64,000 bases of DNA, taken from Minisyncoccota bacterium. GTDB lineage: Bacteria; Patescibacteriota; Microgenomatia; UBA1400; UBA12028. Location: NCBI GenBank assembly GCA_016211945.1, contig JACRHV010000006.1:46723-110722 (forward strand), read 5' to 3'. A program made the position numbers and the translations under genes. Positions 1 to 64,000 of the stretch are shown piece by piece (position 1 is the stretch's first letter; each line of letters opens with the position of its first letter). The notes below the pieces were generated by a model. That model did not search any database, was not told the DNA's origin, and was given only the letters and a program-made list of their open reading frames with translations.

Positions 1-25
1 GAAGAATCATAATAATTAGGCATCG

Positions 26-748
26 TTAATAAAACTTCTCGTGATGAATATACTCTTTTCCAACTCCCTTATTCAACAAGAGTGTTTTAACGTCATCAAT
101 CATTGCATTGTTCCCACAGACGTAATACCCCGCATCAAGTGGTATCTTGTGAATACTCAGACAGTCTGTCACTCTTCCTCTGCACAATGACCATTCTTCC
201 TGCGATTGCGAGAGAACAAGATGTAAGGAAAAATTTGGAAATGATCGACCAAGATCCTCAAAATCATCAAGCCAGCAGAGATCTGCCTCGTATCGTAGTC
301 CCCAATACAATGTCATTAACCGCTGATCCTTTTTCTGTTGAAGTTGATCCAAAATCATGCTTCGAATTGGGGTAATTCCCGATCCCGTCGCAATAAAAAG
401 GAGAGCTTTTTCATGCGTACCAATCTCCGATTCTTGCGAGGCCACAACAAACTGACCAACTGGAGCCCGAAACGAAATGATATCTCCAGGCTTTAAGTTT
501 TTAATATAGGTTGTTCCGGCGCCTTGTGGAGAAATATCCACAAGTAACTCTATGGCGTGATCCATTGTTGGTGAGGACGCAATAGAGTAACTTTTTTTCT
601 GTTCGGTTCCTGGCACATCCAAAAGGATATACTGCCCCGCCTGAAACTCTATACGATGAGGTTCAACAAGTTCGATATGGAGATAATGAAACTTCGGCGT
701 GAGTTCTAAAGACTCGGAAATTCTTGCGGAAAATTGGAGTATTGCCAT
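26..748 (-). CDS. FAD/NAD(P)-binding oxidoreductase (ferredoxin-NADP reductase-like module, PyrK/FNR family)
   Basis: 240-aa ORF; FAD-binding 'KSYSIAS' (R/KxYS-type) and NAD-binding 'ATGSGITP' (GTGxxP-type) motifs in correct order; stand-alone FNR module without ferredoxin domain. Confidence 0.55.
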   Translation of the reverse strand: MAILQFSARISESLELTPKFHYLHIELVEPHRIEFQAGQYILLDVPGTEQKKSYSIASSPTMDHAIELLVDISPQGAGTTYIKNLKPGDIISFRAPVGQFVVASQESEIGTHEKALLFIATGSGITPIRSMILDQLQQKKDQRLMTLYWGLRYEADLCWLDDFEDLGRSFPNFSLHLVLSQSQEEWSLCRGRVTDCLSIHKIPLDAGYYVCGNNAMIDDVKTLLLNKGVGKEYIHHEKFY

Positions 749-772
749 GCGGGAAGTATATCAGAAAAGCAT

Positions 773-1639
773 CTAGAGTTCTTCGATTTTCATGGTCGAT
801 GTATCGAGTGATCCGCCCAAAAATTGAAGATATTTCTCTGTCGTTGTAATGCGCTTGTGTCCCACAAGTTGGCTGACATAGACAAGGGGCGTCCCCGCCG
901 CCAATTGTTCGACAATAAACGTGTGACGAAGATCATTCACTTTTGCTTTTGTGATACCAGCGATTCTAAAATACCGATCGATTGCGGATCGAATATTTCG
1001 AATCAAAAAAGGTTTGCATGTTTTTGTGATAAATAGCGTTTTCTCTCGAGTTTTTGGACGAATTGTCAAATATTCTTGGAGTACTCTACTTGCTGCGTTG
1101 TTCATAGGAATTGTTCGCATCATCCCAGTCTCCTCATCCTTGATTGTAAGTGTGCGTTTGTCGAGATCGCATCCATCAATTTTTAATCCCGCTAGCTCGC
1201 TAATGCGCATGCCTGTTTGCAAAAGAAGCTCGACAACCGCAGACATTCTTTTATCGCCACGACATGCATCACGAAGTGAACGATACTCCGTCTTGGTTAA
1301 GATGCGAGGAGCCGATGATTCATATTTTGGTTTTATAACACGAGAGACCGGATTTTTTTCAATGACTCCAGTTTCACGAAGGTAGGTGAAGAATGCTTTG
1401 AGCGAGTTTAATTTCCTCACAATAGATTTGTTTGTATATCTCTTTTGTTGAAGATTTTCGCTGAAGCTCTCGACGAGTTCGAGTGATACCTGAGAAGGTA
1501 GTTCGTTATTACTTTTCTCTGCTATTTCAATGAATTGGTCAACGTCTTTTCCATATGCAAGAACCGTTGAATGTGCTTTTTTCTGTTTTCGAAGTTCCTC
1601 TAAAAAGAGGGTATGATATTCTCGAAGTGTTTGTGCCAT
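773..1639 (-). CDS. tyrosine site-specific recombinase, XerC/XerD family
   Basis: 288 aa; C-terminal catalytic signature 'LRHTF...LVGHKRITTTEKYLQ' (R..HxxR..Y of tyrosine recombinases); N-terminal SAM-like core-binding domain. Confidence 0.75.
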   Translation of the reverse strand: MAQTLREYHTLFLEELRKQKKAHSTVLAYGKDVDQFIEIAEKSNNELPSQVSLELVESFSENLQQKRYTNKSIVRKLNSLKAFFTYLRETGVIEKNPVSRVIKPKYESSAPRILTKTEYRSLRDACRGDKRMSAVVELLLQTGMRISELAGLKIDGCDLDKRTLTIKDEETGMMRTIPMNNAASRVLQEYLTIRPKTREKTLFITKTCKPFLIRNIRSAIDRYFRIAGITKAKVNDLRHTFIVEQLAAGTPLVYVSQLVGHKRITTTEKYLQFLGGSLDTSTMKIEEL

Positions 1640-1718
1640 AGTATGTAATCGTTTTACGAGCAGTCACGTCCGGCAGGAGATACATGAGTATCCGAGATAA
1701 TACAATGTATAGGATAGT

Positions 1719-2114
1719 TTGTCAATGAAAAATCATCGAGTATCCCCAATATATATAGGATTATGGATTATCCTTTGTACTGCAGTTAGTGTATCGCTCA
1801 TAAAGCATTTGTATGATATTTCTCAAGTGTATCGACGCGTACAAACAATCGAAGAAAAAAACGAGGTAGTACAAAGAGAAAATGCAGAAAAGAAAAAGAA
1901 AATTGATGAGTCAAAAACTCCATTTGTTCGAGAACAAATGATCCGAGATGAACTTGGTATGCAAAAACCCAATGAAAAGATTGTGCAGATTATCCAAACG
2001 CCCGAGCTCGCACCGTCTCAATCACCCACTGTTATAGCGCAACAAAAGATTTCACTGTGGGACAAAATTTCTCTCGTATTTTCCAAAATTCGAGGTTTCT
2101 TTTCCAGACGTTGA
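1719..2114 (+). CDS. FtsB/DivIC-like septum formation initiator (single TM + coiled coil)
   Basis: 131 aa; N-terminal TM 'IYIGLWIILCTAVSV', Lys/Glu-rich coiled coil, then 'IRDELGM' motif typical of FtsB/DivIC. Confidence 0.5.
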   Translation: MSMKNHRVSPIYIGLWIILCTAVSVSLIKHLYDISQVYRRVQTIEEKNEVVQRENAEKKKKIDESKTPFVREQMIRDELGMQKPNEKIVQIIQTPELAPSQSPTVIAQQKISLWDKISLVFSKIRGFFSRR

Positions 2115-2125
2115 GGTGTATACTC

Positions 2126-2382
2126 CTCCCTATCGCGCGGGGTAGTGTACGGCTGCACGTGAGGCTCAATATGGGCCATCAACCTCTGGTTGATGAATTC
2201 TGGCTATATCGGTGAAACCCCTCTGGGGCAATACCGAGGAAAGATCTTCACTTTTGTGAAGAAATCCGTAGAGACTATACGCCAGATCCGTTACAACGGA
2301 AAGATATAGTCCGACACTCTTAGTAATAGGAGAAACAGGTGCATAATCTCGCAGACAAGGTTCGACTCCTTGCCCCGCAACA
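2126..2382 (+). ncRNA. ssrA: tmRNA (ssrA) candidate, unusually short (~257 nt)
   Basis: 5' 'GCGGGGUAGUGUACGGCUGCAC' resembles tmRNA 5' acceptor/D-analog (GGGGxxGUUACGGAUUCGAC); 3' end has T-arm 'CAAGG-UUCGACU-CCUUG' matching the tmRNA T-loop consensus GGUUCGACUCC, followed by acceptor 3' strand 'GCCCCGC' complementary to 5' 'GCGGGGU' and discriminator A; terminator immediately downstream; tag ORF not confidently identified (triple stop UAGUAAUAG at ~2330). Confidence 0.45.
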
Positions 2383-2389
2383 CGATAAG

Positions 2390-2411
2390 ACCGCCCGAGA
2401 GGGCGGTTTTT
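2390..2411 (+). terminator. rho-independent terminator after tmRNA candidate
   Basis: hairpin CCGCCC-GAGA-GGGCGG followed by TTTTT. Confidence 0.6.
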
Positions 2412-2449
2412 AAATTATTAATGCTGTAAAATACTATATCGACCAGCAT

Positions 2450-2522
2450 GCCAGGGTAGCTCAGTGGTAGATGCAATCGTCTCATAAGCGATAGGCCGGG
2501 AGTTCGAGTCTCCCCCCTGGCA
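2450..2522 (+). tRNA. tRNA-Met (anticodon CAT; could be initiator, elongator or tRNA-Ile2-lysidine type)
   Basis: acceptor GCCAGGG/CCCTGGC 7 bp, anticodon stem ATCGT/GCGAT with loop CTCATAA (CAT at 2483-2485), T-arm GGGAG-TTCGAGT-CTCCC, discriminator A; D-stem imperfect; CCA not encoded. Confidence 0.8.
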
Positions 2523-2791
2523 CATTTCTGAACCATAGCATTTTTCTTGCTCGCTCTGTTGTTTTCACCCCTCCATCCCACCAAACCCCACCTCCACTTT
2601 TGTAAGCTATTTGTAAGATTCGCACGATACCATATACACATGATCAAATTCCTTTCCTCCCCCAACCCATTACTCGCTAGCATCGCGGTACTTGTCATAC
2701 CGTGGTTCTCTATTCTGAAGGCGCTCATCACTGCAGCGTACTTCTTCATGCAAGCCTACAGAGGCTAAACCAAAAAAGCCGCTGGATGAGC

Positions 2792-2822
2792 CAAAAAGCC
2801 CCGGACTTGCCGGGGCTTTTTT
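2792..2822. terminator. bidirectional rho-independent terminator (serves groEL on minus strand and the tRNA on plus strand)
   Basis: AAAAAGCCCCGG-ACTTG-CCGGGGCTTTTTT: GC hairpin flanked by A-run and T-run. Confidence 0.6.
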
Positions 2823-2845
2823 CTATTTTCGTATGTAAGAAAGCA

Positions 2846-4480
2846 TTACATATCCATGCCGCCCATACCTGGAGCACCACCTCCCATACCAACCTTCTTG
2901 TCTTCCTTAATATCGGTAATCAGACAGCGTGTTGTCAAGATCATGCCTGCCACACTTGCCGCATTCTTCAATGCATGCTTTGCAACCTTGGCTGGATCAA
3001 TCACGCCCATCTTGAGCATGTCGCCAAACTCCAATGTTTGTGCGTTAAATCCATAGGTTGGACTTTCCTGCGAAAGCACTTGGTACAACACCTTTCCGCC
3101 GTCAGCTCCGGAGTTTTCCGCAAGTTTGCGCAAAGGCATTGCCAAGACATCGCGGACAATCTTAATACCTGCCACAACATCCTCATCTTTTTCCTTCAAA
3201 ACATCCAATGCTTTGACTGCGCGCAGGTAGGTCACACCACCACCCGGGATTACCCCTTCCTCAATCGCGGCCTTGGTCGCTTCCTTTGCATCCTTGACGC
3301 GCTCTTGAAGCTCCTTTAGTTCAATCTCTGTTGCAGCGCCAACCTTAATGACCGCAACACCACCGGATAGCTTCGCCAACCGCTCCTGCAACTTCTCTTT
3401 GTCAAAATCAGAAGTCGTGATATCGATTTCTTTTTTGATCTGCGCGACTCGTCCGTTGATGTCGGCCTTTGTTCCTTTGCCTCCAACAATTGTGGTTGTA
3501 TCCTTGGTCGAACGTACGCTGTCGGCATGTCCGCAGTCTTCCGGTGTCACCGAGTCCAACTTGCGACCCGTATCACTGGAAATAAATTGGCCACCCGTTA
3601 ACACTGCGATATCCTGCAACATCGCCTTGCGTCGATCACCAAATCCTGGGGCTTTGACCGCCAACACATTAAACACTCCACGAAGCTTGTTCACGACCAA
3701 TGTCGCAAGCGCCTCGCCATCAACATCGTCAGCAATCAACACAAAATTCTTGGAAATCTTCATGAGTTTTTCCAAAAATGGGAGGAGATCTTGAATTGAG
3801 CTGATCTTTTGATCGGTAATCAAGATGTATGGATTCTCCATAACGGCTTCCATGCTATCTGAGTTCGTCACAAAATACGGAGACACGTAACCTTTATCGA
3901 AGGCCATGCCCTCGGTATGCTCGATCTCGATATCCATGGTCTTGCCTTCCTCAACCTCGACCACTCCATTCTTTCCCACGAGTTTTAATGCCTCAGCAAT
4001 TTTTTCGCCGATCGCGGCATTTTGCGCAGAAATAGTGGCAACCTTCACCCAATCTTCTTCTTTCACCGGCTTCGCCAACTTGCTAATCTGTTCGACCACC
4101 GCGGAAACCGCAAGGTCAATGCCTTTTTTCACCATCATTGGGTTTGCACCAGCAGCAATATTCTTCATACCCATAGCGGTTAAATGATGCGCTAATAGTG
4201 TGGCCGTGGTTGTTCCATCACCAGCAACATCGTTTGTTTTTGAGGCCGCTTCCTTGACAAGTTGCGCACCCATATTTTCATACGGATCTTCCAAGTTCAC
4301 TTCTTTTGCAACGCTGACACCATCATGCAGAACCGCTGGGGCTCCCCAAGATTTGTCGATCGCGACATTTCCACCACGCGGACCTAATGTGGTTACCACT
4401 GCCGCGGAAAGTTTAGCGATACCTGCAAGCATTTTTTGCTGCGCTTCATCGTTAAACACCATTTGTTTTGCTGTTGCCAT
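2846..4480 (-). CDS. groL: chaperonin GroEL (Cpn60)
   Basis: 544 aa; 'AAVEEGVIPGGGV' and other GroEL signatures; C-terminal GGM repeat tail 'GMGGGAPGMGGMDM'; immediately downstream of groES. Confidence 0.97.
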   Translation of the reverse strand: MATAKQMVFNDEAQQKMLAGIAKLSAAVVTTLGPRGGNVAIDKSWGAPAVLHDGVSVAKEVNLEDPYENMGAQLVKEAASKTNDVAGDGTTTATLLAHHLTAMGMKNIAAGANPMMVKKGIDLAVSAVVEQISKLAKPVKEEDWVKVATISAQNAAIGEKIAEALKLVGKNGVVEVEEGKTMDIEIEHTEGMAFDKGYVSPYFVTNSDSMEAVMENPYILITDQKISSIQDLLPFLEKLMKISKNFVLIADDVDGEALATLVVNKLRGVFNVLAVKAPGFGDRRKAMLQDIAVLTGGQFISSDTGRKLDSVTPEDCGHADSVRSTKDTTTIVGGKGTKADINGRVAQIKKEIDITTSDFDKEKLQERLAKLSGGVAVIKVGAATEIELKELQERVKDAKEATKAAIEEGVIPGGGVTYLRAVKALDVLKEKDEDVVAGIKIVRDVLAMPLRKLAENSGADGGKVLYQVLSQESPTYGFNAQTLEFGDMLKMGVIDPAKVAKHALKNAASVAGMILTTRCLITDIKEDKKVGMGGGAPGMGGMDM

Positions 4481-4489
4481 AAATCCTCC

Positions 4490-4798
4490 TTATTTCACTG
4501 TCGCTAAAATATCTTCAAATTTTAAAAATTGATACTCTATGTCACCGATCTTGACCTCATTTCCACCCCACTTTTTGTAGATCACCGTATCTTTAGCTTT
4601 ACACGGAGCCTTGACTGTTGCGCCGTGTTCTGTCACCCAGTCCGCACCAACCGCCAATACCGTCCCATACTGTGGTTTTTCGTCGTGCGAATCGGGGAGA
4701 TAAATACCGCTTGTTGTTTTTGTTTGCTTTGCCGCCGGCTCAACGAGCACGTATCCCGGCATGGGTTGAAGTTTTGAGACAGAAACTGACATTGCCAT
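4490..4798 (-). CDS. groS: co-chaperonin GroES (Cpn10)
   Basis: 102 aa; 'LQPMPGYVLVEP...TTSGIYLPD...GTVLAVG' GroES pattern; GGAGG RBS. Confidence 0.95.
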   Translation of the reverse strand: MAMSVSVSKLQPMPGYVLVEPAAKQTKTTSGIYLPDSHDEKPQYGTVLAVGADWVTEHGATVKAPCKAKDTVIYKKWGGNEVKIGDIEYQFLKFEDILATVK

Positions 4799-4835
4799 AG
4801 TTCCTCCTTATTTTTGAATATACATACAAACGAAG

Positions 4836-4862
4836 TTAGCAGTAACTTATCAGAAGTGCTAA
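4836..4862. promoter_or_regulatory. CIRCE-like inverted repeat (HrcA operator) upstream of groES
   Basis: TTAGCAGTA-N9-AAGTGCTAA on plus strand (reverse complement TTAGCACTT-N9-TACTGCTAA) vs consensus TTAGCACTC-N9-GAGTGCTAA; located 38-64 nt upstream of groES start. Confidence 0.65.
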
Positions 4863-4927
4863 TTTGTGTCAAGGGGCAGAGCTGAATAAATTTTCACCCT
4901 TCTTTTCTATGCAGTATAATAACTCCT

Positions 4928-6124
4928 ATGTCTTCTCGCCCCACCGTCGCAGTTCTCTTTGGCAGCCGCAGCGTTGAGCATGAAGTATCTGTGGTTACCG
5001 CAATGCAGATTCTCGCGAACATTGATCGCAATAAATACAATGTTGTTCCCGTGTATATTGATAAACAGGGACGATGGCTCACAGGAAAAGGACTGGAAAA
5101 CCTCGAATCATTTAAGTCTCTCGCGCTTCGCGACGCATCCAAGTTTTTGGAAATTTCTCCATCGGCAACGCCAACACGCGCGATGATAGAACCACTCCGC
5201 AGTGGACTGCTTTCACCAAAAATTCCAAGAATCGATGTTGTGTTTCCCGCACTCCACGGAACATTCGGCGAGGATGGAACGGTTCAGGGTCTCTTGGAAC
5301 TCGCAAACATCCCGTATGTGGGATGCGGCGTTACCGCGAGTGCGGTTGGAATGGATAAAGTCCTTCAAAAGGCCATCTTCAAGCAGGTGGGACTAAACGT
5401 CGTCAAACACAGTTGGTTTTTCCGCGAAACATATCAACAAAATCCAGAGTCCATTATCAAAAACCTCGAAAAAGAACTCCCCTACCCCATGATCGTCAAA
5501 CCAGCGAACTTGGGTTCCAGCGTTGGCATTACACTCGCAAAAAATCGAGAAACATTACAGGAGGCCATTGAGGTCGCACAAGCGTTCGATCGAAAGATTC
5601 TTGTTGAGGAAGTAGTACAAGATATGATCGAGATCAATTGTTCGGTTCTTGGGTGGAAAACACTTGAGGCCTCTGTGTGTGAGCAGCCGGTTAAACACGA
5701 CGAGTTTCTCTCGTATAAAGACAAATACATGGGCGGCGGGAAAAAGGCCGGGACAAAAGATGCTCCCGCAAAAGGTTCATCCAAAGGAATGGCAAGTTTG
5801 GCGCGCCTTGTTCCAGCACCAATCCCGGAACCACTCGCAAAACAGATTCAAGAAATGGCAAAGGTTGCGTTCCGATCCATTGACGGTTCCGGCATTGCCC
5901 GCATTGACTTCATGGTGACCACCACAAGAGGAAAAGTTACACCACAATCTAAAGTCTATATCAACGAGATCAATACGCTCCCTGGTTCGTTCTCGTTTTA
6001 CCTCTGGGAAGCTACCGGTGTGCAGTTTGTGACATTAATTGACAAACTTATCGATATAGCAATAGAACGGCAGCATGATAAAAATACAACGACGTTTAGT
6101 ATTGATTCGAAATTGCTCGGATAA
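4928..6124 (+). CDS. ddl: D-alanine--D-alanine ligase (ATP-grasp) with Lys/Gly-rich insertion
   Basis: 398 aa; 'VAVLFGSRSVEHEVS', 'FPALHGTFGEDGTVQGLLELANIPYVGCGV..SAVGMDK' Ddl signatures; ~40-aa insertion 'KDKYMGGGKKAGTKDAPAKGSSKGMASLARLVPAPIP'. Confidence 0.9.
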   Translation: MSSRPTVAVLFGSRSVEHEVSVVTAMQILANIDRNKYNVVPVYIDKQGRWLTGKGLENLESFKSLALRDASKFLEISPSATPTRAMIEPLRSGLLSPKIPRIDVVFPALHGTFGEDGTVQGLLELANIPYVGCGVTASAVGMDKVLQKAIFKQVGLNVVKHSWFFRETYQQNPESIIKNLEKELPYPMIVKPANLGSSVGITLAKNRETLQEAIEVAQAFDRKILVEEVVQDMIEINCSVLGWKTLEASVCEQPVKHDEFLSYKDKYMGGGKKAGTKDAPAKGSSKGMASLARLVPAPIPEPLAKQIQEMAKVAFRSIDGSGIARIDFMVTTTRGKVTPQSKVYINEINTLPGSFSFYLWEATGVQFVTLIDKLIDIAIERQHDKNTTTFSIDSKLLG

Positions 6125-6172
6125 TCTCCGTTTATTGAAACAACGAATAAAACACGATATAATCCGGCAAAT

Positions 6173-7558
6173 ATGAAGATTTTTCAATCATTTTTTTCAA
6201 TCCTACTCTTCGCCTTTGTTGTCCTCATTTTTGCAACCCAAGTGTATGCAAATCTCAAGTACGGAAGTGGCGAGTATGTAAATATTTGCGGAACAGGTCT
6301 TGCGGCAACGGAAAACAAATGTAATAAAGGTTGTGATACGTCCTCTGGGACCTGTTCTGCGAGTGGAAACTATGTCGTGAAGTTTACGTGTAACGGACGA
6401 ACAAGTGATGGCGAATGCCGAAGCAATGAAACATCTTTCTCCACCTCGCAATCTCTATCTGGAACAACCTGCGGAAAAACCGTACAAATCGATGTCTTTG
6501 ATCGAACTTGCCGTAATCAATATGGCCAATGGGAAACCTGCGCATTACAAGACTACATTGTGTGGTATTCCGGCGACTGCTCAACAACAACCACACAACG
6601 ATCGTGCAACGAATCGTGTTCGGCAAATAGCGACTGCGGTTCCGGACTGACGTGTTATTCCGGTTCTTGCCGTAATCCATCATGTGCTTCTCAATCTTCT
6701 TGCCAATGCTCTCCGCCCACACCAAGCGCATGCAACGGATCGTGTGCAACAAATAGCGACTGTGCGAGTGGTCTTGTGTGCCGATCCGGATACTGCAGAA
6801 ACTCAATATGTGATTGGAAAACAAGTTGCCAGTGTGATGGTCCAACGCCAACACCAACCCCAACGCCTGAGTATAAAAGTTCATGTGACTCGCTCCAAGT
6901 CGTTGGCGGTAATAACTCCAATGTTCCATCAACTGTGACATTGAGAGCTCGGGCATCGGACAATAAGGGTTCAATTCAACGATATCGTTATTATTTTGGT
7001 GACGGAAAACAAGAAGAGATAACAAGTGTCGAGATTCAGCATAAATATGAAACATCCGGAAGTTTCTTAGCGCGCGTTGATGCGCAAGATAGCCGGGGAA
7101 ATTGGAAAAGCAGTAGTTCGTGTGAGGCCTGGGTGTATGTCAACTCTTCTCCAGTCGAATCATTCAAGTCAGATTGTTCAAACTTATTCGTCAATGGCGG
7201 GAATAACAACCAACCACCAACAACCGTTCAATTTACCTTAACGGGGTACGACAACAAGGGCGGGATTAATAAATACAAGCTCGATTTTGGGAATGGCATA
7301 GTCAAGGAAACAGATGGCAACACATTCGAACAGCGATATGACATAGCGGGAACATATGTTGCACGTGGATATATCAGAGACAATAAAGGAACCTGGAAGG
7401 GTGGAACTGGAAGCTGTTCACAAACGGTGTATGTCAACACGAAGCCACTCACACAACAACCAAAGACCGGTACCCCAACACTTTTGACCCTTGGTGCGAT
7501 TGGGAGTGGATTCATGGGAGTTCTTCTGCTTACATTGAAAAAGCGATTTGTCGCATAA
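6173..7558 (+). CDS. secreted cysteine-rich surface protein with two PKD-like repeats and C-terminal sortase-type sorting signal
   Basis: signal peptide 'ILLFAFVVLIFATQVYA'; two 42-aa 8-Cys modules; PKD-like repeats with 'YRYYFGDG' and 'YKLDFGNG'; C-terminus 'QQPKTGT' + hydrophobic 'PTLLTLGAIGSGFMGVLLLTL' + 'KKRFVA' resembles LPXTG-type sorting signal (non-canonical PKTG). Confidence 0.65.
   Translation: MKIFQSFFSILLFAFVVLIFATQVYANLKYGSGEYVNICGTGLAATENKCNKGCDTSSGTCSASGNYVVKFTCNGRTSDGECRSNETSFSTSQSLSGTTCGKTVQIDVFDRTCRNQYGQWETCALQDYIVWYSGDCSTTTTQRSCNESCSANSDCGSGLTCYSGSCRNPSCASQSSCQCSPPTPSACNGSCATNSDCASGLVCRSGYCRNSICDWKTSCQCDGPTPTPTPTPEYKSSCDSLQVVGGNNSNVPSTVTLRARASDNKGSIQRYRYYFGDGKQEEITSVEIQHKYETSGSFLARVDAQDSRGNWKSSSSCEAWVYVNSSPVESFKSDCSNLFVNGGNNNQPPTTVQFTLTGYDNKGGINKYKLDFGNGIVKETDGNTFEQRYDIAGTYVARGYIRDNKGTWKGGTGSCSQTVYVNTKPLTQQPKTGTPTLLTLGAIGSGFMGVLLLTLKKRFVA
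6605..6856 (+). repeat. in-frame tandem duplication (2 x 126 nt) encoding Cys-rich modules CN(E/G)SC(S/A)(A/T)NSDC(G/A)SGL(T/V)C(Y/R)SG(S/Y)CRN
   Basis: module 1 starts at Cys codon 6605, module 2 at 6731; period exactly 42 codons. Confidence 0.6.
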
Positions 7559-7561
7559 CTC

Positions 7562-8221
7562 ATGAAACACATATCTCGGCCAAATATTCCACGATTTGCA
7601 TTCTTTATTCTTCCCATTCTTTTTCTTGGGTTTTCACTGTATTGGTTTGCAACAGTATTTTTGCCTGTTGTATTTTTGGAAACACAATACCAATATCGAC
7701 AGGTTCTGCTTGAGGTTTTTCATACAACATCCCTGCGTGGTATTTTCATTCCAGAATTTCGCGTTGATCTCCGCGGCCGAGCTGCACAACATAATGTGAA
7801 CGGAATTTATATTCCAAAAGTCCAAGTTGATGCGGAAATTATTTACAATGTTGATCCAAATGATCAGAACGCCTACACTGCGGCACTCAAGAAGGGGATC
7901 GCCCACGCCTCCGGGACTGCGTTACCGGATAGTGGCGGACTTGGGTATTATTTTGCACACTCTACCACTCCGAATCTTGTGGCACAATATAATGCCGTGT
8001 TTTATTTACTTGGCAAGCTTGAAAAAGGCGACGATGTTTTTGTATGGCATCAAGGAAAACGGTTCATGTATAAGGTAACTGAAAAATCGCTTACCGATCC
8101 TAGTGATGTGAGCTTTCTTCAAAAAACATATGAGGAAGAAACCATTGTCCTGCAGACCTGTTGGCCGCCGGGGACGACGGTAAAACGGATGTTGGTGTTT
8201 GCGGAAAGAGTAGAAGAGTAA
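7562..8221 (+). CDS. sortase family transpeptidase
   Basis: 219 aa; N-terminal TM anchor; His in 'YYFAHSTT'; active-site 'IVLQTCWPPGT' (TLxTC motif); conserved Arg 'TVKRMLV'; directly downstream of candidate substrate. Confidence 0.65.
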   Translation: MKHISRPNIPRFAFFILPILFLGFSLYWFATVFLPVVFLETQYQYRQVLLEVFHTTSLRGIFIPEFRVDLRGRAAQHNVNGIYIPKVQVDAEIIYNVDPNDQNAYTAALKKGIAHASGTALPDSGGLGYYFAHSTTPNLVAQYNAVFYLLGKLEKGDDVFVWHQGKRFMYKVTEKSLTDPSDVSFLQKTYEEETIVLQTCWPPGTTVKRMLVFAERVEE

Positions 8222-8298
8222 GTAGGATTTTGTGCGATTTGTCAATGATAGTAGAAAGGTTTATACTGCGAATAACCCATACATAAAGAAGGAAACAT

Positions 8299-8610
8299 AT
8301 GCGACATTTAAGTCCTACGATTGTTATAGAACGCGGTGATTTTAGTGATCTTGGCGTTACCGTCGAGGCTCTTGCGAAAGAAATGATGAGTATTTTAAGC
8401 ACAGCCGCAACAACCGCCATCAGAGAACATTCTAAAGAAGACCCTAGGGGGCAGGTTATTACTATTATTAAGGTAAATCCAGAACAAGAGATTTCGGTAT
8501 CTTATAGAAATAACTATACTCCAAATTTAGGAGATGAAGATTTTCTCGATTCCCTTCTTTTGCGTGCTGCCGGCGAAGTAAAGTCACGCACCAATGTTGT
8601 TTCGGCTTAA
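8299..8610 (+). CDS. hypothetical protein
   Basis: 103-aa ORF with AAGGAAA RBS-like sequence 8 nt upstream; no recognisable motif. Confidence 0.4.
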   Translation: MRHLSPTIVIERGDFSDLGVTVEALAKEMMSILSTAATTAIREHSKEDPRGQVITIIKVNPEQEISVSYRNNYTPNLGDEDFLDSLLLRAAGEVKSRTNVVSA

Positions 8611-8611
8611 A

Positions 8612-9808
8612 TTAAAAATACTGATCTGTCAAATCATTCTCAAATAATATGGCACTACCGGGTTTTGCTAAAACTCTTAGTTGTTGTTGTACCTCCACCA
8701 AATCAGGAACCCAAACCGTCTTCTTTGCTCCACGCGCACCCTCAACCAGTGCTTTCTTATTCTCTTCCCCTACAACAATGATAACGTCGCAGACTTTTGC
8801 CGCTTCTTGCGCCGCCTCCCTATTTTCCTTCTCTTGAACAGCTCCAAGCTCTATCATCCCCGGTGTAACGATAATCCGCATTGTTGCTTTCGTATTTTTC
8901 AATGTCTGCAGCGCCCGTCGGAATCCAGTCGGATTGGAGTTGTATGCATCGTCGATAATGATAAGTCCATTCACCACACTTACCTCATTGCGGTGTTCAA
9001 CGCGCGCCAATTGTATCTGAGACAGAGCTACATCAAAATATTTCGCAACTTCTCGCACGCCATCCTCAACTTCTTTAAATTTCTTCATTGATTGGATAGC
9101 GACTCCCTTTGGAATCTGAATGTCTTCTTGAATAAAAAAGACTCCCTCCTTCTTCACATATTCTGGCAACTCAAACTGTGCCCGCACCAATGCGTTCATA
9201 TCATCATGAAATCTTTCGAGGTGCATCGGCCCCACTGCCGTCAATACCCCAACCTCCGGCTGAATCAACTGGCACACTCGTGCTATTTCTCCTCGATAAA
9301 ATGCGTCCATCTCGCAGATAAAAATTTCAGTACCTACGGGTAATCGCAAAACAGACAACGCCACTCCCATTATTGTATTGATGTTTCCTTCCGTAGTAAT
9401 GACACGATATTTTGAGTTCAATGTCGCAGCCAATGACATTTTCATGGTCGTCTTCCCCCACGACCCCGCAACACCAATCACGCGCATCTTTGGATGCAAT
9501 ATTCGTCTTACTGCCCAAGCGCATCCATACACAACACTCTTCACAAACACATCAAATGGGGTAAGACAATAAAGACTTACAAATAATGCTTTTTCTTTTG
9601 AAACGAACAACGAGATAACAGTAATGAGAACAAAAAGAACTCGAACCTTCATCGTCCACACTAAACGATGTTTTTTTTCTTCCACACCACGACCTGGATT
9701 TTTCATAAACCACGTGCGTAAACACGTAACATCATAGTTTTCGAGCTGTGCCAAATACAAAAGTTGACGAGTCGTCATGATAAAAATCTCCGAAGGTGCG
9801 CACAACAT
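8612..9808 (-). CDS. Mur ligase family protein, MurF-like (UDP-MurNAc-tripeptide--D-Ala-D-Ala ligase); start uncertain
   Basis: P-loop 'RVIGVAGSWGKTTMK'; 'IIDDAYNSNP' matching MurF DDxYNANP motif; short or degenerate N-terminal domain. Confidence 0.6.
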   Translation of the reverse strand: MLCAPSEIFIMTTRQLLYLAQLENYDVTCLRTWFMKNPGRGVEEKKHRLVWTMKVRVLFVLITVISLFVSKEKALFVSLYCLTPFDVFVKSVVYGCAWAVRRILHPKMRVIGVAGSWGKTTMKMSLAATLNSKYRVITTEGNINTIMGVALSVLRLPVGTEIFICEMDAFYRGEIARVCQLIQPEVGVLTAVGPMHLERFHDDMNALVRAQFELPEYVKKEGVFFIQEDIQIPKGVAIQSMKKFKEVEDGVREVAKYFDVALSQIQLARVEHRNEVSVVNGLIIIDDAYNSNPTGFRRALQTLKNTKATMRIIVTPGMIELGAVQEKENREAAQEAAKVCDVIIVVGEENKKALVEGARGAKKTVWVPDLVEVQQQLRVLAKPGSAILFENDLTDQYF

Positions 9809-10527
9809 ACCTCCACATCTTCAAGATACGCAAAATGTGATTTTCCGCGAAACACGAAAAGTTCAGACTGAGGAATAAGTGTGTGCATGCGCTCACCGTC
9901 TGAGAGAGGGGTATCACGATCCTCACTTCCCCACAATATCAGTGTTGGGCACACAATTTTTACAAGAAGATCAGAAATATCTTCACGCAATATATAGACA
10001 AATGTTTTTTGTTTTATGGGATCATTCAACGCCGAATAATCAGATGAGCGCAAAGGACCAAAAGAATAGAGTAATTTTCGTACGTGCGGGAACATCTTCT
10101 TGAGTCCCGGAAGTTGAAATATTTCTTTTCCCACTCCAACCGCCCCCTCAAAAACCTGTTGAATTATATGGCGTGTTGGCCGAATTCCAGAAGCGTCAAT
10201 GAGCACAAGTTTCTCTACATAATCCGGATAGGTTGAGGCGATGACCGCGGAAACAGCCCCGCCAAAAGAGTGACCAACGAACACCGCTTTTTTGATGGCA
10301 TGCGCCTTCAAAAAAAGAACGATATCTTCTGCATAGTCATGCAGTGTGGAGATACGCTCTAATGGGCTCTCTCCAAATCCCGGCAAATCAATTGCATATC
10401 CATAAAACGAGGTTTTAAGGCGCTCAATGACAGGAAGCCAAGAACGCTTGTCCCCACCCCACCCGTGTAAAAAAATCACCGGCGTTTGTCTGCGCTTTTT
10501 TACTCCAAATGTCTCGAATGAAAGCAT
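9775..10527 (-). CDS. alpha/beta hydrolase fold protein
   Basis: 'VIFLHGWGGDKRSW' and nucleophile elbow 'VGHSFGG'. Confidence 0.75.
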   Translation of the reverse strand: MLSFETFGVKKRRQTPVIFLHGWGGDKRSWLPVIERLKTSFYGYAIDLPGFGESPLERISTLHDYAEDIVLFLKAHAIKKAVFVGHSFGGAVSAVIASTYPDYVEKLVLIDASGIRPTRHIIQQVFEGAVGVGKEIFQLPGLKKMFPHVRKLLYSFGPLRSSDYSALNDPIKQKTFVYILREDISDLLVKIVCPTLILWGSEDRDTPLSDGERMHTLIPQSELFVFRGKSHFAYLEDVEVCCAHLRRFLS

Positions 10528-10969
10528 GAGGATAGTATATCAGGCCATAAATACACACATGGGGGCTATCGAGAAAAAGAGCAAAATTTATTTCCTCTTT
10601 TTATGCTCACTAAGTTGTCCATCTTTCCATAACACGTAAATAAGAATCGAGCCGGCGAGGGCAAAAATTGCCCCAGTAAGGTAAAACAACATAAAATATT
10701 CTGGATGAAAAATCATATCCTCCTTTCATCAAGTATTACGCTCATTATCCAAAGAAATCCTGATGATAGTAGACCAAATCCTATCATAAAAAGATTTCTC
10801 GAGTCAAGAAAACCTGGAATTGTAACGGACGCAAAAAAGACTTGAGCAACATCAGAAAAAATTGATGAAATTCTTTGTATTCTTCGTGAAGTAAAAAATC
10901 GCTGTCTCCTCATCATATTCACAAGAATACTACGCAAATCTTACAATAACCTTACAAAAAGGGAACTCT

Positions 10970-11518
10970 TTATTTTTCCACATTTTCTTCGAGGCATTCC
11001 AGCGCAATCTGATGTACCTTTCCATAATACGCACCGTAATCGCTCCACCGGAATGGGTTGCCACCGTCACCAATATCAACAATTTCCTTAGGAAGATGTG
11101 CGTAACGATCAATCAACTGCTCCATTTCTTCGCGCGAAAAGCGCACGATACCATCAAGGTCATCCGCAGGATGTAATTCCTCGGCTCCAATCTCATACAA
11201 AAATAAAAACGTCGTAAATCGTGTTGTGCGTTCCAGCGACGTAATATCCGCCTCAATCACCGCAAGAGGTTTGAGGTATGCGGGATTCACTCGAACCCCC
11301 ACCTCCTCCTCTACCTCACGCGTAGCCCCAACATCTGCGGGTTCGGCCTCGTCCAAACCACCACCAATAAACCGCACAATTTTATCTGGATAAATGTTTT
11401 TTGCTCCCAAAATAAACTTGCCATTCGCATCGCGCAAAACAACCAGCGCGTGGCGACCTCGCTGCAAAACAGGAGGTATGACATCAAACGAAAATGAAAA
11501 ATGATAGTGGCGAACCAT
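10970..11518 (-). CDS. NUDIX hydrolase
   Basis: Nudix box 'GGGLDEAEPADVGATREVEEEVGV' (Gx5Ex7REUxEExGU). Confidence 0.8.
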   Translation of the reverse strand: MVRHYHFSFSFDVIPPVLQRGRHALVVLRDANGKFILGAKNIYPDKIVRFIGGGLDEAEPADVGATREVEEEVGVRVNPAYLKPLAVIEADITSLERTTRFTTFLFLYEIGAEELHPADDLDGIVRFSREEMEQLIDRYAHLPKEIVDIGDGGNPFRWSDYGAYYGKVHQIALECLEENVEK

Positions 11519-11532
11519 TCTCGCCCCCCAAC

Positions 11533-12144
11533 CTATTCTTTGCGACCCTTGAACACACTAAAAATGGACTTTGCTTCGCCTGATTCCTTCACAATCTTCA
11601 CCTCAGACAAAAGAACACCCTCACAGTTTAATCCTTTATCATGGAACTGAATGTTAAGTTCGTCTTTTAACTGCTTTTCCAGCTCTGTGCGATGTGACAT
11701 AACATCGTCCAGCTTAATTGTGGACAGCGCTGCAGAAACGCGAGATCTGGCAAGTGGCCGCACTAGCTTCGACACAAAATGTTCACCAATGTTTTCCCAA
11801 AGTTCTGGGGCATTCTGTTTGTCTATTCTGAAGAGAATTGATCCTTCAACACTTATTGCTTTGTTATCACCGGTGGTGGTGTGGATCGGTTCGTCACCAA
11901 GTGCCTCTGGATTTAATGAGAGATCGAATCCCTTGCGGATCGTATACTCGAGCATTTGGGCGTTAAACAACTTGGCAATCTGCCAGAAAGGAATCTTGAG
12001 GTGGAGACCTGGGCCCCAAACGCGCGGAAGCACCCCGCGGCCGCGGTCATAGACGCAGGCGATATGCCCAGGAGGAACCGAGATAAAAAACCCACCAACA
12101 ACCTCGTCCGCCAAGAATGAAACAACCAATCTATCGAACTCCAT
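11533..12144 (-). CDS. SPFH/band-7 (prohibitin/HflK-like) domain protein
   Basis: 203 aa with N-terminal hydrophobic segment and SPFH-like core 'TTGDNKAISVEGSILFRI'. Confidence 0.65.
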   Translation of the reverse strand: MEFDRLVVSFLADEVVGGFFISVPPGHIACVYDRGRGVLPRVWGPGLHLKIPFWQIAKLFNAQMLEYTIRKGFDLSLNPEALGDEPIHTTTGDNKAISVEGSILFRIDKQNAPELWENIGEHFVSKLVRPLARSRVSAALSTIKLDDVMSHRTELEKQLKDELNIQFHDKGLNCEGVLLSEVKIVKESGEAKSIFSVFKGRKE

Positions 12145-12198
12145 AGCCGATATTGTAACACTTAGAGAAATGAAAGTCGAAGAAGGTACCAGGCTTTA

Positions 12199-13035
12199 CT
12201 ATTCACGTAATTCTTGCGATTGAGATGATGTGGTTGAAGAAATGGGCTGGTCTATTTTTGCCGGATTTTCCGCCACATTTTCATGTGGTCCAAAAAAGCG
12301 CTGGAGCGTTGTGTAAATGAGACGAAGCAAGGAGTACACAATACTGAAACAGAGTGCGGTAATGACAAAAAGCTTCTTCCCTGCTGGGAGAAATATAAAA
12401 ATGAGAAACGAAAAAATAGGCAGGGTAAACTGCATGCGTACTACTTCACGACGCGTCACTTTGTATGGCGAGGCCAATGAGTTAATAACCTCCAAAATAA
12501 AGATTAAAATTGACTGCAGAAGGTTAAGCGACATATGTGGATGTGTCAAGTCGTATTTCCCTAAAAATATGAGGTTAAATGGCTGCTGCACTTTTGGCAT
12601 CCACGAATAAATTAAATGAAGATCCTCTCCAAGTAGTCCTTTTGCAAAAATGCGCCACAGCATGAGTGCGATGATGACTTGGATAAAAAGATCGAGTAAA
12701 GACGAGTTTACAACGCGTTTATTACTTTGTAAAAGTTTCTTAATTTCCTTGTCTTTTTGAATAGGGTCACCTGAAAGTCTCTTCTCTATCTCATCGATTT
12801 TTTCCTCAATTTCTCTGCGTTCTTTTTCAGACCGTTCTGCAGAAAACGTAAGTGGGAGCATAAGTAAACGAACAATGATGGTAAAAATAATGACGGCAAC
12901 ACCCATGTCTGCCGGAGGTGGGTGCGCAACCGCTGTTCCCGCGGTTGAGGCTAAAGAAAGCACCCAATAAATTCCAACCAAAATGTTGAGAAATGGCTGG
13001 TAAATAATGAGTGTATAAATCTCGGTGATGCTCAT
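12199..13035 (-). CDS. YidC/Oxa1-family membrane insertase paralog (divergent)
   Basis: 'YQPFLNILVGIY' and 'VAVIIFTIIVRLLMLPLT' followed by Lys/Glu-rich coiled region as in YidC TM1-loop; second YidC-like gene besides 25545..26336. Confidence 0.55.
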   Translation of the reverse strand: MSITEIYTLIIYQPFLNILVGIYWVLSLASTAGTAVAHPPPADMGVAVIIFTIIVRLLMLPLTFSAERSEKERREIEEKIDEIEKRLSGDPIQKDKEIKKLLQSNKRVVNSSLLDLFIQVIIALMLWRIFAKGLLGEDLHLIYSWMPKVQQPFNLIFLGKYDLTHPHMSLNLLQSILIFILEVINSLASPYKVTRREVVRMQFTLPIFSFLIFIFLPAGKKLFVITALCFSIVYSLLRLIYTTLQRFFGPHENVAENPAKIDQPISSTTSSQSQELRE

Positions 13036-13050
13036 GACATGGGTATTGTA

Positions 13051-14403
13051 CTATACGTTTTTACTTCTTTGTTTTTCTTTAAGGCTTCGTGTTGTTGATA
13101 CATACGGATTGTGCGTGTGCACAACAACTAATTCCCCTCCGTATCTCTTCATAAGTCGTTGCTTGTTTTCTTGATGAAGAGTGTGTGATGAACAAGCATA
13201 GATCTGTGGATGCATATACCGCAAGAGATATTCATAGTCTTCCTGCGTATTGAAGTTTTCTGGGAGAATAAACGCAAAGTCTATAAAAGACAGTTCTTTA
13301 AGTTTTTTCAATCGAATGTTCTGCGGTTCTTTTGGCCTTCCTTCCCCCTTCAGTTCTCTCGCCCTTTTGTCTGATTCTACTCCAACAACCAGCACATCTC
13401 CCGCTCGTTTTGCCGCCATGAGAAAATTTCTATGCTCGTCATGGAGGAGATCAAAAACCCCCGTTGCAAGGACAATTGTCTTTCCGTCTTTTCGCAGTCT
13501 TCCTAAACGATCAATCACTTGCTTGATCTTTGGCTGAGTATAAAAATAAGGTATGGGTTGCGCATATCTTTGCATATATGTTTGATACAAACGTAGGACA
13601 TCATTACTTGTATGCATTGGGTGAAAAAAGGCGAATGATCGAGAAATTTTTTCATGAGTCATTGAGTGTTTCATGTACTGATACTGCATCCAAAAACAAA
13701 AATTTTCGATCAAAGATCTTGAAGTTATTTTCTGTTCCGGTAAATTGTTTCTTGGCAAAATCCGAGGTGCAATGTAGTCAGACGCCCATCGATTTTTAGA
13801 GAGGAATTCGTCCGCAATGGCGTGACGATCAAATAATGGAACTGCTTGGATGACTTCGTGTGCTGTATATAAATTTCTCTGTTCTTTTGGAACTTCTAAT
13901 GCAGTTTCGTCGAGCCAAAGATTAAGACACCACGTGTTCGCGTCATGCTGTGTAGACTCGCTCCTCAACACGCGCTTGTGCGTGTACACTCCCAACATTT
14001 TACTGAGAAGTACAACGACACACCGCGTTGTCCACAACCACCCAGGTTTTGTGATGATCATGAAATCGATATCATCATTCTCCTGGGCGTTTCCAACCGC
14101 CACTCCGCCGGTTAGAAATAGTGCAGAAATTGTCGGAATTTTGCTTAAAAATTGAGCGCCCCTTTTTGCCCTATTCAGTTTTTCTTCATTTGTCTTTTTT
14201 CTTTTGAGTCTTTCGTAAACAAGATGTTCTCTCCCGCGAAGAAAAAGATATCCTCCTTGTTCTTGTATCTCGTTTTGAATGTGAATCCGTGAAAGTGGCG
14301 TTCCAACAACAATCGCGGACTCTTTTGCTTCCCGTAATGTGAGTGGAAAGTCGAATATATCCGCATAACATACTGCACGGAACAACGAAAAAGGGAGGTT
14401 CAT
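13051..14403 (-). CDS. two-domain protein: N-terminal Pol-beta-type nucleotidyltransferase + C-terminal cytidylyltransferase-like (HIGH-type) domain
   Basis: 'GGVAVGNAQENDDIDFMII' NTase motif; C-terminal 'VLATGVFDLLHDEHRNFLMAAKRAGDVLVVGVESD' (G-FD-LH-GH, CTP_transf_like as in TagD/RfaE domain II). Confidence 0.55.
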   Translation of the reverse strand: MNLPFSLFRAVCYADIFDFPLTLREAKESAIVVGTPLSRIHIQNEIQEQGGYLFLRGREHLVYERLKRKKTNEEKLNRAKRGAQFLSKIPTISALFLTGGVAVGNAQENDDIDFMIITKPGWLWTTRCVVVLLSKMLGVYTHKRVLRSESTQHDANTWCLNLWLDETALEVPKEQRNLYTAHEVIQAVPLFDRHAIADEFLSKNRWASDYIAPRILPRNNLPEQKITSRSLIENFCFWMQYQYMKHSMTHEKISRSFAFFHPMHTSNDVLRLYQTYMQRYAQPIPYFYTQPKIKQVIDRLGRLRKDGKTIVLATGVFDLLHDEHRNFLMAAKRAGDVLVVGVESDKRARELKGEGRPKEPQNIRLKKLKELSFIDFAFILPENFNTQEDYEYLLRYMHPQIYACSSHTLHQENKQRLMKRYGGELVVVHTHNPYVSTTRSLKEKQRSKNV

Positions 14404-14420
14404 ACTATGCAGATTGTACG

Positions 14421-16385
14421 CTACTGTTGGGCAGTTTGAAGTACCTGTTGCACACCGAGTTCTGTCGTCTTGAGTAACTCCTCTAGAGATGTTTGACTCG
14501 TGTTTGCACCGTTCACAGCATCCTCGTAATACTTAATAATCTTGTCATTAATCCCGTTATCAAATGTTCTGGAGGCCATAAACCACGACGTCGCTTTTGG
14601 TGCATCGGAAAGATACGCACCGGCGTACGGATCGTTCACAAGGAGACTCGCCATATCGGTACGTGGATAGATCTCACCGAAAAGGCGCGGAGATTTGGTG
14701 ACGGCAGAATCATGCAGTTTCTGTAAAACTTCCTTACTGCTCATGTACTTTACAAGTTTCCACGCAAGATCCTGTTGCTTGCTCGATTTTGATACTCCCT
14801 CGGCCCAATACGTTGCCCAAGCCACACTCGTTCCTTGGAGTTGTGGAGTCGGAGCAATCCGAAACTGCACGTTTGGATTAATTGCTTTTACCTCAAATGC
14901 TCTCCAAGAGGGGGCGATCATCATCGCAACTTTTTCTGTTGCAAATGCGTACGTTGAGTTAGGTAATGTTTCATCCCAGACCCGAAGTGCCTTATAAAAA
15001 TTCGTGTAGTACTTCACGCTTTCAAGCACCAATTTTGATGAAGGTTTTGCGGGATCACCGCCATTTTGCAAAATAAGAAGGGCGAGTATGTCGGAGAAAT
15101 TGTCGACGTTTGTTGTTGTGCCTAACGCTATTCCAGCACGCTCTATTTTTTTGTCTTTTGATCTTACGGTAAGCGCCTTTGCGGCATTTTCAACGTCGGC
15201 CCACTGTGTTGGCGGGGTAAGGTTTGCTGTTTGGAAAATAGAGGTGTTGTAGTACAAACCTAGTCCGTCATACATCAGGGGAATACCAACATATCCGTCC
15301 GTTGTTTTTAGTTGTTTTGACACAACTGGGTAAAACGTTTTTTCGTAATCTATCGCGGTCATGACTGATGAAGGCATCACTGCTAAAGAGTTCTTCAACA
15401 CTGGAGTCCATGTTGCGTGGAAGCGGAATAAATCGGGTCCTTGTCCTTTTTTCAATGCATCCTGTAACCGTTCTCTGTATTCCTTTGGAGACTGTTGAAC
15501 ATACTCCACAACAATTCCTGGATTCTGCGATTGAAAATCCTTAAGAACCTGATCCATCACGGGACTTGGTTCCCACAGTCCCCAGTATGTGAGCGTTGTT
15601 TGCTTCACTGGCTGTTCTTGTGCTTTTTGCGTCCCCGTTGTTTTCGTGGTCGTTTGTGCTGGAGTTCCTCCTCCAAAAAGTTTTGAAACAATGAGCCACA
15701 CGATACCCAAAATCGCAAGAGCCCCGACAATAAGCGGGAGAAATCGAAATGGAGACTGCTTAATATCAGACGCGTTTGCGGGTTTCATGAGAGGTTGCTC
15801 TTTTTGCGGCGGTTTTGGCGGCGATTGCCCCACATCCGACGTTGGGGTTGGAATCGAGACTGTTTGCGGTTTTTGTGCAAGCGGCGGTATGGTGGGCAGT
15901 GGAGTCACAAAGGGTTTTGGAGATGTTGGAGGCGTTGAAGATACGGGAGCCGTTGGGATGTTTCCCTGTGTTTGTCCCATGACAACCGGTTTCATTGGAG
16001 TCTGTGGGGGTGGAACAACAGGTTTGATCTGCGGCAACGGCGACTGAGGGGGCAAGGGTTGTGATTGTGGCGCCTGTGTTACTGGGAGAGGAGGAGTAGA
16101 TCCTGCTGGTTTTGGCAAACTACCCTGTGTGGACGGAGGAAGACTTTGGGGTGCGGACGACGTTGATTGGGTCATAATTTTTTGTTGAGGTAGTTGTGTT
16201 TGCGCTACAACTCCGGAAGAAGGCAGCGGCCGTGCTTGTTGCGATGGTTGTGGTACTTGCGGTTTTGGTTGCACGAGTGGCTGAGGGGGTGCTAAAACGA
16301 CACCCTTGGGCGGTGCGCTCATTGGTGGTTGTGCAGAGGGCTGGGCTGGCGTAACCCCGGGAATGGGTTGAACCGAATCTGCCAT
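14421..16385 (-). CDS. ABC transporter substrate-binding protein (family 1, sugar-type) with ~200-aa Pro/Gln-rich N-terminal extension and TM anchor
   Basis: low-complexity PQ-rich N-terminus, TM 'LPLIVGALAILGIVWLIV', then SBP_bac_1-like domain 'LTYWGLWEPSPVMDQVLKDFQSQNPGI'. Confidence 0.7.
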   Translation of the reverse strand: MADSVQPIPGVTPAQPSAQPPMSAPPKGVVLAPPQPLVQPKPQVPQPSQQARPLPSSGVVAQTQLPQQKIMTQSTSSAPQSLPPSTQGSLPKPAGSTPPLPVTQAPQSQPLPPQSPLPQIKPVVPPPQTPMKPVVMGQTQGNIPTAPVSSTPPTSPKPFVTPLPTIPPLAQKPQTVSIPTPTSDVGQSPPKPPQKEQPLMKPANASDIKQSPFRFLPLIVGALAILGIVWLIVSKLFGGGTPAQTTTKTTGTQKAQEQPVKQTTLTYWGLWEPSPVMDQVLKDFQSQNPGIVVEYVQQSPKEYRERLQDALKKGQGPDLFRFHATWTPVLKNSLAVMPSSVMTAIDYEKTFYPVVSKQLKTTDGYVGIPLMYDGLGLYYNTSIFQTANLTPPTQWADVENAAKALTVRSKDKKIERAGIALGTTTNVDNFSDILALLILQNGGDPAKPSSKLVLESVKYYTNFYKALRVWDETLPNSTYAFATEKVAMMIAPSWRAFEVKAINPNVQFRIAPTPQLQGTSVAWATYWAEGVSKSSKQQDLAWKLVKYMSSKEVLQKLHDSAVTKSPRLFGEIYPRTDMASLLVNDPYAGAYLSDAPKATSWFMASRTFDNGINDKIIKYYEDAVNGANTSQTSLEELLKTTELGVQQVLQTAQQ

Positions 16386-16426
16386 ATTTCTTCTCTTTCC
16401 GTATACTTCACCTTATACTACAACAC

Positions 16427-18193
16427 ATGGGACTGCCGAGACAAGCAACGAAGAAAAAAAACAAACTCCAATACGTCTGGATTGTCGCGATTGCAATGGT
16501 TGTTCTCCCTTTGCTCTATCGAGATTACCGCACGCACATTCTTCCAAATGTTTTCATTGAGAATGTTTCTGTGAGTGGTCTTTCTTTTGAACAAACAGAA
16601 AGGCTCATCCGAGAAAATCTAGATTTTGCTCCCCCAACACTCATCACCCTTTCTCTTGAGGGAAAACAGTACATCCTTCCTACATCAGACATTTCTCTCC
16701 ACTACTATCCTGATGCTGCTGTAAAGTCCGCATTCACACTCGGAAAAACCGGTTCATTGTGGGAAATGATTCTCACTTTGCGAAAACAGAATTCGCGGTC
16801 CGTTGTTTTTCGCATACCAATGACATATGACGAAGGAAGACTACAGACTTGGATTCAGACCATCGCAGATGAACTCGACCGCCCAGGTAAAATCCCAACC
16901 GCTACCCTCCGAGCGCAAGGAAATCTTCAATCGCTCGTGATATATCCTGGAAAACTAGGAAGAGTTGTAGATAAAACAGCACTCAAAGAACAGATCGTTG
17001 ATGCGCTCTCACATCCCCCATTCACATCCGAAATTTCACGAGATATTCCTCTTATTGTTTCCGTTCCACTCACAAAGAATGAAGAACTTGGCGTAAAACA
17101 GCGCGTCTCCTCACTTCTTGGACGTGTGGTGCAGTTCTCTGCAAACGGAAAAGTCTTTACATGGAACGATCAGTCTCTTGTTTCCTTTCTCTCTCTCCCT
17201 CATGGATACAACCAAGAAGCGGTAAAGAAAGAGGTTGGACGGTGGGTAGAGTCCGTAGATCAACCACTGCAAGAACCAGAGATGCATGTTGAGCAAGGAA
17301 GAGTGACCTCATTTGTTCCTCCACAGCAAGAAATAAAGCTTCAACTCGATCAATCACTCCTTTTGGCAAAAGAAGCACTCCATTCACTCGAGGGGTTCGG
17401 AGAAAAAAAAGAACACACCCTCATTCAACTCCCCTTCTCTTCTGTTGATCCAAAACAAAAACTCGAAGACATAAATATCTTGGGAATACGAGAGAGGGTT
17501 GGGTTTGCAGAATCGTATTTCCATCATTCCATTCCACAACGTGTAGACAATGTTAAGCTCACCGCTCAGCGCATGAATCTTACTCTCATTCCTCCAGGGG
17601 GGACGTTTAGTTATAACGCGATAGTTGGCGAGGTATCCGGAAGAACAGGTTTTAAGCCCGCATACATCATTAAAGACGGGAGGACAATTCTTGGCGACGG
17701 CGGGGGCCTTTGCCAAGGTTCAACAACAATGTTTCGCGCCGCGCTGAATGCCGGACTTCCTATTATTGAGCGTCGAGGTCATAGTTATCGCGTGAGTTAT
17801 TATGAGGAGAACGCGCTTCCGGGAATAGATGCAACGGTGTACGCACCGTCTGTTGATTTTAAGTTTAAGAACGACACCCCATCAAATCTCCTTATTACTG
17901 TTGATGTTGATCCAAAAAACTATCATATGGTTATCCAATTTTGGGGAACATCTGACGGAAGAAAATCAGAGATACTTAATCATGTTGTTTATGACAAAAC
18001 TCCCCCACTGCCAACACGGTATGAAGACGATCCAACTCTACCCCCGGGCAAGATGAAACAAATTGATTGGTCTGCCCCAGGAGCAAAAACGAGTTTTGTG
18101 TACAAAGTGACACGTGGAAATGAGGTACTTCAGAATCGAGAGTTCAAAACAACATACCAACCATGGGCTGCGGTATATTTGAGAGGGATATGA
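16427..18193 (+). CDS. VanW-family protein with N-terminal TM and putative peptidoglycan-binding region
   Basis: 'GDGGGLCQGSTTMFRAALNAGLPIIERRGHS' matches VanW core (GGGVCQVSTTLYNA). Confidence 0.7.
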   Translation: MGLPRQATKKKNKLQYVWIVAIAMVVLPLLYRDYRTHILPNVFIENVSVSGLSFEQTERLIRENLDFAPPTLITLSLEGKQYILPTSDISLHYYPDAAVKSAFTLGKTGSLWEMILTLRKQNSRSVVFRIPMTYDEGRLQTWIQTIADELDRPGKIPTATLRAQGNLQSLVIYPGKLGRVVDKTALKEQIVDALSHPPFTSEISRDIPLIVSVPLTKNEELGVKQRVSSLLGRVVQFSANGKVFTWNDQSLVSFLSLPHGYNQEAVKKEVGRWVESVDQPLQEPEMHVEQGRVTSFVPPQQEIKLQLDQSLLLAKEALHSLEGFGEKKEHTLIQLPFSSVDPKQKLEDINILGIRERVGFAESYFHHSIPQRVDNVKLTAQRMNLTLIPPGGTFSYNAIVGEVSGRTGFKPAYIIKDGRTILGDGGGLCQGSTTMFRAALNAGLPIIERRGHSYRVSYYEENALPGIDATVYAPSVDFKFKNDTPSNLLITVDVDPKNYHMVIQFWGTSDGRKSEILNHVVYDKTPPLPTRYEDDPTLPPGKMKQIDWSAPGAKTSFVYKVTRGNEVLQNREFKTTYQPWAAVYLRGI

Positions 18194-18224
18194 CAACACA
18201 TCTTCCCCTGGTATAATTCCTCAT

Positions 18225-20504
18225 ATGGACAAAGCTTTTCTTCATCAAGAGTACGAACAGAAACTGTACGCGTTGTGGGATAAACACCACACATTCCAAC
18301 CAAATATGAAGAATAAGAAGCCTCCGTTTTCTATTCTTCTCCCTCCTCCAAACGCAAATGCATCACTCCATGCGGGTCATGCAATGTTTGTTATCGAGGA
18401 TATTTTAATTCGATGGAAGAGAATGCAGGGGCACCCGACGGTGTGGATTCCCGGAACGGATCACGCAGGATATGAGTCACAGTACGTCTATGAAAAACAT
18501 TTAGCAAAACAGGGGAAGTCTCGGTTTGATTTTGATCGTGAAACACTCTACAACGACATTTATTCTTTCGTGCAACAAAACTCCGGTTTGATTGAAGAAC
18601 AACTCAAACTCTTAGGTTTTTCGCTTGATTGGTCGCGTAAAACATTTATGTTGGATGACCACGTTGTTTCCACAGTCTATGATACCTTTGCGAAAATGGT
18701 GAAAGATGGACTTGTCTATCGAGACCATTACATTGTGAACTTCTGTCCAAAATGTGGAACAACCTTTGCTGACCTCGAAGTAAAACACGAGGAGCGAAAA
18801 GACCCCCTGTACTACATCAAGTACGGCCCATTCGTTGTCGCAACCGTCCGACCAGAAACAAAGTTTCGTGACGCCGCACTTGCTGCGAATCCAAAAGATA
18901 AGAGATATAAAGACTGGATTGGAAAAACGATTGAGGTTCAAGGGGTACTGGGTATGGTAAAGATGACTGTCATTGCAGACGAGGAGGTCGATCCTGAGTT
19001 TGGAACCGGCATTATGAAGGTGACTCCCGCACATGATGCGCACGATTTTGCGCTAGGCCGTCGATACAATCTTCCAGTTACCCCAATCATTGATACGCAT
19101 GGAAAAATGGATTTTTCATGGTTTTTACAAAGCGAAAAAACAAAATCAACCGAACCAAAACACCTTGAACGCGTACAAAAATACCACAATAAATCTGTTC
19201 GCGATGTTCGCGCGCTTATGGTTGAGGATATGAAAGCGGATGGCCTCATAGAAAAGGTTGATGAGAACTATACACACAATGTAACGGTGTGTTATAAATC
19301 TGGCCACGATATTGAGCCGCTCGTACTCCCCAACTGGTTTGTCCGAATGAAACCGCTCGCAAAACCCGCCATCGAAGCAGTAAAGAAAAAACGTATTCAA
19401 TTTGTGCCAAAACGATTCGAGAAACAATATTACCAATGGATGGAACACATTCTGGATTGGCCGATCTCGCGGCAAATTGTGTGGGGTATTCGAATTCCTG
19501 TGTGGTATAGCGTACAAGAAAATCCGAATATTCAGGTAACATTTTTAGATTCTGAACACATTCGAGTCACCGGAACAGTACAAGAAGTACTCAATCAGGG
19601 TTACGTTCTCGAAGAAATTCAAAAAGGTCTCCAGTCACTCCGCGCGCCAGTTGATGCGACATACGTTGTGAGCGATAAAGCTCCGGGACCAGATTATCTT
19701 CCGGAGACCGATACGTTTGACACTTGGTTTAGTTCCGGTCAATGGCCGCTTACCACACTCCACTATCCAGAGAGCAAAGATTTTAAAATGTTCTACCCCA
19801 CCGCCGTACTGGACACCATGTGGGATATTCTTTTTTTCTGGGTTGCACGCATGATCATGTTTGGCCTCTATCTAACAAAAGATGTTCCATTCAAAGCAGT
19901 CTACCTTCACTCCATGGTCACCGATGAAAAAGGACAAAAAATGAGCAAGTCTAAGGGAAATGTTATTAATCCCATAGACATTGCACATGAATTTGGCGCA
20001 GATGCGCTTCGTATCGCGCTTGTCGCCGGATGTGCGCCTGAAAATCCAATCGCACTAAGTAAAGAAAAGGTGAAAGGGTACAGAAATTTTGGAAACAAGT
20101 TGTGGAACATTGGGCGGTTTATCGTGATGATGAAGGAGCAGGGCGCAGAAAATTCAACGGATCAGGTCCTTACAAAAGATGATCAATCACTCCTCACTGG
20201 CGTCCAATTGCTCACCAAACAAACACAAAAATATCTAGATGAGTATCGTTTCTCCGATGCCGCGCTTGGTCTCTACGATTTTGTTTGGAATACTCTCGCA
20301 AATACCTACCTTGAACACACAAAATCACGTGAAGATAAGGATTGTGTATTCTCAACGCTGTTGCTTGCTTTCACATCTTGTCTCAAGCTCATTCATCCAT
20401 TTATGCCTTTTGTCACAGAGGCAATTTGGCAAGAGTTCGTTAAAGAAAAACTTGTCGATGATCCCCTCCTGATTACCGCAGCTTGGCCACGAGCAGAACA
20501 TTGA
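18225..20504 (+). CDS. valS: valyl-tRNA synthetase (short form lacking C-terminal coiled coil)
   Basis: HIGH region 'PPPNANASLHAGHA' and 'KMSKSKGN' KMSKS motif; 759 aa. Confidence 0.85.
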   Translation: MDKAFLHQEYEQKLYALWDKHHTFQPNMKNKKPPFSILLPPPNANASLHAGHAMFVIEDILIRWKRMQGHPTVWIPGTDHAGYESQYVYEKHLAKQGKSRFDFDRETLYNDIYSFVQQNSGLIEEQLKLLGFSLDWSRKTFMLDDHVVSTVYDTFAKMVKDGLVYRDHYIVNFCPKCGTTFADLEVKHEERKDPLYYIKYGPFVVATVRPETKFRDAALAANPKDKRYKDWIGKTIEVQGVLGMVKMTVIADEEVDPEFGTGIMKVTPAHDAHDFALGRRYNLPVTPIIDTHGKMDFSWFLQSEKTKSTEPKHLERVQKYHNKSVRDVRALMVEDMKADGLIEKVDENYTHNVTVCYKSGHDIEPLVLPNWFVRMKPLAKPAIEAVKKKRIQFVPKRFEKQYYQWMEHILDWPISRQIVWGIRIPVWYSVQENPNIQVTFLDSEHIRVTGTVQEVLNQGYVLEEIQKGLQSLRAPVDATYVVSDKAPGPDYLPETDTFDTWFSSGQWPLTTLHYPESKDFKMFYPTAVLDTMWDILFFWVARMIMFGLYLTKDVPFKAVYLHSMVTDEKGQKMSKSKGNVINPIDIAHEFGADALRIALVAGCAPENPIALSKEKVKGYRNFGNKLWNIGRFIVMMKEQGAENSTDQVLTKDDQSLLTGVQLLTKQTQKYLDEYRFSDAALGLYDFVWNTLANTYLEHTKSREDKDCVFSTLLLAFTSCLKLIHPFMPFVTEAIWQEFVKEKLVDDPLLITAAWPRAEH

Positions 20505-20535
20505 GTTATTTTCCTGCACGCTCAATAATGAACGC

Positions 20536-21093
20536 GTGAGAACATATCATCGATGTGTCATTGTTGGAAGACGTTTTGCTGAGTTTGCGTTGGCATATAT
20601 TCTTTTCATCTTTGAAACCGTCGCCCAAGCGCCCTTATACTTTTTTATCTCTCTTACTCTTCTTCTCTCTATCGTTGGAACACTTCTTCGTCCTGATCCT
20701 TTTTTTTGGCAAAAGATTGCGTTAGGCGTGCAAAAATATTCAATCTCCACGATTGAAAACGCGCTTCGCGTTGCGCAAGACAATGGTGATCCGATCCTTG
20801 CAAAGAATCTTTATCTTCATTCTGTATCATTTGATCAAAATCGAAGACTTTACGCCGTAGCGTTTCCACATGAAAAACTAAAAGAGATGCGCATGTTTTG
20901 GGGGGATATACGTGAAAAACAACCAACAAGCCGCGAAGCAATCGCGGCGCTTGCGATCATCGAATATAGTGCGAAACAGGAAGAACTTTTTGCGACGCGC
21001 GTGCATGAGTGGAAAATAATTGAGCCAAACGACAAAAGAATTACTTCTCTTCTTTTTTCGACTCGGTCTTCGTCGCCCTATCAGCAACAGTAG
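20536..21093 (+). CDS. hypothetical membrane protein
   Basis: 185 aa, N-terminal hydrophobic segments; no motif; overlaps 3' end of rplY by 53 nt on opposite strand. Confidence 0.4.
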   Translation: MRTYHRCVIVGRRFAEFALAYILFIFETVAQAPLYFFISLTLLLSIVGTLLRPDPFFWQKIALGVQKYSISTIENALRVAQDNGDPILAKNLYLHSVSFDQNRRLYAVAFPHEKLKEMRMFWGDIREKQPTSREAIAALAIIEYSAKQEELFATRVHEWKIIEPNDKRITSLLFSTRSSSPYQQQ

Positions 21094-21745
21094 CTTCGCC
21101 TTCAGCGGTCTCTTTTTCTGCTTTGCCTTGTTTCGTGAGTTCGACCTCAACCGGCTCCACTGTGACTACGGGCTCAACCTCAACCTTTGGCTCTGCAATA
21201 AGGACCAAAACTTCTTCGGGCCTAAGAAAGACTTCAACTTTCGATTGATCGTACTTCAAATCAGAAACTTTTAGTTCGTTTCCTATTGCCATAAGCGTTG
21301 AAATATCTAACAAAAACTTCTCCGGCAAGTCTGTTGGGAGCGCCTCCACCTCAATCTCGTTATACAGCGTAATAAGTACTCCGCCAGCTTTTACCGCCTC
21401 CGACTCTCCAACAACATCCAAAGGAACATGTGCTTTTACCTTTACATTTAAGTTCACCTGACGAAGATCGATGTGTGTAATAACTCCGGAAACAGGATCA
21501 ACCATATAATCCGCGACAAGCACCGGACGCGAGTCTTTCTCACCCTCAACTTGGACATATAACACGCTTGTCTCACCAGCCTCTTCAAATACAGTAAGAA
21601 ACTCCTTTTCCTCAAGTTCAATATTGAGTGGTTCGGTGTTTCCGTAAATATGTGCCGGCAAAATGTGGTGCGCTCGAAGCGTTTTCACTTTCTTCCCAAG
21701 GACAGTTCTTTTTTTCGCGTGCAAAAGATGTTTCGTCGCGGTCAT
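21041..21745 (-). CDS. rplY: 50S ribosomal protein L25 (Ctc/general stress form) with Lys/Glu-rich C-terminal tail
   Basis: 'LGKKVKTLRAHHILPAHIYG' and beta-barrel L25 pattern; long C-terminal extension. Confidence 0.8.
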   Translation of the reverse strand: MTATKHLLHAKKRTVLGKKVKTLRAHHILPAHIYGNTEPLNIELEEKEFLTVFEEAGETSVLYVQVEGEKDSRPVLVADYMVDPVSGVITHIDLRQVNLNVKVKAHVPLDVVGESEAVKAGGVLITLYNEIEVEALPTDLPEKFLLDISTLMAIGNELKVSDLKYDQSKVEVFLRPEEVLVLIAEPKVEVEPVVTVEPVEVELTKQGKAEKETAEGEATVADRATKTESKKEEK

Positions 21746-21792
21746 AACATTCCTTCCTGAGTCAATTCAGAATGCTGATTCTACCATCCGGA

Positions 21793-24462
21793 TCACCGAA
21801 CTTCAACCGCCAGGTATTGGTGTCGGTCCATCGTCGCGTCAAACTGGATAATGTTCCCCGCAACCGCGCCCTCTGGCGCTAACTTTGTTGTGCGAAGTGG
21901 TTTTTGAATGTTCAACGAAAAAGAAACGGAATCCTCCCCTGTTCCAGGCTGTTTTTGCGTAAACAACGCATATGAAAAAGGTGCTTGTTGTGTAAAAAGC
22001 GTCACATAGTTTACCTGAACATCAACGGTCTTCCCTACCGGAACTTCCATGACGAACCCAACCTCCCGCTTTCCATATCGAATATCCTGTGCGATACGCA
22101 TAGATGAAAGCGGTTGTTTATCAATAACAACACTGTTGAGTTGTGTGAAGTCCGGAATGAGGAGACGAACATAGTTTTTATATGTTCCCGCAGGCCACGC
22201 TGTTGAGGGAGATGTGTTCGAGTAATGGAGTGTAAGCGCGTGAACTGCGGTTGACGAAGATAAGACGACGTTGTGTTCCGCATATCTTTGCAGATAATAG
22301 TTTGCTCTGTTGATGCCAACATTTGAGTCGACTTGATATATCGTGTCAACGACGCATGATGTTTCGGTAAACGCCTGAGGACAAGGCGGCGTCATCACTC
22401 CCCCATTGATGCCCAAAAGAGAAAATGTCTGCTCAATCCCCGGATCGCGGAGACTTACGATCATGTTTCCAGAATCAAGCGCTGCATATAATGCGGATCC
22501 TACTTTTTTTGCCCCAACAGCATCTTGTTTTTGCAAAGACTGAAAAACCGCGTCCGCAACGCTACTTAAATACCCACGTTTGTGTTGATCCCCAGACTGA
22601 AAAAGAGTTTCACTCTTCACAAACATGCGCTCGATCATGTTGTCTGCTGTGATCTCCTCATTTTGTTGTGACTGTAGCGTTACCGGCCCCGTTGCTCGCA
22701 ATAAGTCTTGAAGAACAAAGGCGTTTATCGCCACCGTCCCGTCCACTTTTCTTCCCATCTCCTTTTCAATAAACCACTCTGCTTGTCTTGCTATTGACGG
22801 AAACTGCGGACTCCAGTTACTGTCTCGAAAAAACCATTGTGTTTCACCTAAATAATCCTGGAGGTCTTGCGGTGGATCAACCTTTCCCTTGAGTAAATTA
22901 TCGGCCTCGGCGACGTCGCGAACCTGCACATCAAGAAGCCTTCCCCGATCAAATGTGAGAACTGCAAACGACTCTAAAAATCCACCAGAGGATCGGAGTT
23001 CCAGGGGATTTTGAATAAGAATAAGATAATTCTTTTTTTGTTTATCTCCCAAGATATCCGGCAAAACCGACAAGAGGTGTTGGAGTTTGACAAGCGCTTT
23101 TCGCGTTCCTCCGACGTTTTTTTCCAGATCGGCAGCGCGTGTTTGCGGCAAAAGCGGAAGATGTTCCCCGCCACGCGCCAGTTCTGAAGAAAAAAGTGCC
23201 AGATCTTTGCTTGTTTGCTCGATTTGCGATGATGCTGTGTCCAGTAAAGTGATTGGATCCTCAGACGAGTTCTGTGTTACCGCCGCGTATGTACGTGTCA
23301 GGAGCTCTATCATTTTTCTCTCTGACTCAATCGCCGTCATTCCTCGATTCGCCAAACTGACGACGTTTTTTGGCTGTTCCATTTCCGTTGCAAACCCCAA
23401 AGGAGAAAGAAATGAGTCGACGACCTGAACTCCAATGGCATAGAAGGAAACTGCTGTTTTTGTGTGAAGGAGGATCGAGTTATCCTGAGATAACGACATC
23501 CCCACTCCCCCAGCTTGACCCAGAGACTCATAGAGTTGGCGTGTGTATCTTATAACAGACATCCGAAGAAATCCAAAAATCAGAAATGGAATACAAAGAA
23601 TGCTCATAAACACCCCACTCCATACAACGATTTTTTTTGTTTTCGCTCCTGGAATTTTTGAGTTTTTCCACGGCTCTTTTACTCGAATTTTTTTCTCTTC
23701 TCTCACTTTTTGTGCCGGTTGTGCATGTGATGAAGAAAAGATGTTATTCAACCGTTCCCCCACTCCTTTTTCTTGGTCTGTTCTCTTGTGTGTGTATGGA
23801 ATATCTTGAAAGATTTTTTCCTCGGGTAAATGAGAGAAGAGGCTTTGCAGTGGCTTACTGCGCTCAAGTATTCTTGTTTGTACTATGGGTTTTACGCGAA
23901 TGGGTTCGTGGTGTATGACTTCCCTTTTTTTGATTAGTTGCGGTTCTTGTCGACGATCCAGCTCATTTTTGTCCGTGTCATCTTCCTTGTCTTTGAGTTG
24001 TCTCGAAAATTCTCCTTCCCTTCCAATATTTCTTTCGACTCCCCCCCTCTTATCTGAAAAGACGTACCGAACAACATCTTTTGCAACATTTTTTTCATCA
24101 CCAGACTCAGCTTGGATATAGAAAACAGAGGTTTGTGGGTATGTTTTATGAATCTCAAGACCAAGCTCCTTTCCCCTACTCCCAAGTACACAGGCGGTAA
24201 CGATCACCCCACGCTGTATCCCGTAGATGCATGCCTTCTCCCAATCCTCTTCTCCACTCATCACCCATATTACGCGGTACGGCGTTTCTTCAAATCCCTG
24301 CACCATCCTTTCATCCGAAATTCCTATAAATCCGTCGTGGTGGTTTGTTATTTCCTCAATAATCTGCTTTTTTAGAGGTGTTTCGCCTCCAAAAACGACT
24401 AGAGGTGTGGGACTCGCAATGACTTCTGTGATAAAACGTCGGCCTTGGGCAGAAGGACTCAT
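21793..24462 (-). CDS. large membrane-anchored protein, DUF4012-like C-terminal region
   Basis: 889 aa; TM 'VWSGVFMSILCIPFLIFGFL' ~aa 270; downstream 'LELRSSGGFLESFAVLTFDRGRLLDV' resembles DUF4012 proteins of Actinobacteria/CPR. Confidence 0.5.
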   Translation of the reverse strand: MSPSAQGRRFITEVIASPTPLVVFGGETPLKKQIIEEITNHHDGFIGISDERMVQGFEETPYRVIWVMSGEEDWEKACIYGIQRGVIVTACVLGSRGKELGLEIHKTYPQTSVFYIQAESGDEKNVAKDVVRYVFSDKRGGVERNIGREGEFSRQLKDKEDDTDKNELDRRQEPQLIKKREVIHHEPIRVKPIVQTRILERSKPLQSLFSHLPEEKIFQDIPYTHKRTDQEKGVGERLNNIFSSSHAQPAQKVREEKKIRVKEPWKNSKIPGAKTKKIVVWSGVFMSILCIPFLIFGFLRMSVIRYTRQLYESLGQAGGVGMSLSQDNSILLHTKTAVSFYAIGVQVVDSFLSPLGFATEMEQPKNVVSLANRGMTAIESERKMIELLTRTYAAVTQNSSEDPITLLDTASSQIEQTSKDLALFSSELARGGEHLPLLPQTRAADLEKNVGGTRKALVKLQHLLSVLPDILGDKQKKNYLILIQNPLELRSSGGFLESFAVLTFDRGRLLDVQVRDVAEADNLLKGKVDPPQDLQDYLGETQWFFRDSNWSPQFPSIARQAEWFIEKEMGRKVDGTVAINAFVLQDLLRATGPVTLQSQQNEEITADNMIERMFVKSETLFQSGDQHKRGYLSSVADAVFQSLQKQDAVGAKKVGSALYAALDSGNMIVSLRDPGIEQTFSLLGINGGVMTPPCPQAFTETSCVVDTIYQVDSNVGINRANYYLQRYAEHNVVLSSSTAVHALTLHYSNTSPSTAWPAGTYKNYVRLLIPDFTQLNSVVIDKQPLSSMRIAQDIRYGKREVGFVMEVPVGKTVDVQVNYVTLFTQQAPFSYALFTQKQPGTGEDSVSFSLNIQKPLRTTKLAPEGAVAGNIIQFDATMDRHQYLAVEVR

Positions 24463-24656
24463 ATCCCCTATGCTATATCACCCTGGGAAACAGATCAAGT
24501 TTTGTTCAATCTACATATACTACAATCACTTCATTTCACGCATGTTCAGATGTAATATTTTCACGTTTTTGCGCAATGTATCTCAATGTTCCAATAATTT
24601 CCGCATATTTACCGCATTATTACTGCAAAGGGATGCGAAAAGAGAAGTTCTCACTC

Positions 24657-25082
24657 TTAAAAAGAATGGAGAAAAGAATCGAGCGCTTGATTGACGAGTG
24701 CATCGGCGCGCGCGTTTTCGCTTCGAGGAATGTGCGTGAAGGTAACAGGATAACCCAAAGAGGTGAGCACATCTTGTATCTTCTTCACATATGCAAGAAT
24801 GTGGGGCTGCTTTATTTTGTACCTTCCATTAAGTTGTTCCACAACGAGCTGAGAGTCCAAACGAAACTCAAGTGTCTGGGGGGTGGGGAAGTGTCCTAAC
24901 TCTTTTTCTTTCGCTACCCAGGAAAGGGCTCGAAGTACCGCCTCATACTCAGCAACATTATTTGTTGCGATCCCAAGATATACCCCGGACTCAAAAAGAA
25001 TAGTTTCTCCGTCAAGTACAACAACTCCTGTTGCGGCGTGGCCGGGATTTCCGCGCGATCCGCCATCAGTAAAAATACGCAT
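24657..25082 (-). CDS. rnhA: ribonuclease H (RNase HI-like)
   Basis: 141 aa; 'MRIFTDGGSRGNPG' (DEDD first Asp), 'NNVAEYEAV', C-terminal 'ENARADALVN'. Confidence 0.75.
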   Translation of the reverse strand: MRIFTDGGSRGNPGHAATGVVVLDGETILFESGVYLGIATNNVAEYEAVLRALSWVAKEKELGHFPTPQTLEFRLDSQLVVEQLNGRYKIKQPHILAYVKKIQDVLTSLGYPVTFTHIPRSENARADALVNQALDSFLHSF

Positions 25083-25083
25083 A

Positions 25084-25548
25084 CTACGCTTCTTCCTGTT
25101 GGGGAAGAGATCCTACTGGATACACCGTAAGTCGTCGGTCTCTTCCAATCCCGTCTGATTTTGTCTCAACTCCGGCTTCTTTGAGAAGAGTATGAACGAT
25201 GCGTCGTTCCTCGCTTGAGAGATAGGGGAGCGTTGTTGGTGCGTTGGTCGCTCGCACTCGCTCCAATGCCTCGTCTGCAATACGTTGAACAACCTCTTGT
25301 CTTCGATCAAGATAGTCGTTCACCTCAACCGTCAGGCGTTTATCGGCTAAATCATCTCTGTATGTCAATGTTAGTATCCGCTGTAACGCCTCTAGTGTTT
25401 CGCCTCTATGTCCTATGAGCATTCCTGAGTCTTCTTCTGGGACACGAAAAACAACTCGTGTTTCACTATCTTTTTCCTCGATCTCAACAGTAACATTCTG
25501 ACACCCCATGTGGGCGAGTAACATTGTCACATACTCATGCATTGTCAT
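25084..25548 (-). CDS. jag: Jag/KhpB-like KH + R3H domain RNA-binding protein
   Basis: 154 aa; position downstream of yidC; R3H-like 'ERRIVHTLLKEAGVETKSDG'. Confidence 0.8.
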   Translation of the reverse strand: MTMHEYVTMLLAHMGCQNVTVEIEEKDSETRVVFRVPEEDSGMLIGHRGETLEALQRILTLTYRDDLADKRLTVEVNDYLDRRQEVVQRIADEALERVRATNAPTTLPYLSSEERRIVHTLLKEAGVETKSDGIGRDRRLTVYPVGSLPQQEEA

Positions 25549-26336
25549 AGAAACTCCTTATTTCCTGCTTGCCATCCTAGCCGATGGCGAATCCAAGAAT
25601 ACGCTTGTTTTGTATACGACGTAAGTCCTCCCGGACCGGAGAGGAGCCATTGTTGGCCTATGCTAAAAACGGTTGAGATAACCCAGTACATCGCCAGGCC
25701 TGCGGGGAAACGTGTTGCAGCGATTCCTGTTACAACAGGCATCATGAACACCATTTGCTTCTGCATTGCCTCTGCCATCTCCTGCACGTTTTCTTCTTTT
25801 TTATTCTCTTGTTGAATCTTCTTTGATTTTGCGTTGTTAGGAATCAAGTCGTGTCCCTCAACACCAGGCAAGATCATAACAGAAAGGATGAGTTGTGTGA
25901 TGCCGGAAAGAATGGGAAGGATGTATGTTCCGTCTGGTTGTGCAAGATTCATCCCAAAAAACTGCGTATTTATCACGATTCCGTTTATTTCATTTGATGT
26001 GAGAAAGGTGTTGAGAACTTGATACAGCGCAATGAGCACAACAAATTGAAGAATGTAGGGGAGACACCCAGCGGCCGGGTTGATGTTGTGCTTTTTGTAG
26101 AGATTCATCTGCTCTTGCTGGAGAAGTTTTTGATCATGCCCATGCGTTTTTTTGAGCCTATCCAACTCTGGCTTTAATGATTGAATCTTCTTTTGGGACT
26201 TGATTGCTGGGACAGAGAGGGGGGCTAAAACTAATCGAAGAATCAGTGTAAAAATGATAATGGCGAGTCCAAAATTCCCAACGGTTGTATAAAGAAAAAT
26301 AAGAAACTGCAAAAGCGGCGCTGTAAGAAAATTCAT
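25545..26336 (-). CDS. yidC: membrane protein insertase YidC (short Gram-positive/CPR type)
   Basis: 'AIIIFTLILRLVLAPLS', 'NPAAGCLPYILQFVVLIALY' YidC signatures; rnpA-yidD-yidC-jag synteny. Confidence 0.9.
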   Translation of the reverse strand: MNFLTAPLLQFLIFLYTTVGNFGLAIIIFTLILRLVLAPLSVPAIKSQKKIQSLKPELDRLKKTHGHDQKLLQQEQMNLYKKHNINPAAGCLPYILQFVVLIALYQVLNTFLTSNEINGIVINTQFFGMNLAQPDGTYILPILSGITQLILSVMILPGVEGHDLIPNNAKSKKIQQENKKEENVQEMAEAMQKQMVFMMPVVTGIAATRFPAGLAMYWVISTVFSIGQQWLLSGPGGLTSYTKQAYSWIRHRLGWQAGNKEFL

Positions 26337-26342
26337 ATATCC

Positions 26343-26546
26343 TCATCTACATGAGAGTATCCGTCTCAATCCCATGAATAATCCCCGCATTGTACCATAC
26401 TTCTCGATACACGAGATTGCATAATCACTACAGGTGGGGGAGTGTTTACACTGTGGAACATACCCAAAAATAGTTTTCTGCATCGCATCAATTCCAGGAC
26501 GAATGAATTGATAGATACGAATAAGAAGAACGAAGAAGGTTTTCAT
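26343..26546 (-). CDS. yidD: membrane protein insertion efficiency factor YidD
   Basis: 67 aa; 'CKHSPTCSDYA' YidD Cys motif. Confidence 0.85.
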   Translation of the reverse strand: MKTFFVLLIRIYQFIRPGIDAMQKTIFGYVPQCKHSPTCSDYAISCIEKYGTMRGLFMGLRRILSCR

Positions 26547-26859
26547 GATTGAAATACTTGGAACTCTGCGATAAGTTCGCGAATAATTTTTCTTTTGTCT
26601 TGTGAATAGAGAACGAGAACAATCTCTTTGTTTTGTTGAGTTGTGAGGAGCGGAAGGAGTGCCGCCCGAATAGCCCTTTTTAATGCGTTTCTTTTTGTGG
26701 AAAGAGGGACAACTTGAGAAGAAACAATAATGGCGGCCCGGGAAGTTCCTTCTCTCTCTTTCCAGTACATCTGAAAAGATTCTTTTCTTTTTTTGTGCGC
26801 TCCGCGAAAAAAAGAAGACTGTGTTCTGAGTGGAAATCTGTAACGTAAGGGAAGCATTC
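26543..26859 (-). CDS. rnpA: RNase P protein component (start placed at internal Met downstream of rpmH)
   Basis: 'FFRGAHKKRKESF...RAAIIVSS...STKRNALKRAIRAAL' RnpA pattern; the longer ORF (to 27001) would overlap rpmH. Confidence 0.7.
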
Positions 26860-26877
26860 TTCTATTGTACGCGCGTA

Positions 26878-27021
26878 CTACACCGTTAGTTTTTTGCGGC
26901 CTTTTGCTCTTCGGCGGGCGAGAACTTTGCGACCGAGTCGTGTTGCCATGCGTTGGAGAAATCCATGTACGCGTGCGCGTTTTTTCTTTTTTGGTTGCCA
27001 AGTTCTGAATGTCTTTGCCAT
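26878..27021 (-). CDS. rpmH: 50S ribosomal protein L34
   Basis: 47 aa '[47 protein letters not shown]'; embedded in a longer spurious ORF in the track. Confidence 0.9.
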
Positions 27022-27086
27022 AGTGCGGGGATTGTAGCAGAGGAAAGAATGTATTGCAAATGAGTCTTGCGCAAAAAATAAAAGGT

Positions 27087-27149
27087 CGTTATGATTGTGG
27101 ATAAGTCTCTTTCCCCTGCCTGAAAATAAATAAGATATCCACATTTTTC
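27087..27149. promoter_or_regulatory. cluster of three DnaA boxes between rpmH and dnaA
   Basis: TGTGGATAA (27087-27095, perfect reverse-complement TTATCCACA), ATATCCACA (27125-27133, 8/9), TGTGGACAA (27141-27149, 8/9). Confidence 0.6.
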
Positions 27150-27170
27150 TGTGGACAAAAGGCGCTCTAT

Positions 27171-28628
27171 ATGGATCTTGATCGAGAAAAACTTTGGAAT
27201 ACTGCTTTGTCAGATTTAGAAAACTCTTTTTCTCCTGGAACGTTTTCAACCTGGATTAAACCTCTTCGTATTCGCGAAATAAAGGGTGTTGGAGATGATC
27301 ACCTTATGATAACGTTTGTCTGTCCCAACACATTTCACATCCGCATGATCGAGGATCGATACTATGCGCTCATTAAGGAGGCGCTCGACAGGATTACAAA
27401 AAAGAAAAACAATCTCCAATTTGAGATTAAAATTATTAACACAGAACCTCAAAAAGTGGTGGGGGAGAATCGCGACGAAGCCACTATTACACCACAAGAA
27501 AAAAAGGCAGTGCCCCAAACGCTTTTCCAGTCTCAACCCTACTCACAACCCATACAGCACCATCAAGATCAAGTGTTTCGCTCCTCTCTCCATAGGGCTG
27601 GTCTGCGCGAGGACTACACTTTCGAGACCTTCGCTGTTTCTACGAGTAATGAAATGGCACACGCCGCCGCGATCGCTGTTTCTCAAAATCCAGGAACCGC
27701 ATACAACCCCCTTTTTCTTTATGGTGGTGTCGGAGTGGGGAAGACCCATCTCATGCAGGCAATTGGAAATAATATTTTGAGGAAAAATGCTGATACATCG
27801 ATTTACTACACCACAGGAGAACAGTTTACGAATGAAATTGTCGCCGCAATACAACAGAAAAAAACCATACAACTTAAACAGAAGTTTCGCACATACAAAA
27901 TATTGTTGGTTGACGACATTCAGTTTTTGGCGGGAAAAACATCTGTTCAGGAGGAATTTTTTCACACCTTTAACGCCATTACCCCGGCGGGAGGACAGAT
28001 TATTCTTACCTCAGATCGTCCTCCGCATGAGATCAATCCACTGGAAGACCGACTAAAATCGCGATTTGAGGCGGGGCTCATTATTGATATTCAGCAACCA
28101 ACCTTCGAGCTGCGCACCGCAATCATTCTTATTAAGGCAAAAAAACTCGGCCTCCAGGTTCCTATGGATCTCGCACAGAAGATCGCAAGTGAGGTGGAAA
28201 GTACAAGAAAACTTGAGGGAATTCTCGTAAAACTTCACTCGGAAATTTCATTGTTCCACAGAGAACTCACTCCCGACCTCGTTTCTACCATGCTCGGCAA
28301 AACAGAACAGACAGAGTTTCCGCAAAACACAATTCGCCCCGCTGAGGTTATCAAGACCGTCGCAAACCATTTTCACGTTTCCACCGCCGCACTCAAGGGC
28401 CCCTCCAGAGTAAAACACCTAGTTGAGGCGAGACATGTCGCAATGTACATCCTCCATAACCAACTCAAGGTTCAACTCGAGGAGGTTGGAGGGATGTTTG
28501 GGGGAAGAGATCACACGAGCATCCTTCACGCCTCAAACAAAATACGAGACCTTATTGGAACAGATGAAACGACGCGGACAAACGTGAATGCCATCAAGAC
28601 AAGTCTTCTTTTTTCCACAACAGTGTAG
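27171..28628 (+). CDS. dnaA: chromosomal replication initiator DnaA
   Basis: 485 aa; Walker A '[10 protein letters not shown]', '[12 protein letters not shown]', C-terminal DNA-binding domain 'HVAMYILHN'. Confidence 0.95.
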
Positions 28629-28906
28629 GTATTTTTGGGGATAACGAGGGAAAACCTCTCTTCATATTGTGTATATGTGCATATCGCACGAGGAGATATC
28701 CACTTATACACATTTTCCGAGAGTTTTCCACAAACTTTTCCACATTTTTACGGCAGTAATCAACACGAAGGTATCCCACACTAGTCGGTTCTCTCTCCAA
28801 AAGTTTTCCTCTTTTCCCCAACACTACTACATACTACTACTATCTTAAGATATATATTAGAGAAACAAACTTTGCTTTTTTTCTTTTTCCACATACAATA
28901 TCGACT
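28629..28906. other. candidate oriC segment (DnaA-box-like motifs + AT-rich unwinding element) between dnaA and dnaN
   Basis: 278-nt non-coding spacer with ATATCCACT, TTTTCCACA (x2), TATCCCACA-like motifs and AT-rich 'TCTTAAGATATATATTAGAG' near dnaN start. Confidence 0.5.
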
Positions 28907-30007
28907 ATGAAGATAAAGGTACTTCAAGAGAATCTTTTGCGTGCTGCACAGGATGTTGGTAGGGGGATCTCCACAAAACCTCCTCTCCCCATATTATCAT
29001 GCATTCTTCTCGAGACAAAACAAGGGAAACTCTCATTAAAAGCCACAGATCTCTCCGTGGGGATTCAGGCGGAGGTGGGGTGCAAGGTGGAGGAGGAAGG
29101 GATTGTTGCTGTTTCAGGGAGAACGCTTATTGAACTTCTCTCAACATTTTCCGCAGGATCGATGGAGATTGAATCTCAAGAGGGGAAAATGGTTTTACGG
29201 TCGCAAAAAACTATGTCTTCAATACAGACAGTTGACTCAAAAGACTTTCCGCCTTTTCCTGAAAGAGACAATGATGGAGTAGTTCTATCGAGCGATCAAT
29301 TTATTAGCCTTATTGAAAGAGGGGGGGTGGCGGCGGGCGTTGATGAGACGCGCCCCGTTTTTTCCTCAATGCTCTTCGAGTGTTCAATCTCTCATATTGC
29401 CGTTGTGGCGACAGACGGCTATAGATTAAGTAAAGAGGTTGTGGATGTTGCAAGTGCAAAAGAGTGTATTGCACTTGTCCCTGCAAAAATTATGAGGGAG
29501 GTTGTGCGCATTGCACAAAAACAGGGGGGAGAAGTTTCCATGGTAGTCTCAGGCCAATTGGGGCAGGTGTTTTTCGGCCTTAAAGAGTATGAGATTATAG
29601 TTCGTCTTGTTGATGCTGAGTTTCCTCAATACAGCGCCATTGTTCCCCGTGAGACACAGCTCAACATCCAAGCAGAGGCGTCGGAATTGTTGTCTGCCGC
29701 AAAAACAGCAATGGTTTTTAGCAAAGAAGTCTCTGGAATTATTCAGATGAAGATAGAAAAAAGTATCCTTATAATCTCCTCTGCCGCCGCAACAGGAGAA
29801 AGTTCTGTCGAGGTTGAGACAAAGAAAGTAAGGGGGGTTGAAGGGGAAATTTCATTTAATGGGAAATATCTCATTGAGTTCCTCTCGCTTGTAAAAACAG
29901 GAGAGATAGAGTTTGGAATGAATGAGTCGCTCAAACCGGGGATCTTTACAATCCCATCACAGAAGAATTTTTATTATGTTGTTATGCCGTTTCGGGTGCA
30001 GAAGTAG
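28907..30007 (+). CDS. dnaN: DNA polymerase III beta sliding clamp
   Basis: 366 aa; 'MKIKVLQENLLRAAQDV...LPILSCILLE' DnaN N-terminus; dnaA-dnaN synteny. Confidence 0.9.
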   Translation: MKIKVLQENLLRAAQDVGRGISTKPPLPILSCILLETKQGKLSLKATDLSVGIQAEVGCKVEEEGIVAVSGRTLIELLSTFSAGSMEIESQEGKMVLRSQKTMSSIQTVDSKDFPPFPERDNDGVVLSSDQFISLIERGGVAAGVDETRPVFSSMLFECSISHIAVVATDGYRLSKEVVDVASAKECIALVPAKIMREVVRIAQKQGGEVSMVVSGQLGQVFFGLKEYEIIVRLVDAEFPQYSAIVPRETQLNIQAEASELLSAAKTAMVFSKEVSGIIQMKIEKSILIISSAAATGESSVEVETKKVRGVEGEISFNGKYLIEFLSLVKTGEIEFGMNESLKPGIFTIPSQKNFYYVVMPFRVQK

Positions 30008-31844
30008 GTTGATTTTTTTGTCGATCTAAAATTTCCTGTGGATTGGTTGTAATAAGCTCATGCTCCTCTGGCGACGCAATCACGCGTAGAGCAACGTGAT
30101 TTTGACCCGCAAAAAAGAGACCCTCCCCAACATCGCTTGCCATGAGGAATCTTTTCTCTCCTTCACTAAGGAAGAACACTTGTGAAAGATAGGGGATTGC
30201 GGCGCTGGACTGCTTCATTAAAAATTGTAATGAGGAGTTTGTGACAATAGCCTTTCCAAAATCGTTATTCAAGAAATCCTCAACGTCCTGGGTGATTGTT
30301 GTGATGCCTAAGAAATATTTTCGCGCGCGCTTCGCCATGGAATGAAGGAAGTTTGCACTGTCTCGATACTTCATGAAGTACCAGGCCTCATCAACAATGA
30401 GAATGCGCTTCTTTAGTTTTTTTCTAATGCGCGTCCAGATGAAATCGAGGATAAGAAACATGGCAATAGGACGAAGCTCCTCCTCCATCTCTTTAACAGA
30501 GAACACGGTGAATTGGTTCTTAATATCAAAGCTCGATTTTTGGTCAAAAATGCCGCGGAACGATCCTTTAATATATTTTTCAAGGCGTGCCGCCAGATTT
30601 TGTGCATCCTGATTTTCCATACCAATAAGTGATTTATATAAATCCTCCATAAGTGGAGGCTCGTTCGCCTGCGTTGCAGGATCCGGCGTAATCCCTTTTG
30701 CTTTGTATGCCGCGATGAGTGCGCGATCAAGCATTGCGTCTTCTGTGGGGGAGAGATCTCCCATCATGATTTTGAGCAGCGTATGAATGGAAATAATCTT
30801 CATGCCGAGTTCATTCTCGCCCTCTTCATAGACAGAGCTTAGGTCAAACGGATTGATTTTTTTGGGCGAATCAAAAGTAAAGTTGATGTACTCCCCACCA
30901 ACAGAGGAACAGAGGTCTTCATACTCGTGTTCAGGGTCAAGAATAATAACCTCTGCGTCAAACATGAGTTGGCGTAGCGCCTCAAGTTTTACGGCGTACG
31001 ATTTTCCAGCACCGGACTTTGCAAACACCACCATGTTCGCGTTTTCCATACTGAATCGGTCAAACACTACGAGGGATTCGTTGTGTTCATTGATTCCATA
31101 TAAAATTCCCGTATCACTCGTCAATTCTGCAGAAGTAAATGGAAAGGTTGTTGCGAGAGAGGTGGTGTCCATGTTTCTCGTAATGAGCAACTTGTCTAGA
31201 CCAATGGGGAGTGTGGTTTTAAATCCATCCTCCATCTGCAACCCAGCGACCTTGCTCACGATAAGGAGAGAGCCAAGAAGTGACCGAATTTGATTAGTAA
31301 CTTTATTGAGTTCCTCAACAGATTCTGCTGAAAGTGTGATGTAGAGGCCAAATTGATAAAACCGCTCCGCCCCTTTTGCGAGCTGTTCTTGGATGGATCG
31401 CGCGTCCTCCAGCTTAATCTCGGTATTAATGTTGCTGAGTTTTCCCTGTTTAATATCAGAACTAATCTCTGCCTCCATCTCGGTAATTTTTCTTCGAAGG
31501 TCGTCCAAGATTTTTTTCACCTCCACGGGGAAAATATGCATTGAGATATCAAGCGAGTGTGGAAAGTTAATGAGAGGGGAAAGCCAGTTTGCGGGAACGG
31601 TTCGCGGATACCCAGCAACAAAAAGTGTGCGCGTATAAATATCATTGATTTTTTGATATGAAAAATCGACCTCAATAGCTTCTGGAGAGATGATATCTTG
31701 AATACTCACAAGGCCGGAAGAAAAAGACTGAAGTTCTTGTGGGGGTTGAGCGGACGAGGCTGACGTGGGAGTGGAGGGATTTCCGCCAGAGTCAGTCTGT
31801 TTTTTTTGGAATGGGAATGAAAAGGTGGGCAGTGCGAAAGGCAT
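29982..31844 (-). CDS. VirB4/TrbE/CagE-family type IV secretion ATPase (core + ATPase domains)
   Basis: 620 aa; Walker A 'VVFAKSGAGKSYAV'; upstream VirB4 central-domain pattern 'IEVDFSYQKINDIYTRTLFVAGYPRTV..NWL'; Pro/Ser/Gln-rich N-terminal linker. Confidence 0.75.
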   Translation of the reverse strand: MPFALPTFSFPFQKKQTDSGGNPSTPTSASSAQPPQELQSFSSGLVSIQDIISPEAIEVDFSYQKINDIYTRTLFVAGYPRTVPANWLSPLINFPHSLDISMHIFPVEVKKILDDLRRKITEMEAEISSDIKQGKLSNINTEIKLEDARSIQEQLAKGAERFYQFGLYITLSAESVEELNKVTNQIRSLLGSLLIVSKVAGLQMEDGFKTTLPIGLDKLLITRNMDTTSLATTFPFTSAELTSDTGILYGINEHNESLVVFDRFSMENANMVVFAKSGAGKSYAVKLEALRQLMFDAEVIILDPEHEYEDLCSSVGGEYINFTFDSPKKINPFDLSSVYEEGENELGMKIISIHTLLKIMMGDLSPTEDAMLDRALIAAYKAKGITPDPATQANEPPLMEDLYKSLIGMENQDAQNLAARLEKYIKGSFRGIFDQKSSFDIKNQFTVFSVKEMEEELRPIAMFLILDFIWTRIRKKLKKRILIVDEAWYFMKYRDSANFLHSMAKRARKYFLGITTITQDVEDFLNNDFGKAIVTNSSLQFLMKQSSAAIPYLSQVFFLSEGEKRFLMASDVGEGLFFAGQNHVALRVIASPEEHELITTNPQEILDRQKNQPTSAPETA

Positions 31845-31908
31845 AGCGTTTTTATCTTAACATAAAAATATAGATGCCTTTTTTCGCAACGAAGGACTAC
31901 ATCACTGC

Positions 31909-32793
31909 TCACGATGGAGATTGGGATGGTTGGGAATCAGAAAAAACCTCAACGGGAACCTTTGGCTCCGCGGAAGGTTGTTGTGCCGGAGTAAAAGACG
32001 CGGATTCTTGAAGAACAGTTTGTGGCAGAGCCTCAGTTTTTACCGGCAATGAAGGCCGTTCCTCTTCGCGCGTGCTGGCAGAGTCTTTTGTAAACTCCTG
32101 TAGAGCTGGTTGGTTCATCACGCCACTTAAACTTGCCTCAACCACGGCCGTCGTGTAACTTTTTGTGTCTCCCATTTTTTGCCCCTCATATGAGCCTGGA
32201 TTGTAAATGGTGTACAAAAGCTGGATGAGCTCTTGTGTGTTCAACTGTCTTGCTTGTAGTCCAATGCGACCAAACTGTGCAGTAAGGTGATCTCTCTTAG
32301 GCTCAAGGTCGGTGAGCGCTCTTTCCAGAATGTACGCGCGGTCCAACTGAAAAGAATCTTTCTTTTTAATGGAGGGAATTGCTGACGCTGCCTCAAGAGA
32401 GGTTGCTCGAAAAGGAATGACGACATAGAACTTTTTATCTAAGATGCGTCGCTCCTTTACGAGCTCGCCAACAAACTCCCGATATCGGCGAATCTGCGTT
32501 TTACGGAGAGGGGAAAGTGTTTTATCTTCCCACTCTTTGACATAGCGAAGATATGTTGTTACGTCTTTTTTTTGAGATCGGACAACTATTTCTATGGGGA
32601 AGGTGAGAGAGTTGAGGAGGCCTGCATAGGAATAGATGATCGCATCCTGCTCTTCTTCTGCGAGAAGTCCGAAGTTCAGTGATCCAACAGAAAGAACCAT
32701 CGCGACAGAACCATCTTTCAAGATAATAATGTCGTTTGTGATGTCGAAAATCTCAAGGTAGTTTTGTGTGGTAGATTGAATATGGTTTGTCAT
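31909..32793 (-). CDS. VirB4 N-terminal-domain-like protein (separate ORF preceding the ATPase)
   Basis: 294 aa; 'DIIILKDGSVAMVLSVGSLNFGLLAEEEQDAI..LLNSLTFPIEIVV' resembles extreme N-terminus of VirB4/TraC; ends in Pro/Ser/Gln-rich low complexity; 64-nt AT-rich spacer before next ORF. Confidence 0.45.
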   Translation of the reverse strand: MTNHIQSTTQNYLEIFDITNDIIILKDGSVAMVLSVGSLNFGLLAEEEQDAIIYSYAGLLNSLTFPIEIVVRSQKKDVTTYLRYVKEWEDKTLSPLRKTQIRRYREFVGELVKERRILDKKFYVVIPFRATSLEAASAIPSIKKKDSFQLDRAYILERALTDLEPKRDHLTAQFGRIGLQARQLNTQELIQLLYTIYNPGSYEGQKMGDTKSYTTAVVEASLSGVMNQPALQEFTKDSASTREEERPSLPVKTEALPQTVLQESASFTPAQQPSAEPKVPVEVFSDSQPSQSPS

Positions 32794-32807
32794 GATCGCG
32801 CCCGTAT

Positions 32808-33914
32808 TTATAATGGAGAAACAATTGCTCCATGAAGAGACAGTCTCATTGTATCAAAGGAATACCCATCTTTTTCTACGACAATGTTGTATTCGCCGGA
32901 GGGAAGCGGGGTTGAGACGAAAAATTGACCAAGCTTGTTCGATCGCAGTGCGCGAAGAGGCATTCCTAGATGGTCTTGAATTTCTATAATACACTGATCA
33001 ATCATCTTTCCGGATTGGTCAAGAATCATGCCAACCACAAGATTTGGAGTAGTTGGTGTTTTGGGGAAGGGAAGTGCAGTATTTGTTTGCACTTGAGCAA
33101 GATTTTCTCCAACACGAAGTGTGGGTTGCTGAACCGTTATGGGTCGTATAGAAGAAATATTTTCATCGATAAGATGTTGTGGAGCAATACTCTCTTCTTT
33201 CTGTAATTCAACATGAATGGGATGTTGTGAGGGAATTGCCACAGGCCCTTCGTATGTTGATTGACCAAACGTTTTTGCGGCATCAAATATTGTTTTGTTT
33301 TGTTGTTTGTCTTCGTCAACAGTGATAGAAATTGGTGATTGTGCGAAGGCGTGGAGGTTGTGCATCTCAACATGAAGCGATGGTTTTTCCGGTGCAATTT
33401 TTGTAGATGATGGACGAATGTTTGTGGACGCCGGCACAGAATCATACAACGAAATGACCGATGCTGCCTGGTAAAACAGGTCAGTTTCATCTTGAGATGG
33501 AAGCGAATTTTGTGTTATAGACTGGAAATACGCGGCCGCTCGCGCGCGTTTCCTCGGAAGCGTTGTTTCTGGTGTGTTTGGAAGTGTAGAAGAAAGCGTT
33601 GAATAGGAGAAGGCCTCGGGAATTCTCGCGGTTTTTTTCCAGTAAAATTTTGTTGGATTGTAAATCGCTCGAAGAAAAGCAAGAAACCAATGGTCAAGTG
33701 GGCGCTCCTCCAGTGGGATGAACGCAAACGCTACTCCCAAGAGGACGAAGAAGATCGTGAGCGGCCACTTCAATATGCCCGGGAGATTGGAGGAGTATGA
33801 CATGAATGCGAGAAGGCCTCCGGCACCCAACTCGAAAAACTGCTTGATTGTCATGTTGCCAATAAGGTGAAATTCGTACGAGGTAATATTCTGCGGGACA
33901 GGATGCTCTTGCAT
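32808..33914 (-). CDS. VirB3-like membrane protein fused to C-terminal Ig-like (carboxypeptidase-regulatory-like) domain
   Basis: N-terminal 2 TMs with 'FFELGAGGLLAF' and 'IPLEERPLDHWF' (VirB3/PrgI-like, immediately upstream of VirB4); C-terminal beta-sandwich-like 'LGQFFVSTPLPSGEYNIVVEKDGYSF'. Confidence 0.4.
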   Translation of the reverse strand: MQEHPVPQNITSYEFHLIGNMTIKQFFELGAGGLLAFMSYSSNLPGILKWPLTIFFVLLGVAFAFIPLEERPLDHWFLAFLRAIYNPTKFYWKKTARIPEAFSYSTLSSTLPNTPETTLPRKRARAAAYFQSITQNSLPSQDETDLFYQAASVISLYDSVPASTNIRPSSTKIAPEKPSLHVEMHNLHAFAQSPISITVDEDKQQNKTIFDAAKTFGQSTYEGPVAIPSQHPIHVELQKEESIAPQHLIDENISSIRPITVQQPTLRVGENLAQVQTNTALPFPKTPTTPNLVVGMILDQSGKMIDQCIIEIQDHLGMPLRALRSNKLGQFFVSTPLPSGEYNIVVEKDGYSFDTMRLSLHGAIVSPL

Positions 33915-34022
33915 GATTTTATTGTAGCAGGAAAACGAAGATATCCTTTCTACATAACAAAGAACTGTATTGCCTAAAAAAGAGCAACTTCGTTTTTTCT
34001 TCTCATGTCCAAATACAAAAAC

Positions 34023-34994
34023 CTATGGTTGGACCGCGGGAACAATAACCTCCATTGTTGAAGTATAGTTTTGGGGAGTTGTGGCGGTTCCGACAAATCG
34101 AAAATACGGGAAATATGTTTGATCAACGCTTCGGTACTCCAAGGATACCTGGGTAAAAATGATTGAGGAGAAATCCTGGACAGAAACATCAATAGGGGTT
34201 TGTGCGCGATTATTCACACCAATAGTGAGAAAAGTACCACCCCCACTTTTGATTTCCTGGAGAGCGTTTTCTACTGGACGCGTGGAATATGTTTTCTCAA
34301 CTTGCGCTTGTGTGTATTGATACGGAAGAAAACGAGCAGCCTCTATCCCACGAGAGGAAAGAGTAATAAGCGCGACAGGAAGAGAAGAATTTTCAGCGTA
34401 GAGGGGAAATCCATCGACGGTTAATGTAAAGGGAATAATAATAATGGCGGAGGCGCTCACATTTTGAAGAGGCGCACCATGAAGGTCATTAAAATATAGA
34501 ACTTGATCCTTTTGTGGTGAGAGGGAAGAAAAACCAAGTGAATCGAGAAAATCTTGTGCGGGAACGAGCGCTGTTTCGTAAGAAAGAGGAGTTTCAACTT
34601 CAGGGGAAGCTTGAACAGTATATGTGACGGCCTGCGAAACTTCATCAATGAGGAGGAATGATGTCTTATTTTCTCGCACCCAATATCCCTCAACACCACT
34701 TTCTTTTAACTGTAGTTTTTGTGCGAGTTTTGTAGAGAACTCACGTAGATCTGAAGTAAGAGGTGTTGAGGAATAAAGAGGAAGAACTTGTGGGAAACTT
34801 GGGAGAGATCCAGAGAATTCAACAGATTGAAAACGCGTTGTTGTTCCAGTCGGACTCGTGAGAACAGAAGGTGATTGTTTTTTTTGTAACGCAAATTGAA
34901 GTATAAAAAGGACAAAAACAAGAAGGGCAAGAAAAAGAAGGAAAAATAAAAGAGGATGTTTTTTTATTTTGGAAACAGCAAGAAACATTTTCAT
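34023..34994 (-). CDS. membrane-anchored extracytoplasmic protein of the T4SS-like operon (VirB8-like topology?)
   Basis: single N-terminal TM 'LLFFLLFLALLVFVLFILQF' then ~280-aa Ser/Thr-rich domain; start at internal Met gives 4-nt overlap with upstream gene. Confidence 0.45.
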   Translation of the reverse strand: MKMFLAVSKIKKHPLLFFLLFLALLVFVLFILQFALQKKQSPSVLTSPTGTTTRFQSVEFSGSLPSFPQVLPLYSSTPLTSDLREFSTKLAQKLQLKESGVEGYWVRENKTSFLLIDEVSQAVTYTVQASPEVETPLSYETALVPAQDFLDSLGFSSLSPQKDQVLYFNDLHGAPLQNVSASAIIIIPFTLTVDGFPLYAENSSLPVALITLSSRGIEAARFLPYQYTQAQVEKTYSTRPVENALQEIKSGGGTFLTIGVNNRAQTPIDVSVQDFSSIIFTQVSLEYRSVDQTYFPYFRFVGTATTPQNYTSTMEVIVPAVQP

Positions 34995-37900
34995 GGTGTA
35001 GGTCCTCCCGCACATTCTGATTTTACAGGGTCATTAACTTTCGGAAGTGTGGGGAAAATAGGAAGATTTGTGTAAATATGCCCCTTAGCCTTCTGGTTCT
35101 GCCTTTCATAGTGTAGGTGTATTCCAAAAGAAAACCCAGTATTTCCCGTTAGACCAAGATGGCTTCCGGGATTCACGCGAACCCTTTGGGAGATGTTTCC
35201 GGGATTTAAATTCCCATTGAACGCGGACATATGACCAAAAATAAACACAATTCCTTCGTCTGTATGCAAAACAACATGGTTGCCATAAAGCACGTAAGCA
35301 AGCGGAGAAGACGTCATGGGCACAAAGTATGCGTATCCACCAAATGGAGAGTATATGGGGGTTGGCCCGGTGGCCGCGGTACCAATGTCTATCGCGTTTC
35401 CAGACAGATCCCAAGTTGCGTGACCGGGATCAGCAAGTTGTGTAATAACACCCGTCGTTGGCCAGCAGCCCTTATGAGCCACGCCATCCAACCCCTCAAC
35501 GTTCACGTTATTTACACTGCTTATATTTGCCACAGCATCTCGGTTGGTCACAAATGGCCCCAAATTCAGAATATTCGCAACTCCCCCTATCGTTAACGCC
35601 CCCATCGCTGTCCAGGCGATTGTTGTTCCGCTAATAGTGGTACTTGCTAAGGTACTCAGTGATTGAATCCCGTTCGAGAGAACAGCAGATCCTGCGCGTA
35701 AACCGCTTATTATCTGCTGTCCAACTCCTTTGGCAAGCAGCTTTATTCCAGATAAAGCGGAAGAAAATGCGTGTGAGAAAAAAGAAAAAACACCCTGAAA
35801 AGATTGAAAGAGTTTAAAAATTTGCACAAGAGATGCGATAAGTGACGCAAAACCCGCAAGTAGGGAGAGGATCCCGAGTCCGATGAGAAAGTTGACAAAC
35901 TTACCAAGATACTCGATTCCTTTGAGGTTTTGTTCGATAATTCCATCAAGAAAACCTCCAATAATGGGAATACTTGCGATCCATGACTTAATCGCCATCG
36001 CGGTGTCGAACGCGACGTCCCAAGCCTGTCCAGCTTCGGGGCCGGCAAATAACGTTAATAATGCGCCAATTGCTTGTTTTCCTCGTTCGATATCGGCAGA
36101 CCTGTCGGAGTTTCCTAAAAACTGTTGATGTTGAGCTTCGCCGCTGAACTCAGATATCTCGAGAATATATGATGGGGCCGTAAAAAGAAGTTCGAACTCA
36201 TCTGTTCCAAATCCGCGCATCATGTACTCGAAAAAAACAGCCTCATTACCCCACGCATCAGCATTACCATGAATAAAGTCTTGAATTTCTCCTGCGCTCC
36301 AAATCTGTGAGGCAAGGTATTGAAAAAATCCCCGTTTCGCATGAATCCTTCGGGCAGTTTGTTGCGCCTCATTTTTCTGATCAAGCGCTTTCTGTATAAA
36401 AGCAGACTGTTTATGAAGCTCTCCGTCTGTAATCTTTCCGTTTTTATGCTGTTGTTTCAGGACGGCTAACTGGTTTGCGAGCGCAGTTTTTGGCGAAAAC
36501 AAACTATGAGACATGACCTTGTGACCGTTGATGTGCTGTCCTTGTTCATCAACATCGCTCATATCCTCAAGGAGTTTTTGTAGAAGCGGGTTTACGGATG
36601 AAGATTTTAGGCTGAGCGGATCTGCATAGAGGGCTGCAGGATTGTCTGACGCAAGATATGCTTCATATGCCAGCGCATCCATATATTGGGTAAGCAATAT
36701 GGCAAAAGCGACATTGTCGTTATGGAACGCTCGACGAATACGCTCTTGTGTTTGTGGTTCTGTACGAAATTCGTTGAGGACTGCTTGAGCAAAATCTTCT
36801 AAGTCTTTTGAGGTGAGATTGGTGGAGTTTTGTCGCAAAAGCGATTTTGCTTGCAGAGAGAGAAGGAGTTTGTCTATTTGTGAGTAGGTTAGCCCTTCTT
36901 TTTGTAAGGACTCGCGAAGAAAATCCTCAAAAGATCGCGAAGATATGTCTTTTATTTGTGAAGCCTCTTGGAGAGAAGAAAGACGTTCTTCTTTTTGTAC
37001 ACCATCTTGCTCAAGGGCATTCCAGTATTGCGCGTCAGCCGCAAGCGCAAGATTATCTGGAGTAATCCCATGCTTCTCACTGAACGCACGGAGATTCTCA
37101 AGAGATTCTCCTTTTTTGATGAGCCTATTGGAGATGAGGTGTTGTTCGAGCGCCGCCTGAAAAGATGGATTGTGCTGTAGACTGATAAGAGTACTAATAT
37201 AAAGATTTATTCTTGCAGAGCCTTCACCCCCAGTTGAAGTTAAAAATGCGGAAAGACGCGTAGAATCAAGCCTTTGGAGTTCGTAAAGAATGGTAGGAGT
37301 GATGTGTCGAGAAATTTGTGACTCAAGCGCTTGGAATCCTTTTGGATTTTTATCAGGATTGATTCCGGCTTGGGCGGCAACAGCGTAAAGAATGGCGTGT
37401 CGAATCCGCGCGACTTCATCGCTTAATGCGCGATCCTGAACAACAAGTTTTTCGATGGAGATTTGCTGATCTACAGGTTTTTTTGTCTCTATTTTCTCTT
37501 TTTCTTCACGAAGAACTTCTTCTGCGGCGTCAGAGTCAGTTTCTTGCGTTGATGAAGTAGAGAATGTGGCTCCGGCTGTTTGTTTTGGAGCGGAAGCCGC
37601 CTTTTCCTGCGGTATTGGCTCTGGCTCTTCTGCTTTTTTTGTTGCTGTAACCTCTTGTTTTACTCCGTATGAGCTAAACTCCAACAAGATTTCCGTTAGA
37701 GTAAGTGCGGCCTCAATAGACTCAATGACTCTAGATTTTTTGTCCGCCCTGTTTATGCCGAAAAAATATTCGCGTTGGATATAGTCCCAAAGATGTGTAT
37801 TGTATGATGTTTCATCTCGATGAAGAAAAAGAAACTCATCAACTGTAGCAAGCCAAATGATTAATGCATGGAATTCCACCTCTTCTTTTCTTGGATGAGG

Positions 37901-38161
37901 ATTGAGATGGGGGTAGAGGTGATAAATAACCGCACTTTTTGTGAGTCCTACAAGCGTTTTTCCTTCAGATTCTGAAACAAAGCTATCGGCGCTGTATGTT
38001 CCGTCACTAAAAAGATAGAAAAAAACGGTATCATTGCGATACCGCTCAAGCATCTCAAGAACATCTCTTCCTTTGATCGCGTATTGGCGGTCTATGGCGT
38101 TTTTTAGAGCATCAGATATCGTGTGTTCCGTCTGGATATGAGCCATGAATGTATTGTACAT
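34991..38161 (-). CDS. 1056-aa protein: large N-terminal domain, TM cluster, C-terminal M23 (LytM-type) peptidoglycan endopeptidase
   Basis: TM 'FLIGLGILSLLAGFASLIASLV'; C-terminal 'GNHVVLHTDEGIVFIFGHMS...LGLTGNTGFSFGIHLHYE' (M23 HxxxD...HxH motifs). Confidence 0.65.
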   Translation of the reverse strand: MYNTFMAHIQTEHTISDALKNAIDRQYAIKGRDVLEMLERYRNDTVFFYLFSDGTYSADSFVSESEGKTLVGLTKSAVIYHLYPHLNPHPRKEEVEFHALIIWLATVDEFLFLHRDETSYNTHLWDYIQREYFFGINRADKKSRVIESIEAALTLTEILLEFSSYGVKQEVTATKKAEEPEPIPQEKAASAPKQTAGATFSTSSTQETDSDAAEEVLREEKEKIETKKPVDQQISIEKLVVQDRALSDEVARIRHAILYAVAAQAGINPDKNPKGFQALESQISRHITPTILYELQRLDSTRLSAFLTSTGGEGSARINLYISTLISLQHNPSFQAALEQHLISNRLIKKGESLENLRAFSEKHGITPDNLALAADAQYWNALEQDGVQKEERLSSLQEASQIKDISSRSFEDFLRESLQKEGLTYSQIDKLLLSLQAKSLLRQNSTNLTSKDLEDFAQAVLNEFRTEPQTQERIRRAFHNDNVAFAILLTQYMDALAYEAYLASDNPAALYADPLSLKSSSVNPLLQKLLEDMSDVDEQGQHINGHKVMSHSLFSPKTALANQLAVLKQQHKNGKITDGELHKQSAFIQKALDQKNEAQQTARRIHAKRGFFQYLASQIWSAGEIQDFIHGNADAWGNEAVFFEYMMRGFGTDEFELLFTAPSYILEISEFSGEAQHQQFLGNSDRSADIERGKQAIGALLTLFAGPEAGQAWDVAFDTAMAIKSWIASIPIIGGFLDGIIEQNLKGIEYLGKFVNFLIGLGILSLLAGFASLIASLVQIFKLFQSFQGVFSFFSHAFSSALSGIKLLAKGVGQQIISGLRAGSAVLSNGIQSLSTLASTTISGTTIAWTAMGALTIGGVANILNLGPFVTNRDAVANISSVNNVNVEGLDGVAHKGCWPTTGVITQLADPGHATWDLSGNAIDIGTAATGPTPIYSPFGGYAYFVPMTSSPLAYVLYGNHVVLHTDEGIVFIFGHMSAFNGNLNPGNISQRVRVNPGSHLGLTGNTGFSFGIHLHYERQNQKAKGHIYTNLPIFPTLPKVNDPVKSECAGGPTP

Positions 38162-38166
38162 GAAAA

Positions 38167-39978
38167 CTACGACACAAGCCGCGCAGGACTTCCAACGAGC
38201 GCTGAATATGTCATTTCAAATACACCAAATCGCATGCCACCCGCATATGCGATTGAAAGCCAGGAGGGTAGATGTTCAGTATCGTGCGTGTAAGAAGTTG
38301 GTTTTTCTGATGACGCATTTTTTTCTTCAGAATGGCGCACAAGCGATTTTAAGGTATCTTTTGCTTCACAAAAATAACAAATTCCGCACTCGCCAACCCA
38401 ATCGCCAACATGTTTTCCCGCATGTTTTTTTTCACGTTTACGCTCACACAGAGGATTTTTACACCCCTCATCAGAGAACTTCCACGCTGTGTCAAATCGG
38501 TGCGCACCAATGAAGGAACGGAGCTGTTCTTGCGTAAAATCTTGACTACGAAAAAATGAAAGAAGTGCATCAGAAGTTCCAAAAGATTGTAGGTCTGGGA
38601 TGCCTAAAGAGGAGGCAAATGAAGGTTGTGATAACACCGTTCGTATGCCGCCGAACGGAGTTCCCGCTGCGCAGTCGACGACTGACAAAAAGTCAAACTG
38701 TAGAGAACCCATGGTTGGTGCTTTTTTAATAATGTGGGACAAAAATGTTTCTCGTACTTCCGGAAGTTTTTCTGAAGCAAGAGTTTTTCGCCGTTTTGGA
38801 TGCAGAAATTGTTTGTATGCATCCCACACCGCATTTGAATTAAAATCGCCATCGTCAAATCCAAGACCATTCATAGCAACCTCGTTTGCGATGCTCAGCG
38901 CAGCTTCTGAATACGCGTCGTGGTGAAGATATTCTTCAATCAGAACAGAGGTCATGGTCTCCACAACCCTCCTCATTCTTTTTTCGCGAGTATTGAATCG
39001 CGCAATTGCTGTTTGGTGTTCTGTAAGAATAGTTTGAATCTGAGGGGAATCAAGAGAAGCTTTGTGGAGAAGCGCCGTGAAGAATGATTGTGTGTCCAAA
39101 TGTTGAAACATGAAATCAACAGGAAGAATCTGTTGCATTAGTTCCGGTTCTGTTTGGGGGAGAGGGGGTTGGGAGGTATGGAGAGATGCATGTTCCATGA
39201 GATGTGAGAGCTCAGACAAAGGAAGAGCGGCCTTGTACTGATGAAGAAACACAAAGAATTGGTGGCCTTCCGGTAAATAGGGGTTGTATGCGAGCTGGAC
39301 GGCCTCAAGAAATGATTCTCTGTCTGGATGATATACTTGGTGATCTGGCATCGCAAAAATATATTTTTGACCAACAGATGTCGCCCTATCAGCTTCTTTT
39401 CGCATGTGCGGAGGAATAGTCTTTCGGATGTCCTGAGGAAGAGAACCTGAATATGAAATAAATCCTTCAGGAGGAGTGTGTGCGATGTGTTCAATAAGCA
39501 TGTGTGGCGCTGTATGAGAAAGTTCGGAGCTCATAAGAGTCATCACTTCCTTAAGTTGAGCTGCTTCTCTTGCATACCGCTGTGCTCGTTCTAGGTCATG
39601 ATTCTTCATGGCAAGCATCATCGCTTTGCGCTGCTGATCCATAAGACCTTGGTGTGCGTATTGAACTCCCACCAAATCGTCGATATGCAATGTTTGTGCT
39701 GTATGCCACAGAGGAGTGACGACGTTGCAGTAAAAACGAAAACGCATTTCTTCTTGGAGATACGTCGCGTACTCTTTGTGTAAAAGTTCCGAAACGTGCG
39801 GTCGAACGCGCTTTTTTGTAATGAATGAAGGAGTGTTTCCGTAGTGCTGAAAAAGAGATTCAATGGGACCACGGAGTGTGTGGTAGAGATTGAATCGAGG
39901 AACAGGTATGCCAGTGCGTTGTTGAATATATTCTTTGGTTGGAGAACGTCTGGTACGAGTTTCGGCTGCAACGGCCAT
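38167..39978 (-). CDS. hypothetical 603-aa protein (first gene of the minus-strand T4SS-like operon)
   Basis: long ORF, no TM or P-loop, Cys cluster 'CERKREKKHAGKHVGDWVGECGICYFCEAKD'; no family recognised. Confidence 0.5.
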   Translation of the reverse strand: MAVAAETRTRRSPTKEYIQQRTGIPVPRFNLYHTLRGPIESLFQHYGNTPSFITKKRVRPHVSELLHKEYATYLQEEMRFRFYCNVVTPLWHTAQTLHIDDLVGVQYAHQGLMDQQRKAMMLAMKNHDLERAQRYAREAAQLKEVMTLMSSELSHTAPHMLIEHIAHTPPEGFISYSGSLPQDIRKTIPPHMRKEADRATSVGQKYIFAMPDHQVYHPDRESFLEAVQLAYNPYLPEGHQFFVFLHQYKAALPLSELSHLMEHASLHTSQPPLPQTEPELMQQILPVDFMFQHLDTQSFFTALLHKASLDSPQIQTILTEHQTAIARFNTREKRMRRVVETMTSVLIEEYLHHDAYSEAALSIANEVAMNGLGFDDGDFNSNAVWDAYKQFLHPKRRKTLASEKLPEVRETFLSHIIKKAPTMGSLQFDFLSVVDCAAGTPFGGIRTVLSQPSFASSLGIPDLQSFGTSDALLSFFRSQDFTQEQLRSFIGAHRFDTAWKFSDEGCKNPLCERKREKKHAGKHVGDWVGECGICYFCEAKDTLKSLVRHSEEKNASSEKPTSYTHDTEHLPSWLSIAYAGGMRFGVFEMTYSALVGSPARLVS

Positions 39979-40103
39979 ATAATGTCCTTACTCGTTCCTG
40001 ACTTTCTCCATGGAGGAGTTCACAGTTGCGGCACAGTCCACGATTTCCACGTGGTTCCGAGTTGGATTATGGTAGCAGAGAATATGATGGTTGTGAAGAT
40101 TGA

Positions 40104-41444
40104 ATGTGGAGTGTGGGTGGCGAATACATTATTGATGGATCATTGCGTTTTTATAGAGTGGTAGGTAGGATGGAGCATATGGGATTTGATACATCAATGC
40201 TCGGTGTGGAAGGGGTGGAGGCATTTACTTCTCAGCCCGCTTCAGCTCATACGACAGCTGATGCAGTAGCAGATGAAGGTGTTGTAGATGGTGGAGCCGC
40301 AACGTGGATGCCAACCGCAGACGCCGCCACTAAAAACGTGGCCCCAGAAGATGAGAAAAAACAAAAGAAAGAGTTAAAGGAAGAAGACTACGATCTACTT
40401 GCCGCACTCGTTCGACAGCTCAACGAAGCAAATACCGCCTTTTATATAGAGGAGGCGAAAGCTCCAGAAAATCTCGAGGAGCTTAGAAAAGAACATAAAA
40501 AGAACATGCAAACACTTCATGAGCCCATTCTCCTTACGTTAGGAAATTCCGAGCAAAAAGTAGCCCACATTCTTACTAGAGATTTATTTGATCTTTCCCA
40601 ATCTGCAAAAGTTTTTTTTGAGATTACTCGCGTGCTTCAGGATTCTCCCTCAGAGGAGAAACTTACATATAGACTGGAGTTGGAGCATGTAGTTTCTGAG
40701 GGACTTACTCGAGAAATCGTGCGAAAAACACAAGAAAGTCAGAGAGCTTCTAAAGAAGAACCGCAAACAGAGGAAGAGATAAAAAAGGAAGATGCTAGTA
40801 AGGTTCTTGACAAGATTATTGAGAATCCAAATTTGGACGAAGAAAAGAAAAGCCATTTTCGAAAGCTAAAAGAGGCTTTGTTAGCCCTGCCCGGTGAGTT
40901 CTCAGAACACGTTATACAGGGGACCCATATTGATCAACTTATCGAATTTCTTCTAGTGGGAGGATCGTACGGATCATCCTCTGGAAGTTTTGAACATATG
41001 AAGAAAAAAGGGGAGGATTGGTTGGTTGGACACACACATATCGTAGAAGTTTTTGGCCAGCCACCAGAAGGAAATAATCGATGTTTCCACGCCATGGAGG
41101 AAACACTGTTAGAAATTGGCGACACCGATGTTCAAAACAATATACAGAATAAAAATACAGCAAAAGAATTTCTCGATGAAGAAAAAAAGTTTGATTTTAG
41201 CAAATATAAAATGTGGCTTATCTCAAAATATAAACTCTTTTTTGCCATACAGCGCGATGCTGTGGTGAAAAAACTGAAAGAACAGTTATGTGATGGTCTG
41301 GAAGGAAGAAGAGGGATAAAGGTGAAGGTTAAAGATGAACAAAAAGAAGTAGATGAACGAGAATCAAAAGAACTCAGACTCTCGCAAGACGCTCTAGATT
41401 TATTTTTAGAGATGGCGATGGATGCTACGGAGAAGGAAAAATAA
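40104..41444 (+). CDS. hypothetical acidic Glu/Lys-rich protein (start uncertain)
   Basis: 446-aa ORF, highly charged, predicted helical; divergent from 38167..39978. Confidence 0.45.
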   Translation: MWSVGGEYIIDGSLRFYRVVGRMEHMGFDTSMLGVEGVEAFTSQPASAHTTADAVADEGVVDGGAATWMPTADAATKNVAPEDEKKQKKELKEEDYDLLAALVRQLNEANTAFYIEEAKAPENLEELRKEHKKNMQTLHEPILLTLGNSEQKVAHILTRDLFDLSQSAKVFFEITRVLQDSPSEEKLTYRLELEHVVSEGLTREIVRKTQESQRASKEEPQTEEEIKKEDASKVLDKIIENPNLDEEKKSHFRKLKEALLALPGEFSEHVIQGTHIDQLIEFLLVGGSYGSSSGSFEHMKKKGEDWLVGHTHIVEVFGQPPEGNNRCFHAMEETLLEIGDTDVQNNIQNKNTAKEFLDEEKKFDFSKYKMWLISKYKLFFAIQRDAVVKKLKEQLCDGLEGRRGIKVKVKDEQKEVDERESKELRLSQDALDLFLEMAMDATEKEK

Positions 41445-41558
41445 TCGCTTACTTTTGTAGTAAGACAACTCGATGCCTCTCAGACCAGTAAATCTCTGGT
41501 AATAGAAATGTAAAAATAAAGACAACGCTCCCGCCAATCTCGTGTTAAAATAAGTACC

Positions 41559-44450
41559 ATGGTTACTAGATTAGAAACGCCAGCACAAGTAATAGAGGAA
41601 GTTTCAGAGGAGAGGGTTGGGCCACAAGAAATAAAAAATTTCCCGGAATTTTATGCATTCAATAGAGCACGGGGGACATTATATGACAAAATGCGCGCTG
41701 TTCGTGGAGCTCCCCCAGCAACACCAATTCTTTTGGAGGAACACGCAGCCCTAAGAGTTTTTTTGGACGACATTGAAGCATATACAGACGCGAGCATCTC
41801 TCTTTATGAGAGATTGAAACGTGATGGATATGTCCGTGCAGACGAACTTATGAAGGCGGTGCGTGACGAACTTCGTGTGAAAACGGAATCATTATTTGAG
41901 CGGCCGAATTGTCAAATAGAAATAACCGGTACACAATATCCAGCTGAACAAGTGAAATTAGGATTGTACGCTGCGTCTCGGCTTAAGTTAAGACAGATAT
42001 TATCTCAAGGACTTACCCCATCAAATCTCCGTGAAGCACGGGTGTTGTATCGCGCAATGTTTACTTCGCCCGCCGGGCAAATATCGCTCCAGTCTCATAC
42101 CTTTTTTTCTCAAGAACTTCAAGGGGTTTTACAAGCATATCCAGAATTAATGATGGAAGAACCAGAACCAGTAGACATGAAGGATATTACTGATGCAACA
42201 GTAGAAAATAATGTAAGACTAGAAATTGAACAAATATTGGGACAGTTGGGTATAAGAGTAAGCGTTGATCAAGTGCTCCAAACGATAAATGATTGGCAAC
42301 AACGACTTATAGCGTACGATGATAGTCCTTCTGAAAGGGGAGTTATAAATAACGTTCCAATGCTTTCTAGCCTCGAAGGTGAATTGAGAAAAAAGGGAGA
42401 TGCCTTAACCGCCTTTGATCGAGTAAACAAGGTAGGATTAAAACTAAGATCAATAGCAGATGTATTAGCACAAATCATTCAAGACTCACAAACATTAGAC
42501 AACATCGATGAACGAAGAAGAATGGATGTGTGGGTTGATGCGGAGTTGCGCAATTTAGAAAACTCTATAATCACAAGAACTGGAATAGACTTTAAAACAT
42601 ACATTGAGATGATTTTGGATCCAAATTTTGATCCAAACGCAGCAGATGATGATGCGGACACAAATCTTCAAGATATTATTACGAAACTTGAGGCAGAAAG
42701 AAATAGACTTCTTCAACGAAGAGGAAACAGTCCTGTTGCAAGTAGAGTAGCAAATCAACTCAATGAAGATACTTTAGCGAAGATAGTTGGAGAGTGGATT
42801 GTAAAGGCGCGCGATGCGAAAAGAAAAGTGGGGACGCGGACACCCGCAATACCCCTCGTTGATGAGGATGCGCCTCCTAATGTAGCAAAACCCGACATTA
42901 TAAGAATGTATGAAAAAAGAGGATTATCTCAAAATGAACTTATGATGGAGGCAGATAAATACTTATCTGCATTAGAAAGTTCTGAAGAGGGAACAGGAAA
43001 CATAAAAAATAGAGAAACCGTTGTATATCTTGACGCACTACAAGAACTACTTCAAGGAGAAAAGCGTGAATATGTAAGAAGGCGCATAAGATTGTATGAT
43101 GCAGCATCATATGCTGGTGCAAGTAAATCAATGATTGTATCCTATGATGTCCTAATAAAAGGACAAGATAAAAGTGGGGACATATGGGGGGGGAATGGAT
43201 CAAATAAATTTGACGAAAAGGACTATGATTTCTTTTTAAGAGAATGGGACAAACGTGATCAAGTATCTAGAGTTCTTGATGCATTTGCTTATCTTTTCAG
43301 TACCAAACAAATAAATAATGCACCAAATGAATTTTATGCTCCTAATTATCGAGAAGATGAACCTACAAGGAATAAGTTGTGGGCTGAGGCTGGGAGAATT
43401 TCTGGAGTACAGGGAGACGCACTCACGATAGGAATTTATTTAGCAATCTGTTTGGATATGCGAAGGTATTTTGCTATGGCAGAGTATGCAAGAGGATGGT
43501 CTCCTAGGCATGATTTTGCCGCAACAATTGAATGTGTTCAAAAACATAATCCTAATGTTTCGGCGGCATATAAAATTTCTGGAAAAGGAGAAGAACCTGT
43601 TAATTTTGCATTAACATTTGCAGCGATGCCCCCACAATGGACCAGGCTAGCAGAATTCGATATAGGAGCTCATACATCTCAGGACGTGGCTAGACGAAAA
43701 TTAGATAACCTGCTTTTAGCAGATCGCGCAACGAAATTATACTTAGATACCTATGCCCCCATAAGGCAAAAGAGATATCAATTAATAGACGGGAAAAACC
43801 CATGTCCAACTCTTTATGAATTTTTTGTATTAAGACAAGCGGATAGGCTAAGGGGCAAACCCATGACTCTTAAAGACTATTTCAAGGGATATGACTCATT
43901 TGGGAAACTTTATGAAGAATGTGCAAAAACTATTTCGTTTACCGGTGACGCAAAAAAGGACATGGATATTATTTTAAAAGATGTGAGAAATATTCGTGAG
44001 AATTTGTTTTCAGGAACAAAAGCGCTTCCAATGATTGATGCAGAGTATAGAGCACAGATGATTTTATCCCATATATTTATGTTATTTAAAGAATATAATT
44101 TGAAACATCCAGATGGAGCGAATCTTGACAGTTTGAAAGTTGCTGTAAGAAAACTTCTTGAAGAAGGTGCAACATTTTCCACAGGAGGCTTCGAAGATGA
44201 AGACGGACAACAAGTAAATACACAACAGTTTTTTGTAAGAAGATTTCCAGATTACGTTGCACCGGGACTTGCTGGAAGGGGAACTATTGTTACCTATGCA
44301 TTTCCCGGTACTCTTGCGCGAAAGTATGCGCCCATTTTATCTCCACACAGTTTAGATAGAACTTGGGCGAGAACAACCTGGGCCGAATTTAGAAGACAAA
44401 ATGCGCAGATCGAGCTTCCTGAAGCCCCAATGGAAGAGAAGAAAAAATAA
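41559..44450 (+). CDS. hypothetical 963-aa protein (candidate secreted substrate/effector; no motif)
   Basis: long uninterrupted ORF with normal codon usage; no Walker A, no TM; no relaxase motifs found. Confidence 0.55.
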   Translation: MVTRLETPAQVIEEVSEERVGPQEIKNFPEFYAFNRARGTLYDKMRAVRGAPPATPILLEEHAALRVFLDDIEAYTDASISLYERLKRDGYVRADELMKAVRDELRVKTESLFERPNCQIEITGTQYPAEQVKLGLYAASRLKLRQILSQGLTPSNLREARVLYRAMFTSPAGQISLQSHTFFSQELQGVLQAYPELMMEEPEPVDMKDITDATVENNVRLEIEQILGQLGIRVSVDQVLQTINDWQQRLIAYDDSPSERGVINNVPMLSSLEGELRKKGDALTAFDRVNKVGLKLRSIADVLAQIIQDSQTLDNIDERRRMDVWVDAELRNLENSIITRTGIDFKTYIEMILDPNFDPNAADDDADTNLQDIITKLEAERNRLLQRRGNSPVASRVANQLNEDTLAKIVGEWIVKARDAKRKVGTRTPAIPLVDEDAPPNVAKPDIIRMYEKRGLSQNELMMEADKYLSALESSEEGTGNIKNRETVVYLDALQELLQGEKREYVRRRIRLYDAASYAGASKSMIVSYDVLIKGQDKSGDIWGGNGSNKFDEKDYDFFLREWDKRDQVSRVLDAFAYLFSTKQINNAPNEFYAPNYREDEPTRNKLWAEAGRISGVQGDALTIGIYLAICLDMRRYFAMAEYARGWSPRHDFAATIECVQKHNPNVSAAYKISGKGEEPVNFALTFAAMPPQWTRLAEFDIGAHTSQDVARRKLDNLLLADRATKLYLDTYAPIRQKRYQLIDGKNPCPTLYEFFVLRQADRLRGKPMTLKDYFKGYDSFGKLYEECAKTISFTGDAKKDMDIILKDVRNIRENLFSGTKALPMIDAEYRAQMILSHIFMLFKEYNLKHPDGANLDSLKVAVRKLLEEGATFSTGGFEDEDGQQVNTQQFFVRRFPDYVAPGLAGRGTIVTYAFPGTLARKYAPILSPHSLDRTWARTTWAEFRRQNAQIELPEAPMEEKKK

Positions 44451-44465
44451 AAAATCAAAGGGAAA

Positions 44466-46154
44466 TTAACTCTTCTTTGTGGCGTCTTTCTTATCTGCGA
44501 AAGTTGTATCTCCAACTTTATTTGCAGCCCAATGACCGCCTTTTTTAAATTCTTCTTGGATAGGAACAAACGGGTCCGTTCCTGTTCCGCGAACAAAGTT
44601 TCCAGCGCTAATAAATGCACCTTTGCCAGCATCTGCAGCGGCACCAACTCCAACAGCCCCCTTCTTCAAAATATTCTCTCCAGAAACTCCGCCATATGGC
44701 AACTTTGTTGTATCTGTCCAGTCCAACCCATCCACCAACTTGCCACCCTTCCACCCTTTTTGCAAGTTGGCACTGATCTTTGGTATATACTGGTCGAATG
44801 GGCTCTTCGGATTCCCCAACATCTTGAGAGATATATCGATCGCTTCTGGCATGAGCATGAGGATGCCAATAGCAATGAGGCCTTGGATAGCACCAATGCC
44901 CTTAGAGTCAGCCCAAAATGTACTAATTTGTGGAGCTTGAAATCCCGCAGCCTGACTTGAGTCTGTACCATCAATCCATTTATATCCAACCCCCTTTGTT
45001 TCGCTTTGACCCCCTAAAACCATGGCGAGAAATATCATTGTGATAACAACGGGAAACGGTAGAAGTGTGGCAAAAAGACTGCGCAGCCACTCACTAAAAT
45101 CAAGTTTTCCGGTAAAAAGGTTTAACAAAAGTAATATTGGTGAAAAAATAACACTGATAATAAACTTGACATAACTCATGAGCAGTTTAAAAAATGTTTG
45201 TGTGACAGAGAAGAAAATAACAATGGCAAAAACAAGCTCTGCAATGATAGCACCCGAAACATTCGCAATTTTCCCAAGTCCTTGAAGATAAATATTGCTG
45301 TCTTTGCTGGAGAAAAACCCTTCAACAAGTTTCCCAACAGACAGTGCAGCTCCAGCCGTTGGATTTCCACTTCCTCCACCGAATATGAGTTGTAGTCCAT
45401 TTGAAAAAATATTGTTCGAAAGTGCAATTTTTTCAAGCGTAATTGGTTGTCCAAGTGGATCGGTAAGCGTTGGAGGAAGCAAATTTTGTAACTTAAAGAT
45501 GCCTATGATGAGATATATCATCAAATACATGATATCGATAAGAAAACCACTAATTGCAAACGAAAAAGTAATAGCAAGCGCGGTCCAGAGAAAATTTGGG
45601 ATAGCACTCGTTATGGTTACCGCTGTCTGTCCTCCCCATTTTTGCCGGAACATAATCATAAACCCGATGTACATAAATGCCAGAACAAAGAAGATATACG
45701 CAATGTCGCGAAATGCCTTCCATACTTGAAGAATAGGGCTCAAACTTTTAAACCCAATACCTTGTGCATACGCTTGAGGAACAAAAGGAGAATGTTCTAA
45801 AAGATCTGCAATCCAAACACCAGTATTTGCCGGAGGATGTGTGATCATGGCGGCCATCATATTTCCCATTTGTGGGACAACCCCCTGAATAACACTCTCT
45901 CCATCAGTCGAACGACCTCCAATAAGGATATCGGTCCACGAATGACTATTTCGCACCCAAGTTCCCAGATTATATGCCTCATTGTTAATATTACCCGTAT
46001 CTTGTGTGTGTTTGACCGCGTCATTAAATTCTTCATTGCTTGGGGTTACGAGCGATCTTCGCAAGTCTTCTGAAGGCCTTTCTGCAACAGCAAACACGGT
46101 ATGGGGAGTAAAAAAAAGCACAATGATCACAAGAAAAGAGAAAACGCGTTTCAT
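44466..46154 (-). CDS. VirB6/TrbL-like polytopic membrane protein with signal peptide and Gly-rich C-terminal tail
   Basis: start placed at 'MKRVFSFLVIIVLFFTPHTVFAVA' signal peptide; ~120-aa extracytoplasmic N-domain then at least 6 TM segments ('IAYIFFVLAFMYIGFMIMF', 'LWTALAITFSFAISGFLIDIMYLMIYLIIGIF' ...). Confidence 0.5.
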   Translation of the reverse strand: MKRVFSFLVIIVLFFTPHTVFAVAERPSEDLRRSLVTPSNEEFNDAVKHTQDTGNINNEAYNLGTWVRNSHSWTDILIGGRSTDGESVIQGVVPQMGNMMAAMITHPPANTGVWIADLLEHSPFVPQAYAQGIGFKSLSPILQVWKAFRDIAYIFFVLAFMYIGFMIMFRQKWGGQTAVTITSAIPNFLWTALAITFSFAISGFLIDIMYLMIYLIIGIFKLQNLLPPTLTDPLGQPITLEKIALSNNIFSNGLQLIFGGGSGNPTAGAALSVGKLVEGFFSSKDSNIYLQGLGKIANVSGAIIAELVFAIVIFFSVTQTFFKLLMSYVKFIISVIFSPILLLLNLFTGKLDFSEWLRSLFATLLPFPVVITMIFLAMVLGGQSETKGVGYKWIDGTDSSQAAGFQAPQISTFWADSKGIGAIQGLIAIGILMLMPEAIDISLKMLGNPKSPFDQYIPKISANLQKGWKGGKLVDGLDWTDTTKLPYGGVSGENILKKGAVGVGAAADAGKGAFISAGNFVRGTGTDPFVPIQEEFKKGGHWAANKVGDTTFADKKDATKKS

Positions 46155-46218
46155 GTCTTCGTATTGTACAGAACAATCGAGAGAACAACAAGCATTTTCC
46201 TGGTACAATACCAGAGAT

Positions 46219-49200
46219 ATGGTTCCTCGATTTTCTCTCTTTATTACCTCTGTTATTTCCATTTTTGTTTTTCTGGCATTTCCTTCCGGTATTCGAGCGG
46301 TAGAGTTGGGAACGCATGTTGCCCATTTTGATCGTGGAGCGGAGATCGGTGTTTTAGGCCTTATTCGAAGCAAGTTGAGCAAACAAGATGGATATCCCGT
46401 TACCATCAACATTGATCCGCAATGGTCAACAGCAGAGATCCAAGAACTTGCCGACAAGGCAGAAGGCTTTCGTGTTGCTCTTCGTATTATTAGCGTTTCA
46501 AGCAAAGCAACCCCAGAAGAAATGCAAACGCTTGTTCAACAACTCAATGGTGTGCGTTGGAAGACTACAGGAAAACCTGTTGTTGTGTTGGGAAACGAAC
46601 TGAATAACTTAGTAGATGAATGGAAAAGTATTGCTGTTTCAGTTGAGGCTGCGGGAGCTGCGTACACACCACTTCATGATGTGATATGGTCAGGGTCGCC
46701 AAAATTAGACATGGGAAGGTACGACCTTGCTGCTGCAACCATTGACCCATACCATCCGAACAACTGGAAACTTTTTGTGTCAGGGGCGGGGAGGGCATAT
46801 ACACAGCACAATACAATCTTTGTAGCAAACATCTATGAAAACAGTGCAGAGGACACAAAAAAACGGATTGAAGAAATCAAATCGGGAATTTCCGGAGTAC
46901 CGTCAAAAACAATACTCACAGAGTATGGACCAAAAGACCCCAAATCGCCGCTTGCTGAGTACATGCGGTTCTATAAAGAGAACGCTCCGCCATCCAATGT
47001 GGAATATGCGACCGCACTACTCGCTAATTATTGTAAGAAAGATAAGGCAGTTTTTGGATATTTCTACTATATAGAAGGAAAAGTGTACACGATTGATGGT
47101 GATGAGGTGGACCCACAAACCTGTCTCGGGGCAAAATCACTCACTGATGAATCAAAAACCCCAGATGATGAGGTAGACGGCATCTATGTCTACAAAGATA
47201 TCTATAAAAATGTGCTGTTAAATGGGGAAAAAGGAGGGAAGGAAAGTGCGTCAAGATACGTCATGATGTGTGCTCCGCAATTTTGGACAGACGCTGAGAT
47301 TCAAGACCAAGATAAAAAAATCTATTGGGAAAAACTTGGCGACAAGGCAAAAACACTCAGCGAGTACTGCACAAGTGAGATAGGATCAAATACGAACGAA
47401 CCAAACTGCGTATTCGATCCTGTCACTGCAAACTTTACTGTTATTAATGATAATCTTACGGTTCCGTTGTATAGGAAGGCGACCTTTAATGATAAAGGTC
47501 AGCAAATGGACAATAACAGGGCAGAAAGCATTGAGTCGTTTTTTGGAACGAACACAAAAGAGGGAAGAAAAACAGGGGATCCGCTTTTATATTCACCCAA
47601 CGTCAAACTTCTTTCAAAGGCGCAGTACTGCACTCAAACAGTTCGATACTTAAAGGCAATTGAGATGATGTGCCAAGAACCGCAAGCACAGCAATCAACA
47701 ACAGACAAAGAAATAGTGCCTAGGGGAAAATGCACATTGAACAATGAATTCGAGAACAGTCGAAAACAAAAAGTGCGCTATTTGGATATTCTCAAACAAG
47801 TAAAAGACAACGCGGCTGCTCAGGGGCTACAGACACCAGAAGACTATTGTGATCTTGTAGTAAAAAAACAAGACCCCAATCTCATGAAGGACCTTGCCCA
47901 AGTCCAACCGCTCACAAAAAATGCGTTTAAAATTGGATACCTTGTCTATTACAATACCGGGAGGTATAAAAAAGACTCAAATGATCCGGAAGACAAAGCC
48001 GCTTTTCAGGATAGCTCAGAATATTTCCACCCGGTCTACAGAACATTGCGCGATTACTATGCCAATGTGACATTCCAAGTAATTCCCTTCTTAGTTCCTG
48101 CAAATGTATTTAGCACCTCGTCACAGGAAGACGTTGTTGGAAATTCGTTCGCCTCGTTTGATAGTCCGTACACAACAGTATTTCAAACACTCATGCCGCA
48201 AGCAAAGATAAACCAATTGGCAGAAAGTGAACAAAAAAGAAGAGTGATGATTGAGTCTCAACTCGATCAACCATGGAATGCATTCAATGACGCTAGTCAG
48301 GAAAAACCGTACATTCAATGTCCTGTTTGCGATGACAGTTATAACAAGAGAGGATATGTTCCGTCGGTGGGGTCTTTAGCGGCAAACAAAACGTATCTCG
48401 CTTTTGCAAAAACGATATGGAGACGCATCAATGCGGGAATCTACACAAAAGAATTTGTGCAAAATTTGGATGTAAAACAGGGAAATGAACTCGTGGCCCA
48501 ACCTCCTGATATTTGGAATAGTTGCAATGTGGCGCCGGAACTCGTCCGCGGTGAGTCTGCGCAAGCACTCCATTCACAGGGTGGCATTTCCTTGATAAAG
48601 GATGGAAAAGAAACGTTGTGGGGGAAGGTGAAGCAGTCGGCGACAGAGATTACATCGCTCATCCGTGCTCCTAAGGGTACTCGGAGAGATCCGTATGAAT
48701 ATTACGTTCGGGGATATCTCCTTTTACCGCAAGAATACGGATATCTTCTCTCGACAGAACAGGATTTTCTGCGAGCGTTGATCCCGTACTCTGCACAAAA
48801 AAATATTTTAGAGACAGAGCAAAAGAAGAACGACTTTAACGCATTTGGTAATATCGCAGGACTTGATCCGTCTAAAGCAGACTATGATAAACAAGTTCCG
48901 CTATGGAATCGTTTTCTTCGCTTAAACGGCCAGGTTTTTGGACTAAACGATCTGACCGCAGACTCTACGGGAAAGCACGGCAAAGATGGGAATCCGGACA
49001 CATATTACACAGAATCTAAAGATGAATATGAAGCACGCGTCGCAAAAGCAAGACAAGATTGTGCAAATAGAGGGATTTTGCCAAGAGACTGCTCAATTCC
49101 GGAGCGGAAGAAAACAGAGATTACAGCAAAGCAAACATCACAAAATCCAGGATATAAAGAGGGAAAAACCGATTTTCGTCCCATCCTTCCGGGAGGATGG

Positions 49201-50028
49201 TTAGCGCGGGGCATCTTTGAGTTGATGGCACACATTACTTCGAGTAAAGGAAGTGCCAACTTTCAAGATAAATATTGTGGACTGGAAGACTATTTATTGG
49301 GGACAAACTGTGCGGGTGCGGGAAGTACAAGTTCGATCAAAAATACAACAACCTCATCTACAAAGGGAGATATCGCGTGTATAAATGTATGGGTTGATGA
49401 AGCAACGGCACAGGCACACGCACAAGACATTTTAGCAAGTCTTCCTTCACGCGCAGATTGGGGGAAATATTTTTCTGGTTATTTGAGTGATCCGGTAAGG
49501 CAGTGCAAGGATCCAACCACAAACCCAAGTCCGAGTGAATACGATAGCGTGGCAAAGCAATATCTCTTTGAGTCTGTTCCTGAATGCGGTGGAGTGTCGT
49601 GCTATTCGTATATTGTTCAGCGCACATTATCTGCAAAGACATCGGACGGTAAGGTTGTTGATCCCTACATCGCAATTTCTATTGCATTAAATGAAAATGG
49701 TGGACTAAAAACAGCGAGGAAAGATCGGATGAGTCAACATTTTGGAGTGGTGACTCCTATTACGGGTCACTCAAAAGAATGTCCGGAGGATAACGAGTAC
49801 ATGGGCAGAATTGATGAGAAACTCGACATCATGCTCCAAACGCTCATCGCAGGATATAAGGGAAAGGATACTTTGGGTGCAGATGGTGTTGCGGCATTAG
49901 AGCGATATAAATCGGGAAGTAATGCAAGACCGCTTGAAGATCAAACGTATAGTCAGAAAATGATACAACTTACACAGATCATCAGCGGTAACGCATACTC
50001 ACCACTGTGTACAGGGAAAACTCTTTAA
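46219..50028 (+). CDS. giant (1269-aa) secreted protein; N-terminal region with GH-A-like 'VVVLGNELNN' motif
   Basis: start placed at 'MVPRFSLFITSVISIFVFLAFPSGIRA' signal peptide (track ORF start at 45982 would overlap divergent gene); 30+ Cys; no repeats. Confidence 0.6.
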   Translation: MVPRFSLFITSVISIFVFLAFPSGIRAVELGTHVAHFDRGAEIGVLGLIRSKLSKQDGYPVTINIDPQWSTAEIQELADKAEGFRVALRIISVSSKATPEEMQTLVQQLNGVRWKTTGKPVVVLGNELNNLVDEWKSIAVSVEAAGAAYTPLHDVIWSGSPKLDMGRYDLAAATIDPYHPNNWKLFVSGAGRAYTQHNTIFVANIYENSAEDTKKRIEEIKSGISGVPSKTILTEYGPKDPKSPLAEYMRFYKENAPPSNVEYATALLANYCKKDKAVFGYFYYIEGKVYTIDGDEVDPQTCLGAKSLTDESKTPDDEVDGIYVYKDIYKNVLLNGEKGGKESASRYVMMCAPQFWTDAEIQDQDKKIYWEKLGDKAKTLSEYCTSEIGSNTNEPNCVFDPVTANFTVINDNLTVPLYRKATFNDKGQQMDNNRAESIESFFGTNTKEGRKTGDPLLYSPNVKLLSKAQYCTQTVRYLKAIEMMCQEPQAQQSTTDKEIVPRGKCTLNNEFENSRKQKVRYLDILKQVKDNAAAQGLQTPEDYCDLVVKKQDPNLMKDLAQVQPLTKNAFKIGYLVYYNTGRYKKDSNDPEDKAAFQDSSEYFHPVYRTLRDYYANVTFQVIPFLVPANVFSTSSQEDVVGNSFASFDSPYTTVFQTLMPQAKINQLAESEQKRRVMIESQLDQPWNAFNDASQEKPYIQCPVCDDSYNKRGYVPSVGSLAANKTYLAFAKTIWRRINAGIYTKEFVQNLDVKQGNELVAQPPDIWNSCNVAPELVRGESAQALHSQGGISLIKDGKETLWGKVKQSATEITSLIRAPKGTRRDPYEYYVRGYLLLPQEYGYLLSTEQDFLRALIPYSAQKNILETEQKKNDFNAFGNIAGLDPSKADYDKQVPLWNRFLRLNGQVFGLNDLTADSTGKHGKDGNPDTYYTESKDEYEARVAKARQDCANRGILPRDCSIPERKKTEITAKQTSQNPGYKEGKTDFRPILPGGWLARGIFELMAHITSSKGSANFQDKYCGLEDYLLGTNCAGAGSTSSIKNTTTSSTKGDIACINVWVDEATAQAHAQDILASLPSRADWGKYFSGYLSDPVRQCKDPTTNPSPSEYDSVAKQYLFESVPECGGVSCYSYIVQRTLSAKTSDGKVVDPYIAISIALNENGGLKTARKDRMSQHFGVVTPITGHSKECPEDNEYMGRIDEKLDIMLQTLIAGYKGKDTLGADGVAALERYKSGSNARPLEDQTYSQKMIQLTQIISGNAYSPLCTGKTL

Positions 50029-50030
50029 CA

Positions 50031-50468
50031 TTATTTATCCGGAAGCTCAATCTGAAATGTTTTTATCGATTCTACGCCGGTAAAACTGGAAATAAAGTTC
50101 AGTGCAATAAAGCCGGAAACGGATAACGCGATCCCAATAAAAGCTGCGGTGATTGTTTTTTGTCCCGTTTCGGTTCCTTTGGGATTTCCGCCGGAAGTTG
50201 AGTACAAAAGTGCTCCAACAATAAGCATAACAAATGAGGCAACTCCTACGGCAGTGACCGCAATGGCAAGGATGTTCGAAACAACGCACTCTATACCAAC
50301 AAGCGTTGCGACGTCTTGTTCATTTGTGCCCTTTCCGACACATTTTGGATTAATCGTTGTCCACTCAGAAGTACTCTGAGCGTATACAGGAGAGGTAGAG
50401 ATGGAAAAAGCAATGAGAAACGAAAAAAGAAGAAACATTGTTCGAGAAAAAATCGAGTGTTTTTGCAT
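50031..50468 (-). CDS. VirB2/TrbC-like two-TM pilin candidate, paralog 1 (own transcription unit)
   Basis: signal-like N-term, TM1 'AVGVASFVMLIVGALLY', loop 'STSGGNPKGTETGQKTITAAF', TM2 'IGIALSVSGFIALNFI'. Confidence 0.55.
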   Translation of the reverse strand: MQKHSIFSRTMFLLFSFLIAFSISTSPVYAQSTSEWTTINPKCVGKGTNEQDVATLVGIECVVSNILAIAVTAVGVASFVMLIVGALLYSTSGGNPKGTETGQKTITAAFIGIALSVSGFIALNFISSFTGVESIKTFQIELPDK

Positions 50469-50500
50469 AAAAGAATTGTATCACACCAGGGAAAGTAAAC

Positions 50501-50526
50501 AAAAAGCCCCGGTTCCCCGGGGCCTT
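50501..50526 (-). terminator. rho-independent terminator downstream of pilin-like paralog 2
   Basis: minus-strand RNA: GCCCCGG-GGAA-CCGGGGC followed by UUUUU. Confidence 0.6.
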
Positions 50527-50545
50527 AACTTCAATAAAAAAAAGA

Positions 50546-50884
50546 TTAATACCCTTTTGGAAGCGTTGCTCCAATATTGAAGACATCAACTCCAAAGAAG
50601 TACGCAACAACCTGCATCAATGCATATGACGCTGCAACAATCGCCAAACCAACAAGTGCGGCGGTAATTTTGTTTCGCGCATTCTCTGTTTTTCCTTTAT
50701 CTCCACCCGATGTAATCCACTCAACGCCACCGAGAACGAGATATGCGAAAACAAGAATAGCAGAAACCAACAACGCGACGTTCAAGACGCGCGAGAAAAG
50801 AAGACCGATGTCGGTGATCTTGAACCCATTCGATTGGGGATCAATCGTGATTGGTGGTTTTGCTTGTGCGAGTAGGGCGAGCAT
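50546..50884 (-). CDS. VirB2/TrbC-like two-TM pilin candidate, paralog 2
   Basis: 'AYLVLGGVEWITSGGDKGKTENARNKITAALVGLAIVAASYAL'. Confidence 0.55.
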   Translation of the reverse strand: MLALLAQAKPPITIDPQSNGFKITDIGLLFSRVLNVALLVSAILVFAYLVLGGVEWITSGGDKGKTENARNKITAALVGLAIVAASYALMQVVAYFFGVDVFNIGATLPKGY

Positions 50885-50933
50885 ATTTCCTCCTTTTGTC
50901 CTAGATGTATTCTATATGTTCTTTCTCTGTATA

Positions 50934-51251
50934 TCAAGGGTTTACTATTGTAATGTCGAGTCCAAAGAAATAGTTGATAATGCGGAAGATTGCAAAGACA
51001 CTCACCATCACAGCCAAACCAATGAGCCCTTGTGTAATCATCTGTTTTGCGTTATCTATTTTTCCTTTATCGCCACTTGCAATAATCCACATGAATCCAC
51101 CAAGAACCATGTATGCCAAAGCGGCAACTGAAGCAACGGCCAGAGCCAGCCCAGCATATCGTCCAATCAATGTTCCCAAGTCCAGTTGAACTTTTGGTCC
51201 CAAATTCGATCGGATATCAACTTTTTGCGCAAGTAGTATTGGTAACGTCAT
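50934..51251 (-). CDS. VirB2/TrbC-like two-TM pilin candidate, paralog 3
   Basis: 'AYMVLGGFMWIIASGDKGKIDNAKQMITQGLIGLAVMVSVFAI'. Confidence 0.55.
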   Translation of the reverse strand: MTLPILLAQKVDIRSNLGPKVQLDLGTLIGRYAGLALAVASVAALAYMVLGGFMWIIASGDKGKIDNAKQMITQGLIGLAVMVSVFAIFRIINYFFGLDITIVNP

Positions 51252-51260
51252 ACTATTCCT

Positions 51261-51830
51261 TTATTTACATCCTCCGCGTCCGTCCGGATTTACCCCAGAG
51301 TCGCATGGAGCGTTTCCCGCATTACAGTTACAGGTGTCGCTAATCCCAAATCCACACATACCCTGATTTTTTCCACCGCATGTATTACAAATATTTGGAT
51401 TATTGAGAGTAATTGGAGTTTTCCCCTGACAATACGGATTCGAAGACCCCGTTCCAGTAGAGGAGGTTCCGCCAAGATCTCCAGAGATGCGTGTGAAATC
51501 TGGTGCCAAGAGATCAATTCCAAGTGCGGTGCCAAAGAATGTACTGATGGCCGCGACTGAGAATAATACAGCCAATCCAATAAGACCCTGTGTGATTCTA
51601 TCTTTTGCTTGCTCGATTTTCCCCTTATCACCTCCCGCAGAAATCCAGGTCAACCCACCCATAATCATGTATGCAACAACCGCCAATCCACCAAGAACGA
51701 GGGAAGTTTGCCACAGAATTCCAATATATTTCCCCAAACCTGTACCAGCAACATCGGGATTAGCTGCGTTTTGCAGTCCTGCAGGGAGAGCGGGATTTGA
51801 GATGTCGGCCAACATTGTAGATAACGTCAT
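51261..51830 (-). CDS. VirB2/TrbC-like two-TM pilin candidate, paralog 4, with Cys-rich C-terminal extension
   Basis: 'AYMIMGGLTWISAGGDKGKIEQAKDRITQGLIGLAVLFSVAAI' then 60-aa tail with 10 Cys ('CNTCGGKNQGMCGFGISDTCNCNAGNAPCDSG'). Confidence 0.55.
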   Translation of the reverse strand: MTLSTMLADISNPALPAGLQNAANPDVAGTGLGKYIGILWQTSLVLGGLAVVAYMIMGGLTWISAGGDKGKIEQAKDRITQGLIGLAVLFSVAAISTFFGTALGIDLLAPDFTRISGDLGGTSSTGTGSSNPYCQGKTPITLNNPNICNTCGGKNQGMCGFGISDTCNCNAGNAPCDSGVNPDGRGGCK

Positions 51831-51831
51831 A

Positions 51832-52209
51832 TTATTGCCACAACCCTTCCAACATTTTTACGGGACTGAGAATACTGATTCCCAACACACCACCAACAAT
51901 ACTAATGATAAACTGAGCAAGAATGACAATAATGAGTCCGATCGCAGCGTTCGTCATTTGAGTTCGAGCAGCCTCAACCTTTCCTTTATCCCCACTGGCG
52001 GAAAGCCAAGCCAACCCACCGAAAACGAAGTACATAAGAAACATAAGTCCGCCAATAATAGTGAAGAAACCCAGAAAAACAGAGAGAAATTTTTCAATTG
52101 CTCCGCCCCCTGCCTCGGCTCCAGTTCCATCTGCTGGTCGGAAATACGGACTCGTTCCCTGGATTGTTCCTTGAAGAGGGTTTTGCGCAAGTAAAGAGAG
52201 TACGTTCAT
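51832..52209 (-). CDS. VirB2/TrbC-like two-TM pilin candidate, paralog 5
   Basis: 'MYFVFGGLAWLSASGDKGKVEAARTQMTNAAIGLIIVILAQFI'. Confidence 0.55.
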   Translation of the reverse strand: MNVLSLLAQNPLQGTIQGTSPYFRPADGTGAEAGGGAIEKFLSVFLGFFTIIGGLMFLMYFVFGGLAWLSASGDKGKVEAARTQMTNAAIGLIIVILAQFIISIVGGVLGISILSPVKMLEGLWQ

Positions 52210-52718
52210 CGCGTTCTTCCCCCGTTATTGTTCCGATCTCGTAGTGAATCAGGTAGCGCTTTGAGAATAGCGTCAATGTCTCCATTGGATGAGGAACCGG
52301 AGTTTCTTCCCGGACCCCCCTCTGGACCACCGCCAGATGAAGCAGGAGCTCCCGGGCCTTGAATAACAGGACTCACAAAAAAAGTAGCATCCTTGAAGAG
52401 GAGAAATCCAGTCAAAGCCATAAGGGCAGGGGCAAGAATCATAATGACCAAACCCCACAGACTCATGTTTAATTTACTCATGACTTTCTCATGTGCTTTT
52501 GCATCTCCTGCTGAAGTAAGATAGGTATATCCAGCCATGACAATGTTATACAGAGCAATGAGTCCCCCTACAATAATTGCCATTCTTAACAGATTTGTTG
52601 TGAGAGTAATAAGTCCACCACTAGCACCGTAATCTGCAATCGCAGCTGGCGGTGTTATTGTTCCAAAAAATGTTGAGTCTGCCATTATTCTTTTTCCTAC
52701 ATTACTACGGACCACCAT
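52206..52718 (-). CDS. VirB2/TrbC-like two-TM pilin candidate, paralog 6 (divergent loop, Gly/Ser/Asn-rich C-terminal extension)
   Basis: 'LYNIVMAGYTYLTSAGDAKAHEKVMSKLNMSLWGLVIMILAPAL' then 'PGAPASSGGGPEGGPGRNSGSSSNGD'; real start possibly the internal Met of 'MADSTFF'. Confidence 0.5.
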   Translation of the reverse strand: MVVRSNVGKRIMADSTFFGTITPPAAIADYGASGGLITLTTNLLRMAIIVGGLIALYNIVMAGYTYLTSAGDAKAHEKVMSKLNMSLWGLVIMILAPALMALTGFLLFKDATFFVSPVIQGPGAPASSGGGPEGGPGRNSGSSSNGDIDAILKALPDSLRDRNNNGGRTR

Positions 52719-53037
52719 TCAATATGGGCTGTCCTATGACAATTTGTACAACTTGGATGATCCAATAAGCAGAAAGGATGACCAAAAAACCAATGACTGC
52801 AGTTTGAATAGTCTGCATTCCTTTCTCTGTTCCCTTAGGATCTCCTCCTGACATAAGTATAGTAAGTCCGCCGCCAATGAGCAAGCCAAAAATGATAATT
52901 CCAGCAAACACATACATGTTTGGAAGAACAACTTTATTTAAAAAATCTGCTGGAGTAGCAAAGACGTCTGCAACGGAAGAGGAGCTGTTCAATTTATATT
53001 TCTCACCCAAATCAATAGCAATAAGCGTGCCATTCAT
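52705..53037 (-). CDS. VirB2/TrbC-like two-TM pilin candidate, paralog 7
   Basis: 'IFGLLIGGGLTILMSGGDPKGTEKGMQTIQTAVIGFLVILSAYWIIQVVQIV'. Confidence 0.55.
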   Translation of the reverse strand: MNGTLIAIDLGEKYKLNSSSSVADVFATPADFLNKVVLPNMYVFAGIIIFGLLIGGGLTILMSGGDPKGTEKGMQTIQTAVIGFLVILSAYWIIQVVQIVIGQPILNGGP

Positions 53038-53060
53038 GATGGAAGTATTGTATCACAGGT

Positions 53061-53459
53061 TTATTGAGGAGTTGCAGACGATGTTCCGGTTTTTTGTGTC
53101 GCACTTTCTGTCGCTGTGCTTTCTTTTTTTGGTGTTCCTGCTTCTGCTGTAACCGCAGTCTTCTTTAATCCCTTTTCATCTGTCTCGGTAATTTCTTTGA
53201 TAATAGGGAAAGTTGACAGAACTTCATCGGGATACAACTTTCTTTGTCTCAAGTCTTGAAGCGTTTTTATATCAAGTACGGGGGTAAGCGGTTGAACTTG
53301 TCGCTGAACTGTTGGCGGAATAGACGATTTGTGAAGAGAAAAATATATTGTCATTCCGATCCAAACTCCAACAGCAACCAAGGATACGACAAAAATCGTC
53401 AGGATAATCTGTCTTCTAAAAAGCGATTTGATGAATGGTTGTTCCTGTGCTGCGTTCAT
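53061..53459 (-). CDS. hypothetical single-pass membrane protein (Thr/Ser-rich C-terminus)
   Basis: TM 'IILTIFVVSLVAVGVWIGMTIYF'; co-oriented between PilO-like gene and pilin-like array. Confidence 0.45.
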   Translation of the reverse strand: MNAAQEQPFIKSLFRRQIILTIFVVSLVAVGVWIGMTIYFSLHKSSIPPTVQRQVQPLTPVLDIKTLQDLRQRKLYPDEVLSTFPIIKEITETDEKGLKKTAVTAEAGTPKKESTATESATQKTGTSSATPQ

Positions 53460-54133
53460 GGTGTTTTTTCATCCTTCTTTGCAGAACTTCCTGGAAGTTG
53501 TATTGGAGTGCCATAGTATGCAACGCGAAAAGCAATAGTTGTAATGAGTGAGCTGGTTTTCTCAAATTCGTCTCGTTTCGCATTCATTACAAGCGAATCA
53601 ACCGAAACATACCGATCCATTGCCAACATCTCGGCAATAAACGCGCGGACGAGTGGGTATGGGGCCTTCAGATTGACGCTGATCAAATAACTTGTGAGCT
53701 GAGGAGCGGTGCTCGTTGCTTCTTTTGGAACTTGTGTGACCTGCAGCGAGTTAATGAGTACGGTATGTGCCGTTGCGACATACTCAAGACGTCGCATGAA
53801 TCCATCAAAATTTGGTGTGTTCGGTATTGCTTTATGAAGTAAGCTTACTTCATTCTTTAACGTCGGAAGCTCACTACTTAATGTAGAAAGTGAGGCTATT
53901 TTTTTTGAAAGTGCGTCGCTCGTTTTTCTCCGGTCCTCGATATCATGGAGCAGTTGTGACATGGTGAGCAACGTTGGACGAATGGCAAAAAGCGCGAGAA
54001 GGATGACCGCGAGAAGTGTTGCAATAAGCTCTGTGGAGACCTTTGCAATCGGTTTTTGATAAAACTGTTGCAGCTGCCTCACCGTTTGGTTGCGTGGTGC
54101 GGAGGGTATTGAAGAAAACGGTGAGTGTATCAT
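53456..54133 (-). CDS. PilO-like type IV pilus/secretion inner-membrane assembly protein
   Basis: 225 aa; short cytoplasmic N-term, TM 'LIATLLAVILLALFAI', coiled coil, then ~120-aa C-domain; overlaps PilN-like gene by 4 nt. Confidence 0.45.
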   Translation of the reverse strand: MIHSPFSSIPSAPRNQTVRQLQQFYQKPIAKVSTELIATLLAVILLALFAIRPTLLTMSQLLHDIEDRRKTSDALSKKIASLSTLSSELPTLKNEVSLLHKAIPNTPNFDGFMRRLEYVATAHTVLINSLQVTQVPKEATSTAPQLTSYLISVNLKAPYPLVRAFIAEMLAMDRYVSVDSLVMNAKRDEFEKTSSLITTIAFRVAYYGTPIQLPGSSAKKDEKTP

Positions 54134-54705
54134 GACGTTTTCCCTCCCGGTATGGGTTGTATTTGCACGCGAATAGAAAACTCTAGGCCGGCACCACCCT
54201 GCGTATTGCTTTTAATTTGATCGACATACAATGCTTTTGTTTGCGGTTGTTTTTGAAGTCTGCGCACAAGAACAGCCAACGATTCAGGAGTAAGTGCGTT
54301 CCCAGTAATCTGCACTTCCTGTGCGCGAATCTGAACAAGTGTATAGACCACATCTTTAGGAATGCTTTTTGCGAGAACATCAAGCGCACTCAACGGATCC
54401 TGTGTCCCTTTTTGTTGTTGGAGGAACTCCGTTTTTTTCTGGATGAGACGTACATCCGACTCTAATGTTCCGTACGAATCAACAATGTAGGACTTTTGTG
54501 TAATGGATGAGTTCAGATCAGTAAGATCGCGGTCGAGTTTAAAACGAGAGGCGAAACTGATAATGACAACAATTTCAGTAAAAATAACAAGGTAGCGACC
54601 AACAGTGGAGGCCCACGCCATAATGCGCCCAACGGGAGTCTCAAAAAAAGGATCCTGAGGAAGCAAATTTATCGACAGATGGCGGGGCTGGACGCTGGTC
54701 TGCAT
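54130..54705 (-). CDS. PilN-like assembly protein (INLLP motif)
   Basis: 191 aa; N-terminal 'LSINLLPQDPFF' (PilN INLLP PilM-binding motif) followed by TM 'YLVIFTEIVVIISFA' and periplasmic domain. Confidence 0.55.
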   Translation of the reverse strand: MQTSVQPRHLSINLLPQDPFFETPVGRIMAWASTVGRYLVIFTEIVVIISFASRFKLDRDLTDLNSSITQKSYIVDSYGTLESDVRLIQKKTEFLQQQKGTQDPLSALDVLAKSIPKDVVYTLVQIRAQEVQITGNALTPESLAVLVRRLQKQPQTKALYVDQIKSNTQGGAGLEFSIRVQIQPIPGGKTS

Positions 54706-54775
54706 AAAAATATGATAGCAGAAAAAGAAGATGGGAGGCTGGGAGTTCTGGTGAAAAGCGTAAAATAGAGGGGGT

Positions 54776-55309
54776 ATGAAATATAATTATTCTGAGGCAG
54801 ACGTTTTACTTCTTCAATCTGGTGATGTTCGTGCTGTAGAACGATGGTTTCGTACGTTTCAAAAACCACTGTTCGCCTTCATTCTTACTCGAGTATCTGA
54901 TCTGCATGATGCAGAAGAATTGTGTCAAAATACTTTTCTCTCTTGTCTTGAAACACTCCCGTTGTATAGAGGAACATCATCGCTTTTTACTTGGATGTGT
55001 GCGGTGGCAAAGCATGAGATTGCGGATTACTTTAGGAAAAAATATGCCAAACGCGCACTACAACTCATTCCATTTGGAGAAACATTGTTGCCCGAACATC
55101 TTCATACTATGCACGATGTTTCGGATACGGTTCGTAGGGTACTCAAGAAACTAACGCAAAAGGAGCGAGAACTTCTTTTTCTGAAATACATAGACAACGC
55201 AAGTGTAAAATCAATCGCGCATTCATTGGGGATGAGTATGAAAAGTATAGAGTCGATGTTATATAGGGCAAGAAAAGCGTTTCAAAGGATTTATGCAGAA
55301 CACATCTAG
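54776..55309 (+). CDS. RNA polymerase sigma factor, ECF (sigma-70 regions 2 and 4)
   Basis: region 2 'LSCLETLPLYRG...FTWMCAVAKHEIADYFRK'; region 4 HTH 'ASVKSIAHSLGMSMKSIESMLYRARKAF'. Confidence 0.8.
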   Translation: MKYNYSEADVLLLQSGDVRAVERWFRTFQKPLFAFILTRVSDLHDAEELCQNTFLSCLETLPLYRGTSSLFTWMCAVAKHEIADYFRKKYAKRALQLIPFGETLLPEHLHTMHDVSDTVRRVLKKLTQKERELLFLKYIDNASVKSIAHSLGMSMKSIESMLYRARKAFQRIYAEHI

Positions 55310-55532
55310 CAAAGATTTTCAATATCAGTTGTATACACTTGCTCGGGAGCAAAAAGAACTGATGGAAACGAGTTTTCTCCCAAGGTGGATGGGGGGTGGT
55401 GCGGTATGGTTTGCAACACACGCTTTTTTGAGTATTGTTAGTCTTGTTTTTTTTGTATGCGTCGTTATCATGTCGTTTTGGTTTCCAACATTCTTGCACT
55501 GGGCTGACCTGCTCATAGGGAGGCCGCAATGA
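55293..55532 (+). CDS. small membrane protein, possible anti-sigma factor
   Basis: 79 aa, overlaps sigma-factor stop; one TM 'AFLSIVSLVFFVCVVIMSFWF'. Confidence 0.35.
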   Translation: MQNTSSKDFQYQLYTLAREQKELMETSFLPRWMGGGAVWFATHAFLSIVSLVFFVCVVIMSFWFPTFLHWADLLIGRPQ

Positions 55533-55846
55533 TCTCGATAAAAAACATCTCATGGGCGTTGGTATACACGCTGTTTGAGATTACACAGGGATTTTTCTTG
55601 CATCCATATCAAACGATGCGACAAGTTATTCGCGATCGAGTGTTTGTGTGGACTATTGGAATGCCACTTGTGCTCTGGGCAGTACTCATTTTTGTCTGGA
55701 GAATAGGATGGAATCTCTTGTTTTCATTAATACCTTTTTCTGTCTTTTGGCTTTTTCTTGCACTGTGGATATCAGGATCAATACTTTTGTATCAACTCCT
55801 TCTCCTCTATCTTTTTTATCGATTCCTCCGGGCAAAAGTTGCGTGA
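55529..55846 (+). CDS. small polytopic membrane protein
   Basis: 105 aa with 3 hydrophobic segments; ATGA overlap with upstream ORF. Confidence 0.4.
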   Translation: MISIKNISWALVYTLFEITQGFFLHPYQTMRQVIRDRVFVWTIGMPLVLWAVLIFVWRIGWNLLFSLIPFSVFWLFLALWISGSILLYQLLLLYLFYRFLRAKVA

Positions 55847-56100
55847 TTTGTCGGGCAACTTGCGACTACATACATGTGTCGAACGAAGCGAATAGTCCAT
55901 CGAGATACTGGAGAAACCAGGGACAGGAGAGAAATCCCACAGGGTGGATCTGTCCTTCATGCGGAACTATCGTTTCTACACACAGGCGTTCATGTGTAAA
56001 AGAGGGATGTTGTGGAAGGAGAAAGAGTGAAGGATTTATATTATGGCCAACTCAAATAGGGTCACGAATAATAGAACTTATGAAGGAATATGAACAATGA
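55843..56100 (+). CDS. small zinc-ribbon protein (GTG start)
   Basis: 85 aa 'CRATC...CPSCG...CVKEGCCG'; GTGA overlap with upstream stop and ATGA overlap with idi start suggest translational coupling. Confidence 0.3.
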   Translation: MICRATCDYIHVSNEANSPSRYWRNQGQERNPTGWICPSCGTIVSTHRRSCVKEGCCGRRKSEGFILWPTQIGSRIIELMKEYEQ

Positions 56101-56654
56101 ACCACCAACACGATCAAGTTCAATGTGTTGATGAACACAATACTCCGACTAACGTTATGGATAAACTAGAAGCGCATCGAGGCGATGGAAAACGGCATCG
56201 TGCAGTTTCCGTATTTTTATTGAATAGTACGGGGGAGTTGCTCATTCAAAAGAGAAGTGCAAAAAAAATTGTCGGCGCCTTACAGTGGGCAAACACATGT
56301 TGCGGAAATGTATGGCCGGGAGAGACATATGAGCAATGCGCACAAAGACGTTTAAGAAAAGAACTCGGAATTACTCGGGCAAAAATAATGCCCGCTTATA
56401 CATTTGAATATCATCTGCGATGTAACGACAAATATAGTGAGTGGGAAATGGATAGAATATTTGTTGGTAGATACCGTGGAAAATTAACGCTGGATCCAGA
56501 AGAAGTTTTAGATGCTCTGTACATCTCCCAGGAAAAGTTAGAGATAAACATGCGGAATAATCCCGAAGATTTTAGCCCATGGTTTCACCTCATATTGAGA
56601 GATCCACGTTTACGTGAAGCAATAGGATGGAGAAGAGATGCAAAAATTCAGTGA
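56097..56654 (+). CDS. idi: isopentenyl-diphosphate delta-isomerase, type 1 (Nudix fold)
   Basis: 'HRAVSVFLLNSTGELLIQKRSAKK', 'WANTCCGNVWPGE' (Idi catalytic Cys region), 'EWEMD'. Confidence 0.7.
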   Translation: MNHQHDQVQCVDEHNTPTNVMDKLEAHRGDGKRHRAVSVFLLNSTGELLIQKRSAKKIVGALQWANTCCGNVWPGETYEQCAQRRLRKELGITRAKIMPAYTFEYHLRCNDKYSEWEMDRIFVGRYRGKLTLDPEEVLDALYISQEKLEINMRNNPEDFSPWFHLILRDPRLREAIGWRRDAKIQ

Positions 56655-57222
56655 GATGAGTTCACCAGAGCTTCTACGCTATGTAGAGAGAGCCACCAAA
56701 AAAAGAGGAGTAGTGGTAAAACTGTTGGTTGTTGGATGCTCAAACGATGTTCTTGTTATTCCTGTTCCTGTGGCAGATAAGGAGATATACGGAGCAGAAA
56801 AACACGATGTCGTAGTAAAAAATGGCGCAGTCTGTGTTCGTCAGGGTTTACGCCAAGCGAAATTTGGCACGGTTGGCGGTGGCGTTCATACTGATGAATC
56901 TATAAGTTTTGCGGCTACAAGGGAATGTATCGAGGAATTTGTTGAGTTGGGTCTTTCATTGGATGAAATAAAGGCATTTGCACATACGGTATTCTCTGTT
57001 TCACGCCCATTAGGTCTTACAGTGTTTCAGTGGATTACAAGTGAGACAGAAGAAGTGTTGCGAGGAGTTTTTGATCTGTACAGTGTAGATGTTCTGCTCA
57101 ATGGAGAACAATGTGGCATACTTGCAAGGCGTGGCGCGACTTTTCTTCAGGCAGTAGAAACAGAGTCTTTGCGATCATATATGCAGGTTTTACAAAAAGA
57201 ATGGAGGACGCATGCCAACTAG
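56638..57222 (+). CDS. hypothetical protein with degenerate Nudix-like box
   Basis: 'GGGVHTDESISFAATRECIEEFVELG' approximates Gx5Ex7REUxEExGU with Gly replaced. Confidence 0.35.
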   Translation: MQKFSEMSSPELLRYVERATKKRGVVVKLLVVGCSNDVLVIPVPVADKEIYGAEKHDVVVKNGAVCVRQGLRQAKFGTVGGGVHTDESISFAATRECIEEFVELGLSLDEIKAFAHTVFSVSRPLGLTVFQWITSETEEVLRGVFDLYSVDVLLNGEQCGILARRGATFLQAVETESLRSYMQVLQKEWRTHAN

Positions 57223-57481
57223 AGGAGAGGGTGTTTTTATTAATATTCATGGATTACATAATGAAGACCTCAATCGTTTATCAACTTTTCTCGCGCCAGA
57301 AGAAGTTGCGCGAGTTTTTCGTTTAATACATGGAGAGAGGTATGAATATTTTTCCTACGCTATGGAAGACACGCCGGCCGTTCTTCGTGCACTTCTTGAA
57401 GAAACTCTACAGAGGTACAACAAAGAACAGTATCCTGATTTGGTTTGGGAAATAAAAGAGTCAACGGGGGTTATCGCATGA
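57212..57481 (+). CDS. hypothetical small protein
   Basis: 89-aa ORF overlapping both neighbours by a few nt; no motif. Confidence 0.3.
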   Translation: MPTRGEGVFINIHGLHNEDLNRLSTFLAPEEVARVFRLIHGERYEYFSYAMEDTPAVLRALLEETLQRYNKEQYPDLVWEIKESTGVIA

Positions 57482-58290
57482 AATCATCTGTCGTCCTCAT
57501 AAAGCTGGGTGGGTCGATTATTACAAACAAGGATATTCCACTTTCTCTACGTTCAGATGTATTAAAGCGATTGGTACAAGAGATTGTCGACGCAAAACGT
57601 ACACTGAGCACAAAACGCCACGCCCCACTTTTTATTGTTGGGCATGGACAGGGGAGTTTTGCGCACGCGCCCGCAATGAAGTATCAAACAATGCAAGGAT
57701 TTGTGAATAATGAAAGTCGTATGGGAATGGCAATTGTCCAAGATACCGCAGCTCAGCTCAACAGACTTGTTATCCATGAATTTCTTGAGGCAGGAATTCC
57801 CGCAGTCTCTCTTTGTCCAAGCAACAGTTTAGTCACGGATAAAAGAAAAGCGACCTCGTACTTTTCTGATGTGTTTGAAGAATATCTTCGCAGAGGTCTT
57901 TTCCCAATTACCGGCGGTGATGTCATTGTGGATAAGACACAAGGATGCACGATCTGGTCAACAGAAGAAGTACTCGCTTTTTTTGCGCGTATTTTCGTGA
58001 AGCATGGATGGAGGGTTGAACAGATTATCCATGTTGTCGAGGTAGATGGAGTATATGATCTCAAGAAGCAAGTTGTCTCCGTGGTAACGAAAAAAGTGTG
58101 GGAAGAGCTCCAACACGCAGTCACCACAACAAAAGGGTTTGATGTTACTGGTGGTATGGCATTAAAAGTTCGAGAATCACTTGATTTAGCAAAACTTGGG
58201 ATTCATTCGCGCATTCTCTCTGGATTGAAAGAAAATAATTTGTATAACGCACTTACTGGACAGCGGTGGGAAGGAACAGAAATTCAATAA
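57478..58290 (+). CDS. isopentenyl phosphate kinase (amino-acid kinase family)
   Basis: 'MKSSVVLIKLGGSIITNKD' N-terminal Gly-rich loop of IPK/AAK family, 'FIVGHGQGSFAH'; start placed at internal Met giving ATGA overlap. Confidence 0.7.
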   Translation: MKSSVVLIKLGGSIITNKDIPLSLRSDVLKRLVQEIVDAKRTLSTKRHAPLFIVGHGQGSFAHAPAMKYQTMQGFVNNESRMGMAIVQDTAAQLNRLVIHEFLEAGIPAVSLCPSNSLVTDKRKATSYFSDVFEEYLRRGLFPITGGDVIVDKTQGCTIWSTEEVLAFFARIFVKHGWRVEQIIHVVEVDGVYDLKKQVVSVVTKKVWEELQHAVTTTKGFDVTGGMALKVRESLDLAKLGIHSRILSGLKENNLYNALTGQRWEGTEIQ

Positions 58291-58310
58291 GTTCTGGTAC
58301 AATACTCGAT

Positions 58311-59030
58311 ATGTCTGATGCGTCTTCTTCTTTAGTCACCCTCGCAAAAAATATCAAACATATTGCTATTCTTATGGATGGTAATCGCCGTTGGGCTAAG
58401 GCCAAAGGTTTGGGCGCGGTCAATGGACACGAATATGTAGTAAATCATGTTATTGAACCTCTTGTTGACCGTTGTATTGAGTTGGGTATTCCATACCTCA
58501 CAATGTGGGCGTTTAGTACGGAAAATTGGGATCGCGACAGAAACGAACTCGAAGCAATTATGCAGTTGTTCCGCATGGCCTTTGAAAAAAAAGTGGAGGA
58601 CCTTCATCGCAAAGGGGTGCGGTTGCGCATTTTGGGTGAAATCGAAAAGTTTCCAAAAGATATTGCGAAGCAGGCAAAACGGTGGGTGGAGATCTCCAAG
58701 AACAACACAAAGATTACCGTGAGTTTTGCCTTAAATTACGGGGGGCGCGACGAGATATTGCGGGCGGTGCGGAAGCTGGTGGCGAGTGGGGTAAATGCGG
58801 AGCAGGTAACAGAACAGGCAATTTCATTGAACCTTGATACCACAGATGTTCCTGATCCTGATCTTATCATTCGTCCCGGTGGCCAGTTCCGCCTTTCCGG
58901 TTTTATGGCGTGGCAGTCGGTTTACAGCGAGCTCTACTTTACGCCGGTCCTCATGCCGGACTTTACGATTACAGAGTTTGATAAAGCCCTTGAAGACTAC
59001 GGGAACAGGAAAAGAAGGTTTGGGAAGTAG
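58311..59030 (+). CDS. uppS: undecaprenyl diphosphate synthase (cis-prenyltransferase)
   Basis: 'HIAILMDGNRRWA', 'YLTMWAFSTENWDR', 'FALNYGGRDEI' UPPS motifs. Confidence 0.85.
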   Translation: MSDASSSLVTLAKNIKHIAILMDGNRRWAKAKGLGAVNGHEYVVNHVIEPLVDRCIELGIPYLTMWAFSTENWDRDRNELEAIMQLFRMAFEKKVEDLHRKGVRLRILGEIEKFPKDIAKQAKRWVEISKNNTKITVSFALNYGGRDEILRAVRKLVASGVNAEQVTEQAISLNLDTTDVPDPDLIIRPGGQFRLSGFMAWQSVYSELYFTPVLMPDFTITEFDKALEDYGNRKRRFGK

Positions 59031-59672
59031 CTAGAAAAGCGCTGTTCGAGTTTTTGGATCGGTTTTTCCACGGGGGTGAATAAGGTTTGGACTTTTTGCA
59101 ATCTGCGCCCCCTCAAGAGGAAATCGTGTGCAAAGAAGCATGACTGATTGTCCTGCTAATTTTGTTATAGGGGAGAGAGCAAAGAGAGGGATGGAATGTT
59201 CTTCATCAAAACCGGGTAATGTAATCTGCGCAACGTCTCTAGAGGTTGTTACAACATCACTTGGCGAAGGAAATGGGACTTGATTATTGAGGAAAACAGC
59301 AAACAAACCACTTTGTTTATGGACACGTGAGTATTCGGTGTCATCAAGATGTTGAATGTTCACCACAATACGCGCTTGGTGAGACATCGCTTTTATAAGA
59401 GTTGCGTTGGTTAACACACTAAATGTTACCTCAACACTCTTTCCTCGCTCTGGGAGAATTATTGCGCAGTGTATAGGTGTTGTTGGAACAAGCGGCTCTT
59501 TTGGTGATAATAAAGCTCTTTGAAGGCCTAGTAGAGTCTTGACGTCTGGAATCGCCGCGACTAATTTTTCGATTGGGAAAAAAACATGTGTAAATCGACC
59601 AAGATTCTCGCGAAGTACTTGTTCTGAAATTGTTACAGTATCTCCTGGTCGATCAAACCATGGTCTTGTCAT
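59031..59672 (-). CDS. hypothetical protein
   Basis: 213-aa ORF co-oriented with giant gene upstream; no motif. Confidence 0.45.
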   Translation of the reverse strand: MTRPWFDRPGDTVTISEQVLRENLGRFTHVFFPIEKLVAAIPDVKTLLGLQRALLSPKEPLVPTTPIHCAIILPERGKSVEVTFSVLTNATLIKAMSHQARIVVNIQHLDDTEYSRVHKQSGLFAVFLNNQVPFPSPSDVVTTSRDVAQITLPGFDEEHSIPLFALSPITKLAGQSVMLLCTRFPLEGAQIAKSPNLIHPRGKTDPKTRTALF

Positions 59673-59678
59673 GTGTTC

Positions 59679-62600
59679 CTATAGTACAGCTCCAACGATC
59701 TCGCGAACAAGAGCCTCTGCTTCGCGGGCAATGAAATCATGTTTAAGCAACATCTCTTTTCCACCGGTAATATCAGTTTGTGCTAACCTTAGTGTTTCAA
59801 TGTCAGCTGATAGTTGACGCAAACGCTCAATAAGGATATTCGCATATTGAATCGAAAGATTGTGTGCAGGATCGTCTGGAGACGTTTCTTTTTTCTCTTT
59901 GTCTTCTCGTATCGCCTTTGCAAGTTCACCAATCATGCGCTTTCTCATGTCCACACTAATCTGTTTTTGTGTTGTCGATAAATTTGCCGCGTCTTGAAGA
60001 AAAGTTGAGGTCAATGCAACTCCTTTATGTTCATTCAGAGCAGAAAGTTGAAGGGCGATATCAATAGGAATTTGTGCAGTAGGAGTGTGAGCTTGGCCCC
60101 TCAACGCCTCAACATCGAGAACAGTAAAAGAAACATTATGCAGAATGTTTTGAGCAATTTGTTGCGAAAATTCTGGAGAAATTTTAGAGTTGGGGGGATC
60201 AAGATAATGCAATGTTCCAGATTCTCCAAACCATTCGATTGCAAGATGTCCAACACTATCAAGGATTCCCGTACCGTCATTGTCGGTATGGACGCTCCGT
60301 ACTCTACATGGAATTCCAGCGTATCGGAGAAGCTCCAAGAGTGGGACAGCGCCAACCTGACAGTTTCCCTTGCCGGACTTTATAAGCGAAATGATACGAT
60401 CTGCGCCTTCAGGTTGAGGATCATAGAGGCGTCTTTTTTTCCAAAAGAGATAGATGATTGTGACTATTTGGTCCCGACTGAGCGCTGAGCCGCGACTATG
60501 AATGAGTTCAAGAACCCCTTTGGTCTCATCATCGAGCTCTTCATATTTGGTTATCGGAGTTTTCAACAACAGTTCATATGATTCTTTTCTATCTTCCAGT
60601 TGATGTTCAATAAATTCATTATTGTCCGCATTTGCCTCTTTTTTCTTGAGGTATATGCGTGTGCCTTTGGGAAGAATCGGTAACCTGTTTGCTTTTGCAG
60701 AATCCCCGCTACCCTGGAGATCTGGTGGAAATATGATGACGTAATGATTGTGAATAGCGTCAAACATGAGTGTGGGAACACTTGCAGAGTCAGAGCTTTT
60801 CCAAGGGAAGGAAATGTAAAGAATGGAGTACTCACCACTTACCGGTAAAATAATCTCACGATTTGTAGGAATGACATCTTTTTCTGTTTCTACAAGACCG
60901 TCGTCTTGCACATCCAAATATCCATTTTCATCTTTTGGATTATACGGAAGCCATCCTTGGAATCCAACAAAAGTTGCCGGAACAGGAACAATAGCTTCGC
61001 TTTCTAGAAGGATTCCATCAGTTGTCTCTTTTGCCGTATCGTAACAATTTGTTGGGTAGTAGGATGGTGCGTTTGTTCTCCAGTGGGCCTTCCACACCGT
61101 ATTCCCAAAACTCACACGCTCTCTCCCCTCTTCTTTGGCGATACTTGCATTGTCATAAGATGCTTGGTCAACAAGAAACGGCATGCTACTGTGTGCAAAA
61201 GCAGACTCGGTAAACAAAGCTTGAAGAAGTGGTCCTCTCCGTCCTACCCGACGGGACGTGATCCATTCGTTTGAACCGGTGAGATATGTACCTCCCGGCC
61301 CACTCATACGTTCTCGCCAGGGGAGTCTTGCCAAGATATCTGAAGATAATGATCTTTGGATTTGTTCTGCCTCTTTTTTTCTTCTCTCACTTTCTTTTAT
61401 GAATTCATCCAACTTCTCTTTCGCTCTATCTAAATCACGCAGTGCGACTTGACCCTTATCTGCCTGTTCACGCAAGTTTGTGAGAATAAGTTCTAAAGAA
61501 TCAGCCTCGGTCTTTCTTTTTGACCAATCTGGATTAATAGATTGTGTTTTCTCATCAAGTTTCCCAAGAATTCTCACAAGTTTTTCAACATTTCCTCGGA
61601 TAACAAGTTTACATTCTACGTGTGGTTTATCACGGTCTTCTTTCCTGTATTCTCGAGGAAAGAATCCGTAAGAATAACTTGCAGTTCCATATGAAAGAAA
61701 CGGTTGGTTATCATGGACACCAAACTCGGTACACCACTCATTTGCCCACAGCTGCGTTGAAAAACCTAGAGACTTCATCGACTGCATAAAAGAGAGAAAC
61801 TTGATCGTGCTGTTATCTTCTACTTTTTTACCATGATCAAAAGACCGTTGAAGGGATTGATGTGGGCCTTCGATAGGAACACTTTTCATGGTTATCTCTA
61901 AACGGCCATCGTTTGTGATGTAGTATGAAAGCCCTGTTTTTTCGAATGAAAGAGTGGTTAGCATGCAGTCAAGTACCATATCTTCTGGAGGCCTTTTTTC
62001 ATCCTCTCTCAGGGCGTGTTGTGGGATTTTAATCAGTCGAAGAAAGCCTTCATTTGATTTGATTGTTTGCCCGTTTTTTTTGAGTTCACTCTCAACCAAC
62101 GATTCAATGGGCAACACTTTTAGTGTGCTGCGGAGATACTCAACGAGAGGTCCTTTTGGAAAAAGAGGACACATGCAATCTTTTCCTGAGAGAAATTGAT
62201 AGGAATGAATTGCGTCAGCATTGTACGCAAAATGTCGTTCTGCTCGTGGAAAAACTTCGTTAAATGCATAAATTATTGTGTCTATCACTTGAGGCGAGAG
62301 AGCTTTATACTTTTCAAACAAGGGAGAAAATTCTGGATATCTTTGCTCATCATCCGTAGAGGTGATCCCATCAGAAGGGGCGTACTCTATATACGCCCGA
62401 AATATTTTTGCCCAAACTTTTGAATCACGACAAGAAGCAATACTTGCCCGAATCATGTCTGGAATAGGTCCTGATACTGCCGTACTATTAGATACTCGAT
62501 TTACCGTTCCAAACGTTTCTGGTCCCACGCTTGCAATATTGTATGAAAAACAAAAAAGCTTCATATCGCGTAAAGCCTGCGGAATCATGTGTGTTCCGCG

Positions 62601-63665
62601 GAAATATATTTTAGGGGATGATTCTTGCAGGATCTCTATAGACCATGAGCCTATCAAAGGTTTTGCCTCTGTTTTCTCGGATGAGATTGTTGTCATGAGC
62701 ATGGATTCAGAGCCTTCTTCTGGCTTTACAAGACTTGTTTCACTTGGATATTGCGGATGCACATCCAAAATGTTTTCTTGCGCATGTGAAAAAGCCTCTT
62801 GTATTTCTTTTGTTGGATGGTGGAGTGAGGTAATAACTGTATTCTTGTCTTCAGATGCAATTTTTGCGGGATCAAGTTGAACAACAAGGAACTTTAATGT
62901 CCAAAGCGGTCTTCTATCAAACTTCAATGATTCACGGTAACAGTACACGCGAAAATAATGCCCATCTTCATCACAGGCCTGAATTGTGGCAAAAAAAGGT
63001 GAATCTTCTTGTTGAAAATCTTCTTCTCGTTCGAGTTGTGTCTGATACTGGGACAACTCTCTTTTTTCTTCTTTTGTAAGTCCCGACTTAGGATCATTGA
63101 GAATGAGATCAATAACTTCTCGGCGATCTTGCGCGTTCGCTAGGAGTGCACACATCACAATTTTTGTTCCTTGACCATATCCGCCATCACGGACCTCATT
63201 GACACTCGCAAGTTCTTCAAACATTCCTGTGGCATTTCCAAACATTGTTACGGTGGCAAGATCGCGGAATCCAAAATTTCGAAATTGAATTTCATCCGCA
63301 TCAAAAAAATCCTCACGATGTTGAAAACGCGACCCTTCTCCATGTTTGATGATTTCTATAGATGGAGGTTTCCATCCCTTCCGATCCTTACCAATAAATC
63401 CAAAATCTCTCAACCCCTGCCAACATTCATAAAACGATCTCGCCATATGTTTAACATGATCAGCCCAGATCATTGTTCGCACAGCCTCATGCGCACCAGT
63501 CAGTGCGCTTTCTACCACACGCACTGAATTTGGAATTACCTCTGGAGATCGTGAGATGTGTTCCAATACAACGGGAGGTACGGACTCCCACCCAGAAGGC
63601 ATGTGTTTTCGTTCCGGAGGGGTAGCTGTTTTTGTCTCGGTATTGAGAAATGAAAAAAATCCCAT
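59679..63665 (-). CDS. giant (1328-aa) protein with C-proximal transglutaminase-like Cys-His-Asp core
   Basis: 'SGKGNCQVGAVPLLELLRYAGIPCRVRSVH...GHLAIEWF...HYLDPP' matches transglutaminase-like cysteine peptidase core (G-C...RxxGIPxRxV, HxWxE, D) at about 60.0-60.3 kb. Confidence 0.6.
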   Translation of the reverse strand: MGFFSFLNTETKTATPPERKHMPSGWESVPPVVLEHISRSPEVIPNSVRVVESALTGAHEAVRTMIWADHVKHMARSFYECWQGLRDFGFIGKDRKGWKPPSIEIIKHGEGSRFQHREDFFDADEIQFRNFGFRDLATVTMFGNATGMFEELASVNEVRDGGYGQGTKIVMCALLANAQDRREVIDLILNDPKSGLTKEEKRELSQYQTQLEREEDFQQEDSPFFATIQACDEDGHYFRVYCYRESLKFDRRPLWTLKFLVVQLDPAKIASEDKNTVITSLHHPTKEIQEAFSHAQENILDVHPQYPSETSLVKPEEGSESMLMTTISSEKTEAKPLIGSWSIEILQESSPKIYFRGTHMIPQALRDMKLFCFSYNIASVGPETFGTVNRVSNSTAVSGPIPDMIRASIASCRDSKVWAKIFRAYIEYAPSDGITSTDDEQRYPEFSPLFEKYKALSPQVIDTIIYAFNEVFPRAERHFAYNADAIHSYQFLSGKDCMCPLFPKGPLVEYLRSTLKVLPIESLVESELKKNGQTIKSNEGFLRLIKIPQHALREDEKRPPEDMVLDCMLTTLSFEKTGLSYYITNDGRLEITMKSVPIEGPHQSLQRSFDHGKKVEDNSTIKFLSFMQSMKSLGFSTQLWANEWCTEFGVHDNQPFLSYGTASYSYGFFPREYRKEDRDKPHVECKLVIRGNVEKLVRILGKLDEKTQSINPDWSKRKTEADSLELILTNLREQADKGQVALRDLDRAKEKLDEFIKESERRKKEAEQIQRSLSSDILARLPWRERMSGPGGTYLTGSNEWITSRRVGRRGPLLQALFTESAFAHSSMPFLVDQASYDNASIAKEEGRERVSFGNTVWKAHWRTNAPSYYPTNCYDTAKETTDGILLESEAIVPVPATFVGFQGWLPYNPKDENGYLDVQDDGLVETEKDVIPTNREIILPVSGEYSILYISFPWKSSDSASVPTLMFDAIHNHYVIIFPPDLQGSGDSAKANRLPILPKGTRIYLKKKEANADNNEFIEHQLEDRKESYELLLKTPITKYEELDDETKGVLELIHSRGSALSRDQIVTIIYLFWKKRRLYDPQPEGADRIISLIKSGKGNCQVGAVPLLELLRYAGIPCRVRSVHTDNDGTGILDSVGHLAIEWFGESGTLHYLDPPNSKISPEFSQQIAQNILHNVSFTVLDVEALRGQAHTPTAQIPIDIALQLSALNEHKGVALTSTFLQDAANLSTTQKQISVDMRKRMIGELAKAIREDKEKKETSPDDPAHNLSIQYANILIERLRQLSADIETLRLAQTDITGGKEMLLKHDFIAREAEALVREIVGAVL

Positions 63666-63692
63666 GCATTTACAATACCAGTTTTTTCTCTA

Positions 63693-64000
63693 TCAGAGTA
63701 TCTGGATTCCGAAGATGATCTGCACAATTTGAATGACCCAGTACGAAACAAATAAAAGAATAAATCCAATAGCTGCCGAAGTAATTTTTTGTTTTCCAGA
63801 CTCTTGCGATTTTGGTTCTGTAGCCCCAAACAACATCTCAAAACCACCAACGATAATCATCACAAAAAGAATAATTCCACTTGCGGTGTAAAGGTAGGGA
63901 AGGAGAGCGGTGAGGATTGCACCAAAAGTGATTACATTACTACTTGTCAAACCTCCTCCCAAGTTGATACCAATTGCATCATCAATATTCTTCCGAATTT
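63693..64000 (-). CDS. VirB2/TrbC-like two-TM pilin candidate, paralog 8 (5' end beyond window)
   Basis: 'IILFVMIIVGGFEMLFGATEPKSQESGKQKITSAAIGFILLFVSYWVIQIVQII'; C-terminus nearly identical in pattern to paralog 7 ('SAYWIIQVVQIV'); reading frame stays open to the window edge. Confidence 0.45.
   Translation of the reverse strand, partial: IRKNIDDAIGINLGGGLTSSNVITFGAILTALLPYLYTASGIILFVMIIVGGFEMLFGATEPKSQESGKQKITSAAIGFILLFVSYWVIQIVQIIFGIQIL

Follow-up and report, generated by a model that had tools for sequence, protein, structure and literature searches.

Positions 54776-59030 of the window (the whole 64-kb stretch of DNA that was analysed) hold nine closely packed, mostly overlapping genes on the + strand, in the order ECF sigma factor, 79-aa protein (o2), 105-aa protein (o3), zinc ribbon (ZNR), type-1 isopentenyl-diphosphate isomerase (IDI-1), 194-aa protein (O6), 89-aa protein (O7), isopentenyl phosphate kinase (IPK) and undecaprenyl-diphosphate synthase (UppS). 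All ORFs of the original prediction were present where it had placed them, and reading of the junctions confirmed that the genes are coupled by overlapping start and stop codons, including the predicted ATGA between the zinc ribbon and idi (56097-56100). The o2 gene, with its ATG at 55293, overlaps the sigma stop codon (TAG 55307-55309), ATGA 55529-55532 forms the o2/o3 junction and GTGA 55843-55846 is common to o3 and ZNR. The overlap between idi and O6 is 17 nt (ATG 56638, TGA 56652-56654), that between O6 and O7 is 11 nt (ATG 57212, TAG 57220-57222), and O7 is joined to IPK by ATGA 57478-57481. The IPK stop codon lies at 58288-58290, and the uppS start is most likely ATG 58311, since the same start was picked by the gene caller on an identical Logan contig. 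No terminator-like site was found on the + strand of 54776-59030, which, together with the overlapping junctions, supports a single translationally coupled operon.

The predicted gene assignments (ECF sigma, membrane protein, zinc ribbon, idi, Nudix-like, IPK and uppS) were supported by family matches. The 185-aa IDI-1 (56097..56654) scored 136.2 bits against NF002995 (cutoff 127), and its best PDB matches were all IDI-1 (top 3hyq, 1.4e-20). It keeps the equivalents of E. coli H25, H32, C67, E87, E114, E116 and W161. The metal-ligand position His69 (E. coli numbering) is occupied by Asn, which is also the residue in 27 of the 38 IDIs that were aligned across the loci, and the full activity of the isomerase is thus an assumption. 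The 270-aa IPK (57478..58290) matched NF040647 (IPPK_Arch) with 193.7 bits against a cutoff of 120, the next families being FosC (36 bits) and FomA (27 bits). Its PDB matches at E≤1e-24 were all IPKs (top 3k4o, 8.7e-30), and the KLGGS, GHGxGSFxH and DVTGGM motifs could be aligned. We found 370 IPK homologues at E≤1e-10, the best 120 of which were 53-100% identical; the enzyme had been called unusual in bacteria, which holds for bacteria generally but not for its own lineage, where IPK is the rule. The 239-aa UppS (58311..59030; 254 aa if started at GTG 58266), a cis-prenyltransferase, matched PF01255 (247.9 bits) and TIGR00055 (225.6 bits, cutoff 109.55), and aligns with the UppS of relatives at 72-76% identity, beginning at about residue 4-15. 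Together, IPK would phosphorylate isopentenyl phosphate to IPP, IDI-1 would equilibrate IPP with DMAPP, and UppS would carry out the elongation that yields the polyprenyl diphosphate carrier of cell-wall precursors.

The operon is headed by a 177-aa ECF-type (group 4) sigma factor (54776..55309) with Sigma70_r2 and r4_2 regions, which matched TIGR02937 with 76.5 bits (cutoff 42.9). The following gene, o2 (55293..55532), encodes a one-helix membrane protein with a short helix at its N-terminus and a single hydrophobic segment. It had no match in Pfam or NCBIfam, and we regard it as a putative anti-sigma factor by position only. The third gene, o3 (55529..55846), encodes a polytopic membrane protein with an HPYQT motif; the window protein had no Pfam match, and a 212-aa family member from locus L070 matched Yip1 with 29.4 bits (cutoff 28.6). 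We surveyed 85 related loci, 82 of them non-redundant and 49 with enough flank. Among the 82 non-redundant loci, 42 have a sigma orthologue at the head of the isoprenoid cluster; of the 49 loci with enough flank, 27 contain the sigma gene, and every one of these 27 has UppS as well. An iterated HMM located o2, with a conserved F..L..A..Q...P motif, immediately behind the sigma gene in 34 loci, and the o3 family occurs in 43 loci, every time after sigma/o2. The sigma-o2-o3-IDI block stays intact even where it is inverted relative to IPK (L053, L054, L061 and L066).

The fourth gene encodes ZNR, an 85-aa protein initiated at GTG (55843..56100). The ORF was left uncalled by the gene caller, and GTG 55876 is a second start candidate. 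No Pfam match was found for the window protein; however, it matched an HMM trained exclusively on remote members of the family (E=1.9e-4), and such members match PF12172 zf-ChsH2 (L040, 30.5 bits; L034, 25.4; L056, 26.0), the one from L056 additionally matching OB_ChsH2_C with 71 bits. The slot of ZNR in the operon is the slot of DUF35 in L056 and L070. DUF35 acts in the archaeal HMGS/ACAT complex (PMC12960953). The ZNR family shares with this thiolase/HMG-CoA synthase/DUF35 complex (PF12172 and PF01796) the rubredoxin-like zf-ChsH2 zinc ribbon, whereas the window protein is a degenerate ribbon with neither an OB fold nor a Pfam-level match, and the thiolase and HMGS partners are absent from the window. 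Judged by sequence and operon slot, ZNR is what is left, in degenerate form, of the DUF35 (zf-ChsH2) protein that serves such a complex as scaffold.

Comparison of the loci shows that the operon of the window is a cut-back version of a larger one. The full cluster in L070 reads sigma-o3-HMGR-HMGS-thiolase-DUF35-MVK-MVD-IPK-UppS, the closest relative, L002, is intermediate (sigma-o2-o3-ZNR-MVK-IDI-O6-O7-IPK-MVD-UppS), and the window, L006, L007 and L009 have minimal clusters. A search of the 64-kb window for mevalonate (MVA) pathway genes or their remnants found none, that is, no AACT, HMGS, HMGR, MVK, PMVK or decarboxylase. According to passages of Hoshino & Gaucher 2018 (PMC6107057), Microgenomates show synteny of IPK with IDI-1 and cis-IPPS, and some CPR keep IPK and IDI while lacking most MVA genes. 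The window agrees with that description in lineage, in the association of IPK with IDI-1 and UppS, and in keeping IPK and IDI without other MVA genes; relative to it, the window is cut down to the minimum, its 64 kb containing no upper-pathway gene. Since this synteny is already published, the "unusual" flavour of the cluster is reduced. We consider it probable that these nine genes form a single operon in HZA34, a MAG of Candidatus Pacebacteria (CPR, Microgenomates), and that this operon is a reduced form of the mevalonate/lipid-carrier operon conserved across the class.

The alternative mevalonate pathway of haloarchaea and Chloroflexi consists of mevalonate kinase, phosphomevalonate decarboxylase and IPK. 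The link to this IPK-using route made in the original prediction was supported. IPK would likewise be the last enzyme making IPP, and in L002 a single cluster combines a GHMP kinase, an MVD-like decarboxylase and IPK, with no phosphomevalonate kinase called in it. Single-domain homologues of the MVD-like protein include many from Chloroflexi/Caldilineaceae (44-48% identity). The window itself, however, contains neither the kinase nor the decarboxylase, and the pathway is therefore not encoded within it. (The reference given for the pathway in the passages of PMC6107057 is Dellas et al. 2013.) Isopentenyl phosphate could be supplied by MVK and decarboxylase genes elsewhere in the genome, or be scavenged from a host.

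Scavenging is the core of a tentative alternative, in which the upper mevalonate pathway has been lost, no MEP pathway exists, and IPK, IDI and UppS form a salvage module converting an imported C5 precursor to the lipid carrier. The precursor would be isopentenyl phosphate, dimethylallyl phosphate or a conjugate from which O6 releases a monophosphate. The missing upper-pathway genes and remnants, the decay of the DUF35 scaffold gene to a bare zinc ribbon and the graded cluster content (full, then MVK+MVD+IPK, then IPK only) are consistent with such a loss, as are the CPR that keep IPK and IDI without most MVA genes (passages of PMC6107057) and an MFS transporter that adjoins stand-alone O6-IPK pairs. 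However, the absence of upper-pathway genes covers the 64-kb window, roughly one quarter of the 228-kb contig, and MVA genes do not in every case lie together in a cluster. Nor is isopentenyl phosphate known to have a natural source or an importer, which also counts against salvage.

The 194-aa O6 (56638..57222) has a Nudix fold and a Nudix catalytic helix with conserved catalytic glutamates. The window protein alone falls below the Pfam NUDIX cutoff and lacks the terminal Nudix-box glycine, which bears out its earlier description as degenerate Nudix-like. The 89-aa O7 (57212..57481) had no family match in Pfam or NCBIfam; its homologues, with 32-46% identity, were restricted to L002/L003 and L004/5/7, always just before IPK, and it was found in no more than three genomes. 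It is unlikely that O6, O7 and ZNR are decaying leftovers without current function and that the sigma adjacency is inherited gene order devoid of regulatory meaning. Several features point towards decay: O6 is frameshifted (158 + 53 aa) in L002 and may therefore be dispensable, its family evolves very fast (only 6 phmmer-detectable homologues in 1.84 billion representatives), ZNR has lost the OB domain, O7 is lineage-specific, and no ECF-type promoter was found. Nevertheless, K55, G81, E96 and E100 of O6 are invariant in 36/36 members, and O6 and IPK, adjacent in about 30 genomes, remain so even where the IPK of a locus shares only about 40-75% identity with that of the window. In one other lineage ZNR is fused to the O6 Nudix domain, which argues that ZNR is in use, and sigma and o3 stay linked in loci with as little as 35% IPK identity and over several named candidate phyla.

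O6 is most likely a metal-dependent pyrophosphohydrolase acting at the same metabolic node as IPK. Its substrate, for instance IPP/DMAPP or short prenyl diphosphates cleaved to monophosphates, is a guess from gene neighbourhood and plant analogy. In plants, a Nudix/IPK pair sets the IP:IPP ratio (Henry et al. 2015, 2018, cited in passages of PMC8248349). Both systems bring a Nudix-fold protein and IPK together at the C5 phosphate/diphosphate node; the plant link is biochemical and by co-expression, with ordinary Nudix members, whereas in the window it is strict gene adjacency, and the O6 family is highly divergent and, within the searches made, CPR-restricted. Plant Nudix enzymes dephosphorylate prenyl diphosphates (PMC8248349 and the titles of further papers), and O6, with its catalytic glutamates kept, shares the operon with UppS and adjoins a trans-polyprenyl synthase in stand-alone loci (ZNR-O6 fusion plus IPK). 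It could thus be a cytoplasmic phosphatase serving UppS, not IPK, by converting freshly synthesised undecaprenyl diphosphate (or a shorter prenyl diphosphate) to the monophosphate carrier. We hold this to be quite unlikely, because the tight, invariant neighbour of O6 is IPK, and eleven O6-IPK loci have no UppS within 10 kb.

The original prediction had suggested that missing steps of the alternative pathway, such as a phosphomevalonate decarboxylase-like activity, might reside in O6 and/or O7. Its positional argument stood, as the slot immediately upstream of IPK holds an MVD-like gene or the O6 family in relatives, and MVK or MVD occurs in 1/17 O6 loci versus 12/32 others (loci with enough flank only; Fisher p=0.02, phylogeny ignored). 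The enzyme identity did not: it is very improbable and largely refuted by fold and co-occurrence, since O6 has a Nudix and not a GHMP or UbiD fold, its homologues lie beside canonical GHMP mevalonate kinase and MVD-like genes in L002 and beside MVK in L086 (where O6 is intact), O7 is limited to three genomes, and a mevalonate kinase that could supply such an enzyme is missing from the window.

In Bacillus subtilis, sigma-M and sigma-X are ECF sigma/anti-sigma envelope-stress modules whose regulons include lipid-carrier recycling genes. The head of the present operon resembles them in having a two-domain group-4 sigma with a small single-pass membrane protein encoded directly after it, and in the predicted co-transcription of sigma with cell-envelope supply genes. 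It differs in lacking a recognisable anti-sigma domain and a detected ECF-type promoter, and in carrying the supply genes inside the sigma operon, whereas the B. subtilis targets lie outside it. A candidate sigma-70-type promoter on the + strand (TGGACG-16 nt-TATGAT, 54689..54716), for which the evidence is weak, sits in the 70-nt gap between a divergent pilN-like gene and the sigma gene; such sites are no more numerous in the region than expected by chance. Upstream of the sigma gene, relatives have mostly TATTATA/TATAAT-like -10 boxes, and an ECF-type promoter sought there was not found; autoregulation by sigma is therefore not evident, and at least part of the transcription probably starts from a housekeeping-type promoter. 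The passages of PMC6107057 matched by keyword make no mention of a sigma head, a Nudix partner of IPK or a DUF35 relic; with respect to these passages, what is new is that IPK is paired with a Nudix protein and that the operon has a conserved sigma head, the IPK/IDI-1/UppS synteny being already published. The sigma/o2/o3 module would tie expression of the lipid-carrier supply line to an envelope signal.

The nine open reading frames (ORFs) at 54776-59030 on the + strand follow one another with almost no spacing when the sequence is read directly. The sigma factor gene (54776-55309) overlaps ORF2 (55293-55532) by 17 nt, ORF2 and ORF3 (55529-55846) have an ATGA in common, ORF3 and the zinc-ribbon gene (55843-56100) a GTGA, and the zinc-ribbon gene and idi (56097-56654), which codes for type-1 IPP isomerase (IDI), again an ATGA. 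Further along, idi overlaps ORF6 (56638-57222, 194 aa) by 17 nt, ORF6 overlaps ORF7 (57212-57481, 89 aa) by 11 nt, and ORF7 shares an ATGA with the gene of isopentenyl phosphate kinase (IPK, 57478-58290). The gap between IPK and the cis-prenyltransferase gene uppS (58311-59030) is 20 nt with uppS starting at ATG 58311, the choice of the gene caller on the identical contig. The original prediction had described coupled ORFs with overlapping start and stop codons, and the junctions bear it out. No terminator-like sites were found on the + strand within 54776-59030, and the block is flanked on the opposite strand by a pilN-like gene (upstream) and a 213-aa ORF (downstream). As far as can be judged from the sequence, 54776-59030 is one operon. 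The annotated counterparts of ORF6 and IPK, HZA34_03105 and HZA34_03115 of a Candidatus Pacebacteria bacterium MAG, are identical in sequence.

The remaining content of the window is like that of the Candidate Phyla Radiation (CPR): dnaA-dnaN, two YidC genes, sortase, DUF4012, VanW, T4SS-like and pilin genes. A neighbourhood of the replication-origin type (RNase H, KhpB/Jag-like, YidC, rnpA, dnaA, dnaN) occupies 24657-30007, with a second YidC paralogue at 12199-13035, and a T4SS-like block at 29982-39978 encodes a VirB4/TraG-type ATPase, a PrgI-like protein and a 1056-aa M23-peptidase protein. The pilin/PilO/PilN block (51261-54705) also lies divergently upstream of sigma in the closest relatives examined (loci L002 and L004/L005). 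A phage-type integrase gene is found at 773-1639 (- strand), and a group I catalytic intron (RF00028, 56.1 bits in Rfam, cutoff 50) at 2118-2333 (+ strand), directly after a 131-aa TTG ORF (1719-2114) and about 117 nt upstream of tRNA-Met(CAT) (2450-2522).

The assignments of sigma, IDI, IPK and UppS in the original prediction proved correct, all four products scoring above curated family cutoffs; its description is accurate in this respect, since family scores, PDB alignments and motifs fit. The product of 57478-58290 groups with isopentenyl phosphate kinases, as proposed: it scores 193.7 bits with NF040647 (cutoff 120) and 91.3 with PF00696, and the fosfomycin kinase models FosC (36.4) and FomA (27.2) lie far below, so that the separation is clear. 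Its PDB matches at E<=1e-24 are exclusively archaeal-type IPKs. In the alignment with Methanocaldococcus jannaschii IPK (3k4o, 8.7e-30), KLGGS, GHGQGSFAH and FDVTGGM coincide with the archaeal motifs, and KLGGS, GHGxGSFxH and DVTGGM are invariant in 21 CPR IPKs. The K-x-G-G-S loop is N-terminal and the catalytic His of G-x-G-S-F-x-H is kept. The protein is thus a predicted isopentenyl phosphate kinase of the amino-acid kinase fold. UppS matches PF01255 with 247.9 bits, the match spanning positions 2-219 of the 219-position profile, and TIGR00055 with 225.6 bits (cutoff 109.55), and is predicted to be an undecaprenyl-diphosphate synthase/cis-IPPS.

IDI scores 136.2 bits with NF002995 (cutoff 127) and 103.5 with TIGR02150, slightly below the cutoff of 105.8. 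In IDI-1 (E. coli numbering), we take Cys67 and Glu116 as catalytic and His25, His32, His69, Glu114 and Glu116 as metal ligands. Alignment with the E. coli and Salmonella enzymes showed that the catalytic Cys and Glu and all ligands except His69 are kept. His69 is replaced by Asn in the window (56097-56654) and in 27 of the 38 aligned IDI sequences of the loci (L002-L074). The motif reads CGN(V/I/L) in this CPR clade, whereas more distant CPR (Levybacteria-like loci) retain CGHP; judged from these alignments, the substitution appears to be a clade trait.

For comparison, we surveyed the loci of the closest IPK relatives together with 80 loci from species-representative genomes recovered by IPK alignment, a set that does not contain the window's own MAG, using one iterated HMM per operon gene. 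The loci, designated L002 and so on, fall into three forms. In the full form, represented by L070 (Pfam annotation) and its lookalikes L058 and L063, sigma is followed by a 76-aa ORF, an ORF3-like Yip1-domain membrane protein, HMG-CoA reductase (HMGR), HMG-CoA synthase (HMGS), thiolase, a DUF35 OB-fold protein, a GHMP kinase, a decarboxylase similar to mevalonate-pathway decarboxylases (MVD-like) and IPK, with UppS about 0.8 kb beyond. The intermediate form, found in L002 (IPK 74% identical, 995-kb contig), has the order sigma, ORF2, ORF3, zinc ribbon, a 66-aa ORF, GHMP kinase, IDI, ORF6, ORF7, IPK, MVD-like decarboxylase and UppS. The minimal form, shared by the window with L006, L007, L009 and others, comprises sigma, ORF2, ORF3, zinc ribbon, IDI, IPK and UppS, with ORF6 and ORF7 optional between IDI and IPK. 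Among the pathway genes sought in the 64-kb window, namely acetoacetyl-CoA thiolase (AACT), HMGS, HMGR, mevalonate kinase (MVK), phosphomevalonate decarboxylase and IPK, IPK alone was present; tblastn with the relatives' HMGR, HMGS, AACT, DUF35, MVK and MVD yielded nothing better than E=0.04, and no further isoprenoid genes were found elsewhere in the window. The gene content thus points to a larger arrangement, ancestral or sister, of which the window carries a cut-down form. Two side observations were made on the surveyed loci. Between ORF3 and IPK, L069 (8584-9953) and likewise L057, L062, L064 and L067 carry two ORFs of 249 and 206 aa without a Pfam match, the first of which is weakly caught by the MVK HMM in the L069 sub-clade; the pair may encode strongly diverged kinases or be other genes of the pathway. 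Many of the records, those of L006, L008 and L009 among them, bear the title 'uncultured Pseudomonadales' or 'uncultured Gammaproteobacteria' bacterium; these titles look like mislabels, the gene content being typical of Microgenomates.

The zinc-ribbon gene may preserve a trace of the larger arrangement. In archaea, thiolase and HMG-CoA synthase form a complex with DUF35 as its scaffold (PMC12960953). The DUF35/ChsH2 scaffold has an N-terminal zf-ChsH2 ribbon and a C-terminal OB fold, whereas a Pfam search with the product of 55843-56100 matched neither PF12172 (zf-ChsH2) nor PF01796 (OB fold). The zinc-ribbon family holds the same operon slot in 23 loci, and several of its members reach the PF12172 cutoff of 23.2 bits (L040 with 30.5, L034 with 25.4 and L016 with exactly 23.2). 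The protein of L056 is a complete DUF35 protein, with 26.0 bits for zf-ChsH2 and 71 bits for OB_ChsH2_C. An HMM built from the distant family members alone matched the window protein at E=1.9e-4, aligning SRYWRNQGQERNPTGWICPSCG... with the family motif pRhWRLrkqRYrLegevCpvCG. Because it was matched by the family HMM and by neither Pfam model, we class the window protein as a relic and not as a DUF35 member; it is best read as a DUF35 relic that would have remained after its partner genes left the cluster. In another lineage (L014-16, L019, L020, L026, L055 and L059), the ribbon is fused to the N-terminus of ORF6.

The head of the operon is conserved more widely. The sigma gene product (177 aa) contains Sigma70_r2 (residues 25-89) and r4_2 (118-168) as its only sigma regions and scores 76.5 bits with TIGR02937 (cutoff 42.9), and is therefore a predicted ECF (group 4) sigma factor. 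Iterated HMMs located sigma in 42 of 82 non-redundant loci. Among the 49 loci with sufficient flanks (5 kb or more upstream, 2.5 kb or more downstream), it was present in 27, all of which also encode UppS. The sigma-ORF2-ORF3-IDI group remains together though inverted relative to IPK in L053, L054, L061 and L066, and the sigma-ORF3 pair is kept down to 35-39% IPK identity to the query, in records titled Woesebacteria, Levybacteria, Cerribacteria and Microgenomates. The window's ORF2 and ORF3 gave zero matches to Pfam and NCBIfam. ORF2, which directly follows sigma in 34 loci and has one hydrophobic segment and a short conserved N-terminal motif, is by position a putative anti-sigma factor; the ORF3 family has an invariant HPYQT-like motif. 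No ECF-type promoter was found in front of the sigma genes of the window and its relatives. Sigma-70-like -10 boxes were found instead, TATTATA/TATAAT-like in most relatives and TGGACG-16-TATGAT in the window, and at least basal transcription of the operon therefore looks to be of the housekeeping type.

Structure prediction for 56638-57222 returned a Nudix fold, in line with the 'Nudix-like' call in the original prediction. In a word-index homology search ORF6 retrieved nothing but itself, and a full HMMER search of 1.84 billion representatives found six homologues with 32-40% identity. The AlphaFold2 model reached a pLDDT of 91.5 with the resulting 7-sequence alignment, compared with 34 from the single sequence. 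The consensus of the Nudix box is G-x5-E-x7-R-E-U-x-E-E-x-G-U; in ORF6 the box reads G81-x5-E87-x7-R95-E96-C-I-E99-E100, and the final G is absent. Five of the seven family members match Pfam NUDIX (PF00293; best E 3.3e-6), the window protein scoring 15.9 bits, below the cutoff of 21.1. All 36 members compared have K55, G81, E96 and E100, and R95, E99, Q131 and R179 are nearly invariant. With a broadened HMM the family was detected in 30 of the 82 non-redundant loci, and in almost all of them the ORF6 stop codon lies 0-50 nt before the IPK start. The pair also occurs by itself, 11 loci having neither sigma nor IDI nor UppS within 10 kb. Four of these 11 (L014, L019, L026 and L059) have it next to a divergently transcribed trans-polyprenyl synthase gene (PF00348) and an MFS transporter gene, as checked with Pfam in L014 (zinc ribbon-Nudix fusion and IPK neighbourhood, features at 7935-9029 (-) and 6691-7926 (+)) and deduced from matching ORF sizes and order in the other three. 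The model and these neighbourhoods indicate that ORF6 is a fast-evolving Nudix-fold protein with IPK as its constant partner.

What ORF6 does was considered in several ways. From its neighbourhood and fold, our best guess is that it works as a pyrophosphohydrolase where C5 (or short prenyl) diphosphates and monophosphates interconvert. In plants, a Nudix/IPK pair sets the IP:IPP ratio (PMC8248349), and we liken the ORF6-IPK pair, known from gene neighbourhood and fold, to it. The original prediction had instead placed missing pathway steps, such as a phosphomevalonate decarboxylase-like activity, in ORF6 and ORF7. This was not supported: the fold of ORF6 is Nudix, and the gene co-occurs with MVK/MVD-like genes in relatives. 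Neither ORF matched GHMP_kinases_N, MVD-like_N or MDD_C at E<=0.1 or the HMMs of the relatives' MVK and MVD, and with its Nudix fold ORF6 cannot be a decarboxylase of the GHMP or UbiD type. A recent tandem duplication of IDI was also considered, and BLASTP showed zero similarity between ORF6 and the neighbouring IDI, hence no evidence for it.

The distribution of ORF6 relative to the pathway genes was counted in the loci with enough flank. MVK/MVD genes were present in 1 of 17 ORF6 loci versus 12 of 32 others (Fisher p=0.02, phylogeny not corrected). This suggests a weak negative association, weak because phylogeny is uncorrected and because L002 and L086 are exceptions. ORF6, MVK and an MVD-like gene occur together in L002, where ORF6 is split by a frameshift into 158 and 53 aa (9167-9744); L003 is identical, an independent assembly of the organism has the same split, and the 53-aa piece matches the C-terminus of the ORF6 family. 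The split may reflect a pseudogene or else an error of assembly. At the locus of the closest ORF6 homologue, L086, an intact ORF6 follows MVK-IDI, which weakens the idea that ORF6 excludes MVK/MVD. Metagenomic proteins with a Nudix domain fused to MVD were checked for likeness to ORF6; the domain is canonical IDI instead. These natural fusions (P0132, P0136, P0153 and P0137) comprise ones of an MVD-like decarboxylase with a canonical IDI-1 and also MVK-IDI-MVD triple fusions.

Homologues of ORF7, 32-46% identical, are confined to L002/L003 and the L004/5/7 genome, where each directly precedes IPK; the shared motif is P..G...GL...D..R..TFLAP.E. ORF7 matched no family, and a relaxed HMM search for further relatives returned noise only. 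ORF7 is likely to be a genuine small protein, though a lineage-specific one.

Clusters of this kind have been published. In Hoshino & Gaucher (PMC6107057), Microgenomates are reported to have mevalonate-pathway genes and an archaeal-type IPK, the mevalonate genes of CPR clustering with a cis-prenyltransferase gene; the idi-IPK-uppS core is thus the arrangement published there. The same authors describe the CPR IPK homologues as uncharacterised and their function as a key open point for the evolution of isoprenoid synthesis. With respect to the literature searched, the conserved sigma/ORF2/ORF3 head, the pairing of the ORF6 Nudix gene with IPK, and the DUF35 relic together with its ORF6 fusion are new: the searches returned no report joining the Candidate Phyla Radiation, mevalonate and a sigma factor in this sense, and no IPK-Nudix pairing outside plants.

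A more far-reaching reading, which we consider rather unlikely, is that ORF6, IPK, IDI and UppS form a self-contained module, with which CPR bacteria without a mevalonate pathway would use scavenged C5 phosphates to build the lipid carrier for their cell wall. The Nudix/IPK pair would then act in bacteria as the IP/IPP rheostat does in plants, or would generate isopentenyl phosphate from an imported conjugate, and the ECF sigma/membrane-protein head would couple supply to the state of the envelope.

The locus and its relatives provide handles on the CPR IPK question and make the 'enigmatic CPR IPK' more testable: a graded series with a full mevalonate operon at one end and an IPK-only remnant at the other, a sigma factor conserved at the operon head, and a previously unremarked Nudix family directly adjoining IPK in about 30 genomes. 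If the upper-pathway genes sit elsewhere in the genome, the locus would be an ordinary member of the published cluster type. If the trimmed form is a real loss of the upper pathway, it would bear on how the lipid carrier for peptidoglycan is supplied in ultra-small symbiotic bacteria.
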